DNA of 64,000 nucleotides, from assembly GCF_027921745.1 (NCBI RefSeq), contig NC_079240.1:186001-250000 (forward strand), written 5' to 3'. The notes beneath the pieces are model-generated. The model was not told the origin of the DNA. It searched no databases and saw only the letters and a list, made by a program, of their open reading frames with translations. A program made the translations under genes and the position numbers. This document shows positions 1-64,000 of this stretch, piece by piece (within the stretch, counting starts at the first letter, position 1; each line of letters starts with the position of its first letter). This DNA is from Schizosaccharomyces osmophilus (taxonomy: Eukaryota).

Positions 1-651
1 CAGCAAGAGTAGAAGAAGGAGAAGTGGCGGCGTTTGTTTCGGGAGGAGAAGCAACGACTGTGGTACTATTGGAACGTACACGTTTGTTTTTCTCTTCAAC
101 ATTGCGTACGAAACCTTTGGCGGGACCACGCTTTAATTGTGTTCTGGTGAATATGCATTGTAAACTGTGCTTTGAACAATTGATGCAAGCACCTGTAGAG
201 CCTTCCACCGTGTCACAGCGAATCTAAAAGATGTTAATGGGGACAAAAAGAGAGAATAGAAAAATCATACCTTCTTTTTGCGACAAAGGTCACAAGCCCG
301 AGAGACCTTTTTCCTCTTCTTCTCATCCGACGCAGCCGAAGAAACACGGACGGCACTAGGATGTACAGAAGCTTGAAAGTCTTGAAAATTGTCGTTCGTT
401 GCGGGGACGTTAGCTGGGCGTAAGACGGAAGGAGAAGAAGAGGATTGGGAAGCGAAATGGTCGTAGAGATATGGATATGTGTAGTCATTAGGACCTATGG
501 AAGGGGGGAGGCCAGGCGCATGGCGAAAGAAGGAAGGTTGGGATGGTGCAGAGAAGGAAGGAGCATGTTGGGAAGGAAGAGGGGTATTTGATGAGTTGGA
601 AGGAAATTTAGCAGGAGGAACAGGAAGATAAGAGATGGTGTTGAGATCCAT
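1..651 (-). CDS. Zn(II)2Cys6 fungal transcription factor, 5' part only (exons 651-271 and 223-<1); probable SPCC320.03 ortholog
   Basis: Removing intron 270-224 (GTATGA...TTAAC...TTTTAG, phase 0) gives KKRKKVSRACDLCRKKKIRCDTVEGSTGACINCSKHSLQCIFTRTQLKRGP, a complete six-Cys binuclear cluster. Confidence 0.9.
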
Positions 652-3166
652 GAATTAGTCAAATCATTAAATCCAAAAAAAAAAAAAAAAAAGATGATGA
701 AAATGAAATATAAAAATAAAAAACAAAGAAGGGAAACAAGGAGCGGAAGGGTAAAAGCACAATCTGTCTATTTAAATAGCAAAAGTATTAGATAAACCAG
801 AACCGAGAACCGACACAAGGAAAAGAAATACAACTTCCAATGCAAAGAAGGAAATAAGACGGAAAATTAAAAATAAATAAAATTAGCAGAAATGATGAAC
901 AAGAAGAAAGGAGGATGGAAAAGGAAGAGTATCTACAAGAAAGGAAACTGAATCCAAGGAAGGATCAGGAAATTGGGAGAATGAAGAAAAAGGAATAATG
1001 TTGTAGAGCGAAAGCAAGGCAAACGAAAACGCGAAACCCAAGGAATTGAAGGAAAGAGAAACAGATTCAAAGAACGAATGCCAAATCAAAAACGAACAAA
1101 CCAAGGCAATGGAGAAAAAAAAGAAAATCAAGTGATGCAACAAATTTTTGAAAAAAAAACCTATGATGAACCAAAATGAATGCTGGAATTAACGAAATAA
1201 GAAACCTATAGACAAAGGAAAGAAAAAAGGGAAAAGAAGAAAAGAAGGCTAGAAAAAAAGTTCTAAATGATGAATGTAAAGGCCACGATTTTGGGGTTCG
1301 TTCTTCGAAGTAGAAGAATCGAATTACAAGTAAAGAATAGAGGCCAATTTAAGATTTCGTTGTGGTACAGACTGAATTCGCACGGCCGAAAGAGCCGAAA
1401 AATAAAGTGGAAACAGCTTGTCGCTTGAAAATCAAACCTCGCAAGAATGCGAAAAAGAAAAGATAACGCACTCGTAGACTGTACAAAACAATCCAAAGCA
1501 GTCCAAGAAAAACATCCTGTCTCGGTAAACCACAGTAAATCCCCATTGCGTAGCCCGAAGAATACCACCGTAACAAGTCCGATCCTGCAAACCCAGAAAA
1601 AAAGACACGTACGGTAGGGTATGCATGCATACACGGGCATGCAGATAATGCTAAGTCAAGCCGGTTTACCATGGGAAGAGAAAAGATGTAAACAAATGGA
1701 ATCGAGTGGGACCGATCGGTTGAAAAACAAGAAAAAAGAAAATGCAACAAAAAAAAAGATTAGTGCATAAAAAAGACGGTCATTAGACAGAACCACTCGA
1801 AAATCGTAGAGTCAACATGGTAGCAAGATACGACGGGAAAAAGGCATAGAAAAGGTCGGAAAAGACAGCATTTATTAGCCAAGAGACCAGCCAAGAGACC
1901 AAATCATGGCAAAAAAACAGCGGAAAGGATGTTTGGAAAGGTCCAAACTTGGGAAAACACTGAAACAAAGTAAAGAAAGGGTGGATGGAAGAAAGTAAAA
2001 AGTAAACAAAGCCTGAAGAAGAACCCGAGAACATACGTCAAAGGAAAACAAAAATAAGTTTAAACAAGGCTTCGATAACCAACAGGCATACTCTCTGAGT
2101 AGGTAAAGCTATGTAATTGGTGAACCAACAAAGTCAATTTAACTATATAACCAATCGCTTAAAAGAAAGCCGAGTATCTGGATTTCAATTGGAAAGGTAA
2201 CCAAGTGAAAAGAATCCTATTGAACCAAATGACGTAGTATGACTTTTTACATCCAAGCGGATTCAGCCCCGGTACACATAGTTGAATCAACCTGTAAGGA
2301 AGAAGATGAAGGGAAGGAGCAGCAGCAAGGGAAAAAAAGAAAAAAAGGAAAAAAAATTCGACAAGAGAATTTCACGATTGGATTGGAAAAACTGCACACA
2401 TTCGATACATGGGATTGAAACAGCGATGGAATCAGCGACGTTTGTATTCTCCTACAAGAATTTCTGCTACGTTTGTTGACGTTATCATCAATGTGGGTCG
2501 GAAGTCGGAAGTCGGGAGCCGGTCAGGCCGTTATCAGTCCTTGGTGAAGGCTAGATCAGACGGGAAGGAGGGGAGAGGAGAGAGGCTGTATTCGATGAAG
2601 AGAAAGAAGGGAACCCCAAGGAAATGGAAAGGAAAAGATTTTGTGTGGGTGTTCGCGTGTGCATTTAGAAAATCTTTGTAAGAAAGCAAAAACGTCTACT
2701 TCAATAGACAATTGGTGAATTGCTTGATTCGCATTCATTTTCCTTCCATTCTAACCTGACTCTGACCAACTCAAGCAAAAGCAAAAGCAAAAGCAAACGC
2801 AAGTCTCTATATGCTGATGGATGGTACTTTCTTGCGTGATCCAACGACTCGTTGTCCTCATATTACGTAAAAATCATTCCATGTCGTAAAGCATGTTTAT
2901 GAAAGTGGAAAGAGTTTTTACAAAGTCTCCCCGCTGGAAAATGTCAAATGATGATGACATGAACAAACTACACAAGGTAAAATTCGGGATCGAACGTTCC
3001 AGCCTCCCGAATCTTCCCTAGAAGGTCGCTAACTAAAATACCAAGAAAATTATATATAGTGGGATATACCAGCTTGGTGCGAATCGTACAGTTTTAGAGT
3101 GATATCCTTATATATCCCTCGTTTTGTTTCTTTTTTTGAATATCTTTCACCGTCTTTCTATTCATA

Positions 3167-5321
3167 ATGAACTTTGATAACTTGAAGAACTACGCCGGTA
3201 AGGCTTACGACCAATACCAAAAGTACAACGACAGCCAAAAACAGGGCGGCTCTGGCTCTGGCTCTGGCAATGATGACTCTTTTGGCAGCGGAAACAACAA
3301 CAACAACTCTTCCTCCTTTGGTGGTAATGACAACTCTTACGGTGGTGACGACTCTTATGGAAGTGGAAACAACAATTCCTCTTTCGGTGGTAATGACTCT
3401 TATGGCAGCGGAAACGACAACTCCAACTCCTATGGAAGCAGCAACAAGAAATCTTCCTATGGTGATGACGACAACTCCTACGGTGGTGGAAACAACTCTT
3501 CCTCTTTCGGTGGTAATGACAACTCCTACGGTGGTGACTCCTACGGAAGTAGCAACAAGAAGTCTTCCTATGGCGGTGACGACTCTTATGGAAGCGGAAA
3601 CGACAACTCCAACTCCTACGGAAGCAGCAACAAGAAGTCTTCCTATGGCGGTGACGACTCTTATGGAAGTGGAAACGACAACTCCAACTCCTACGGAAGC
3701 AGCAACAAGAAATCTTCCTATGGTGACGACGACAACTCCTACAGTGGTGGAAACAACTCTTCCTCTTTCGGTGGTAATGACAACTCCTACGGTGGTGACT
3801 CTTATGGAGGTGGAAACAAGAAATCTTCCTACGGTGGTGATGATTCCTACGGTGGTAATGACTCTTATGGCAGCGGAAACGACAACTCCAACTCCTACGG
3901 AAGCAGCAACAAGAAGTCTTCCTATGGCGGTGACGACTCTTATGGAAGTGGAAACGACAACTCCAACTCCTACGGAAGCAGCAACAAGAAATCTTCCTAT
4001 GGTGACGACGACAACTCCTACAGTGGTGGAAACAACTCTTCCTCTTTCGGTGGTAATGACAACTCCTACGGTGGTGACTCTTATGGAGGTGGAAACAAGA
4101 AATCTTCCTACGGCGGTGACGATTCCTACGGTGGTGGAAACAACTCTTCCTCCTTTGGTGGTGACTCCTTCGGAGGAAACAACAACAGCTCCTCCGGCGG
4201 TGGCAGCAGCGGCCACAAAAAGTCTCACGGCAATGACAACTCCAACTCCTACGGTGGTGACTCCTACGGAAGCGGCAACGACAACTCTTATGGCGGTAAC
4301 GACAACTCTTATGGTGGTAATGACAACTCTTATGGCGGTAATGACAACTCTTCCTTCGGTGGTGGTAACAACTCCTTTGGAGGAGGCTCTTATGGTAACT
4401 CAGATAACTTTTAATTGAGTGGTTATTAATTGCTTAGGTAATAATAATATGCAAAGTTCCAAGAGCAACAAGTCCTTTGATCAAACTTTAAATTCAAACT
4501 CGGGGGCCAGTGCCAGTTCGACGCCCCTGGACGCCAGTACCTTCATCAATGCCTTTTCCAAGTTAGGTCTTGGAAATAGCGATGGTCAAAAGTCTGGTGA
4601 TCAAGGCTCGAACTCTCTTAGTCATGCTGCAGTTTTCAGTGCCGTTCAAAAGTACTTTTCTCAAAACGGCGATGCATTGGCAAATGGCCAAGGTCATTCT
4701 GATGAGCACCAAACCAATTTCCTCTCCATGGTAGAACAAGAGGCCCAAGGCTTGATGAGCACCAATTCTTCCGGACAAGGCCGTGGTATCGGTGGCTCTG
4801 AAGGAGATGTGAAGTCGTCTGTTCAATTGGCAAAAATTCTTTTCCAGAACCGTAATTTGCTTTCGAAGTTGGCTGAGGCGGGTGGCTCTTCTCAAGCTAG
4901 TGGAAACAGCGCCATACTATCCAGTGTTGTTGGCTCTTTTCTTGGAGGTTCTACTTCCAACAACTCGAATGCCGCCAACAACATGAATCCCCAAGCCCAG
5001 ACTCATGGCTTGCAAGAGATGGCTGCGAGCTTTCTGGGTCCTGGAAACCAAACCTCTAATCAGAATTCTGGGAATTCGCAAGGTGCTGGTTTAGCTGGTT
5101 TGGGAAGCTTAGCTGGTAACTTTTTGAATTCCGGCAACAACTCTGGCAACCAGCAACAACAACAACAAGGTCATGGCAATGCTGACTCTGGATTAGCTGG
5201 TAGCTTGTTGCATGCTGTTACTGGAAACAAAAACCAAGATGACGGAAATCAAGGTCCATCCAAGCATTCACAAGGCGGAGATGGTTTGATGGGAAAGGCC
5301 ATTAACATGTTTTTGCAATAA
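3167..5321 (+). CDS. Gly/Ser/Asn/Asp/Tyr low-complexity repeat protein with a C-terminal helical domain (exons 3167-4394 and 4438-5321); positional SPCC1235.01 ortholog
   Basis: ATG 3167 follows TATA-like TATATATA (~3050). A 43-nt intron 4395-4437 (GTAACT...TTAAT...TTAG, phase 1) joins ORF 3167-4414 in frame to ORF 4419-5321. Confidence 0.75.
3270..4390 (+). repeat. Coding nested tandem repeat array (units such as SYGSGNDNSN, SYGSSNKKS, SSFGGNDNSYGG), including near-identical ~300-nt blocks
   Basis: Repeated GACAACTCCAACTCCTACGGAAGCAGCAACAAGAA and TCTTCCTCTTTCGGTGGTAATGACAACTC blocks are directly visible. Confidence 0.95.
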
Positions 5322-6074
5322 TTGTTTTTTGAAGTTTTTGCTGGTTCGTGGATAATAGACGAACTTGACTTTATTTAGGTACATACACATAAGGGTATAG
5401 ACTTTTGCATGTTTGCATTCTATAGCAGGTGCTATTTTGCTGAAAAGATACGATGATAGAAGAGTAGGTACCAAAGTGAATGGAAGTAATTTACAATATA
5501 CTTTTAAGAAAAGGTTTCCGTCTTCGATTCTAGTGTTTTGCATCAACGAAAAGTCTGCGCGGGCAGTCCAGTTTGTATGGAACTGAATCTACTAGGAGTT
5601 TTTACAGGTGCTATATAAGACAGATTTCATGACAAGGAAAGGAACAGTAATGAATATGAGATTAGAGCTTTCGTAACGGAATCCTTGACATGTTTTGACA
5701 TCCATAAGCAATATTTCCTTTTCCTTTTCGTTAGTAAATAATGTGGAATACCACTGCTACAATAAAGTACACAAACATAGAATATCGAACAAACTGGTGA
5801 TAATGATATCATTTCCGTATTTTTGTCCTTGCCAATAAAAGATGAAAGAGATTGATTGATAAACATACTTCTCTTCCCCGGGAGAACTGAGTGCTAAACT
5901 ACACCAAAAGAGCCGTGAGAAAACGCGTAGAAAGGAGCATCGTTGAGGAATTCCAGTAATAATTCGAACCATTCTGTGTTCATTTCAAGATTTTCGATTG
6001 AAGCTTCCTCAAGGTTTGAGCAAAAAGCTGTTGAAATTGAATCTCTTTCAAAGTCTGGTGTATTGCAATTCACG

Positions 6075-7329
6075 ATGTTTGGAGCTATAAGACATCAAAT
6101 TCGTAAATCTTCGACTTCCGCAGCGATTCGGAATGACTGGACGCGTGAACAAATTGGTAAAATCTATCATATGCCATTGATAGAGCTTGTTTTCAGAGCG
6201 GTATGAAAGATTCATCTCCTTTAAGAAACCAAGTAAATCTAATCAGTTGTGCTTTTCTATAGGCTACAGTACATCGACAATTCCATGATCCTCGTAAAAT
6301 ACAACAATGCACGCTTCTTTCCATCAAGACAGGTATGTATTGAATTTCGTTTCAAGCTTAATCTCTATGGAAGACACTAATGCTCTTTCTTTAGGTGGCT
6401 GCACTGAAGACTGCAAGTATTGCTCTCAGTCTTCCCGTTACAGCACCGGTGTCAAGGCTTCAAGGTTGATGAAAGTGGAAGATATCATGGAAAAGGCTCA
6501 TATTGCAAAAGCCAAAGGCAGCACGCGTTTCTGTATGGGAAGCGCTTGGCGTGATTTGAATGGTCGAACCCGCACATTTAAGAATATCTTGGAGGTCATC
6601 AAACAAGTCCGTGCTTTGAACATGGAAGTATGTGTCACTCTAGGCATGTTGGATGAACATCAAGCTAAAGACCTTAAAGATGCTGGATTAACCGCTTATA
6701 ACCATAATCTGGACACTTCTCCCGAATACTACCCCAAGATTATCTCGACTAGGTCGTATGATGAACGTTTGAATACTATTGATAATATTCGCAAGGCCGG
6801 AATCAAGGTTTGTAGTGGTGGTATTTTAGGTCTTGGTGAAAAAGAACAAGACCGTATTGGCCTCATCCATTCTTTAGCCAACATGCCATCTCATCCTGAG
6901 TCTGTTCCTATTAATGCTCTCGTCCCCATTCCTGGAACTCCCATTGGTGACATGGTCAAGAAACCAGTCGGCTTTCACTCCTTCCTCCGTGCCATTGCTA
7001 CTGCACGTATTTGCATGCCCAAAACCATTATTCGATTTTCCGCTGGCCGTACTCAGTTTTCTGAAACGGAACAAGTGATGGCTTTTATGGCTGGTGCCAA
7101 TTCTGTATTTACCGGCGAAAAGATGCTCACCACTCCTTCTGTTACCTGGGACCAAGACAGCCAATTGTTCCACAAATGGGGTTTCCATAATTTGGAAAGC
7201 TTCGAGTATGATGAAGGAGCTGAAGAACCAAACTTTACTCTTCCTCCCAAAAACCGTTTTCGCCCCGACCATGCTGAAGCTTTGAAGGCCGCGAGACCCC
7301 AACTAGAAGCTCAAGGATTGGCCATGTAA
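6075..7329 (+). CDS. bio2: Biotin synthase (exons 6075-6200, 6263-6332, 6395-7329)
   Basis: Radical-SAM motif CTEDCKYC plus YNHNLDTS and VCSGGILGLGE motifs; canonical introns. Confidence 0.96.
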
Positions 7330-7759
7330 TGCACGAATTCCTTCACTTATTTCCCAATCCTTTGGTCATTTCGTCTATCCTTTTCTTTCTATCTCGAGGA
7401 ACATTCTTCCTTTTGATTATCTTATGCTATACATATATTTGAGCAATTCAAATGCTAGATAAATGAATAAAATGTTCGTTCTTTTGATTCATATTCGAAT
7501 AAGTTCCATTAAGCAGGCATCAAAGCCACCTTTCATAAAATATTAATAAGGTCAAAAAGCAACTGCTGATTAAATTGAATTTTGCAAAACTCTGCCATAT
7601 TTCTTTTATTTACATTTTAGCGATGTAATGTCCGTCTTTGGTATTTCGCATAAAAAACTATCTTCGTAATTTCTAAAATCTTTGGCATTACACGTATGCC
7701 AAAACGAAGCAAACGCGGCCTGCAATGAACAATATTTCTTTTTAAGCGAACGCAATCCA

Positions 7760-9300
7760 ATGCCAGATTGGCGTTCGCAATTTGAGGTAATGATAAAAAT
7801 AAAGTAGTTTTGCTAAAGCGTTAGGAACACTATTCCCTGTATCTGGATTCAGCACTTGTCTTGGCTATTGTCAATGACTGCGAGGATAGCGATAATGCTC
7901 GGGATGTGTTGGAATTACTAAAAAATGATGGTCAATGTTTGACTCATGAAGATGGTTGGAATCAGTCCACAGCACGAGAGGAAGAAAATGAAATTTTACA
8001 TACATTAGACGATGAATTTAACGCAGAGCATGAGGTTGACTATTCAGAAGAATTGATGGATTCTCCTTATGATCTCGATGGAACAGTTTATAGCTTTTTG
8101 CGATCCATGTTCCGTGATATTGCTCCACAACGAGTTCAATATGTTCTTAACAAATGTGAAAATGATCTTACGCGCGCCAGTGACGAATTGTTAAATCAGG
8201 AAGTATTGGAAAAAGATGAAGGGCTTGGAAATGCTACCGATGCTCTTTTTGCAGCTCCAAACATCTCTCATCGTTCTCGGCAGCGTAAACGGAAAAATAA
8301 AAAACCCAATGCTTCACGAAGAGCCCCGTGGACACATGATCTGGATTTAAATGGAAATAAATCAGATACTGATGAAGAATTGGCTCAGTTTACGGTGAAC
8401 AAGCTTTCCTTTTGGGAAAGAAATCAACAGCTTTTCGAAAAAATATCCTCCATTTTGGATATTGCTAACTCTCGAGTCAGCCATGAATTTTATAAGCATT
8501 CTGGATCATTGTACTTTACAGTGAACGCTTTGCTGCGGAAGCATCCTTTATTGACGCAGACATTTGAGAACTCATGTCAAGATACTGCATCTGAACTATC
8601 AAAATACACTGGTCTCTCCCTTCAATTTTGCTGTGAACTTTTGACCTGTAGTAAAGACGTACAAGGAGCAAAATGGATTGCTTACGCCGTGAAGCAATCT
8701 CAACCAAAAGATACGACTAAATTGGAGCTCGGTCTACTTGGTAACGAAAAACCTAAAGTAAGCACATCGTCTGCTTTAAATCATAATTTGAATGAAAACT
8801 ATAATTCAATGGAAGCGTACTCGACAGAAGAATGTAATCGGTTAGCGGATGAGTACATAGATTCTCGAAATGCCGAATACGCTGCTTCTGCCAGGGATTA
8901 CCGGAGAAGCAAAAGTGATCGATTGCTTGGTGGATCTGCAACATATCATGCTCAAGTTGGAAGAGAATATCACGAAAAAGCCATGAAATGGCGAGGCTTA
9001 GCCATGAGGTCTTTGTCTCAAACTGGAACGCCTTATTCGTTGGATTTGCATGGTGCGACTGTTCGTGAGGCTAAAACTATCGTGGAAGAGAGAGTTTCAA
9101 GTTGGTGGGCGAGGGAAGCAGATTCTTCTCCGAATTGTATACACCCTTTCAGAATCATCACAGGGATTGGCAATCACAGTGTAGGTATGGAGGCGAGGCT
9201 TTTACCCTCCATAGTGAGATGGTTACAGCAAAATGGTTGGAGGTTTGAGATAAATCATGGTCAAGTTGAGGTTTATGGTGCTATTCGCAAGAAAAAATAA
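7760..9300 (+). CDS. cue2: CUE + SMR domain no-go-decay endonuclease (exons 7760-7786, 7825-9300)
   Basis: SMR motifs LDLHGATVREA and IITGIGNHS; CUE-like LRSMF...ASDELL; short first exon with GTAATG...CTAA...TTAG intron. Confidence 0.85.
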
Positions 9301-9671
9301 GGATAGCATCTAGTACTAAACATTCCAGAGGGCCTTTAAAAGTTTGTTTTATATTTTTTGCATGCATTAAAAGATTGTATTGTTTTTTTGGTTACTTGGT
9401 TGTTTTAATTTTATTGAAATTCAATGTAAATCGATTGAAGCTCATCATATTTATGAAATTGTTCATGACTTTGGAGTTTTCCAGGTATATAAGCGTCGTT
9501 AATGAAATCATTAAAGCGAGGAAGTAAACTAGGGGTCTGAACCAGTCTTGAATCGCGCATACAAAGTCCAAAATGTACGTCGGGATCACAATTTATTAGC
9601 AATTCAGGTTCTTTATACCTCGAAGAATAAAAAAAAAAAAAAAAAAATTAAGCAAAGATTAGCCAAAGAAG

Positions 9672-10603
9672 TTAAGAAACTTCAGATGGGGCATATGATG
9701 AGGCACCACTCTCATACAAATAACGAGAGTTGGTCCTTTGAAAAGAGATGCTTCGATTACGTCCAAATCGTTCCAATGAATCATCCGAAAGTAAATGAGC
9801 AGGAGAATAAGATCCGTCTTCATTCATAAGAGCAGGGTTAGGAGATGTATCGGAAATACCACCTAGGGAGGTATATCCGTTATCGTATAATGTACAGTAT
9901 TTGGTTTTAGTTTCCAGTAAAAGCTAGATATTTGTCTAGTTAGTAAAAAATGATAAACTACATTGTATAGTTAAAAACACTTACGTCCCAGACTTCCGAG
10001 TATGTCCAGTCTAAGATTGGTTGAACTCGCATGAACTTCGGCCATCCTTTGTCGGTCATCTCAAAAGCAATGCGGTTCATGCCGTGAGGATCTAATCGAC
10101 GAATTCCGATAAGTATTGCTTCGATATTTGGGTTATCCTTAAGGAAAAGCGTGAATGCGTCTTTCATAGGAAGGGAAATCCTAATAATGTTAAGACCGTA
10201 AAGGTCTTGGCAATTTTGAACGAATTCATCCATTTCATGAAATTCATCTTTTGGTCGTACAAACACGAAGGGTATTTCTGATAACTTCTGTTTTGCCAGA
10301 GAGGGGCCGTATTTTTCCCTTAAACAGTATATACACAGCAACAATAACATGAGGCAATCCTTTCCTCCATTAAATGACATAGCAATTCGTGAGGTCCTGT
10401 ACAATACGGTTAGCACAAAAGAATAAAGAAAATGATTCAATTTTATTCAACCAATATCTTCCTTACTCATAACAGTCGAGTGCATAATCAAGAGATTTCA
10501 GCGATCCTGTAAGCTTTTGCTTCAGAACACTAATTTTCTCAGATGAAGAATTTGAAGTATAAATACTTTTTATCTTATTATATACGTCTTCCAATGCCTC
10601 CAT
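9672..10603 (-). CDS. fad1: FAD synthetase (exons 10603-10467, 10396-9985, 9923-9672)
   Basis: SFNGGKDC, IGIRRLDP, RVQPILDW and YCTLYDNGYTSLGG motifs of the PAPS-reductase-like FAD synthetase family. Confidence 0.92.
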
Positions 10604-11527
10604 GGAGCCTCTACTTTTTTTAATTGCAGCAATGAAGCACCCCGGTTTCCTATGCACCTATATTGTGCTCAAAAGTTCACAAAACAGAAGAAATAATAAA
10701 ATATTTTCCCTTGTTTGTTTTTTATATACACTGACAGTTATTATTAGTAGTATCTTTTTAACGTTAATTCAAGAAGAGTGGACGTGGTGGAATTATTATT
10801 CGTGAGATGCTATAAGCAGCTGATGTTCGTCGAGACAAAAGTATACTATTTCTCTTTCAATTTTTATTTAAGCAGTTATTTGATTATATTTTTGTTTTTC
10901 AATTAGATTTTAGTAACGACTTGGACAGAAAAACACTTTATTTTACGGAGAACACATACAAAAATTTAGAAAAAGATAATCGAAAGTCATTAGACTTTCT
11001 TCATTCAGTCTTACATGCTATTTGCTTTTCGAAGAAACCAAATCAATTTTCATTAAATCTATATACATATAAAAAAACTTCTAAATTAATATACAAGAAA
11101 AGGCTCCAAATAAAATGGTATCAAGTTGTAGGTTTTGTATCCGGTTTAATCTTGATTATGAAGCAACGTAAAAGAAAAGACAAAATCTTTATCCCTCGCG
11201 ACAACATTCTTGTAAGTTCAAAATCAAATTCCTTCGGTATTTTCCAGAATACGAAGGATATTGTAAAACGAGCTCATAGATCGCAATATACCACTTATGA
11301 TAGATACATAACTCGTCTTTCACTTTTTGTGTTTTTTTTTTCATCATCCTATGTGATGGTACTAGAAAACGGCACAAAGCGATGATCAACCTAATAAAAT
11401 CCAAAAGGAAAATCAAAAAATCCATTTCTTAACCTCAAAGAAACATTGCGAGTTGAAGATAAAAAGATCACGATAGTTGAATGGAAGGCGCGAGCTATCA
11501 TCCGCATTTCTTGTAAAAAGTTTTGCT

Positions 11528-14500
11528 TTAAACTGCCTTTAAATGATCTTCTTCAGCCGTCTGAGAAGATAGCTCAGCTGCTGATGGTTTCTCCTCCGAC
11601 GTTGCTAAAGATGTAGTATCATCACTTTCTTTACCCTCTTCTATAGCATTAGAACTCGATGCTGCCTCCGTAATATTACTCGACGGATTGTTTAGACTAG
11701 AATTATCCTCAACCTTTTTTTCGTCGGGTTTCACTTGGTCTTCGTTATTTGAAGGTTCTTCCTGTTTCGTGATTTCTAATTTAGTCGCGTCAGCGGTCGT
11801 TTCTGGTTCAATACTTTTTGGTTCTTCCTTAGACTCGTCCTCTTGGAGCTCCTCCTTAGTTTGAATTTTTTTAGTATTATCAGTTTCCGTATCTCCTTCA
11901 TTATCGTGATCTTCTTTGTCAAACATATCTTGAACCAAACGCTCTCCCAGCTCTTCGCGGTCTTTGCCATCAGAGCTAAGACTCATGTCGAGAGCTAACT
12001 TGGTATTTGCAAGTCTTTGAATATACTCTTCAACAGTCTCTTTCGTAATTAATCTTATAACTCTTACATCGCGCATCTGGCCCACACGATGTGCACGATC
12101 TTCAGCTTGCAGGTCATCAAAAGGATTATAAGAACAATCATATAAAATTACCACATTCGCACAAGCCAGGTTAATACCAAAACCACCAGCTCTAGTGGAC
12201 AGTAAAAATACCGTAACATCGGGTTCCCTATGAAATTGATCAATAATGTCTTGACGAGTTTCTACTTGAGTAGATCCATCCAAACGAACATAAGAAATTT
12301 TCAAAGAATCCAAAACTTGCTCTAAAATATCAAGCATTTGCGTAAACTGGCTAAAAAGAAGTATACGATCTCCTTTCTGTTTCATTTCAGGTATCATCTT
12401 TTTGAGTTTCAAGATTTTTCCTGAATCCATCCAAGGCTCGTCTTTCAACAAGTATGGTTGCAATGTGGAGAAATTACAGCACAGACGATGAAGCTCAAAG
12501 TCGGACATAATTTCCATATCTTCAAAGATGTATTGCTCATTTGCATTTTTGTACTGTTCTTCCTTCATGATATCTTTAGCCATTTTGTGCAAAGTATCGG
12601 TATCATAATGTTCTCGGAAAAGTAAAGCATGGTTCGTAGCCTTTCGTAATTGCATAAGGGTATGTCCAACCGATGCCGGCTTGCCATTCTCCCCATTTTC
12701 TTCGTCCTTCTTTACTTTCTTAGGTCGCTTGTCCTCACGTTTTAATTGTTGAGATTTCTGCACAGCAGCATACCGATTGTATATTTTTTCCTGTTCGGCG
12801 GATAAATCGCAATATTCAATGTGATGACTTTTCTGAGGTAAGTCACCCAAAACTTGCGCTTTACGTCGACGCAATACAAAAGGAGTCATCATTGTTTTGG
12901 CTCTGCTGATTCTCTGCTTAGATAACAGAGCTTGCTCAATGTCGGCATCAGCAGTAGGCTTGGCTTTGAAAATGACATCCAAGTCCTCCATGTCACTGTC
13001 AAACATGTTCGGAAGGATAAAAGCTAGCAACGATACTAACTCTTTTAGATTGTTCTGCAGAGGAGTACCAGTCAAGAGTAACCGAAAGTTAGCAGTTAAG
13101 TTCATCAAATTCTTATATCGCTCTGACATTCGATTTTTCAAATAATGGCCTTCATCATAAACACAGACATCATAATTTTGATGCTTTAGAAATGAGCGGT
13201 CCTCTTTGCTACTGGTAGCAAGCTGGTATGTAGTTACCAGGATGTCATATGTTACGTTGTTTTCTTCTATAGCTTCTCGAATATTAGCACGTTCTTGTTG
13301 ACTTCCGTAGTATGGTTCTACACGAAGGCGAGGACAAAAGCGAGCAAGCTCACGCAACCAATTTTCTAGAGTAGAAGAGGGAACGACTACGAGATGAGGA
13401 CCAGTACGGCCTTGTTCAAGAAGCAAAGCAAAAAAAGCAACAACCTGACATGTCTTACCTAAGCCCATTTCATCGGCTAAAATACCAGAAAGACCCAATC
13501 TGTACAATAAGTTCATCCAATTCACACCAATCATTTGGTAGCTCTTTAGCTTTACATCAGGAGCAAGACTGGCAGGTTGTTCAGTGATAAACCCAGGATA
13601 GTTAGCGTTATAAGAAGGTTTATTGTATAGTGAATCCATATCAACGATGTTTAACTCACCAGAAGCTTCTTTTAATTTAATACCCCAAGAAGCCATACCA
13701 TCGGAAATACGCTTACCTAGATCTTCGCAACGAGCAATAAGGTTATCAATAGCATAGTATCCTTCCATGGTCTCCAAGCAAACGTTGACAATCTTTTGAC
13801 CCATAGGAATCTTCGGTCTTCTTCGACCTCTCCTACCAGGCTTACTGGGAATATCATCTGGATGCTTTATAATAGAGGCTTCGGTGAGACTATTGAAAGG
13901 ACGATGTTCCAAAAGCAACTTGGAGTGAGCGAGTGGGCAACTGGCAGTATCAGAAATTTCTTTAGCAGAACTAACATTGATGAAATTGAGAACAGTCCGT
14001 TCCAAAGCTGAAGTGTCTTTTTGAACGACAACATCTGATTCTTCTCCAGAATCATAGAATTCATCTTCTTCAACAGGTTTTTTTGCCGGTTTTCGGGAGT
14101 AGGAGGGAATAGGCGTGGCTTCCTCGGCAGGTATCATGGGAAACCCAGCTGAGGGTTGGGTGTACTTGTCACGAATAGAACGTTTCTGGGTTTGTACAGT
14201 ACGATTCGAGGTTTCTTGTTTTGGAATATAACTGGAGAAGTCAGGGAGACCATGAGTAAAAGCCTGATGTTGCTGTAGCTCAGCTGACACATCATGATTC
14301 AAGAACTGTCGGGATAATACAGACAAAGCAGTCGTCTCTTCCCAGTTATTTTGTGCAAGGGCATTGATCGTTGTTCCAATATCGGCTTGAGGAATGAAAG
14401 AACGGATCCATTGAACGCATTGCATAGCATAATTGGGGTTTTTTCTAGGATCCTTTGTAGAAGCATCAGTCTTTATGGGAGGAGAAGAAAAGGAAGGGGT

Positions 14501-15313
14501 ATTATCGGGTGGTGTAGCAGAGGCATGTTGAATGGATGATGATCTAGGATGACTAGTAGAGCGAGGTTTTGAGCGAGTATAACTGGGAAGTGTATTTGTT
14601 GCGGGAGTAGTCGACGCAGAGGAATTGTAAAAATTATTGTTGTCGACAGCTGGCATGACTGGATTCGACGAATTCAGCAATCCCCCAGCATTGGCATTTG
14701 ACAAAGCAGAAACATTTCCCATGTAATCGTTGTTGTAATGATACGGTGAATTGTAACCAGGGTACGCAGACTGCTGTTGCTGCAAAGAATGGATACTGGG
14801 GAGTCGAGAAGGAACATTCGGCATTCCAGGAGAAACCCCAGTAAGCGGTGGCATCTGAGAAACGTTTGATCCATAATCATAAGAAGTATTAGCTGGGTAC
14901 GATGGAATAGGTTGTGGAGGGAGACCACCCATGTAAGCAGCAGCCGAAGGTGCAGAAGGCATCAATCCGTAAGGATGATTCTGAGTGTTTGGCATCGTGT
15001 AAGGACTAGCCAAATTCGGGTTCGGATCACCTACCAACGATGGGTTGGAAGAACCATAGGAATAATAACCATAGTTCGGAATTTGGTAATGGTTACTTGC
15101 AGCAGTGGATACGTAAGGAGATTGGGGAGCATTTGAAGGGCTTGCTCCAGAAACATAAGGATGTTGAGAAGAGCCTACAGACGATAGGCCGGATGGCGAA
15201 GTACTAGCATAAGGAGCATTGAATCCTCCACCGGATGATGCAACTTCACCAGAAGGAGTCTGATCCTCTCCGAATTTTCGTTTTCTGTTGTCCGAAAGAT
15301 AATCTGGAAGCAT
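11528..15313 (-). CDS. fft2: SMARCAD1/Fun30-family SNF2 chromatin remodeller
   Basis: 1261-aa ORF with LADEMGLGKT, DEGH, LLTGTPLQN and QAEDRAHRVGQ helicase motifs; synteny favours fft2. Confidence 0.9.
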   Translation of the reverse strand: MLPDYLSDNRKRKFGEDQTPSGEVASSGGGFNAPYASTSPSGLSSVGSSQHPYVSGASPSNAPQSPYVSTAASNHYQIPNYGYYSYGSSNPSLVGDPNPNLASPYTMPNTQNHPYGLMPSAPSAAAYMGGLPPQPIPSYPANTSYDYGSNVSQMPPLTGVSPGMPNVPSRLPSIHSLQQQQSAYPGYNSPYHYNNDYMGNVSALSNANAGGLLNSSNPVMPAVDNNNFYNSSASTTPATNTLPSYTRSKPRSTSHPRSSSIQHASATPPDNTPSFSSPPIKTDASTKDPRKNPNYAMQCVQWIRSFIPQADIGTTINALAQNNWEETTALSVLSRQFLNHDVSAELQQHQAFTHGLPDFSSYIPKQETSNRTVQTQKRSIRDKYTQPSAGFPMIPAEEATPIPSYSRKPAKKPVEEDEFYDSGEESDVVVQKDTSALERTVLNFINVSSAKEISDTASCPLAHSKLLLEHRPFNSLTEASIIKHPDDIPSKPGRRGRRRPKIPMGQKIVNVCLETMEGYYAIDNLIARCEDLGKRISDGMASWGIKLKEASGELNIVDMDSLYNKPSYNANYPGFITEQPASLAPDVKLKSYQMIGVNWMNLLYRLGLSGILADEMGLGKTCQVVAFFALLLEQGRTGPHLVVVPSSTLENWLRELARFCPRLRVEPYYGSQQERANIREAIEENNVTYDILVTTYQLATSSKEDRSFLKHQNYDVCVYDEGHYLKNRMSERYKNLMNLTANFRLLLTGTPLQNNLKELVSLLAFILPNMFDSDMEDLDVIFKAKPTADADIEQALLSKQRISRAKTMMTPFVLRRRKAQVLGDLPQKSHHIEYCDLSAEQEKIYNRYAAVQKSQQLKREDKRPKKVKKDEENGENGKPASVGHTLMQLRKATNHALLFREHYDTDTLHKMAKDIMKEEQYKNANEQYIFEDMEIMSDFELHRLCCNFSTLQPYLLKDEPWMDSGKILKLKKMIPEMKQKGDRILLFSQFTQMLDILEQVLDSLKISYVRLDGSTQVETRQDIIDQFHREPDVTVFLLSTRAGGFGINLACANVVILYDCSYNPFDDLQAEDRAHRVGQMRDVRVIRLITKETVEEYIQRLANTKLALDMSLSSDGKDREELGERLVQDMFDKEDHDNEGDTETDNTKKIQTKEELQEDESKEEPKSIEPETTADATKLEITKQEEPSNNEDQVKPDEKKVEDNSSLNNPSSNITEAASSSNAIEEGKESDDTTSLATSEEKPSAAELSSQTAEEDHLKAV

Positions 15314-15877
15314 CTATTCTATAAGTTTACATTAACTCTTTTGTAACAGACAAAATACAAGAAATACACGGTTGACCTTTAGTTTGATCTTTTTGGTGGC
15401 AGTTTGCGGATGTACGCAAAAGCGAATAAAGTGGTTTAAACTAGCATCATAGGTTATCCGACGAGGAATAGTGAGCTATGTTAAATCATACCATGATGTA
15501 AATAAATAAACAAATACTAACTATTAAGAAAGAAAAAACAGACCAATTGTACTTAATGTAACTCATTCCAGACTTGAGAAACTAAGAGAGAGTAGGTTGT
15601 GTTTTGGAAGATTACTACCGAGGATTTTTTTATATATACAAACGAACAATTTTCATAGAAAGCTTTCAAAGTTAATTTTGTGGATGCAATTTCTGAAAGT
15701 AGTAACGACTCTGTTTTACAATTCAATAATTAGATATAGACTAGCGCAGAATTCCAAATAGCACGTAGAAAATCTTAAAAAAAGGTACTCTTAGCGTATC
15801 TCGTACCTTTCCTGCTTCTAAACGACCTAAGAGTGTCTGAAATTCACTAATAGCAATGTGGTTCCCATGAACACATC

Positions 15878-16434
15878 ATGTCAGAAAAAATGGAAAAAGA
15901 CAATTCTATTCAAACGTAAGTAATTAACATTTTAATGCTTATATTTAAGTAGCTGTACTGAAAATGTGGATTGAAAAGGCTCCTATCACTATGGTCAGGC
16001 AGGTTTTTTTTTTTTTTTTAAAAAGGGTCCTATAAGGAAGAGTTTACTAGAGATCAACTACTTTGTGAACGATCTTTAACCTGTGCTTTAATAAAGAATT
16101 GTTATTAACCTTAGATCAGGCATGTTTTAATGAAACTCATTGGATTTAGCATTGCTTTATTCACATTACCTTTGTTGACTTATTATTGGACTCTAAAGAA
16201 CTGGTTCTTGGGTATGAGTTTTACAATATTTCTATTTTGGCTAAAATGAATAACTAGAAGCCAAATAATAAGAGGTCAATGAAGTGTACTAACAATTCCC
16301 ATCTAGGCCAGGATACTTTTAAGGCAGGAATAGCAGCTGCTATCGTTGCGAACATTGTTGCGACTTTATATGTTTTGGTTGCATTTTGGGAGAAAGATGC
16401 TAGCTCACCAGAGCCCGTGAAAAAGCAGCAATGA
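15878..16434 (+). CDS. vma21: V-ATPase assembly factor Vma21 (exons 15878-15915, 16120-16211, 16307-16434); absent from the ORF track
   Basis: Spliced product ...HVLMKLIGFSIALFTLPLLTYY...AGIAAAIVANIVATLYVLVAFWE...KKQQ*: two TM helices and a KKxx ER-retrieval signal. Confidence 0.88.
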
Positions 16435-17290
16435 ATGAGTTGCTCACTTGGATTGCCGCTAGCAGCGGCTTCTGGTGGCAGAAACAATAATTCGCTTCAG
16501 AAAAAGTGACAGTAGAGAGCTCACTTGCGAAGATTCCTTTCAATTTCCTGCCTTCTTTTTTTTCTATGAGAAAGATGGCATACAAAAACTGACAGAAACT
16601 TTAGAAGAAGTCAATTCAATAAAGAGTGGATGGTGCTTAGGAATCAAGTATTGATTAATTTCTTTCATAGTTCTTCGTCTGGTTGGACTCTTTACATATA
16701 TGTTCCTCTATAAATTCAGGAAGTTCAAGTCGATCTCTGTGGGATTCAAGATTCAATGGAAGCTCTAAAATTAGTTATCATTAAGGAAAACTGGTTATAT
16801 TCGTATTGCATGACATTAATTACCCAGCTTGAATGAAGTTTTTACCAAACAACAAGTATAAAGTTTACTATTTGAGAACGATAAGGTGAACAAAATCATG
16901 AATTGCTTCAACTTTTTTTTTAAAAAAGGAGAAAGGGATATGAAACGTCAAACAGAAGCACTTGAAATTGCATTCTTCTTGAATCAGCTTTATTTGTAAA
17001 TACATGGTGTCCACATACTGAACGTCCTTTTTTCTTTATTACATTATATACATATGAATATAGCTAATATTATGTTTATCTCATGAAGGAACTGAAAGTA
17101 GTTTGAAAATTCGCTTTTCACATAAACCCTTGCATACCAATCCTTCCTTCATCACATCAAAACTGACTTGTACCTCAATATTTAAACATTGGTAAATTCA
17201 GCGTGATTTGTAACCCTTCAACTAAACTGTTGCACAGATTTTCTGTTAAATTACAATTAATCTATACTCCTTGGATAATAATAGGAAAAC

Positions 17291-18117
17291 ATGTCATCTG
17301 CAGCTGAACAAGCAAGATTACGCAGAGAGCGTCGCATGGAAAAAATTCGACAAGGAGGAAACTCTAGAATTGATAAAATTATGGGCCAGGAATCTAAAAT
17401 AGACGAGCAAGCAACTTCTAATGACACTGTTTCTGAAGATATTGCTTCTCCTTCCTTTCAGTCAAATGTGAAAGCCGAACAAGTCCCTACTACAGACTTG
17501 AAGATTCCAAAAGGAGATACTAACGACCCAATTAATTTACATAATCTTGTAAGTTCGCCCTTCAATTTGCAAAGCGACACTCCAACCAATGGTCCCCCCG
17601 AGAACATGTTCGCTGAAAATCCCGATTTCGCCAAGTTTTTCCAAGCTCTTATGGAGTCTTCCAAAGAAGATAGCAATGGGCAATTTGAAAGACCCGATGC
17701 AGCTGTCAATAACAATGCTGCTCCTGTGGATAATAACAGAACCCTCCCATTGCGTAAATATGTCCACTTATCCTTCGTTGTTGCTATTGTTTGTTTCTGC
17801 TACTTCCGTCGATTGGTATGTGTTAAAATATTCGTTTTTGTTTTCCTAATATATGCTAACTACAACTATAGCCTTTGCTTCCTTGGATGTTTACTGTTGA
17901 AGCATGTCTATTCTCTATGCGCTTGTTTGTGGAAAGAAATAATCCTTCCTCTTCTTCATTATTAATGACGGTGGCTTCTCAGTTGCCGGCTCCTTATGCG
18001 TCTATGATTAAATACACTGCAAACTATGCTTCCTTAGTATCCCAGTTGATTACTGATGCATGCGTAGCGATTTTCGTGATAGGAATATGTTGCTATACAA
18101 GTCCTTCTCTAATATAA
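17291..18117 (+). CDS. get2: GET complex subunit Get2/Sif1 (exons 17291-17815, 17872-18117)
   Basis: N-terminal AEQARLRRERRMEKI...RIDKI Get2/CAML motif and three C-terminal TM segments. Confidence 0.85.
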
Positions 18118-18772
18118 TGACGGCGGATGAAAAAGAACAATGATTGAAGTTGCGGGAAAAAGAGTTCACGATAATTTTTAAAGTTTTTTTATTTTATTTT
18201 TTTTAACAGAGCCTTTAGTGAAAAAGGAAAATTAACTGAACTGATAAATATATATATATATTCCCTGTTTTCCTTGAACGATTTCATCGCGAGTTACGGT
18301 CGGTACTGAATTCAAATTAGCTAGCTAGTTGTTTGTTTTAACGTGTTTAAAATGAATATGAACATTGAACTTTCAAAATATTTTTAACAACATGAATGCC
18401 TTCTCATTATGACTGAATAATCGTGCAGTTTCCGTCGAAAAGAAATCACGATTTTCACAAATTTGTTTCGTAAATCCTAATTAACGCTTTTAAATGCAGG
18501 CATGTCTTCCCATAAACGAAACATATAGCGTAATTTTACTCTTGTCTTCAAATACTTGTAAAACTTTGAAATTTTGTGAATTGGCCTTGCAGCTCTTATT
18601 ATTTACTCTCTTTGAGAATACAACCGAATCTTACGAAAAAAAACGCAAAAGCTCTGGGAATGTCAGTTTCAGCAGAGTAATTTGCCAAGAATCGTAGATT
18701 AAAGAAAAAAAAAACAATTTAGAAGGAAAGGTTAGCTTCGCTAAGTCAGATTTCAGGTTTGAGTGGAAAAAC

Positions 18773-19771
18773 ATGAAAAGAAGCGTACGAGCGATACATA
18801 AGGAAGAGATTCATAAGAAATGGCGTCCTTTATCAGAAAAGCAGCATGAAGAAATAATGATTGTTCTTCGAACCTGTGCTAGGTAAGCAACTTTAGAGAT
18901 CTGCCGTTTTCTTCAAACTTTAGAATGAACCAGTATACTTCTAACGGATAACCACATTTTCTTCTGTTGTTATTTTTAAAAAAATTTATGAAGGAAACAT
19001 GGCTATCTTATGTCTTGGTTTTGAATTTGCAAACTAACCTATTACCCTTAGACTAGTATTGAACGGCATCAAATCCGAGCATAGAAAAACTACAGCAGAA
19101 GGATGGATGCTAGAATGCTTAAGAAGGATGAATCAGTCACTCAAGGCATTGCCCGTTCCTCCTAGTAAATTTGGCAGCGGTGCCTTTTCTCAAGTATTGA
19201 CTGCCAATGTATGCTGCTTAAGACCGATGTGCTTTTTGTACTTATTAACTGTTGTATAGAATCAATTAGAGCGACAGTTATATGGTGACCTGGATCATAT
19301 TCACCTGCTTCAAAAAGAGCTAGACATAGAAAGCATGAGATTGGAGCAAGAACAAAAAGCTTACGAGCAAATGAAGCAGAATCTTTCTACAAACCAAACA
19401 AGATCACGGAATATGAAAAACAAGGCATGTAAACCCTTTTCTCCTATATTAATCCGGCTTAACTGCTTAAATACTAACCTAACTAGTTACATCCTCTTTT
19501 GAAATCTTCCTCTACAGAGCCTTCGCTGAGCAATAATGCAAATTTAGAGAACAGCGATATACCAGGTTTATTATTCTCCAGTGGAAAGGCCTCGGAAACC
19601 AAAGCCGAAACTAAATACAACAAAAAGCTACAACCATTTATGAGGACTTTACATCGGCATACAAGTCAAACAGTTCAATTAAGTCAAAAGGTACAAAAAG
19701 CTACTCTATTACTCCAGAAGATTCAACAACAATTACCTGTTGGCCAACCGCAAACAAAACGTCCATCATAA
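18773..19771 (+). CDS. fta7: CENP-Q-like kinetochore protein (exons 18773-18882, 19052-19208, 19260-19424, 19487-19771)
   Basis: KKWRPLS, LPVPP, coiled coil and KLHPLL segments typical of CENP-Q; synteny. Confidence 0.75.
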
Positions 19772-21009
19772 CGGTTTTTATTTATACCTCTTTTTTGAGA
19801 ATCAAAGAGATGGCCGGAAAGACACTTTTGTTGCAGTTTAAATTTAGAAATGGCCCTGAACTAATGTAAACCCAAAAACTGGATTTACAGCTCATCTACT
19901 CTCAGCACTCAGACTAATCACCTCGTCATTAATAATTCTCACACAAAGTGAGACGACAAGCCAACTTAATGGAGTGCTTGGTTAAAGAAGGAAAGGTTTC
20001 ACATGAGCTGCTACTAGTTTCTCCCTACAAGCAGTTAGGGTAGGGTAAGACGAAAAAGTTAAGATCGATTATAATGAGCATAAGTTAGGGAGAGACAATG
20101 CTTTTTGAGAGCTAGTTTTCTATGCGATTTGCTTGAGGCTTTTCAGATAATCTCGTTGGCCAAGTTCAATGCCTTCTATTTCACAAGCAAGGCTTTCGTT
20201 GAACACAAGCTTTCCCAGACTATTGTTAGCGAAACCCTCACTTTTAATTTCCTAACTTCGTTTTCCTAAAAAAGAAGCAACTTTTCAAAGAAACCTCTGT
20301 GTTTGTTATGAAGTAATGGACGATCCATAGTAGTTGTTACTTTGGTATGCCAATTGAAGCAAAGTTTGAAAATGTAAAACTCATTAACGGGCACGAAGTT
20401 TGAGAGAATTGCTAAAATCATTGACAGGTTGAAAAAATGCATTTTCCAATATTCAGATATTACAGATACTGTTTGGTTTAGAACTTGTATTTATCAAGCA
20501 TTTGCACCATGAGAACGAAGCATAACCAACATACAAAATTACTGTATTCTGCACGTTCTGTTCGTGGACAACAATAATTTTTTGCAAGATTTTGCAAATC
20601 GCTGACAAGGCAGCTTTCTTTTTAGTATATTTATTTATTATAGATCGACCCATCTGCTTCTACTTCGTAACCTCTACTTTTTTAACCGGTTACCAACGCA
20701 TATTGAACTAGAAAAAAAAAGAAATTAATAAAGTTTTTTTCTATATCACTACAACGAATAACCCGTATTAAAGAAGATCGCCAATGTATCTAAGCGGGCC
20801 TTTTGTGACTATAACGGTTCACCTGTGAGTTATATACAATTCAATGGATTCTTGAGAAAACTCATTATAACACAGACTTTTCATTTTGCTTGATAATAGA
20901 TTGTATTAAGGATTAAATCTTATTGCTACAGTTAGACCAATAGTGGTAGAAATAATAAAAAAAGAGACTACATAAATTGTTGGTTTTGGGATTCGAACTT
21001 AACGTCATT

Positions 21010-22798
21010 ATGGATACAAATCAGATTAATTATATTATTTGGAGATATTTGCAGGAATCAGGTAAATCTTTTTGGATTTGTTTATATAGACGAATTATAT
21101 TTTGACCCGAGAAAAGTAATCACTAACAGTTCAGGTTATTCACATACGCAGTTTGCATTTGAACATGAAACGAATGTTCAAAATTCGGACAAGGATTGGG
21201 GCCTGACCTGTCCTGTCGGAAGGCTTGTTGAAGTTTTACAAAAAGGTTTACAGTATACGGAAATAGAGCAGCATTGGATTGAAAATCCACCTCCAAGAGT
21301 TAAAGACGAGACTATAACTCAGGAAGATATACAAAACACTGAACATCCTTGCAGAAATGATTTTCTATTAACGGTTCCTCATTCCTGTTACGAGCGCAAT
21401 GTTGATAATGGTGAAGGGGCAGACGCAAATGGAACCGAAAGACATAAGCATTCAGAATTAGCAGACGCTTCCAAGACCGAAGGAGATGTTGAACATACCC
21501 CAGAAATCCATATGAAAGGTCACATAGCTGAAGTTCCCTCAAATGAACCTTCGGTGGTTACAGAAGAAAAGTCAGCTGTGAACCCCAATACTGTCAACCA
21601 AGAAAGTACTCAATTGGCAGAACCCTCTATGGATGAATCATTATCGATTACAGATACCTTGTCAATGAGACATGCTGTAACCTGTGCCGATTGGCAGCCT
21701 ACCGATTCTGAAAGATTCGTTGTAGGAATGATGAACGCTGATTTGAGCATTTGCAAACTGGGTGCCGACCCTAAAACCTTTTATGGATCCAATATTGAAA
21801 GTCAAGATGTTACTTGTATTGCATGGAATGTAAGGAAGTGTTCTGACAGTTTAAATTTAAGCGGTAGCTAACTAGACAGCATACTGGGTCATACTTTGCA
21901 TGTTCCTTTTTTAATGGCTCTATCGAAATATTTAATGATTATGGCTCTCAACAGATCATCCTTCAAGAAACTGAAAGCCCTGTGTTGACGCTTAAATGGA
22001 GTGAAACCGACACATACATAGCGGCAGGATCCGCTGATGGTCGCGTTGTATTGTATGATTGTTTAACGCGTTCACTTGTATACTTGGCCGACACGTATTC
22101 TTCTATATTGGAAATTGAATGGATTTCTGTAGATACTTTTGTCATTGCTGATGCTGACGGAAATATGAAAATGCTTAACGTTCGGAGCAGGAATCCAGTC
22201 TTTAATGTCGTAAAGGCACATGAAGAGTCCATTTTGTCTTTACATTATCATCCACAATTTTTGCTATTAATATCTTCTTCTAGCGATGCTACCGTAAAGG
22301 TATGTTTATAATAATAGGAATTCCGCTAATTTTTAGTTATGGTCCCAGTCAAATTCTGAGTCACTGCAGTGTATGCACACCTTTCCTTTCAATTCTCCTA
22401 TCGAATGTGTCGGCTGGAACGAAGGAAGCGGGTCTCCTATTTTTGCAATAGCTTCCAACAGCATTGCCAGTTTATATAATGCTATTTCTTTACAACAACT
22501 CTCCGTATGTATGAGACATGCTTCTCCAATAACCGCGATTTCTTTCAGCAACAATGGACGATTGCTAGCAACGGGTGACTCAATCGGAAGTGTTTGCATA
22601 TGGGACTGTAAATTAAGTAACTTAGTTCAAGAGCTGGTTCCTAAAAATTCATCAGTGGCTACTCTTGCGAATAATCAAGCTGACGAACAAATTATTTTTA
22701 TTAAGTGGAGCCCTGATGATAAGCATTTAATAATTGGAAAACAAAAGCACGAGCTTGCGGTTTCTGCAGTCAGTGACAAGAAAATTGATTTGGATTAA
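21010..22798 (+). CDS. hif2: LisH + WD40 Set3-complex subunit (Sif2/TBL1-like), four exons
   Basis: MDTNQINYIIWRYLQESG|YSHTQFAFEHE LisH motif, VEVLQKGLQY, multiple WD repeats; GT-AG introns at ~21062, ~21830 and ~22300. Confidence 0.88.
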
Positions 22799-22949
22799 TG
22801 ATTTTATTGTTAAATAAATTTACTTGGGTTTTTATCTCGTTAATTATACGTGGTACTATCCTTTCATTATATTTTCCATAAATTACTAATAAATATAAGC
22901 GCCTTTCGCAAAATCATTAAATATCATAAGCACAGGTAGAAGTAATATT

Positions 22950-25507
22950 TTAAAGAGGAGTTGCATTAACTGGCGTAATCTGGGAAAAAATTGTTGGTTT
23001 GTTCGAAGAGTATTGTTGCACTTTAGCATTTTCTTGTCTAACAATTTCAACCATTTTTCGTATCGTTCCCCGATCGAGATCAGTCCTATTTGTGAGAATC
23101 ACCTCCACCAAAGACAATGGGGCATCCCAATAAGATTCTTTAAGAAGACGGAAGTATTCTGCAACACTCCTTAATTCTGCATCTAACATCCCGAGGAGCA
23201 ATTTTTCTATGGGTTCAAAGGTAGCCTTCAAGTGCTCAGCAGCCATATATTCACCAAAGGCACGAATAGCAAGAGCCACATCAGATCGTATTTGCTGAAT
23301 AGCACTAGGACCTTCGAATGTAACTCCTTTATTATAAATTCCACGAAGATAATTGATCGTGAGGGCGTTAGAAGATTCAAGCAAGAAAACATCGAATAAA
23401 CCAGGTACCATATGTTCTATGCAATCTACAATGTAATCTCTAAATGTATCAACAATTAACTTCATGTTACTCGATTGATACCATCCAGGATGGAATAAAG
23501 TAGCAAGAGCAGGCTTCACATCGTTGCTGATGATTTCAACGATTTCATTTACACCGATGTCGCTAAGCAAAATGAATCCATCTACCGTTTTACCGAAAGA
23601 TTCACGAAGGTCTTCTTCGCGGCTATCGGTTGCCAATTCAATTGTACGCAAAAGCGTGTTGTCCATGAAACCTGCACATTTTAGGTTGTCATTGGCAAGA
23701 GCCAACAAATACTCCATTAGTCCCGGAGGAGTATTGGAAGTATCTGATAGATGTTTGTGTAGTTCTGTTCTCATCACGGTCTTCCAGTGCTCTTGCATCG
23801 CCTGCATTACATACATAATAGATCGTAAAACGGTACTAACAACCTCTGGATTATTTGTTTGGGAAATGATGTTGACCTGTTGTGTAATCATTTGGAAGAA
23901 AATAATAGTTCCTTGAATACCATAGTTTCCGTCGCTGTCCAGCTCTGGTTCACTCTCACGTTTAATGAAGGCCTCAACGCTACTTTGGAATAATTTATCA
24001 GACCATTCTTGGATTTTCTGAGTAAAAAGCCTGGTATATTCTTTTACTAATACTCCATTGCTTCCATCTTCTAGTAAAGGTTGAATTTCGTCAGCGGAAA
24101 ATGGAGCATGTTCTTGGTAAAACGCTCGATATTCTTTGTGAAAGTTAATTAGATACAAAAAGATTGCAGCTGGGGTATCAGAAGAAATGGAATCTCTTAC
24201 AAGATTTACGAGGCATTGCTGGTAAATATTAGCAAACACCTTGGCAAGATCGAAGGATGGAGAAGCAAGCTCTGGAAGAACCTGAAATGCATATTGCAAA
24301 TCGTCAAATATCCATTCTAACTCGAGATCCGATTGCTGAGTAACAAAACTCGACCAAGCTTGATGAAATCGTTCGGCGACCGACGCTTGGAAAATCTCTT
24401 TTGCCTCAGACCAAAAGTTCCGAAGCTGACGCGAGCTACCTTGAAGGTTCATGAACGGAGCTTCGTTCGCATCGGTGAGGTTTGATTGAGCATTTCTAAT
24501 GCTCTTTAGCATTTCGTCTGAAGCTTCTTCAGCTTCAATGATTTTAAACACTCGGACAATCGTTTTGGTGTTGCCGACTTTTAAAAGTTCAAACAAATTA
24601 CTGCAAAAGTTTAAAATCAGTCGATCAACCTTTTCAGAAAGAGCATTTAAGTTAGAGAAAGATGACTGTAGAGTGGTAGACGCGTCGTTCCTACTCTCTA
24701 ATGAAGCTTGGTACATGGCATCATCTCGAAAAGTACGAAGTTTAGTAAGTTTGTAGTGCGCTTTAAGCAAGTTAGGCATGGTGGGATCCTGTTCCAAATC
24801 TTCTCGAATCATATCTTCAATGATGTCGGTTTCCTGCATCAGATTTTGAAGCTGCACAATCATTTGCCGAGTAGCATAGCAATTTTTGTAAATACGAGAA
24901 ACTTCGCTGATAAGAGGAAATTGCTCTACCATTTTGTGAGCCATCGTGCATAAAGATCGCATCTAAGAAACCTTAGTCAGTAAACCCGTTTACTACAAAG
25001 AACCATTTATTCCAGTCGAACGGCTTTGATAAAAACAAAGCTGTTAATTTAGCAAGAAAAACAGCCAGAACAAATGGTTTTCAGTACCGTACATGATTAA
25101 GTTCATTAAGTAGTTTTTGACGTTTTAAATGAGAATCATGAAGGGCGATCTTTCCTCTCTTGAAATAGAATTAGACAAAGCAACATTCAGTAAAGGTGGG
25201 CAAATTCATTACCTGCAAACTCTCTGTATGTTTTTCAAGCTCCGTTTTGACGTGTAAGTCAAACGTATCTTTTTCTCGCTCAAATTTTTCGACATGGGAC
25301 GAAAGCTTGTATAAATCCTAGACAGTCAGCCACGGTTCTCGATTTTGTTATTTTATTTCAGATTTTACCTCGCTTTGCCGCAGGATATCGGCTACTCTAT
25401 ATAGACAAGACTGTTAAAACAACTGAAACACCAATAGGAAAGGAGCGGTTGCTCATTAACTAAGCATACTTATTATAAACAAGTTCATCAGAAGAAGCTA
25501 AAGACAT
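22950..25507 (-). CDS. sec6: Exocyst subunit Sec6 (several short 5' exons plus the long exon ending at 22950)
   Basis: 670-aa helical ORF with Sec6-like NDNLKCAGF/YWDAPLSLVE; upstream ATG 25507 with intron signals; synteny. Confidence 0.85.
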
Positions 25508-26207
25508 TTCGCTGGAAACGAAGAAACCGCTTTGTTTACGTTGTTGACTCTGAAGTGGCCGTTTACATTTAGCGAGCTGCGCACAAATTCCATAACTAAA
25601 CATATGAAAATGGAACATATCGCAAAATGATCAACAAAGGAAAAAAATGAAAAAACAAAGCCATTCGCTAGCGTAGAAGCATGCCAAAGTAAAGTGTTCT
25701 ATTATATTCTACTCTAATTTATTTTTTGTCTTCTATGGAAGAGATATTTTGCAGGCTCAAAGATTCACCGTTTTCTCAATCCAAGCTTTTCAGGTAAGGA
25801 ACACTGAACAAAGGAAATCGTCGATTGAATGAAAGGGAAGTCTCGAAACTACACAGTTCATTTTGTAAATTAAACGGTGTACCTTAGAAAACGTAGAAAA
25901 ACGAAGACTCATTGCTTGCTTGCTCTTCTTTCTCTGTTTACTAAGGTACACCGTTTATTCTTTTTTCAACTACGATGGAATGCACTATCCAAGAAAGATG
26001 AGAAAAATCTCTTTTGGTATTGTGGCTGTGAAAATAGTCTTTTTACTTTAAATTTTTCATTGCATTAAGCTGCTCATTTCTTTTACTCACTCGAAAATTT
26101 TTGGTTAGCATCGCACTGATTTTATCTTCTTGTCAATCACACTCTTTGTAGTAAGTACTTATACCCGGAAACCCAAAGGAAACCACCAACTACTAGTAAC
26201 TTTGAAA

Positions 26208-27062
26208 ATGTAAGGAATTTTGTGAGTTATGGAAGCTAATGACACCGAATTATAGGAATGCCCCCGAAAAGTTGAGTCAAAAGGCCTCACAGAATGTAAT
26301 GAAGCGCTTTGGTGTATGGCTTAAAAGCCCAGACTTTCGTAGATATTTGATGAGTACCCAGTACGTTTAAATACACAGCATGACTGAAAATTTAGTAGAA
26401 TCCATCGTCTTCCGGGGGTTTTGGCTGAATTTGTCGTTGATCGCATTGCTGAATTCAATTTGCTAACCCAAATCCTAATAGTTTCTGGGGACCTTTATCG
26501 AACTTTGGTATTCCTATTGCTGCTATTTTGGATTTGAAAAAGGACCCTAAATTGATTTCTGGACAGATGACTTCTGGTATGTGGCTTGAAGTCGTGTGCG
26601 AACGAATTGTGGATGGGCGAATACATGTCCTCCTATACTTGTTTCTATCGACGCCGTTTTTGAAAATGCTTGATAAGAACAACTTGCTGACTTGCTTTTA
26701 GCTCTTGTTGCCTATTCTGCTGTTTTTATGCGTTATGCCTGGGTATGGAAATTTGGTTGAATCGAATTTGATTTGATCTGTATTTCGATTTAAAATAATT
26801 TTGCTTACATTTTCTCTGATTAGATGGTAAGCCCCAGAAACTATCTTTTGTTGGGCTGTCACGCTTTTAACTGTACCGTACAAAGTGTCCAAGGACTCCG
26901 TTTTGTCAACCATTGGTAGTATGTAAAATGCTGATGATTTATTTAAAAAAAAAAAAAAAAAAAGATATGCTAACAATATTCATTAGTGGATATGGTGACC
27001 AAAGCTCTGTTGTCGAAAATGTAGTGAAGGCTGCTAAGAAGGAAAAACCTGTTAGAGACTAA
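26208..27062 (+). CDS. mpc1: Mitochondrial pyruvate carrier subunit 1 (multi-exon; start codon split by intron 26210-26255)
   Basis: Spliced [10 protein letters not shown]...[31 protein letters not shown]...[10 protein letters not shown]...[13 protein letters not shown] signature. Confidence 0.92.
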
Positions 27063-27713
27063 ATTCACAAACCATCTTTATCATTTTTTTTTTATTTTCA
27101 TGCTGCTTTCCTTAATCGTATTTATTACCTTTAAGGATAAGCTTGTATGCTAGGATTTAATCCATTTGATCTGGTTCTACGATTTCGTATAACGTTAACA
27201 GAAATGAGTCAAAGTGTATATTTCTATGAAATTTAAATTAATTTCAGGATTTTCCCATCTTTTCTTTGTCGTGCTTTTGATTCTGAATTAATAGCTACCT
27301 ATAACTGCGTATTTGCTTTTAATTTATAAATCACATTTTGGTTTCAGTCAAGCATTTACACGTTATTATCGTCAAACTAAAAAGGAGATGATATAAAATG
27401 GTTTTCGATTCATTAAATTACAATATCAAAGTATATACACTACACCCAAGAAAGTACCTCTATCCAAAGGTCGAGTAATTCAAGAACAAAAATATCAAAA
27501 TGCTGAATGTTTAAAATTAGTTTAGTTGATTATCAGGGCATGAAGCTGAAATGAAAGACATGTTTGTTGTAAAATATAAGAAAATAGTCCATGAGGTAAA
27601 AAGAGCTAAGCTCCAATAGCAAAAAAGGTGAAAAGTATCAAAAAGAAAAAAAGTCTATCACACAGATATAGGATTAGGAATGTTAAATTGTTGTAAGAGT
27701 AAAGAAAGAAGTA

Positions 27714-28646
27714 TTATACGCAGATACCAAAACCTTGAAGCTCCACTTTCACTTTGTCAAAAAACGCTTCATTATGATAGTTCCCACAGGTCATCTCTGG
27801 ATATTTACGAATGGCTGTTTGCAAATCTGCCAACAGAAATTCTAAACGGAGAAGTAGTATAGAAGGATCATCAGTAGAGCCATTATTCAGTGATCTCCAC
27901 ATGCTCTCCAAACGGTCAATGTCTTCTCCCTGCACAACTTGACTATCGGACTTTTGTTCTGGATTTTTTAATAATTCTTTCAAAATGGAAAAGTTTTTCT
28001 CTATGTCAGAACTCGAAAAGCTTAGTGATTCCTCATCATCACTATCCATGGAAAACCAATCGATACCGTTATGGTCTTCACTCTTATCCGTCATCAATTT
28101 TTGCTTGTATGCATCTAAATCTTTTTGAGCTGTACAGGATATCGAAGAAGCAGTATCAGGAAAGCTGTATTTGGTACAAGTAGATGACTCCGAATACGAA
28201 GATCTGCTGTCGTCGTTGATTACAGTCATGGATAACGGCGACTGCATAGCTTCCGTATCAAAGTCATCAACCGAGCCTTCTTTTTGTTCACTTTCGTCTT
28301 TCCAAACTATGTCAATCACACCAGGTGAGCTATGCAACAAACTTTTTGTAGTGACTGCTCGATGGATATGTTGTTTTTCACGGCATGAGATATAACGATT
28401 TGGGCAATATAGTAATCGAAACAGCTTGTGCAAAATAGTATCTCGTTTACGGAGATTGGAAAAGGGTGCTTTCGTTAATAGGTTATACAGCTGTGCACGA
28501 AGGCCTTCGAGCTTGGAATATTTGTCCATTTCAAAAGACTCAAGCTTTGTATGTTCCGTCGAGACGGAAAAGCTTGTCGCTTGTGCATGGTCACGCTTGG
28601 CTTGTATGGTAGGGCGATTATAAGAAACTTTAGAGATTTGAGTCAT
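27714..28646 (-). CDS. Ser/acidic-rich Schizosaccharomyces-specific protein, positional ortholog of mug146
   Basis: Intact 310-aa ORF; identity only from remembered synteny (between mpc1 and ght6). Confidence 0.6.
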   Translation of the reverse strand: MTQISKVSYNRPTIQAKRDHAQATSFSVSTEHTKLESFEMDKYSKLEGLRAQLYNLLTKAPFSNLRKRDTILHKLFRLLYCPNRYISCREKQHIHRAVTTKSLLHSSPGVIDIVWKDESEQKEGSVDDFDTEAMQSPLSMTVINDDSRSSYSESSTCTKYSFPDTASSISCTAQKDLDAYKQKLMTDKSEDHNGIDWFSMDSDDEESLSFSSSDIEKNFSILKELLKNPEQKSDSQVVQGEDIDRLESMWRSLNNGSTDDPSILLLRLEFLLADLQTAIRKYPEMTCGNYHNEAFFDKVKVELQGFGICV

Positions 28647-30066
28647 GTTGGGAAACGAGTTGAATTAGAATAACAAATAATAATTAGACACCAAAAAATA
28701 GTGTGAGACTAGGCAAAAAATGAATGACCAAGAATTATTGATGCGAGAATGAGAGAGAATCCACGGAATATATAGCAAAACATGGATGAATCAAGTCATT
28801 GAATGATCATACATCGAAACCAAACCGACAAGGCGTTTTCAAGCTATTTCAAATCACAATTGAACATGTAATGAATGAATAGTCTTCCCCTCTTTCTATG
28901 AAATACATCCATCTGAATATTAGTGTTTTTGGTCTATGTAGCCACCAAATGATACGCACTTTACTCCATTGAGCAAAGGAAAATAAGATTTTCCTCTAAA
29001 TGCCCCTCATTTTCAGCATTTCTGTGTTACAGAGAAATGAGGTGTCTGGCGTTGAATGGTTGAAACATCCAACACGAACAAGGCGGTGAAAATATTCGGA
29101 ATAAGCTGTTTCCTTTCAAAGAAACGATTATAAGCTTTTGAACGAAATATAATTTACGCTTCCAAACTGCACTGACTCCTTTCAGACTTTTCGTGGGCCA
29201 ATAAAGAGTCTCCTCTTGGGTCCTTTGTTTGTTTACATTTGCGACTCGTGTCCAAATCGTAAACATTACCCCAAACTTTATGAGTGTGGAGATTCATTGC
29301 GGGAATCACTATGATTCGGCGATGATGTATAAGATAATATCATATCACCCTGGATCGACCGAAACTTTATCAGATAAAAGTGACCAAATGTGATGGCACT
29401 ACCTCACAAATATGATATGTCACGACCAACTCCGTTAACAGGAAAGGTGGTGTTGCCGATTTCCTAATGATTGCAGTATTGTTTGCGAATTTCGATCATA
29501 AATAAATAAGAAGAGAAAACGACAGTGAGGTAATCCTGAATTTAGGCAGTATATACATACAATAGTTCGTAACAAGAATTCTTTTTGAGAAATATAACAC
29601 TAAACTTCGTAGCGCTCTCTAAAATCCAATTCCTGTTTTGTGAAAGATAATAGTATCGTCTGAGAACGCTTCCTCAAGCCTTGTTTAATTCACATTGGGT
29701 TCATTTACTAAGATTTCCAAAGAACCCATAAGTCAATTTGTCATTTTCGCAAAATTCAAATAAAGTAGCGCTTTTCAGTTTGTTTACTTTGGTCGCCTTT
29801 ATAAAAACATATTCCAGCACTCTTCGAGATAGAGTTTGGAGTAAACAGTCTTTTACGTGTAATTGGTTGCGCCTTTGTTTGTTTATTCTGAGCAACTTGC
29901 GTATAAAAGCATTTGCTGAATGAGCCAATTGGCATTGAAGGTAAAATCTAAAGCAGCATAAATAAACCACACGAATCCTTTTATCCTTCAAATCAGAGTC
30001 ATTCCTTTTTAAAAGGTTACATTCATTTATTGTTTTCAGTGGAAAAACTTCTTAACACTTCTCAAA

Positions 30067-31671
30067 ATGGGAAAAACGCTCACAACTTTGATGTTGGTCT
30101 TCGTGTCCATGGCCGGCTGGATGTTCGGTGCTGACACGGGTTCCATCGGCGGTATTACGAGTATGAGAGACTTTCAGTCGCGATATGCAGACCGGTATGA
30201 TCCGGTTGCCGATACATATTCGTATTCCTCAGCCCGTCAGGGTCTTCTAGTTGGTATGGTAAACGTTGGTACAACAATCGGTTGCTTACTTTCTTCTCCC
30301 CTGGCTGATCGCTTCGGTAAAAGGAAATGTATCATGGGCTGGGCTTTGGTTTATATTAGCGGTATTATTATCCAACTTACCACGGTTCCTTCTTGGGTTC
30401 AAATCATGGTCGCAAAGATCTGGACTGGTCTTAGTATTGGAGCTCTTTCCGTTATTGCTCCAGGATACCAGTCTGAATCTGCTCCTCCACAAATCCGTGG
30501 TGCCATTGTTACCACATACCAACTTTTTATTACAGCCGGTATTTTCATCGCTGCATGTGTCAATATTGGCACACAAAAGCGTCAAGCAACTGCACAATGG
30601 CGAGTCCCAATCGGTATTAACTTGTTATGGGGTATTTTAATGTTTTTCGGTATGCTCTTTTTGAAAGAGTCTCCACGTTACTTGGCAATGAGAGGGCAAA
30701 ACGAACAGTGTATGCAGATTTTATGCCGTAACTCTGGACTTACTCCAGATCATCCTCTAATCCAAAAGGAATACAATGCTATTCAAGTAGATGTGGAAGC
30801 TGAAACTGAAGGTGGTCCCTGTAGATGGATTGAGATTTTTCAAAGCCCCATCCGCTACCGTACACTGCTAGGTATGGCAGTTATGTCTTTCCAACAACTT
30901 ACTGGTAACAACTATTTCTTCTATTACGGTACCCAAGTGTTCCGTGGTACCGGATTAAACTCTCCCTTCTTGGCTGCTTTGATTCTTGATGCTGTCAACT
31001 TTGGATGCACCTTTGGTGCCATTTTCGTCCTTGAATACTTTGGTCGTCGTAACCCTCTCATTATTGGTGGTATTTGGCAATCCATCTGCTTCTTCATCTA
31101 TGCCTCTGTTGGTGATCGTGCTTTGACTCGTCCTAACGGAACCTCAAATCATCGCTCAGGAGCTGTCATGATCGTCTTTTCTTGTCTATTCATTTTCTCT
31201 TTTGCTCAAACTTGGGCTCCTGCAGCATACGTTATTGTTGGTGAATCTTATCCCATTCGTTATCGTTCCAAATGTGCTGCTGTAGCTACAGCAAGCAATT
31301 GGTTTTGGAACTTTCTAATTTCATTCTTTACACCATTTATTAGCAACAGCATTGGCTTCAAGTATGGTTACGTCTTTGCGTCTTGTAACCTGACAGCTGC
31401 TATTATCATTTTCTTCTTTGCCAAGGAGACGAAAGGTCTTACACTGGAAGAAATTAATCATCTATACATTTCTTCCATTAAACCTTGGCAAAGCGGTGCT
31501 TATAAGCGCAATCGCGATGAGGCGAGTAAAAGGGAAGCAGAAAAACCTCGTGAACCGAATTCCAAATTTAACGAATATATCGAGCATGGACCCAATACTT
31601 ATTCTGATGAGAATTCAGAGACAAGTCAACAAGTTCATCCTCAGCAGGTCACGAATCCTGTCGGTCTTTAA
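30067..31671 (+). CDS. ght6: Hexose transporter Ght6-like
   Basis: Sugar-porter motifs ([27 protein letters not shown]); C-terminus QQVTNPVGL as in Ght6. Confidence 0.88.
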
Positions 31672-33663
31672 TTTCAAATTTGTATCAGGTGCAACTTTTG
31701 TTGCTTGTTTTTTGTGTCAGTGTAGAAAAAAGCGAAACGAATCTGGATCGGAATAAAAAGGTAAAAAGCAGCTATGCGTGGAAATCTTAGATAGATACAT
31801 ATCCTCTTTTTTTTTTTCAGGATTAAAACCTAACGAAGCCCAGGAACAATAATAGTCCTTTGTTTATAATGTAATGAATTTTTTTATATTTAGAATCTAT
31901 ACTTCTAATAGCAACACGTTTAATCCATATTTCAAGAGAAGCTTGTCAGCAGATTCAGACACGACAAGGCCATATACTTGGTTGATGGAAGAGTTATAAC
32001 GTTTTCATGAGATTGCGATATAATCCGCATTAATGTATTATATATAGCACATGTGATATAATATATTACTAAAAGGATATTCCTGTATAATGGTAGAGGG
32101 AAGGACGATTAAAAGTCGGTCATTTTAATATCTGCTAATGCATTTAAGTCTCAATTTTGTTTTTCTTGTGACCAAAGTTAGGCAAGGTCGGAAGTAGAAG
32201 GAGCGACGATCAAGTTCGGTTGATAGAGACGCATGTTGTAATGGAGAGTTCACAGAGTATGAAACAATTCGCTGTAAGAGGAATGATTTAACGATTACTT
32301 TTCATTAGATTTAAAAGTTTTTTATAAAATTTATTTCAAGTATTTTTGAAATAAATTCAAGTTAAAGCTCATTGATAGAATTCACAGCTGTTGTTTCCCA
32401 TGATTCCACCATTCTGTACCCCGTGACCTCGAAACTAACAAAGCGTCCTACTTTGCGTTCATAACGGCTACTGTCAGTAAGTCAAGCTCACATGTACCAC
32501 CATTTTATTATTTCTTCATTCAGGGTATTCTATCTTTTGTCTCGCCACTCGCAAGCATCCGCTATTTTTACACCGAGACTTATCCTCATGTTTCAAACTA
32601 TTTGAGACTGAAAGTAAAGACTCTTCAAATTCACCCAGTAGCAGTAGAAGCCTCTGAAGTCGTTGAAAAAGAGGTATTGACAATTGTTTATTTGTTTGTT
32701 TACATTTCCCCAAAAAACTAAAGGAACCGAAGCTTTCTCCATATTATTTCGCCTTTGTCCTTTCGTGATACCCGAGTCCCCTCTCCTCTCCCATGGGATA
32801 TTGCCATTCCAATGATGAATTTCTGCGAAGCCTTCCTCAACCCTGTGTCTCCATGATTGTTTATTTTTTCTCCACTTACCCCAACATAAAGTGCTTTATT
32901 ATTGGTCTCATGAGAAAATTAGGTTGCATGACGTGGTGAAAAGCTTTAATATGTAAAGCTCGTGGAATCCACTCGTCATTAACATGGAATGGGGTAAACG
33001 CGACGAAGGCAGCATTGAGCCATCTCGTTTTTGAGTAATTTCTGTTTTTATTTTCAATCTTTTTTTATAAAATGCAATAAAATAGCAATTCAATTACCTA
33101 TTCAATCCCACATTCAACGTCCAACATTCCTTCGTAACTTGATTCTATTTACGGGATTGCGGCTTTGCGTTTGGGGACTGTTTACAATGTCATCGCTATT
33201 CTCGTACTTTATTATAACTATAATTTGACACGTATCTGGTAATTGCATTTAGGTTGACTAATCATAGTACTTACAAACGTTTTAGTGGTATTTCATTGGA
33301 AAGCAGTCCCTTTTCTCCATAAGTTGTTTAAAGCTTCGTTTGCTTACAGCAAACAAAGCCAATGTGGACATTCTTTGACTATATAAACAGGTAGAATTCC
33401 TCTGTTTTTTCCAACATTTCATATCAATTACTTTTATCAAAAGCATTTTTAATCGCTGTTTTGTCGTAGAATATTTTTATCCTAAGGATCTGGTTCTTTA
33501 CAATTGCGATATATACATATAGGAGTACTATCAATCAATTCTTTGGTTTCTAGTCTACTCTTTTCTCTCTACTCTCACTCTTTATTCATTTTTCTTTTTT
33601 TCATCCTTTCTTTACCTTCCAAAAATATTTTTGTTTCAAACTTTCTGAACAGTAGCTTTCGCA

Positions 33664-35262
33664 ATGGCAAGGGTCTTAACAATTGTCATGCTGGTCTTTG
33701 TGTCCATGGCCGGATGGATGTTCGGTGCAGACACAGGATCGATTGGTGGTATCACAAATATGCGCGACTTTCAATCTCGATATGCAGACAAATATGACAA
33801 GGATACAAATACCTACTCTTATTCTTCCGCACGTCAAGGTCTCTTAACCGGTATGGTCAACATTGGATCCATGACAGGCTGCATTCTATCCTCACCATTT
33901 GCTGACCGTCTCGGTAAGCGTAACTCTATTCTCTTTTTCACCTGTGTTTACCTCATCGGTATTATTGTACAACTCACAACGCTCCCTTCTTGGGTACAGT
34001 TCATGGTCGCAAAGATGTGGACTGGTCTTGGTATCGGAGCTCTCTCTGTACTAGCTCCCGGGTATCAATCTGAGGTTGCACCAGCTGCGATGCGTGGTGC
34101 CATTGTCACTACCTACCAACTTTTCATTACCGCCGGTATTTTCATCGCCGCTTGCATTAACATGGGTACCTATAGACTCGCAAAAAGTGCTTCTTGGCGT
34201 GTTCCTATTGGAGTTAACTTGCTCTGGGGTCTCATTACTCTAGTCGGGATTCTTTTCCTCCCCGAATCCCCTCGTTATTTAATTTCTGTTGGCAGAGACG
34301 AAGAAGCTTTGCAGATTATGTGTAAGAACAATGACCTCCATCTTGAACACGAAGTGATTCAAACTGAATACCAAATGATTAAATCGGATTGTGATGCTGA
34401 GTTGGCTGGCGGTCCTGCTAAATGGCCAGAAATCTTCAGCAAAAATATCCGCTACCGTACTTTCCTTGGTATTGGCGTCATGTCTCTCCAACAACTTACT
34501 GGTAACAACTACTACTTCTACTATGGTACTCAAGTATTCCGCGGCACTGGTATGACCTCTCCTTACCTATCGGCACTAATCCTTGACGCTGTAAACTTCT
34601 GCTGCACCTTTGGAGCTCTTTACGTTATGGAGCACTTTGGTCGCCGTATGCCTTTGATTATTGGTGCACTTTGGCAATCACTTTGTTTCTTTATTTACGC
34701 CGCAGTTGGAGATCGTTGCTTGTATCAATCTGATGGATCTACTAACCACCGAGCTGGTACTGTGATGATTGTTTTCTCCTGTTTCTTTATTTTCGCTTTC
34801 TCTCAGTCTTGGGCTCCCGGCGCGTATGTTATTGTTGGTGAATCGTACCCTATTCGTTTCCGTTCCAAGTGCGCTGCAGTAGCAACTACCGGTAATTGGT
34901 TTTGGGGATTCTTGATTTCCTTCTTCACTCCCTTTATCACTAATACAATTGGTTTCAAATATGGCTACGTCTTTGCTGCTTGCAACCTGTGTGCTGCTAT
35001 TGTCATCTTCGCCTTTGCTCACGAAACCAAAGGTCTTACGCTGGAAGAGATCAACCTCGTTTATATTTCTGGTCGCAAGCCATGGTCGCCCCGTCCCAAG
35101 AACATTGCAAGTTACTCTGACCAGCGTAAGGAAGCTTTGGCAGGAGACAAGCATGATGATGTTGACCATCTGGAAACCTTTACTTCTGACAGTATGGAAA
35201 ATGCTTCGTCTTCTCATTCGAAGCCCAAGTCGAAGTTTATCGACCATATCGAGCAGGTATAA
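33664..35262 (+). CDS. ght5: Hexose transporter, Ght5-like
   Basis: Sugar-porter motifs; position between ght6 and dga1; paralog assignment blurred by gene conversion. Confidence 0.75.
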
Positions 35263-35979
35263 AGTTACTAGATATTCCAAAGAATCTTCACGACACCCAT
35301 GTCTATTGATTATTCAATTCTCTTAATCAGGCTTTTGGATTTATATAAAGCCACCTCAATCGTTCCCCCAACCTAAAAACCCTGGCCATTCTTCATTGAA
35401 TGCTTTCAAACTAAATTTTGTGTTTCTCTACGCATTTTCATGAGTTATGACATATAGTTAACTGTATGAATGGATGCTTGTTTCATTCATTCGTAAACTA
35501 CCTATTAATTATCCATCGACGTCGGCATTACCTTTCATTTTATTAAGTAAATTACAGCCCATAAGGAAGCAGTGGAAAACCTTTGGCATTTTCGAACATA
35601 TTTCGCGTTGATTATAGAATGAACTCCACTAATTAGAAATCGATGAGCAAAGTCAATTGTGCTCGTTTATAATTGAGTTATTCCCAAAAGGGCAAAGAGG
35701 ATACTCAAATACATATTCTTCTTGCCTTGTATTTGGTGACTACCCTTCTTTAGTAATGGAACTACCTTCTGTTTATTTTTTCATAGAGCCCTTTAATTTG
35801 GTGATTGAATCGATAGAATACTAGCAAGTTGAATCAATGATGTTTACAATTGATCATAATTTTTAATAGCTAATAATGTACGGTAATAACATGTATATAA
35901 TAGACTGCAAGAACAACAAGAGGAGTAAGTAAAGTTTATTCTTTTTATAATGTTTTTTCGACTGAAAAGACAAAAAGTC

Positions 35980-36051
35980 TGCTCCAGCAGTGACTTGAAC
36001 ACTGGGCCTCTTGCTTACTAGGCAAGCGCTCTACCACTGAGCTACAAGAGC
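35980..36051 (-). tRNA. tRNA-Thr(AGT)
   Basis: Reverse complement GCTCTTGTAGCTCAGTGGTAGAGCGCTTGCCT-AGT-AAGCAAGAGGCCCAGTGTTCAAGTCACTGCTGGAGCA folds as a 72-nt cloverleaf, followed by a T5 terminator. Confidence 0.96.
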
Positions 36052-37644
36052 TACTTAGGTACTTAAAAGTATATAAAATGTATAAGCTAATTGCGGATCT
36101 CGTATGAACGGGTTGGTACTTCATCCGGATAACCACGAAGAGTAGAGCAATTAAAAACTTTGATTTAAGGACAAGAAGAAAATTGTATCACATGCTGCTA
36201 AACGGCGGGTAGATGAAAAATCTGTATTGCTGTGATCTTATCTAATATAGTACTAACGAAATTCTCTCTTGAATGTTGAATTCTGCGCACTTGCAGGACT
36301 CAAAACTGCGCTGGATCAGCTGCAGCAAATAGATCGTTGCAAAGCTTGTGCTACAAGCCGTTAATGAATACTATATATAACCAAGCATTATTCACGGTGC
36401 GGATTGTCTACGGCGATGCCTATTTATTAATACATAAATTTAAGTTGCTTATGTCAACTATTACTAGAACATTACCTAGTCAGTGAGTGCTGAGCCCAAT
36501 ATTAGTCTACGTGAAGTACATTACTCTGGTTGAAGCGCATTGCTTATTGGTATGTTTCATGGATTATTACCTAAACTCAAATCTCCTTCAAAATCACAAG
36601 AAAATGCGGCGTTCATCTAGTAATAATAACTACCAAATTCAGTTGGGTGTCTTCCTGCTTGTGCTGCACAGCTGTAATCCTTATCTTCTTTCTTAGACTT
36701 GCAATTATGTGCACTGGCGTATGGATGAGCCCTACTTTACCGGAGTCACAGGCCTCACCTCAGGTGTAGGAGCTTTTTAATGTTGTTCAGCTGTCCGATC
36801 ACTGCTATCACTATCACTATCACTGCTGACGGTTAGGTGCAAAGCACAAGTTGGCGTTACCAGGTAGTAGTACCGAAAAGTAACTGGGTGTCATACCAGA
36901 CTTGGCTTCCATGGCTTTATATACCTCATCAACATGAACTAACGAGTTGTCGTTTACATTTATCACAGTTGCAAATGTCAGATTTATTACATTTGGTATC
37001 CGTGATATAAATTCTTGAGATAATGTTCAGTTCCCATGTGAGAACATAAGTCAGTTAGCATCAGGGTATTTTCAAAGGTTGGTTGGTGACCAACAAAATT
37101 ATCGATATTTCTCTCTCTAAGAGGTAAAGTAACCCTAAAACCCATACTTATACCTATTTACGGTATTGATAATACCGCGATGAGTATAATGAAATAAAGC
37201 CACAGCCTGGTTTTTACGGTGTATGTTTTTGTAGATTGAAAAAGTTCGTTCTGCTCGTATTGGGCTCTACTTTACCTATAGTGAAAGTATTCTCAGGTCT
37301 ACGGATTTAATTAGCTGATTAAATTGACAATTCGAATGTATGAAGTCAGATCAGTCGAATCTTTTAATACGAGGAATTGTGCTTCAACCACAGAGTTTAT
37401 ATAACTTGTAGGATATATGTATCTAAATAGCGACTTGCCTTCAGTTTGCTTGAATTCCAATATTCATTGTTTATTTTTATACTGGACTCTTCTGTATTAT
37501 TATATTACAATATCTAGGCCTTGACACTAGAGTAATCAATGAATTAGATTACATCAAAACTATCCTTCCGCAAACCACATTGTTTATCGTCCTTTGCATT
37601 CAATTGAAGATTATATTACAAGAGAGCCTTTGGATGTACGAATA

Positions 37645-38991
37645 ATGCAGGAAAAAACAAAAACCGCGGGCCCTATACCCGGAATTCTAGAGTCCACAAC
37701 GGTTACTCCGAAATACAACAAATCCCATTTAACAAGGTCGGTTGAGGCATTAGCCGTCTTCCTTCATAGTGTCAGTTTGACGCTTACTGCGTCTTGTTTT
37801 ACAATTTTATGGTTATTTTTACCGATATGGCCTGTAAGTACATAATTAATAGTGATTTGAGGCATGGGGGGACGTCGAAATCTTTGATTCTACAAATATA
37901 GTACTGAATCCAAGCCAGTTGCTATACTGGTTTGCTTATCAAGTTAGATAAGGCTTGAGCACAAAATTTACGCCAAGCGTGTTTTGGATCTATCCTTTAA
38001 ATACATTGATGTTAACGGCTACAGATTCTTTTGGTATATGTGGGATGGTTGTTTTATGATGACGCTTTCGTGACAGCTAAGGGCCGTCAAAGTTTATGGC
38101 TACGAGGAGCTGCTCCGTATCATTGGTTTTGCCATTATTTTCCCATTCGTCTTCATAAGACTGCGAATCTTGACCCAAAAAGGAATTACATTTTTGGCTA
38201 TCATCCTCATGGAATTCTATCCCTTGGAGCCTTTGGTGGCTTTGTGACGGAAGGTATGTAACACCACATAATATGATGTTGCTGCTTTTGCTAACACTTT
38301 TTAGGCGCCGAATTTAGCAAACTGTTTCCGGGTATAAACGTTTCTGTCTTGACTTTGAATTCTAATTTTTATGTTCCCCTATACCGGGATTATTTGCTTG
38401 CTTTGAACGTTAATTCTGTTTCAAAGAAGTCTTGTGTCAATATTTTATCTAGAGGTCCTGGCGAAAGTGTTGTTATTGTCATTGGGGGTGCACAGGAATC
38501 GTTGTTATCCCGTCCCGGGCAAAACAATTTGGTATTGAAGAAGAGATTGGGCTTTGTCAAGTTGGCCTATTTGACTGGCTCAAGTTTGGTTCCTTGCTTT
38601 GCTTTTGGCGAATCTGGTACGTTCTTAAAATATATAATATTTTCAAGAATGAAAAAGCTGACTTCTTTTAGATATTTTTGAACAAGTAAACAACAATCCT
38701 GGAACTCGCATCTACAAGTTTCAAGAAATTATAAAAAAATTGGCTGGGTTTACTATCCCCTTTTTCTATGGCCGAGGAATATTAAATAAATCATTTGGCT
38801 TAATGCCCTGGAGAAAGCCAATCAATATCGTCGTCGGAGAACCCTTGGATTTGCCTAAGAAATCAAATCCGACAAGCCAAGAGCTTTATGAAACTCAAGA
38901 AGAATATATTCGCCGACTTGACGAACTTTGGAACAAGTATAAAGATGTATTTGTTCCAGAAAGAGTAAAAGAGTTACATTTGGCTGCTTAA
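37645..38991 (+). CDS. dga1: Diacylglycerol O-acyltransferase (DGAT2), four exons
   Basis: YFPIRL, FGYHPHG, VIGGAQESL and GFVKLA...LVPCFAFGE DGAT2 motifs. Confidence 0.94.
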
Positions 38992-39720
38992 ACGTCGCCT
39001 TTTTGTAGCTTTTCTTTTCGCCTTTCAAGTTCTTTCTCACTTTTTCACGTATTTATAGTCTGCCCCTCTTTTCAGTTTTGTTATTCTCCTTTAATCGGCC
39101 TTTTCATATATTCCATAAAGATCTTCGCTATACTAATTGGTTCAGTTTTATATATACAGTATATTAAGTATTCAATATCATGTTCGTGATACAGTCTTTT
39201 CTTTTTACAAGATATTGCAAGTGATTTACTATTTGCGCTCTTTCATTTTGTTTCATCCTGTTTATGTATGCTTTTTACTTGTGTACTATTTCGCATAAAA
39301 AGGTCAAACCCAGCTAATAGACAGTCAAAGATGCGCCCATGTCTCCCTATAGATTCTTTTGGAATAAATCGTCGTGTACAACCTTTATTCATAACTGCAC
39401 ATATTATATTATATTTAGCCTTAAAAATTGCGTCTTAAACCAGGAAACGATGCATGCGAGTTTTGAAGTACTACACGGGCTACTAGTCCATGTCACATTT
39501 ATGAAACTACTAGAAACATTCTTTCTTGTCTTTCCTTCAGATGGTATTGTTCTCGTACAAAAGATATATATATGTCATTGTTGATTAAGGCAAGCGTTTC
39601 CATTCCTTAAAGCCTCTTTAACGTAATGTAGTTTAGTGCACTAAAAGCATTTACGAATATAGAATCAAGCAGAAATGTCTGAAAAAGAATTGCTGCAGAG
39701 CATAATATCAGAATTGAAAA

Positions 39721-40167
39721 ATGGTAGTTAAAGTAGAATTACTGTATGTTGTATGCTGATTTCGTTCTTTTTATTAATTACAAGTGCAGTGGAGGGTTGG
39801 ACATGCTCTTTAAGAAGCAAAAGGAGCTCTCTCTGGAGCTTGCAGAACTAGGGGAAGACAAGACACTAAAGTCCTTGATCCATTTCATGGCTGAGAAAAT
39901 CGAAAGCCCTACTCAAAAAGAACTTTTTTATCTGGATGGCACGGTGTATGTTCGACTTGTAGTACTTTTCTGCTTGTTGATGCTAACCTATTTAACTAGT
40001 CGTCCTGGTATTATCGTCTTGGTGAATGATCAAGACTGGGAACTTCTCGATAAAGAGGAGTATCTTCTTGAAGACAAGGATCAGGTTGTTTTTGTGTCTA
40101 CTTTACATGGTATGTTGGATGTTAACTTTTGCAAACTACGAATACTAACGGTTCATTAGGAGGTTAG
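39721..40167 (+). CDS. urm1: Ubiquitin-related modifier Urm1 (four exons; last exon 40160-40167 completes the GG)
   Basis: VKVELL|GGLDMLF...[16 protein letters not shown]...FVSTLHGG*. Confidence 0.93.
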
Positions 40168-40459
40168 TTCAATAAGAAACTAGATTAGGCGTGGTTTTTG
40201 AAAACTACGATTGGAAGGATACAAATGAAGATTCCATTGAGTACACCAGGCTGTAATATATTGTATATAGTGATGTTTTGATGCAGGCAGTTTGAAGCAG
40301 ATTTAAAGACACTGCACTGCGGTCCAAGTAAAGATTTTATTGATTGAAACAAAAAAGAAGGAAACAAGATTAATAATAATAATTATACACTAAGCATAAA
40401 TCGGGCATGAATTTTGAAAGAGGTTTATGGAAAAGTTTGTTATAATTTTATATATGACA

Positions 40460-41950
40460 TTACTCTTCATCTTCAGACTCAACCTGAATCGTTCCTGTCC
40501 GACGTAATGGTCTTCTGGAGGCAGCGGCAGAAGGAGCATGAGAAGAAAAGGAATTATGGTCATCTTCGTCAACATCAAATGTATTCTCATTTCTTTCCAA
40601 AGCGGAATTAAGGCGTGGCCCAAATTGAGGCATATCCTCATCACCAGCGTCTTCTTCCTCATCGTCAAGTAGCATGGATGTGGATCTGGACCGAGGATGC
40701 CGAATCCTTTTTATAGGACGGTCTTCTTCTTCTGGGTACCCATACCTTTGGTAATCATCACTTTCATCATGTAATTCATCCAGCTCTCTAGCCAATTCTT
40801 CATTTTTCCTATTTTCTAATTCTTCTGAATCAATTTCTTCATCGACAGAGCCTGTAACCTCGTGGTCATCGCTGCCAACCAATTCGACTTGCGACGCCGA
40901 ATTGGGTTCATCTCCATCTTCGTCTGGGACAACGAAATCATCTTCATTGCCATCATAAGGGGACAGCTGGCTTGCATTGCGATTATCAATAAATTCATCA
41001 TCCAAGTCATAGTCTCCAGCACCGGAAAAATCGGATTCTGGTTCTTCCCCAAAACCTATCCAATCTTCTGGAACAGCTGTAATTGGGGGTCTCCGTGAAA
41101 GATTCACCCTTCTTTGAGCTTCTTCTTCACTGCCTCCGCTTCCAATATCTTCGTTATCCCAGAACCATTCCGGTTCTGAGTCGGCTTCATCCGAAATTTG
41201 AAACCCGCAATGGTCACAGTGATATGGATTCTCTAACTCCCATTGACAGCGGGCGCACCTCAACACTCCATCCTCTGCATCTTGGACAATGCCAGTGGGA
41301 TACAGAGACTCTGCTTCTTTAAACATTCCATCAAACAAAACCTCTTCCCGACGTTTCGATGGATCATCTCTCGTCTTAAGCAGTGACAAACTTGGATCCA
41401 CACTTGCAATTATGCCCATCAAGTCATACACAAGATACGCTGGCGATGGTTGGGTATGAACCTTTTGACGACAAGTAGGACATGATTTCGATGCTTTAAG
41501 CCAGCTTTTTAAACACTAAATAGTTCTGTTAGTAACTTTTTTCCAATAGCACGTTCGGCAAGGCTGTTTTATTATCCATTGTACAAAAATATAGAACAGC
41601 AATGTAGCAGTACACGCCCTCTTCGATTAAAAACTTACCTCATAACAATACGTGTGTCCGCATGGTGTTGTAAAGGGCCTTTGCAGTGTTTCTGTACAGA
41701 TGGGACAGTCGATTGTTTTCTTAAGTCTTGTCAAAAACGAGGGTAAATCCACATTTGACGTTATGTGAGTTGATTCGTTTGGTACATTCTTCAATTGAAA
41801 ATCCAAATAGCCTGTTTCATCCTCTTCCTTGTTTACTTTTTCGTTTGTGAAAGGTGCTGAACTGTTTTCTGCTTTGTTCATGGTATCCGAATCTTTTTCC
41901 ACATTCTTTTCATGGAATGGATATACGGAATCGCTTTCTTTTGTTACCAT
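40460..41950 (-). CDS. dbl5: RING E3 ubiquitin ligase with acidic tail, Psh1-like (exons 41950-41639, 41515-40460)
   Basis: CPICTE...PCGHTYCYE|CLKSW...SCPTCR RING; second Zn motif RCARCQWE...CDHC; start codon uncertain. Confidence 0.8.
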
Positions 41951-42775
41951 CACCTTTGTAGCAAAAGGCTCTCCAGTTTTTATTCGTTGTTTATGAACTT
42001 GGCCACTCCTGTTTTAAGTAAACAAACTTCTTCCTGCAGTGTCGATATAATCTTTTCCAAGTACCCAGTAAATTATAATATCTATGAAAAATGCTTCGTC
42101 CCTTTCTTACCAAGTTTCTTCCAAAACAGTGCTCTGTTGACGATCATGTTCATGAATTTTGGCAATCCTTCCTCATGAACCATTTAGTGTGTTGCCGTAT
42201 ACTTATTAGCGTTCAGCTTTAATCTTCACAATACAGATTGTCAAAACTAAACGACTCGTTATACCCTTTCAACGAACAAAACGTAAATCTGTAAACTCTT
42301 TCAATGTAAGCAATCGTTTCGAAAAAGACGTATGGAACTTTAATAAAACTTTGAGACTTGCTTAAGAATAATCTATCAAGTTACGTATTATCTTGTTTCA
42401 TTACGAAAACAATTTACTACCTTGATTTCTGATTACTACGGTTTACGATCGAAATGGGATTCTCATATTAAAAGTGCATTTATTTTTCTTCGATTCAATC
42501 CATTAACCATTTCAAAAAAAAAGGCAAAAAACTCTTTGAATCGATTTTCTAATGAATTCTTTCGAACGAGTATCAATTAAACAAGGAAAGATAAACATAC
42601 CACAATTAGTTATTAACTGAAAGTTTTGTACAAATAGAAGGATTTAGGGACATGCAGGGTTCGATAGTATGCCGAGCAAGAACTAATGGCATGATGAAGG
42701 AGAAATGAAAACAGCAAAGAAGGGAAACATAGGAAGAATTTTCTTCAAATAAGATCCTATACATTATGAATTAAA

Positions 42776-44404
42776 TTAGCAAAAGCGATCTTGTTCGTCA
42801 ATATGAGCAGCCTCATGCTTGTGTCCAGCAATAGGGCTGCTTCCGGAAGAGCTTTCGACGCTGTCTTTCGAAGTTTGAGCATGTTCAACGAATTTCGAGC
42901 TTTCTCCATGAACACCACGAGACTTTTCAAGAGCTTCGTCTTGGTGTCGGGAGTACTCGCCAATGTGCTTGGGACGGGGCATCCAGGGCTGTGTACCGGA
43001 GGTATAAACGAGATTAATTTCTTCCAGTGTAAGACCCTTCGTCTCGTGGGCGAAGAGGAAAATGATGATAGCACCGGCCAGGTTACAAGACGCAAAGACA
43101 TAACCATACCTGAAGCCAATGGAGTTGGTGATGAAGGGAGTGAAGAAGGAAATCAAAAAGTTCCAAATCCAATTACCAGAGGTAGCCAAGGCAGCACATT
43201 TGGAACGATAACGAATGGGATAAGATTCACCAACAATTACGTATGCTGCAGGAGCCCAAGTTTGAGCAAAACAGAAAATGAAGAGACAAGAAAAGACGAT
43301 CATGACAGCTCCTGAGCGATGGTTTGAGGATCCGTCAGGACGTTTCAAAGCCTTATCACCAACAGAGGCATAGATGAAGAAGCAGATGGATTGCCAAACA
43401 CCACCAAGAATGAGAGGGTTACGACGACCAAAGTATTCAAGGACGAAAATGGCACCAAAGGTGCATCCAAAGTTGACAGCATCAAGAATCAAAGCAGCCA
43501 AGAAGGGAGAGTTTAATCCGGTACCACGGAACACTTGGGTACCGTAATAGAAGAAATAGTTGTTACCAGTAAGTTGTTGAAGAGACATGACAGCAATGCC
43601 GAGAAAGGTACGATGGCGAATTTGCTTATCGAAAACTTGAGGCCAGGTGCAAGGACCGCCAGCCAACTCAGCATCACAATCCGATTTAATCATGTGGTAT
43701 TCAGCTTGGATCACTTCATGTTCAAGAGGGAGGTCATTGTTCTTGCACATAATTTTCAAGGCCTCTTCATCTCTGCCAACGGAGATCAAATAACGAGGAG
43801 ATTCGGTGAGGAATAGAATACCGACTAGAGTAATGAGACCCCAGAGCAAGTTGATACCCATGGGAATACGCCATTGTGCAGTCTTGTTGAGTTTATGAGT
43901 GCCCATGTTAATGCAAGCGGCGATGAAAATACCGGCGGTAATAAAAAGTTGGTAAGTGGTGACAATGGCACCGCGCATCGCAGCTGGTGCAACCTCAGAT
44001 TGGTAACCAGGAGCAATAACAGAGAGAGCTCCGATACCAAGACCAGTCCAAATTTTTGCAATCACGATTTGAACCCAGGAAGGAACTGTAGTGACTTGAA
44101 TAATGATGCCGATTAAGTAAACAATGGTCCAGACAATAATAGAAGTACGTTTACCGATGCGATCAGCCAAAGGCGAAGAAAGAATACAGCCGCTGAAAGA
44201 ACCGACGTTGACCATACCAGTCAGCAAACCTTGGCGAGCCGAAGAGTACGAATAGGTATCTGTATCCTTGTCATATTTATCTGCAAAACGCGATTGAAAG
44301 TCGCGCATATTTGTAATACCACCAATCGATCCTGTGTCTGCACCGAACATCCATCCGGCCATGGACACAAAGACCAGCATGACAATTGTTAAACCCTTCG
44401 CCAT
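42776..44404 (-). CDS. ght8: Hexose transporter, Ght8/Ght5-like
   Basis: 542-aa sugar porter; position after dbl5; mosaic sequence makes the name tentative. Confidence 0.7.
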
Positions 44405-44766
44405 CTTGTGGATCTATTACAAGAAAAAGAGAGAGTTCGTTAAGAAAGAGAGAGGGTGAGGGTGAGGAAGAAAATAAATGTTCGCTAATGAAAAGACTAG
44501 GGAGACACTGAAAAATGGCTTACAAGGTTGAGCAGCAAGTCAAAAGAAGATATTATGATTTTGGAACAAAAACTTTAAAAGATAAAGTTGATGGAACCAG
44601 GCAACAAAAGCTTAAGAGAAAGAGAGTTGCAAAGAAAGGAAAATGAAGTTAAGAAGAAAGACAATCGATGTGATCAATTTTGATTCTCCAAAAATGTTTT
44701 TTGTTAAAACAAAGTTAGAAACCCTGAATTTCTTGTTTGCTGAAGAATCCATAGTCTGGGACCTTC

Positions 44767-44871
44767 ATATATATAGTAAATAAGATAAAAGGAAAACATC
44801 CAAGGGGCGGAGTGCGGGGACAATGCGGAGATTACCTGGAGACCACTCGATGACATTTCTTGAATGTGGGG
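44767..44871 (-). promoter_or_regulatory. TATA element plus cluster of five SYGGRG (Scr1/Mig1/CreA-type) sites upstream of the ght8-like gene
   Basis: GCGGAG 44807, GCGGGG 44814, GCGGAG 44825, CTGGAG 44836 and GTGGGG 44866 in AT-rich DNA; ATATATAT at ~44767. Confidence 0.6.
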
Positions 44872-45851
44872 AAACAAAAACAACCGCTGTAAGGCTTTTG
44901 ATTGGCTGTTACATAAACCCTTTTGAGCGAATTGTTACCGTAAACAAAGGCTAGGCCTGTCGATTCGAGTCTAGACTAAAAAAAAAAAAGAACAAGGAAA
45001 TCGACAGGAATGTTCCGCTGGGAAGCCCACACAAGTTCCGGAAAAATGGATTGAAAATGGGGAAATGCAAGCAGATATGTTTTGAACAAAGGCAAGAAAA
45101 AAAACAGCGCTTTTTGTTTGTTTTGTTTTTCCCTTATTGTTCCTTTGTTGTAGATTTCTCCGATCGTTGTTTACGAATGAACTAAAAATAAGGTTGAGGC
45201 CGTCCATTTTTTCCTCCGCTTATAGGGTGACCTAACGCCACATGAAAGGGTATAGGGTTGATATTAGGTTGCTCAACCTTAAATGAACAAATCGAACGTA
45301 AGAGGCTGGTTTCTCCGCATATGTGGAGAAGGCTATGACGTTTGCAATTGCCATTGCAAAGCCTGGATGGGGAAAGGTCGCAAAGTAGCGAACGAATGCT
45401 TTGTTGTTTATGCGATAGCATTCCTTCCATTTTCGTAAAAAATCTTTACGATAGCTTATCTTTCCTAAAGGACCAAACAAGGTACTTTTGAAATTGATCC
45501 TATGCCGAGGATGATGATACTCAAGAGACCAGCTAGCTGGCCTTTTCCTCTGGATCTATTCATTCTTAAGACGATACCAAATATGATTGTATGATATATC
45601 GTCCTATGGTATTGTGATGTAAATAAACAAAGAGCTGGAATGAACTTGCGAAACAGCAGTGAAGAAAAAAATCAATGGAAGTTGAGGCGTAATTTAGCGA
45701 AGAATTGTTGCAATGCTTACACTTATTTGCGATTGAGAAAGAGGTCGCTAGGAGATGATCATCTAGGAAGCAAAAACTACGCTGTTCAGTCAACAACATT
45801 TCGTTCTTAATAGAATCCTTCTTATAGAACCTTTCTTTTGTAGATCTTGCC

Positions 45852-45973
45852 ATCTACGTCCATACTTGCTGAAAGCACCAGTTCCCGTCCGATCACTGCA
45901 GTTAAGCGTCTGAGGGTCTCGTTAGTTCAATATTGTGGTCGGAGACAACATGGGAATCCGGGATGCTGTGGGT
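45852..45973 (+). rRNA. 5S rDNA copy A (variant, probably non-functional)
   Basis: CACCAGTTCCCGTCCGATCACTGCAGTTAAGCGTCTGAGGG...GGAGACAACATGGGAATCCGGGATGCTG matches Schizosaccharomyces 5S; diverged 5' end and an internal insertion. Confidence 0.88.
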
Positions 45974-46980
45974 TTCTATTTAATATTTTTGATTTTTTGT
46001 ATTCTCATATTGCATAACTTGTTAATTTTAATTCATTTAGAATACAGTGAACTTTCCAAATTTTGTTAGTGCAAACTATTACTCTCCATAGGGCTAGTCC
46101 ATTTCAAAAAATCGAGTAACAAGAAGTGTATAAAGTATATAGAATGATGTTGAAACATGCACACTTCTTGCCAACATTCCAAAATAGGTGACTTTGCTTT
46201 GTTTACCTTATGTAATATAGTATACTCGGTAGGAAAATATTTATATAGAATAATTCTGACAGGGCAAGTACTTTGGAATTTGACAATGGAAGTGGATTCA
46301 ACGGTAATTGCTCATGACATTGGCGATTGATTAACAAATTTGAGCAAAGTTATTAAATATTTAGAGGGATATATGTATAAGTTTGGTCTGGCGAAATAAA
46401 TTATGGTATCAAACATATACATTAGCTCAGATAGCAATTGGAGAAAAAATGTTACTTGCATAATAAACTATAAACTATAAAGTAAAAATAAAAAAAAAAG
46501 CATAACCGAAAACGCAATTCAATGCATGTTCCTAACTAAAAGAATCAATGTTTTCTTTGTTTATCAATATATAAAAATATACTGGATTGTATTATCATAT
46601 AGCATGAATGAATGTAATACTGGACATAGAGACGCTTGACAGTCAGATCCATCAAATATTGCTGCCAAGGATAGGAACCAATATACCGTTTCTCAAGCCA
46701 AGCGCAAATTTATGTATGTTTAGCAATGGAAAAGGGGTCCATAAACGCGACTTAGTTACTCCTTTTTCGACGACCTATGAGCTGTACCTTCCTTCCCTAC
46801 TTGAGAACAAAGAAACCCTTGGGTATTTATTTATATAACTCATGGATAAACTGGAACTTGTCGTGATCATAGTGGTTCTTGGATTTTTGGAGCCTTGAAA
46901 GACTCTGCATTGCATTAAAAGTTAGTCTTTCTCTTTCCAATCTATTCATCGTTCATTTACTTTTATTCATCCATTTGAAA

Positions 46981-47703
46981 ATGACTCAAGATTTATTCGA
47001 TAATGCAAGTGGGATTCCTCCCCCTTCTGATGATTCTTATGCAGAGCAAAGATTCACAAATGAATCCACGGACGCGATTTCCCAAGATCCGTTTAATTCA
47101 TTCAGAAGCAAAATGGCCATCCTTAATAAAGCAGTTACAGCTAGACTAGAAGAAGGTGGGTTTTCACAAGATGATGTGTCTGACATTCGACAGATGCTTC
47201 AAGAGCTCACAGAAGGACAAACTAGCCTTCAAGAAGAGATGATCCAAGCACAGAATAGCCTACGAGAAGAACAAGATCGCCTCAAGGGAAGACTAGAAGG
47301 ACAATATGAAGTGGTTGAAACCAATTATCGAGCCAGTATGGATGATATTGTTAAAAGTATTGACCAAAGTGATTCCAAGATAAACAAGACAAAAAGCTCA
47401 GTACAGAGAACTGAAAACTTTTTAAACAGATATTTCGCTAGTGATACAAAACCAATTCCATTTATCGATGGACGAGATCCTCCTTCTTGGCTCCCTAAAC
47501 TAATCGCTATTTCCGACATTGATAATTTGAATCCAAACCAATTGAAAACGTATCTGGAGGGATATGGTGGTACCTATGATGAGAAGGAGTCTCAAACATC
47601 TCTTAAAAGAAATCTTGCTGATTATGTTGGCTTTATAACGCCCCATGATAACCGTTACGAGTTTTCAGAAAGCAATGAACCCTTTCCAAAATATATGACA
47701 TGA
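46981..47703 (+). CDS. Tdk1/Mug135-family (DUF1773) coiled-coil protein, 240 aa; candidate killer meiotic driver
   Basis: Heptad coiled-coil stalk, then QRTEN...IPFIDGRDPPSWLPKLIAISDIDNLNPNQLKTYLEGYG...LKRNLADYVG, recognised as the DUF1773/Mug135 C-terminal domain; first true ATG is 46981. Confidence 0.8.
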   Translation: MTQDLFDNASGIPPPSDDSYAEQRFTNESTDAISQDPFNSFRSKMAILNKAVTARLEEGGFSQDDVSDIRQMLQELTEGQTSLQEEMIQAQNSLREEQDRLKGRLEGQYEVVETNYRASMDDIVKSIDQSDSKINKTKSSVQRTENFLNRYFASDTKPIPFIDGRDPPSWLPKLIAISDIDNLNPNQLKTYLEGYGGTYDEKESQTSLKRNLADYVGFITPHDNRYEFSESNEPFPKYMT

Positions 47704-47884
47704 AGTTAATACAACAAATTGATGAAATGTACTTTTGTCTCCCCACGGTTGATTAATGTTTATGAACAGCATGGATTCCTGCTTGCTTCCTAAAATGAAG
47801 CTTACCCCGGAGACTAATCAAACTCAACATTTTAATCCTGCAATGAATGTTTTTATCTCTCACATCATCATAATACTGAAAGTA

Positions 47885-48001
47885 GTCATAAATAATTTCT
47901 GGCTGTCGAAATGCCAATTGCTGTTTGATCATCGCAGTGAGGCCTGCTTAACCTACTATGCATGATTGGGAGAAACATGGGAATTCGGGATGCTGTAGGT
48001 T
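47885..48001 (+). pseudogene. 5S rDNA copy B (highly degenerate)
   Basis: 3' end AACATGGGAATTCGGGATGCTGTAGGT is clearly 5S; GATCATCGCAGT is a remnant of GATCACTGCAGT; 5' boundary approximate. Confidence 0.75.
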
Positions 48002-48628
48002 TCTTACTAGTTTTTTATTCCTTTCTTTTTTTGGTTTGCGTTTTCTTGCTTTTTACTGACTTCTCATGCGATCCAAACGCAATACGTAACCACCAAGGAA
48101 AGTGGAAACCAAAGTCTAAATTTTGTCAGAAATAAAAAACAATGAAAGCTTGTGCTTTTATTTGATACTTGCTCTGTTTTTCTTCTACAAAACTGCCATT
48201 CATTTGGGGATGATTCCACCACCTTCTGTTGCAAACCTTCTCTTCAAACTAGTAGTCACCACCAATTGTCCAGCATGAATGGAATTGTATCCTATCGAAT
48301 ACACTATATCGGCTCTACGCCGCTCATTTTGTCTTTGTTTGATATTACCCCTACATCTTGACCGCACTTGATCTTTGCTTCGTATCGTAATTTCATTAAC
48401 GTTAACATATAAACTCTCAATTTATTAGTCAAAACTTTGCAGACTCGTTTCAGGATCCAAGTAATAAATAAATAGTAACGATAAGAATAGAAATAAGGGG
48501 GATATCCATTACAAGAGAAACTGTCCAAGCTTCATACTTTAGAGGACACTTAAGATGAAGAAAGAACACTTCATCAAACGAGAATCCGTGGTTTTGACTT
48601 GTAGCACAGCTACAGTTGAACTGCTAGC

Positions 48629-48865
48629 TTAACTGCCGCCACCCCAAGCCGCTGCACTTGGATCACCTTCATTAATGGGGTTGGGTGTTTCTCTTCTGAA
48701 AACAGCACCCGAAGCAGTACCTTCAGCGTCACCTTCAGCAATTGGTGTAGGGGAGTCTCTCTTCAATGTTAGCGCAGAAGCAATACCTCCAGCGGCACCT
48801 CCATGAAGATTGGCAAGAGTAATACATAGAGCCATCAAGAGAAGGCTGGTCAAGAAACTGCGCAT
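48629..48865 (-). CDS. Small secreted Kex2-processed repeat peptide precursor (78 aa)
   Basis: Signal-like MRSFLTSLLLMALCITLA; KR and RR sites each followed by a related unit (DSPTPIAEGD / ETPNPINEGD); A-rich ATG context; TATAAAT ~100 nt upstream. Confidence 0.7.
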   Translation of the reverse strand: MRSFLTSLLLMALCITLANLHGGAAGGIASALTLKRDSPTPIAEGDAEGTASGAVFRRETPNPINEGDPSAAAWGGGS

Positions 48866-49640
48866 TTTTTAATGAAAAAAAAAAAAAATCAAAATCAATT
48901 TGTAAAAAAGGATGGTAATGATGGATGGCTATGAAACTCATTTACATTCAAGATGTCCCAATTTATAGTTTTCATAATTGAAAAATTGTCATTCTAAGCC
49001 ATTCCCTAAATTGCGTCTATAGCATTACCTGAAAGCAAGCAATAGAAACAAATCGATGTCAATTGCTTCGAATACACCACAATTAAATCATCGCATTGCC
49101 ACTTGATATAGTAACAAGTATCTATTATCTAAGGCTCATAATAAGTGATCTATGCGGCAATGCGCAAGGCGAACATTTTTTGGTTTCATTGGACTTTGTT
49201 GATCAATTTTGGCAATTTACAATTCCTATTTTGGCATCTGGCCGGTTAGCTCAAATCGTGACATCCGTAAACATGATGTTAATTTCATTTAGTTTGCTAT
49301 GAAATGAATTCACAAACACATGTAATAGCCATTGTATATCGTAGGATACATTTCATTATCATCCTATGTCTGTGCGGCGCTCAATAAATTTCCTAACCCT
49401 ACAATGATCTTCAATGTTTACGAATATTTCTACGTCTCATAAATGCATCCAAGGAAATAGAAAAGTTCATCATACTGGATTTCCTTTTAATAGTTCAACT
49501 GTTATTTCCAGCTTTTGTATGAGCGTAAAAAAAAAGGCCATTCATTCATGTACGGATGTGATAAAAATTTATGAAAAATATTTCGTAAAAACAACCATTT
49601 CATATTCGGATACCATGTTGAAAAATATACTTCCTAACTT

Positions 49641-50333
49641 CTATAATTGTTGAATAGCTTGCTCCCGTTCCTTTAAAGTAGCAGCAACGGCAGGACGCTC
49701 AACAAGACGTTGATGCCAAGCATAAGTCTTGGGGAACTCCTTTTCGAAATCCAATTGAGGAAGTTCTTCCTTGAATTCATGCTTTCCTGGGCCAAAAATA
49801 TATGGCACTAGAGCGTTCCAATTCACAAAAGATGCATCGGCGATTGTGTACTTGCCGGCGACAAGGTAATCCTTGTCTTGAAGAATGGTTTCTAAAACAC
49901 CAAGCACGCGCTTAATTTCATTTCTGTATCTAGTAACGGCCGATGCAACTGGTTCTGGGTGATAGAAGTTGAACCAAGAAGCTTGTCCCCAAATGACACC
50001 TTGACCAGAAGACTGGAAAAAGAGATATTGAAGAAGATGATGATAATCGGGATGGTCATGAGGTAAGGAAATCTTTCTTTCCTTGTCGTATCTGTCTGTC
50101 AAATAGGCTAAAATAGCATCGGATTCCCAGATTGCATAATCATTATTTTGGTGATCAACTAGCGTTGGGACTCTTCCATTAGGATTGTAAGCAAGGTGCT
50201 GTTCGTTCTTTTGCTCATTCTTTGAAAATTCATAAAACACAGTTTCATAAGAAAGATTTAGTTCTTTCAAAGCAATAACTGGTCTCCAAGGATTGGGACC
50301 ACCTTTGTGAGAGAATAGAGTAAAGTGCACCAT
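49641..50333 (-). CDS. Glutathione S-transferase (Ure2/Gst1-Gst2 type)
   Basis: GPNPWRP, NPNGRVPTL, IWESDAIL and YTIADASF GST motifs; ATGACGT (50546) and TGACTAA (50438) stress-type sites upstream. Confidence 0.92.
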   Translation of the reverse strand: MVHFTLFSHKGGPNPWRPVIALKELNLSYETVFYEFSKNEQKNEQHLAYNPNGRVPTLVDHQNNDYAIWESDAILAYLTDRYDKERKISLPHDHPDYHHLLQYLFFQSSGQGVIWGQASWFNFYHPEPVASAVTRYRNEIKRVLGVLETILQDKDYLVAGKYTIADASFVNWNALVPYIFGPGKHEFKEELPQLDFEKEFPKTYAWHQRLVERPAVAATLKEREQAIQQL

Positions 50334-50959
50334 TCTTTAAAAGGTTTAGTAAACGTAAATTGTTCAGTTGTTAGAGTAAAAAGTTAGGAGTTGGCTGCTT
50401 ATATACAAAATCATAAGGCAAAACAATGTTGGTTTGATGACTAAAAACAAAGCTTTGCTTACAAAGCAAAAGTTATTGTAATAGTATGATCTTCTAGTAA
50501 GAAATTTAAATGTCGACTTGCTTTTAGTGTTTGCAGCGTTATTAAATGACGTCTTCGAAGGCTGCTGACTGACGAGTTCAACGGTTTTCGTGTTACAACA
50601 GTGGCATTCTTAATCAAACAAATGGACTCGTTTTTCCGTCGTTGTAGTTATGTTTGTATACTATGGAGTGCAAAATATAGATTGTGATTGAGCGATGCTT
50701 GATTTTCGCAGCTCTTGTAGCCCGATGCAACAATCTTCTGTTACAGCATATGAGTACTATAATATTTATATTTCTAGTCGTTATATGATCAGTTATGAGA
50801 TTCATTTCAAAAAACTATATTTTCTATACCAAAAACTTCCTTTATTATTACTATTCAATGAACCTTTACATACTTTAAAAGGTGTGCAAGTGACGATATA
50901 GAACTATTTCTTTAAGCTTTAATAAAATCCAAAAAGAGAAAAAATAAATTAATAACAAA

Positions 50960-51830
50960 CTTTTGAATACGCACAGGGAAATCTCCTTATAGCCTCAGAC
51001 TTGCTCTATCCAAGGTTAGAATAAAATTCATAACAATTTGATTTCGCCCATGAACTGATGCAGTTAATGTTCTTTCAATTGGTTCATTGTCAGAAAAGCA
51101 AGACTTACTTCTGCGCTGCGATTACGAATTACGAAGAAGAGCAAAGGCTCGAGTGTTGTACTCTAGATTTGATGGTCTGAGACCTACAGCCAAACGAAGT
51201 CGGGATGCGAAAGCCCTCATGGCCCTTCAATTAGCTTTTACAGCGCATATGTATATATGAATATTCAAGCGCCGCCGTACATCACCCATGTCGACTTGAG
51301 TGTTGATTTCAAGTTAAGCAAACGGGAACGTCCATATTTTGCCAAAGGAAGCTGCTGAGGTCGTCATTGATAGAGTTGTAGCCCGAGGCCAGTCATGTCC
51401 GTTGGGCTGTGATGACCGGCAAAGGTGTGCCCGGGGATGAAGTTAGCTTGGAGAAGGAAGACTCTGTTTCTGGGTCGGCTGAGGATTTCCATAACTTTCT
51501 TGAATGCTTTCGCAAGGTAAACGATGATTTCATCTTGCATGCGACGGGGAAATTGGCTTGTCCATAGGCATCCATTGTTGGCACTAAGGGATTATGTCTG
51601 AGATCCATTGCAACGAAACGAGGAGGATTCTTTAACGATTTGACTTTGAAGATGTCTCCAGTCCTTTTGTCTGAACTTTGTTGACGATCTTTCCTGTTAG
51701 TCATGGAAAGCTTGCGGTCGCTTTTTCAAGGCCATTCGTCAATGTGCCAATAATTGCTGGGTATCAGAGCATCATTCACTGCAAAATAAAAGCCTAAAAA
51801 TTTGTATATATTTTTTAGAGCTATAAGATC
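50960..51830 (-). pseudogene. TRI101/AYT1-like O-acetyltransferase pseudogene
   Basis: Frameshifted, collinear fragments: LTNGLEKATASFP*LTGKIV, PRFVAMDLRHNPLVPTM, VFLLQANFIPG..FAGHHSPTDMTGLG (HxxxD), SINDDLSSFLWQ, FASRLRL, SSWAK...SEAIRR. Confidence 0.75.
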
Positions 51831-51834
51831 AACT

Positions 51835-51958
51835 GTCTACGGCCATACCCAGGCGAAAACACCAGTTCCCGTCCGATTAGTGCAGTAAGTAAAAACGTCT
51901 GAGGGCTTCGTTAGTACTACGGTTGGAAACAACATGGGAATCCGGAATGCTGTAGGTT
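51835..51958 (+). rRNA. 5S rDNA copy C (variant; insertion in box A region)
   Basis: GTCTACGGCCATACCCAGGCGAAAACACCAGTTCCCGTCCGAT...CATGGGAATCCGGAATGCTGTAGG followed by a T-run. Confidence 0.9.
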
Positions 51959-52581
51959 TTCTGCAATTCTTGTTCTTTTGTATGCAACCATCGCCTTGCT
52001 GTCGTTTTGATCGCCATGGTCCTTTGACTTAGTGATACTAGTGGATGCGGAAAATGCAATGATTACTCTTGATTCAATAATTAAAAGTCTTACTAGTCTT
52101 ATTAAATAAATAAAAAGGATCAAGGATTAAGAGCGTCAAACGAATAAATAACAACAAGCAATTGAACCAAACTATGCAGGTACAATGACAATACCATCCA
52201 GTGATAACCACCCTTCTTATTCAATGTCGAAGAGATGAAGTGAATCAAGAAAACGGCCGCCATTTAGGAGCATTAGTCATGCAAAAAGCATTTTAATATA
52301 TATGCAGGAAAGAAATAACCGAAACATAAGCATAAGCATAAACATAAACATAAAGCATGCTGGAGAAAAAACAACAAGACCGGACATTATAATAAACAAT
52401 GCTTTACTTTCCGTATAAATCACTCCCACTGCTTTCAACATCCCTAGACTGACCCGGTTTCTGGCGTAACCCTGGAGATTGCTCAGAATGTTCAGAGGAC
52501 GGTTGTTTGAAAGTATTATCACTACGATCGTTGAAGCGGTTTTCAGGCTCTGGTGGCAAGCTGTTTAATGGGATACAATTA

Positions 52582-53224
52582 TCATCCGTCAAGTCGTTTT
52601 CTATCCGATGACATCCTGAAGCCTAGAGCACTGGTAATTGCAGAAAGTAATATAACGACTAAATCCACCAACACTAAAAGTACCCCATTAGTAAACATAT
52701 CAAAATAAAATTCCACCATTTCACTTACATGAACAAACATATAGAAACATATAGAAAGTCATGACGACAAGAACAGCTGCCACAGTAGCTTGAAACCATG
52801 TCCATACAGATTCTTTCATCGGTTCCTTTATAAAGGGGACAAGGAAAAAGTAAGAAAAGAAAAAGTCCAATACGATTGAACCAATAAAGCACCAACCAAG
52901 CCGAAGAACTTCATTCTCCTGTCTCCGCTTTGCTTCGGAGATTCTCGCAATTTTTGCCGGCCAGAGAATCAACCACAATAATGCCGTCAAGGCATTTCGT
53001 AAAAGAATAAAGAATCCGCTTCCTTGTGCCATGTTGGTAGACGCTTCTTGATGTCTGTTTTCTGAGTACGGAGGTGCATGACCTTTTTCCAAGTCGTCTA
53101 GATGAGAATTCAAGATTTCATTGTACCGTGGCAGTTCACCGTCAAACGTTGCAAGAGTGCCCAAGCGAGGAACGTCAGCTGAATCAGCATCTTTTAGCTT
53201 TTTGTATTTGTTTTTTTCAGTCAT
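52582..53224 (-). CDS. wag: wtf-associated (wag-like) membrane protein (exons 53224-52729, 52673-52582; 3' end uncertain, may extend to 52404)
   Basis: Divergent from wtf inside a 5S-5S interval; 3-4 TM segments; intron GTAAGT...ACTAAT...TTTTAG. Name assigned by position and architecture. Confidence 0.65.
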
Positions 53225-54125
53225 TTTCTGAAATTCCTTCAAAACCTACTCAAACAGGCAGTAAACACCCAAATTCATGTCAGAACTTTCAAAAAGTAGC
53301 ACACATCCGATCCGACTAACAAGCTTAATAAAATCTACTTTGTAACAACTCCAAACTACATGAATCGAGTCCACAATGGCAATGGCTAGAGTTTTGCAGA
53401 GGTGAAGCTGTCATCCACCCTCTCTGACACACATACCGATAGCTAGTAAGCGTACGCTATTCTATATATATTTACAATGAATGAACAGTCCGAAATCGCT
53501 TTTGTTTGTTTCTATCGTGTAATCAAGATAAAGTAGAATAAAAAGAAAGATGTACTTTTCAGTACAAATGCTGTTCGTGACAGTTTAAACGTTGCTTTTC
53601 CAGACTTCCGATGGATTTACGAATGCTAAAAGTAAGGCTACGAAAATCCAGTGTTCGAGCTTTTTCCCTGGAGTTCATTAAGCCACGGTCACTGAACCTT
53701 CCAATCCCGTGTATATATCATTCAAAGCAAACAGCATGGTTGTTTTGCCAAATGTTCCTTTGTTTACATTTTGTAATAAACGACGACTCTTTTGGATTAT
53801 AAGAATACAGAAAGTCGCAATGGGGATGAACGTTAAATAATCGTAACGAGGATGTGACCAGTCAGTGACATAATGTCGCAGCTTTATAAATTGAGACATG
53901 CGAAAAGCCATTACCAAGATTTTTTCAAACTCGCATCTTTGGTTTTTAAGGGAAAAGTTGTGTTGAAAAATTTGTTTGTTTTTAACGTAAGGTCCAATTC
54001 CTATTTTTGAAAGATCTGTGAAAACTGGGGCCAGTTCCTACGGACTTTTCTTGGTGATTAAATAGTTGATTTCGTTTAGAGGGTAAATATCGGTGTTATT
54101 TTGGGCTCTGATTGCCATTGTAAAT

Positions 54126-55322
54126 ATGAAAAACAAATATACTCCTATTTCGGATTCTGATGACTCTTCCAATACGCTCAATGATGAAAAGGCAGATACG
54201 CATTCTTCAGATGGTACGCCTCCTCCGTATTCAGGTAAGATTAGTTGAAATAGAAAGGAAAGGTTGATTCTTTGGGTGCGTGTTTAAAAGATTTTGGTTA
54301 AAGGGAGTTCTGATGGAAGAATCATGTTTATTTATTTGTTGGGTTTGAAACTAATAACCTTGTCGATAACTGTCAACAAACAGGGCGAATACCTCTATCC
54401 TTTCACAAACAACGAACTATTTACTAATACATCCATTAGCTTCAAACAAATTTATAGATCTAGAAATAGCTGATGGATCCGCTCAGAATTCCGCCCAAGA
54501 TACTGTTAATAATACTAGGTCGAGTTCGATGGATAAGTGGCAGATAATAATGTACTTGTTGTTTTTTACTTCTTTTGTGTATATTATATTTTATGCTATT
54601 CTTCTTGTGTTATTTTTCACTTCCAAGGTTTTTGTGAATGCACAAACCCTTTGGGGGCTTTCTGCTGGCTGTGCAGCATCCTTTGCATTGTTTCTGTTTG
54701 GTAAGTTAGCGCTATATTTTATTTTTAATGATCTAATAAGTATTAGCAATCACTCAAATGCCTAAAGAATGGTTCCCGCAGGCCAAACAAGGGCTCACAC
54801 AAGCTGGGAGAGCAACCAAACAGTTTTGGTGCAATATGTGCATCGCAACATTATTTTTACTACCTTTGGATGTTTCTTTATTCATTGTGTACTATAAAAC
54901 GAAGAGGTTAATAGGGTTTGAAACTGTGGACTTTTATTGTTATGTGTTTATTATTTTTTTAGACATAGCCTTACTTCCTCTTTGTACGAGTATGTTATAT
55001 ACCCGCGAAATATTCTAACTGTTTTAGCGAACGCAGATGCGCGTGAACAACTAGGATTAATTGTTGTTGATCTAAAAAACGGAATAGGAAGCGGTATAAA
55101 TGGCTTAGGAAGCGGCATAAATGGCTTAGGAAACGGCATAAATGGCTTAGGAAACGGCATAGGAAATGCTGTAGATCATATGTTCGGTATGTACACTTTG
55201 CAAATGCTTCCTTTCGTAACATCGTACTAACCTATTAAGAAGGGACAAATCGAAGAGATGAAGCACCTCCGAACGAAGAAATTGAACTTCAACCTCTTGC
55301 TGAGCAAAGCGCTGAAGTTTGA
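54126..55322 (+). CDS. wtf: wtf meiotic-driver family gene, 5 exons (54126-54234, 54440-54700, 54747-54989, 55028-55186, 55240-55322), 284 aa
   Basis: Exon 1 MKNKYTPISD...TPPPYS (PY motif); TM-rich exons 2-3; GINGLG(S/N) heptad repeats; C-terminus ...SAEV*; all four introns canonical and in frame. Confidence 0.92.
54372..54382 (+). promoter_or_regulatory. FLEX-like (Mei4 forkhead) site in wtf intron 1
   Basis: GTCAACAAACA, one mismatch to GTAAACAAACA, ~150 nt upstream of the in-frame exon-2 ATG at 54529. Confidence 0.6.
55081..55166 (+). repeat. 21-nt coding tandem repeat in wtf exon 4 (~4 copies)
   Basis: GGAA(G/A)CGG(T/C)ATAAATGGCTTA repeated. Confidence 0.9.
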
Positions 55323-56065
55323 GTTTTACCGAACCTGCTTTACGTTTTTATACTTCGCATCTTCTTTGAAAACATCCATGTCAATTGCAGTCCATCAAGT
55401 TTCCGCCATTTTTTTTGCGTCCAAAAAAGCAAGCATCAGGGATTTCTTCGACTTTGATTGGTTTACTCATTCACTCTTTTATGAATCTTCTATTTTGTTT
55501 CACAGCACCGTTCATCTTCTTCGTGAATAGAATAGAACACCCTTTTTAATGATTATTTAATTATTCAGACGAAAATTCTGCCGTAATGAACTTAGTACTT
55601 CCGCATGTAATTCATAAATGGCAAAGACGATTGTGATTACCGCCAGAGGTAAAATTGATTAACAGCGTAGAAAGCACCAATGTTCAGATCAAAAGATTCG
55701 ACAGATGTAGCTTAATAAATTAAATTATCGTTTACTTAGGGAGTCAAGTCGACGCACTATGAAAATATATTAGTGGATCCAAATATATGTAAGTACAAGG
55801 TTTTTTCAACCCATAAACTCATACGCTGAGTCTTACACTTAGCGGCGTAGAAACAAAGCTGTGACAACCTAGTAGGATGTGAATTCATAGAAAAGACAAA
55901 AAACAGTGTGTTTTCAAATCTTATAATATTATATCGTTTTCCATTCAACCGCGACAAAATACCACAGATAGCTCTGAGCAGGGATGGATATTAAAGGACA
56001 TCAAGTCAAATGAAATACTGGACGAGTATCTCACAGTACAAGTAGCTTGATAGACAACTAGAGAC

Positions 56066-56189
56066 GTCCATGGCCATACCTAGGCGAAAACACCAGTTCC
56101 CGTCCGATCACTGCAGTTAAGCGTCTGAGGGTCTCGTTAGTTCAGTACTGTGGTTGGAGACAATATGGGAATCCGGGATGCTGTAGGAT
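56066..56189 (+). rRNA. 5S rDNA copy D (near-intact, 124 nt with a 5-nt insertion)
   Basis: GTCCATGGCCATACCTAGGCGAAAACACCAGTTCCCGTCCGATCACTGCAGTTAAGCGTCTGAGGG... followed by a T9 Pol III terminator. Confidence 0.93.
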
Positions 56190-56540
56190 TCCTACTTTTT
56201 TTTTAGCGATTAGTACAAAGGGTACTACTGTTAATACGTTCTTTTTTTTACCATTTTTGTTTCTTGAAATGGTATTGAAGTACCGTTCTTCAAGCTGCAG
56301 TTTGTGAAGCTTCCCTGCTTGAAATTTTTTTGGACAGACTACCTCGAAAACTCTTATCCTAAAATATTTTCCTTACTCTTTCTACAATTTCGCTCAAAGT
56401 AATTGCATTCGTTTGAAAACTAAGCAGCAAAATCAAAATTTTAGACTTCTCTCTTTTAAAAAAGCGGTTGTTTTTTTCAACATCTTTGGCTTTTCTTTTT
56501 CGCATGTACATATGTTAATTTCATTATAAAAAGTTCAAGT

Positions 56541-58207
56541 ATGGATATTAAGAAATCATTGTCAAAGCAAGAAGAAATTGAAGAAATCAAACCCATTGAT
56601 GAACCCGTTGATGCCTCTTTCTTGATTACATGGGACTCTCCAACTGATTCCAAGAATCCAAAAAACTGGCCCTACTCCAGAAGATGGATGCAGCTAGTTA
56701 TCGTTTCTGTGTTCGCTCTATTGGGGCCCATGGCATCATCAATGGTGGCTCCCTGTCTCGACCAAATTGCTGAACGCTTTCATGTTGAAAACTCAACAGA
56801 GAAAGCCCTGATCCTCAGTATATACTTGCTGGTTTTTGCAGTTTCACCCATGATAAGCGCTCCCCTATCCGAAATATTTGGTCGTCGAATCTTACTACAA
56901 GCAGGAAATGTCATTTTTATTGGTAAGTTTCTTTTTTTTATCATCTGAATCTAATCTTTAGTTTTTAATATGGCTTGTGGACTGGCAAAAACCAAAGCTC
57001 AAATGTACATTTTTCGGTTTTTAGCCGGCTTTGGTAGTGCAACACCAATGGGTTTAGGGAGCGGAACGTAAGTCTATCTTTTTATACAATTGATTCCCGT
57101 CTTTGACACCTTTTAGAATAAGCGATCTCTTCACTCCAGAAGAAAGAGGAAGAGCTGTCGCAGTCATGTCTCTGGCTCCTTTGTTGGGTCCCACTATAGG
57201 GCCAGTCATTAGTGGATTTATCGCTGAATATACAACTTACAAATGGATCTTTTGGTCAACTACCATTTTCAGTGGGTTTGTATTTGCTCTCTCCATACCC
57301 TTTTTAACGGAAACGTATCCCAAAACCTTGTTGGGACGCAAAGCAAGAAAGCTTAATAAAAAAGAGAACACCCTGAAATACCATACAGAATGGCGCTTGG
57401 AGCACATTCCTCAGCGGAAACTTGTCGCTCCTGCCTTAATGCGACCATTAAAAATGTTGACAACACAACCTGTGGTAATTTTATGTGCAGGATATATGGC
57501 TATTCAATACGGTAGGTGAACTCTTTGTATAGTGTTTATTGTTTTTTAACCAGTAGGTATTCTTTATCTTGTACTAACAACTTATCCTGTTTTGTGGACG
57601 CATGATTATCATGAGCGTTCCTCCATTGCTGGTTTACATTATATAGCTCCGGGTCTTGGTTTAATTTTAGGTAGTCAAGCATCTGGCGTTTTCATCGACA
57701 AGACCTTTCGTTTTCTGAAAATGAGAAACAACGGAAAGATGGCTCCAGAATTTCGCGTCCCGGTTATTTTATTAGGTACTATGTTTTTCCCAACGGGCCT
57801 GATTGTTTATGGATGGACTGCCAAGTACCATACTCATTGGATTGGTCCTGATATTGGCGCCGCAATGTTTAATGTTGGTCTCATGTTGGGTTGGCGTGGT
57901 ATTCAAACTTATTTAATTGATACCTTTATAATTTATGCTGCATCGTCAACTGCAGTTGCCTGTTGCATTCGCTCTCTTGCAGCGTTCGGTTTTCCATTAT
58001 TTGGACAAACTCTTTACGATCGTTTAGGCTACGGATGGGGAAACTCGCTCTTAGCTTTTATGTATGTGGTATTTTCTATTTTCTGAAAAATCGGTATTAA
58101 TCAGTAATAGCGTTTTGGGATCTTCTATCATAACCTGTTCCGTCCTTTGGTTTGGAGGAAAGGGACTTCGAACAAAGTCCAATATGGTTGTCTTCAAGGA
58201 TGAATAA
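56541..58207 (+). CDS. MFS DHA1-family transporter (five exons)
   Basis: WDSPTDSKNPKNW, PLSEIFGRR, GPTIGP and PEFR motifs; canonical introns; stop TAA 58205-58207. Confidence 0.9.
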
Positions 58208-58876
58208 TTTGCGAGGATATAATTTCGGATTACTTCTATTCCACAACTTGGATATTTTTCAGTAAATTTATATAAACCCGGTATGTAGTAAGGATCTTCT
58301 AGGTTGATTTAGGGTATCGGATTTTTGGTAATTATTTAGACATTATTTTAATTCTTTTCTTAATCGATTGCCATAAAAATGGCTTAATTGGGAATGTAGT
58401 GAGACTAAGATTTCAGAAATGAGAATACAAGCTAATTTCTTGACAATTATGTGAATTCTTACGCCCGAATATGACTTATACTTTTTCGAACGACAGCGTT
58501 CATTTTGAGCATTTATGTGAATAGTAGTACGAACAAAGATAACAGGAAATCAGATTGAAGGTGAAAACGTCTATTTCTCCTTCCTTAATGACTCCATTTG
58601 GGTCCTTTTTTTTTTTTTTTTTTTTCAACATGTATTTCATACATGTTAATTCTATAAATCATAATTATGAGGTGGTTCATGAATAGATGATCAGCGCATC
58701 AATCCTCTTGATATTATGAGGGCATTAGACCGGTTCCGGTATGTTTTTGATCAACTTCATTTTTCGGATGCAGGGCCTCAAAAGTAGATAGTATACATAA
58801 AAAGAAAAAAAAGGAAGAAGAAGATCGTTACTACCTTGTGGGCGATTTGTTTGCATTCATAATCAAGGGTAAAATA

Positions 58877-60500
58877 TGGAAGAAAAGAGAAACCGGTCTT
58901 AAAGATATAGCTATTGATTTGAAGAGAAAGACAGCACAACTCGGCCGCTAAATGTTGAGGACCAATAATTCTTGGATAATGATGAGAAATAGCTCAAAAC
59001 ACTACTTGGCTATCAACCAAAGCTGCATCGTACGTATGAGTTTTTCGAGAACTTGGCAAGCTCTTTTTCATGCTGTGATTGCATGGCAAATGTTCGCGGA
59101 GCCTTTTATATAGGATTGTTGGCTGATGGTTCTTCTGCTTACTGGATTACTTACTACATTTCGATCCCCCAAAGCTTAGTTTCTGCGGCTTCCATAGCCA
59201 AGACTGTTCTGCATTACCTACTGCAGGATCAGTGTATTTTTGGGCTTTTGCTGCTGGCGGAAGAAAATATGGTCTGCTGATAGGCTTCATGGTCGCTTGG
59301 TGGACAGTTGTAACATGGACCTCCTTTGTTGCCGTGGGTTGTCAATCAACAACAAAGTTTATATTTGGAGAGCTTCCTGTGTTTGACTCCAAGTTTTCAG
59401 CTAGCTCTTCCGACGTTAAGTTTCGAGTGTTCAATGGGCTGTGGACGAAGGCTTGCTTCTCATTTCCGTGCTCATTAACGGTATACCACCAAAGTGGGTC
59501 TGCTACGTATTTCAGCTTGTTATCCTACTGGACGTTTTGCTCAATATAATGGGCTTCCCTTCGCCGCTTCAAAGAAGTACGGTTTTCGAGACCGAAAATT
59601 CATGATGTCTACAAATTATGAGCTTGGGAACGTGAACCATGGAGGGTCTTGGTGTTTGACTTTTTTTTGTACGGCTTGTATCCTCGTCGGTTACGACGCT
59701 GCTGGACATGTGGCCGAGGAAACAAAGAACGCCAGTCAAACTGCCGCCCGAGGGCCGTTTTACTCTGCTCTTTCTAATAGTATTGTAAGTGCCGGTATAG
59801 TGGTCGTTTTCCTGTATTGCCTCCCGCCAAGCCAAACCTTGTATCCTCTAATGAAAACAAACGAGCATCAACCATTCGTACGCTTCTATGCTTTTGCATA
59901 GGGAAAAAGAGCCCGTGTTTTATTGAATGTTGTTGGCGTGTTTGAAAGCATGTTGGACACAACCGTATCTATCGTAGCTTCAAGTAGACTTGTATTTGCT
60001 GTTGCTTGCGATGGTGTTCTCCCCTTTTCTGAGAGGCCGATCAAAGTGGATAAACATGGTCAGCCAAAAAATGATGTCCATTTTATATCTTCTGTAGCAG
60101 CTATACTTTTGTTGTCCAATTTACCCAGTGCTGTCGCCTTTACCTCTTTAATGTCGGCAACCGCTGTACCCACGATTCTCTCATATATTATCATAGCTTT
60201 CGGGAGACTTTTTCTTTCCAAAGATAAATTTCCCAAACCCAGGTGGTTACTTGGATTTCTATCCAAGTCTTTCCTGGTAGTAACCTTTTTGTGGAATTTA
60301 TTCACCGCAGTCATCTTGTTTTCACCAAGGCTTATCCTGTAACAGCAAATTATGCACCTGCTGTCTTTGGTGCAATGACAATTTGTGGACTGTTAAGTTG
60401 GCTCATGATACCAGCAGCCAAATGGAATACTTTTCATGAATCAGCGAATGACTGTAGTTTTGTTTCAAAACCAATTATGAAAATGCACATCACATCAAAT
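58877..60500 (+). pseudogene. Amino-acid permease (APC/ACT family) pseudogene
   Basis: [32 protein letters not shown] and [10 protein letters not shown] motifs spread over several frames, with in-frame stops (e.g. TAG 59899-59901) and no intron signals at the breaks; ends approximate. Confidence 0.85.
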
Positions 60501-60971
60501 CAAATAAAGATGAAGCAAGTTCCTAGTTTATTGATTCACAATGGGTTGCTAGGTTTTCGTTGTTTACTCATACTTGTGTATTTCAGTCGTCAGCATTTCT
60601 GTACACCAAATAGGAGCTCGTGTTTGGGGACTTATTCAAAAGATCAAAAGCCGTAGAATTGCTTGTAATGACTTTTAGGTAGCTGCAACCTCTTTCATAC
60701 CTGCTGTGAATCTGCCTTTCCATTTGTAACAAAGCCGAATGAATTGCAACCGGACTCAGTCACTTGTTTAATACATTAGTAAAAATGAATAACTAAATGA
60801 AAAACTTGTTTTCTGATATCAAACGCATTCATGCAGACTGCTTGTTTACATTTTGTCACTTACTCCAGAGTACGTTTATCATACTACGAACTAGTATAAT
60901 AAATAACTTCAACGTTCAAAAATGTTAAGCACTTACAAAAGACTAAAGAGTCATTCCATTTCTTCCAAAGA

Positions 60972-61799
60972 ATGAAGAAATCAACGGATCTTCCTCCACC
61001 AGCCTATTCTGAGAAGCCGTTCAAGCCTTACAGCGACAAATCAGACGATGACGAAGATGACTATACACCTTTTGAACCTCCTTCTCCCCCTTCCTTTACA
61101 GGCAAGCAGACTACAGAAGTTGCAAGTGTTTCACTTCATGAACATGATAAAATTCGATTTATCAATTTCCCACCTCCTCTCTTAAGCGGTGCTGTGATCC
61201 TAATTCAACAATATTGGCCCCGGGGAATTCGAAGCCAACGGGCGTATGGCCCTTCACATGAAATCAAATTATCTGGAACTCCCTGGCTTGCAGAGGGATA
61301 TAGTATAATTCATGTTCAACGTACAGTGAAAGAACTCATTGCTTACATGATGAGTCATAACTGGAAACTTTATGTGCTATGCAACGTTTCAGAGAAAATG
61401 GGCTCCTTAGACAGCTGGTTTTTCTTGCACGTCCCTGGTTTTGCTACATCTATGCTTACACCTAAACAAGAATGGTCGGTTATTACATTCGAAAACTCCG
61501 ATCGTATACGCATTATTGATGGCTCACAACAATTAATTTCAATCATTCATAGTGCTTGTCTACAACACTGGTATCGTGGCTTGAAATCCTTCCGTCTTTA
61601 TCGCGGTATGGTGCCTGAATGTAAACTTCGTGGATTTCCGTGGGCTGCCAACGGTACGGAAACTATGTATGTTCGTCTCTTCGTAGCGAAGCTGATTGAG
61701 CTCTTAGAATCTGCCGGGTACTCTATCGTTGGCACCCTCAATATATTTCGAACGGAAGATTACTCGTTTCCTGATTCTTGGGTCCTTTTGCATCCCTAA
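60972..61799 (+). CDS. Uncharacterised protein with an N-terminal PPAY motif and two tandem ~115-aa repeats
   Basis: Intact 275-aa ORF; repeats D(K/R)IR.I...Q.W.RG.....KL.G.PW.A.G...DSW. Confidence 0.8.
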   Translation: MKKSTDLPPPAYSEKPFKPYSDKSDDDEDDYTPFEPPSPPSFTGKQTTEVASVSLHEHDKIRFINFPPPLLSGAVILIQQYWPRGIRSQRAYGPSHEIKLSGTPWLAEGYSIIHVQRTVKELIAYMMSHNWKLYVLCNVSEKMGSLDSWFFLHVPGFATSMLTPKQEWSVITFENSDRIRIIDGSQQLISIIHSACLQHWYRGLKSFRLYRGMVPECKLRGFPWAANGTETMYVRLFVAKLIELLESAGYSIVGTLNIFRTEDYSFPDSWVLLHP

Positions 61800-62734
61800 G
61801 TATACTAGATTTATCTCCATCGTCCTTACAGTTTATTCAACTAAATAAATCCAGTACTGAACAAACCCTCCTTAGTAAATCCAACTTTCGGTCTGATAGA
61901 TACATATTATTATTGTCTTTTAAATCCTTTGAATGCTAATTTACGTTAATTTCAACTCTTTGCTTTGCCTTCCGTACATGGTTACTATCAGCAAGCATAT
62001 GATTTCTGACTTGATAAATTATTCTTCTTACATATCCTACGTCTCATTCTTCATAAAAATGAATCCACTTTCCCGTCACCACACATAGTTGATTAATTCA
62101 TCGACTTTAGACATTACCAAGACTATTGCAGTTTTCACTATTATCCAACACTTACGATGAAACTCATACAATCAAAAACTAAGTCTTAAGTATACTCAAT
62201 ATATAGATACTTTTATACTTAAAACCAAAATGAATGTTCAGAAAATTTTATTTTTTAGTTTTTACTAGACCATGTTGGATTATCTGCACAAATACACAGA
62301 ACTTCAACATGCTTCTTTTTTTGTCTAAATATATATAACAACTTGCATGGCTCATAATATACGTACAAATTCTTAGGGAAGACTGTAGAAATCATTAATC
62401 GTAGTCCAAAGCATATTTGATGAGAGGGCCACCTAGCATACAGACCCTATCCACCATATACCTTTTTCAAAGTATATTACAGAGATTATAAACAGCAGGA
62501 TGATAATTCTGTCTCATCCTTTATTTATAAAGCACATCATTCCCAATTTTAGGGTATAAAATTCAAATTTGTTGTCCTCTGAGAAACTCAACAATAATAT
62601 ACTTCGTCCTTTTCAAACCAGTCGAAAATTCCGAACCTCATTGTTAACTTTTAATAGAAAAAAACATTAACGACAATCTTAACATATAATGCAGAAACTA
62701 TAATACACTTAGAGCACCTCGTGCTCCTTTTCAT

Positions 62735-64000
62735 TTAACCACCCTTGTAAGCATGAGAACTTCTTTGACGAATTCTTTTACCAAAGAAATAAAAGAGGAA
62801 AGGAATGGGAACAAGGGCACAGCCAATAAAAGCCAACAAAGAGGTAGCCCAGTGAAAGTTCAAATTATTGTACATAGGACGAGCAACAACAGTCATACCA
62901 CCACCGGCAGCATAACGCGTGGTTGTACCAACGGCCAATGCACTAGCCGCCAACTCGTGGTAGGAATCAACAAGATAAGAATAACAAGCTTGCAAGACAT
63001 ACAAAAATCCCCATCCCAAGAAGATCCCACTTACTAATGGGGCTGCCCAATGAACTGTTGGGTAACAGGTCCATGCCAACCAAAAGAGACTTATTGGAAT
63101 GAAGAAGGAGCCGAAGAAGAGAGGCCATAGACGGTCTTCGGGACGAACATTTCCATTGTTCATCTTGAAGCGTTTCTTATAATGCCAGTGGATCAAGGGA
63201 GTAAAGGCGAAGCCTACGCCAACCCCGACGTCAACACCAAGCATAGCAAGACCCTCTTCACCAGCATTGAATCCGTATTGAGCAAACATCAAAGGATAAC
63301 CGACGTTCACCATATAGAGAAGGACGTTGACGAATACAAGATACAAACAAATGGCTTGGACAATGGCTTCGGTACTCAAAAGCTTGATACCACGTGTTAA
63401 CGAGGTACGGATAGCATTGGTAACACTACGTTGAAGCTCATGCTCGTTGTACCACAAACTGCAGCTTGTTTTTTTGCGAAGGTACCTAGCTTTAAAATCG
63501 AGAATTGTAGATCCATGACTTTCGGGCATGACAAATATAACGATTAACCAAGTAAGGCCAGCCCAAATCATATTAATCCAAAAGTCCCATCTCCAACCTA
63601 ACTTGCTATCGGTGATAAAACCACCAATGGTAGGTCCAGTAAGGGGACCAATAAAGGCACAGGCACAAAAGAAGAGCAATGCTGAGGTACGCTCGACAGG
63701 GGAATAGAGATCACTAACAGTACCACCGCATGCAGACATGGGAGTACAAGCAAAGAAGCCGTGTATAAAGCGAAAAATAACTAAACTCCAAATGTTTTTT
63801 GAAAGCCCACCTCCGATTTGAAAGAGGGTAAAAATGATGAGCGTACAAGAATAAATAGGAAGCCGTCCATAGACCTCGGAAAGAGGAGCAAAAATAACAG
63901 AACCAGCAGCGAAACCCAATAAAAACACAGCAGAACACAAGTCACCGACAGCAGCACCTACGTGGTACTGTTTTGCAGCGACACCACCACCAGCAGAGAA
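62735..64000 (-). CDS. MFS DHA1-family transporter, 5' end beyond the window
   Basis: APLSEVYGR, GGTVSDLY, GPLTGPTIGG, WRWDFW and RPEDRL motifs; frame stays open to the window edge. Confidence 0.9.
   Translation of the reverse strand, partial: FSAGGGVAAKQYHVGAAVGDLCSAVFLLGFAAGSVIFAPLSEVYGRLPIYSCTLIIFTLFQIGGGLSKNIWSLVIFRFIHGFFACTPMSACGGTVSDLYSPVERTSALLFFCACAFIGPLTGPTIGGFITDSKLGWRWDFWINMIWAGLTWLIVIFVMPESHGSTILDFKARYLRKKTSCSLWYNEHELQRSVTNAIRTSLTRGIKLLSTEAIVQAICLYLVFVNVLLYMVNVGYPLMFAQYGFNAGEEGLAMLGVDVGVGVGFAFTPLIHWHYKKRFKMNNGNVRPEDRLWPLFFGSFFIPISLFWLAWTCYPTVHWAAPLVSGIFLGWGFLYVLQACYSYLVDSYHELAASALAVGTTTRYAAGGGMTVVARPMYNNLNFHWATSLLAFIGCALVPIPFLFYFFGKRIRQRSSHAYKGG

What the first reader, a model, noticed from the sequence alone, without database searches (positions are those of the whole stretch)
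45852..48001. tdk1/DUF1773-like candidate killer meiotic driver boxed by two 5S rDNA copies
Seen: a single-exon 240-aa gene (N-terminal region, coiled-coil stalk, DUF1773-like C-terminal domain) is the only gene between direct-repeat 5S copies A and B. A forkhead/FLEX-type TGTTTAC lies at 46200 upstream. Known: S. pombe tdk1 (formerly mug135) encodes a DUF1773 coiled-coil single-gene toxin-antidote meiotic driver. Inference: this is a tdk-family driver or derivative using the same 5S-mediated dispersal route described for wtf genes.
Basis: partly seen in the sequence, partly recalled or inferred. Interest (0 to 1): 0.85.

Follow-up and report, generated by a model that had tools for sequence, protein, structure and literature searches.

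The report
Non-driving tdk gene beside 5S rDNA
This is the already catalogued fission-yeast gene tdk313, a relative of a selfish spore-killing gene that showed no killing when tested in a related yeast and is likely a retired copy; the new point is that such genes sit next to dispersed 5S rRNA genes far more often than chance, which likely means they spread by recombination between 5S copies, as proposed for wtf killer genes.

Summary
The 240-aa ORF (46981-47703) is a true tdk-family gene (Pfam PF08593, E 4e-14; best folds Tdk1). Length, strand and a constant coordinate offset, shared with three 5S genes and four neighbours, match published S. osmophilus tdk313/SOMG_04159. It has been tested: in S. 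pombe under the tdk1 promoter, 51 carriers and 51 non-carriers survived of 104 spores, so no drive. It alone among 20 relatives has three lesions in the N-terminal Z domain. 5S copy A is real; 'copy B' is a decayed relic that Rfam misses, significant only through its last 36 bases. The FLEX core is present but common. The 5S link holds up beyond this locus: 6 of 15 S. osmophilus tdk loci lie within 1.5 kb of an annotated 5S gene, all on the same strand, against 0.4 expected genome-wide and 1.0-1.6 locally; several abut 5S-wtf cassettes. I found this link in no paper. Verdict: known gene, likely a retired driver; modest new evidence that tdk shares wtf's 5S landing sites.

The parts
45852..45974 (+). 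5S rDNA copy A (full length, with a divergent 5' end and a 5-base insertion shared with copy D)
   Evidence: Rfam RF00001 62 bits; alignment; bases 20-121 are 94% identical to D; listed in the published rRNA table
46200..46206 (-). GTAAACA FLEX/forkhead core, 781 bp upstream of the ATG; not above chance
46981..47703 (+). tdk313 (SOMG_04159): intact single-exon tdk-family ORF, 240 aa; no drive in the published S. pombe test
47002..47100 (+). Z-shaped N-terminal domain (about residues 8-40) with three changes unique to this copy: F10S, a one-residue deletion near 22, F29S
   Evidence: low model confidence here
47167..47436 (+). coiled-coil stalk, predicted single helix, residues 63-152
47446..47634 (+). 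PF08593 / DUF1773 / IPR013902 C-terminal domain, residues 156-218
   Evidence: fold matches 9ja6 and 9ja5
47889..48001 (+). decayed 5S relic ('copy B'); only 47966-48001 is well conserved
48629..48865 (-). small hypothetical gene SOMG_04160 (78 aa), part of the same island
49641..50333 (-). gst2 glutathione S-transferase
51835..51958 (+). 5S rDNA copy C
   Evidence: (67 bits)
52404..53224 (-). hypothetical gene SOMG_04162, likely a wag gene (inferred from its divergent position next to a wtf gene; not tested by sequence)
   Evidence: layout described
54126..55322 (+). wtf37 meiotic driver gene (published annotation)
56066..56189 (+). 5S rDNA copy D
   Evidence: (86.5 bits)

Best explanation
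The gene is tdk313, an intact tdk-family member that did not kill non-carriers when tested in S. pombe and is likely a retired, non-killing copy that likely reached this site long ago by recombination between dispersed 5S genes. Shown: family membership, three-part Tdk architecture, 51:51 transmission in the foreign host, a 5S gene 1 kb upstream and a same-strand 5S relic 0.2 kb downstream, and an excess of 5S-adjacent tdk loci in this species. Inferred: (1) a tdk gene lying between tandem 5S copies was copied or excised and reinserted at another 5S by ectopic recombination, leaving 5S-tdk-5S; (2) the downstream copy then decayed while the ORF was kept open by selection; (3) the protein would still form Tdk-type coiled-coil oligomers but, with a damaged Z domain and no PP-W linker, would not build the toxic lattice, so it would act at most as a resistance (antidote-only) allele against close relatives, the route described for tdk1-HT3 and the tdk315 ancestor. 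Odds by part: family member 0.99, non-killing in its own host about 0.7, 5S-mediated arrival about 0.6.
For: Pfam and PDB hits. Identity with tdk313 by length, strand and a constant offset of 186,000 that also fits 5S A, C, D, SOMG_04160, gst2, SOMG_04162 and wtf37. Tetrads: 26 tetrads, 102 of 104 viable, 51:51; non-carrier viability 95% interval 0.90-1.00. It falls in a 100/98 clade with tdk302, tdk305 and S. cryophilus genes, apart from Tdk1 and Tdk210; none of the six extra genes tested with it drove. 1 of 20 proteins with each of three Z-domain changes; keeps 63 of 81 clade-invariant columns, the lowest of 7 (0.78 versus 0.84-1.00). ORF survival under neutral change is <=6% at 10% divergence, yet it is about 50% diverged in protein from every relative, so it was under selection for much of that time. 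6 of 15 tdk loci within 1.5 kb of a 5S gene, expected 0.38 genome-wide, 1.0-1.6 in local shuffles (P 2e-4 to 2e-3); 5 of 14 without this gene; 6 of 6 same strand (P 0.016). Layouts 5S-wtf14-5S-tdk305, 5S-wtf25-5S-tdk310*, 5S-hsp16-tdk304-5S-wtf6. 5S-mediated gain or loss of wtf31 is proposed in this species.
Against: The drive test used a foreign host and only the tdk1 promoter; tdk11 showed marginal drive only under the strong adh1 promoter, and this clade has no S. pombe members, so its host target may be missing there. Resistance activity of tdk313 is untested, and no killing partner is known in its clade. 9 of 15 loci are not within 1.5 kb of an annotated 5S; with clustered loci collapsed and this gene removed the excess is 3-4 of 11, P 0.003-0.055 in local shuffles; the 1.5-kb cut-off was chosen after seeing the distances. 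Only 1 of 15 is boxed by two annotated copies. The spacers are single-copy at 80% likeness, so there is no multiplied cassette like wtf-wag. The 5' part of relic B is not significant alone. hsp16, But2 and gst genes share these islands, so the pattern is not specific to drivers. One species only.
Confidence: 0.55

Rival explanations
1. tdk313 is an active killer in S. osmophilus whose toxin needs a host chromatin factor or expression level not met in the S. pombe assay.
For: Intact ORF kept under selection; its clade has intact members in several species but none in S. pombe and all tested members were silent in S. pombe, as a host-specific target would predict; authors warn heterologous tests can fail; not tested under P.adh1 (strain table row).
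Against: 51:51 transmission; two S. cryophilus drivers work in S. pombe and their self-killing alleles work even in S. cerevisiae; three unique Z-domain lesions; PP-W linker absent; 49 of 93 family loci are pseudogenes.
Confidence: 0.22
2. The 5S neighbourhood is passive: tdk genes arrive by segmental or subtelomeric duplication and merely persist in insertion-tolerant 5S/wtf islands, without 5S recombination moving them.
For: 9 of 15 loci not near an annotated 5S; 1 of 15 boxed; unique spacers; 57 of 93 tdk loci lie in terminal 5% of chromosomes; 5S-tdk(+)-gst(-) occurs twice (here and tdk303) with GST paralogues in one 90% cluster, which looks like block duplication.
Against: All 6 close pairs are same-strand; the three deep interstitial loci tdk304, tdk305, tdk310* are all 0.5-1.3 kb from a 5S; a same-strand relic closes the unit here; excess survives local shuffles.
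Confidence: 0.3
3. This tdk clade has been domesticated for a host function unrelated to drive.
For: Long stem branch and strong clade support; conserved across about 30 My at about 50% identity; no member shown to drive.
Against: High pseudogene rate and no syntenic set containing tdk313; variable copy number and repeat length typical of conflict genes.
Confidence: 0.1

Closest known systems
tdk313 / SOMG_04159 (PMC12930445, preprint)
   Same: Same length (723 bp), strand and offset-matched coordinates; classed intact; tested, no drive.
   Different: The paper's main text has no mention of 5S or rDNA and does not discuss this gene's lesions in the sections I read. The match is by coordinates and neighbours, not by a sequence comparison.
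S. pombe tdk1/mug135 (PMC11551393, PMC11551426; PDB 9ja5, 9ja6)
   Same: N-terminal domain, coiled-coil stalk and PF08593 domain; top sequence and fold hit.
   Different: About 24-30% identity in the aligned part; no PP-W linker; by my count on the alignment the residue facing Tdk1 R255 (Bdf1 contact) is Ser, register uncertain; no drive; FLEX core far from the start.
Non-killing tdk alleles (tdk1-HT3; reconstructed tdk315 ancestor)
   Same: Intact ORF without killing; proposed stage before pseudogenisation.
   Different: Those were shown to confer resistance to a known killer; for tdk313 neither resistance nor a cognate killer is known.
wtf-5S and 5S-wag-wtf cassettes (PMC9562144)
   Same: Same-strand 5S neighbours; a 5S-(wag)-wtf37-5S unit lies 4 kb downstream in this window.
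   Different: 79% of S. osmophilus wtf genes are 5S-associated (33 of 42) versus 40% of tdk loci (6 of 15; criteria differ); wtf spacers are multi-copy and homogenised, tdk313 spacers are unique.
Five-S-Associated Repeats, FSARs (PMC6538654)
   Same: 5S-bounded units carrying hsp16 and other ORFs.
   Different: Centromeric tandem arrays of other species; no DUF mention in that text.

Membership tests
tdk gene family | C-terminal IPR013902/PF08593 domain | tested here: met
   [not shown]
tdk gene family | long alpha-helical stalk before the domain | tested here: met
   [not shown]
tdk gene family | N-terminal Z-shaped domain | tested here: inconclusive
   motif recognisable (LF.N..GIPPP) but with three unique changes; model pLDDT <50 there
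tdk active drivers | PP motif in the linker between N- and C-terminal halves | tested here: not met
   GGFSQDD at the aligned place; clade relatives have RP or PP, Tdk1/Tdk210 have PPxW
tdk active drivers | kills non-carrier progeny in heterozygous crosses | not testable with these tools
   published heterologous test negative, 51:51; native host untested
tdk active drivers | homotypic oligomerisation (tetramer / dimer of trimers) | not tested
tdk resistant (antidote-only) alleles | protects carriers from a cognate killer | not testable with these tools
   no such cross in the parts of the paper's tables that I read
5S-dispersed cassette (wtf type) | gene flanked by same-strand 5S copies | tested here: inconclusive
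   upstream copy intact, downstream copy a relic
5S-dispersed cassette (wtf type) | family enriched next to 5S genes genome-wide | tested here: met
   6 of 15 vs 0.38 (genome) and 1.0-1.6 (local) expected; weaker after collapsing clusters; one species
5S-dispersed cassette (wtf type) | intergenic spacers shared among copies | tested here: not met
   single-copy depth over most of both spacers at 80% likeness versus multi-copy wag-wtf unit
5S-dispersed cassette (wtf type) | empty syntenic site in other lineages holds a single 5S gene | not testable with these tools
   no eukaryotic genomes held; tdk313 is in none of five published syntenic sets
Mei4/FLEX-regulated genes | FLEX motif above background in the promoter | tested here: inconclusive
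   one GTAAACA core at -781; 29% of 1-kb windows have one

The most novel reading that the evidence does not exclude
Dispersed 5S genes are shared landing pads for two unrelated killer meiotic driver families: tdk genes spread through the same 5S recombination network as wtf genes, building mixed driver islands (5S-wtf-5S-tdk), and the S. pombe-less clade that holds tdk313 drives or suppresses only in its native hosts.
Probability: 0.5. Interest if true: 0.6.

Novelty: already known. Interest (0 to 1): 0.36.

Why it matters
The gene itself is catalogued and tested, so it is not a new driver. What remains useful is the positional result: the tdk paper explains the family's persistence by birth and death but, in the sections I read, names no mechanism for how copies reach new sites. 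If tdk genes use the 5S network proposed for wtf, one host feature (about 100 dispersed 5S genes) would feed two driver families and link them tightly (0.5-1.3 kb from wtf cassettes), which affects how they segregate together and how both survive. It is directly testable on the new telomere-to-telomere assemblies.

Tried and rejected
No whole genome is held for this window, so relics like B could not be sought at other tdk loci and only annotated 5S genes were counted. Rfam at E<=10 does not see B. tblastn of this window's wag ORF and wtf pieces over 44405-51834 gave nothing below E 0.3: no wag or wtf remnant between A and B. FLEX rejected as evidence. Sequencing runs: no RNA holder listed; run X4 covers 10 of 30 bins and not this gene, uninformative; X1-X3 are one sample. 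Complex prediction of the homo-tetramer was not available. Earlier-findings look-ups returned nothing. Two broad literature searches were swamped by general 5S papers and showed no paper joining DUF1773/tdk with 5S among the 20 and 10 listed. The linker column printed had an index error and was ignored. A C-terminal basic tail seen in five relatives is absent here, but also in tdk305, so it was not counted as a lesion.

Full report

Copy B. Local alignment of A, C and D to 47704-48600 lands on 47889-48001 with scores 89, 80, 80 against dinucleotide-shuffle means of 45-46 (0 of 1000 each), and a profile of A, C and D gives E 3.4e-8 there and no other relic in the window below E 2. Global identity is 57-62%. 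The last 36 bases are 81-86% identical, the rest 34-49%, and the 5' part alone is within background (29, 168 and 44 of 460 real windows score as high). B is therefore a real same-strand relic, followed by T runs, with a deletion of about 11-15 bases in the alignment across what I recall as the box A promoter region; it is unlikely to be functional. Whether it was ever full length is plausible from spacing, not shown.

FLEX. TGTTTAC is at 46200, the only GTAAAYA in the spacer, but 29% of 1-kb stretches of the window hold GTAAACA and 45% GTAAAYA. In tdk1 the motif is 116 bp upstream (passages); here 781 bp. Active tdk210 and tdk203 have no Mei4 site. It is not evidence.

What it is. Close relatives (44-56% identity) are all Schizosaccharomyces proteins. 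In PMC12930445 (preprint; I read parts 1-5 of 8 of the main text, passages of the rest, supplement Data 1 whole, part 1 of 3 of the supplementary PDF, part 4 of 5 of the tetrad table, part 2 of 2 of the statistics table), Data 1 lists S. osmophilus tdk313 = SOMG_04159, chr3 232981-233703, +, 723 bp, intact: the window coordinates plus 186,000. The same offset maps A, C and D onto three entries of the published rRNA table and the neighbours onto SOMG_04160, gst2, SOMG_04162 and wtf37 of PMC10085805 (passages and supplement rows). I did not compare sequences directly, but eight features agree. The gene was tested at ade6 in S. pombe under the tdk1 promoter: 26 tetrads, 102 of 104 viable, 51 carriers and 51 non-carriers, P = 1. 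Of 21 homologues so tested, two drove (tdk210, tdk203). tdk313 was not among those retested under P.adh1.

Place in the family. A tree of the C-terminal region of 37 proteins (11 close relatives and 26 of the next 28 search hits; one fragment and one multi-domain hit left out, weaker hits unused) puts the gene in a 100/98 clade with tdk302, tdk305 and S. cryophilus and S. octosporus genes, sister to tdk305 (94/85, not starred), apart from Tdk1 and Tdk210. I take this to be the paper's clade B (non-pombe species only), but could not see the figure. In the Z domain it is the only one of 20 proteins with Ser in place of F/Y/L before the IxPP motif, a one-residue deletion after it, and Ser in place of F/L/Y at position 29. 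It lacks the PP linker (GGFSQDD; relatives RPQDD or PPQDD; Tdk1 and Tdk210 PPxW). It keeps 63 of 81 columns invariant in six relatives, the lowest share (0.78; others 0.84-1.00), yet more than in variable columns (0.47). A neutral 723-bp frame survives 10% substitution in 6% of trials and 20% in under 1%, so the frame was under selection for most of its history. Together: an old, selected gene showing early decay in the domain that, in Tdk1, sets the oligomeric state and builds toxic foci.

The 5S question. The tdk paper's main text has no 5S or rDNA mention, nor do the two Tdk1 papers for the terms searched. Searches for tdk1 + 5S rDNA and tdk + 5S rRNA genes + fission yeast + wtf returned 0 papers; subscription papers and the unpublished genome paper are not covered. 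I combined the 15 S. osmophilus tdk loci with the 102 annotated 5S genes. Nearest distances: tdk305 494, tdk302 504, tdk310* 506, tdk313 1004, tdk303 1078, tdk304 1327, tdk301 2420, tdk309 3014 (opposite strand), and seven at 8.6-77 kb. Within 1.5 kb: 6 of 15, expected 0.38 genome-wide (0 of 200,000 draws) and 1.0, 1.2, 1.6 when shuffled within 100, 50, 25 kb (P 1.8e-4, 5.7e-4, 2.3e-3). Without tdk313: 5 of 14 (local P 0.0015-0.008). With clusters collapsed to one locus: 3 or 4 of 11 (local P 0.003-0.055). At 2.5 kb: 7 of 15. The cut-off was chosen after seeing the distances. All six close pairs are same-strand (P 0.016). Layouts from the gene table: 5S-wtf14-5S-tdk305; 5S-wtf25-5S-tdk310*; 5S-hsp16-tdk304-5S-wtf6-gene-5S; tdk301-tdk302-5S-But2-hsp16-5S-tdk303-gst; tdk309-hsp16-5S-wtf22; here 5S-tdk313-relic-small gene-gst2-5S-(wag)-wtf37-5S. 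One single-copy contig joins a tdk paralogue's 3' piece to a 5S, in line with the table (38 letters on the short side).

Against a wtf-like cassette. Only tdk304 lies between two annotated copies within 2.5 kb; 9 of 15 loci have no 5S within 1.5 kb (relics could not be checked). In short-read contigs the wag-wtf unit draws 13-30 times the background depth, whereas most of the tdk313 spacers stay at single-copy depth at 80% likeness (summed contig depth is a rough measure). PMC9562144 (sections 7 and 10, passages) reports 33 of 42 S. osmophilus wtf genes at 5S with homogenised spacers and proposes ectopic conversion or circle integration. hsp16 genes also ride in 5S-bounded repeats (PMC6538654, passages). 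So tdk genes are frequent but not obligate residents of 5S islands, and no recent multiplication of this unit is visible.

How it most likely works. An ancestral tdk copy between tandem 5S genes likely moved to this site by 5S-5S recombination; the downstream 5S decayed, which would also lock the gene in by removing the repeat needed for excision; the protein lost killing and may persist as a resistance allele (0.55 overall). Rivals: host-specific active driver (0.22); passive residence in 5S islands after block duplication (0.3, bearing only on the route and compatible with either functional reading); domestication (0.1).

Verdict. The gene is already known and already tested negative for drive in a foreign host; the box is one 5S plus a relic. 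The surviving new element is a moderate, single-species enrichment of tdk loci beside same-strand 5S genes and wtf cassettes. Interest 0.36. Supplement parts that I did not read (other tetrad tables, the GFF files of PMC9562144, figures) may bear on resistance tests and on other species.

Noticed in passing
[not shown]
   Followed up: partly
window 45852-45974 and 56066-56189: 5S copies A and D, 10 kb apart, share a 5-base insertion and are 94% identical over bases 20-121, while C between them has a different insertion: a sign of local 5S-5S conversion or duplication; all three may be variant or pseudogene copies.
   Followed up: partly
window 48629-48865 (-): 78-aa gene with a signal-peptide-like start and two similar peptides after dibasic sites (KR-DSPTPIAEGD..., RR-ETPNPINEGD...), resembling a Kex2-processed repeat precursor (resemblance recalled); no Pfam hit; the region has a second copy in the genome.
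   Followed up: no
window 46194-46217 and 53755-53778: The 24 bases around the FLEX core upstream of tdk313 match the wag-wtf37 intergenic region at 21 of 24 (E 0.053); marginal, may be a shared forkhead site or a remnant.
   Followed up: no
window 49641-50333 (-): gst2 shares a 90% cluster with a 238-aa GST whose length fits SOMG_00022, which lies next to 5S-tdk303 on chr1 in the same 5S-tdk(+)-gst(-) order, although tdk303 belongs to a different clade.
   Followed up: no
window 3167-4418 (+): Two overlapping long frames (415 and 382 aa) over a low-complexity Gly/Ser/Asn/Asp repeat; likely one repeat protein with a shadow frame.
   Followed up: no
window 30067-44404: Three ght hexose transporter paralogues (534, 532, 542 aa) upstream of the 5S island.
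   Followed up: no
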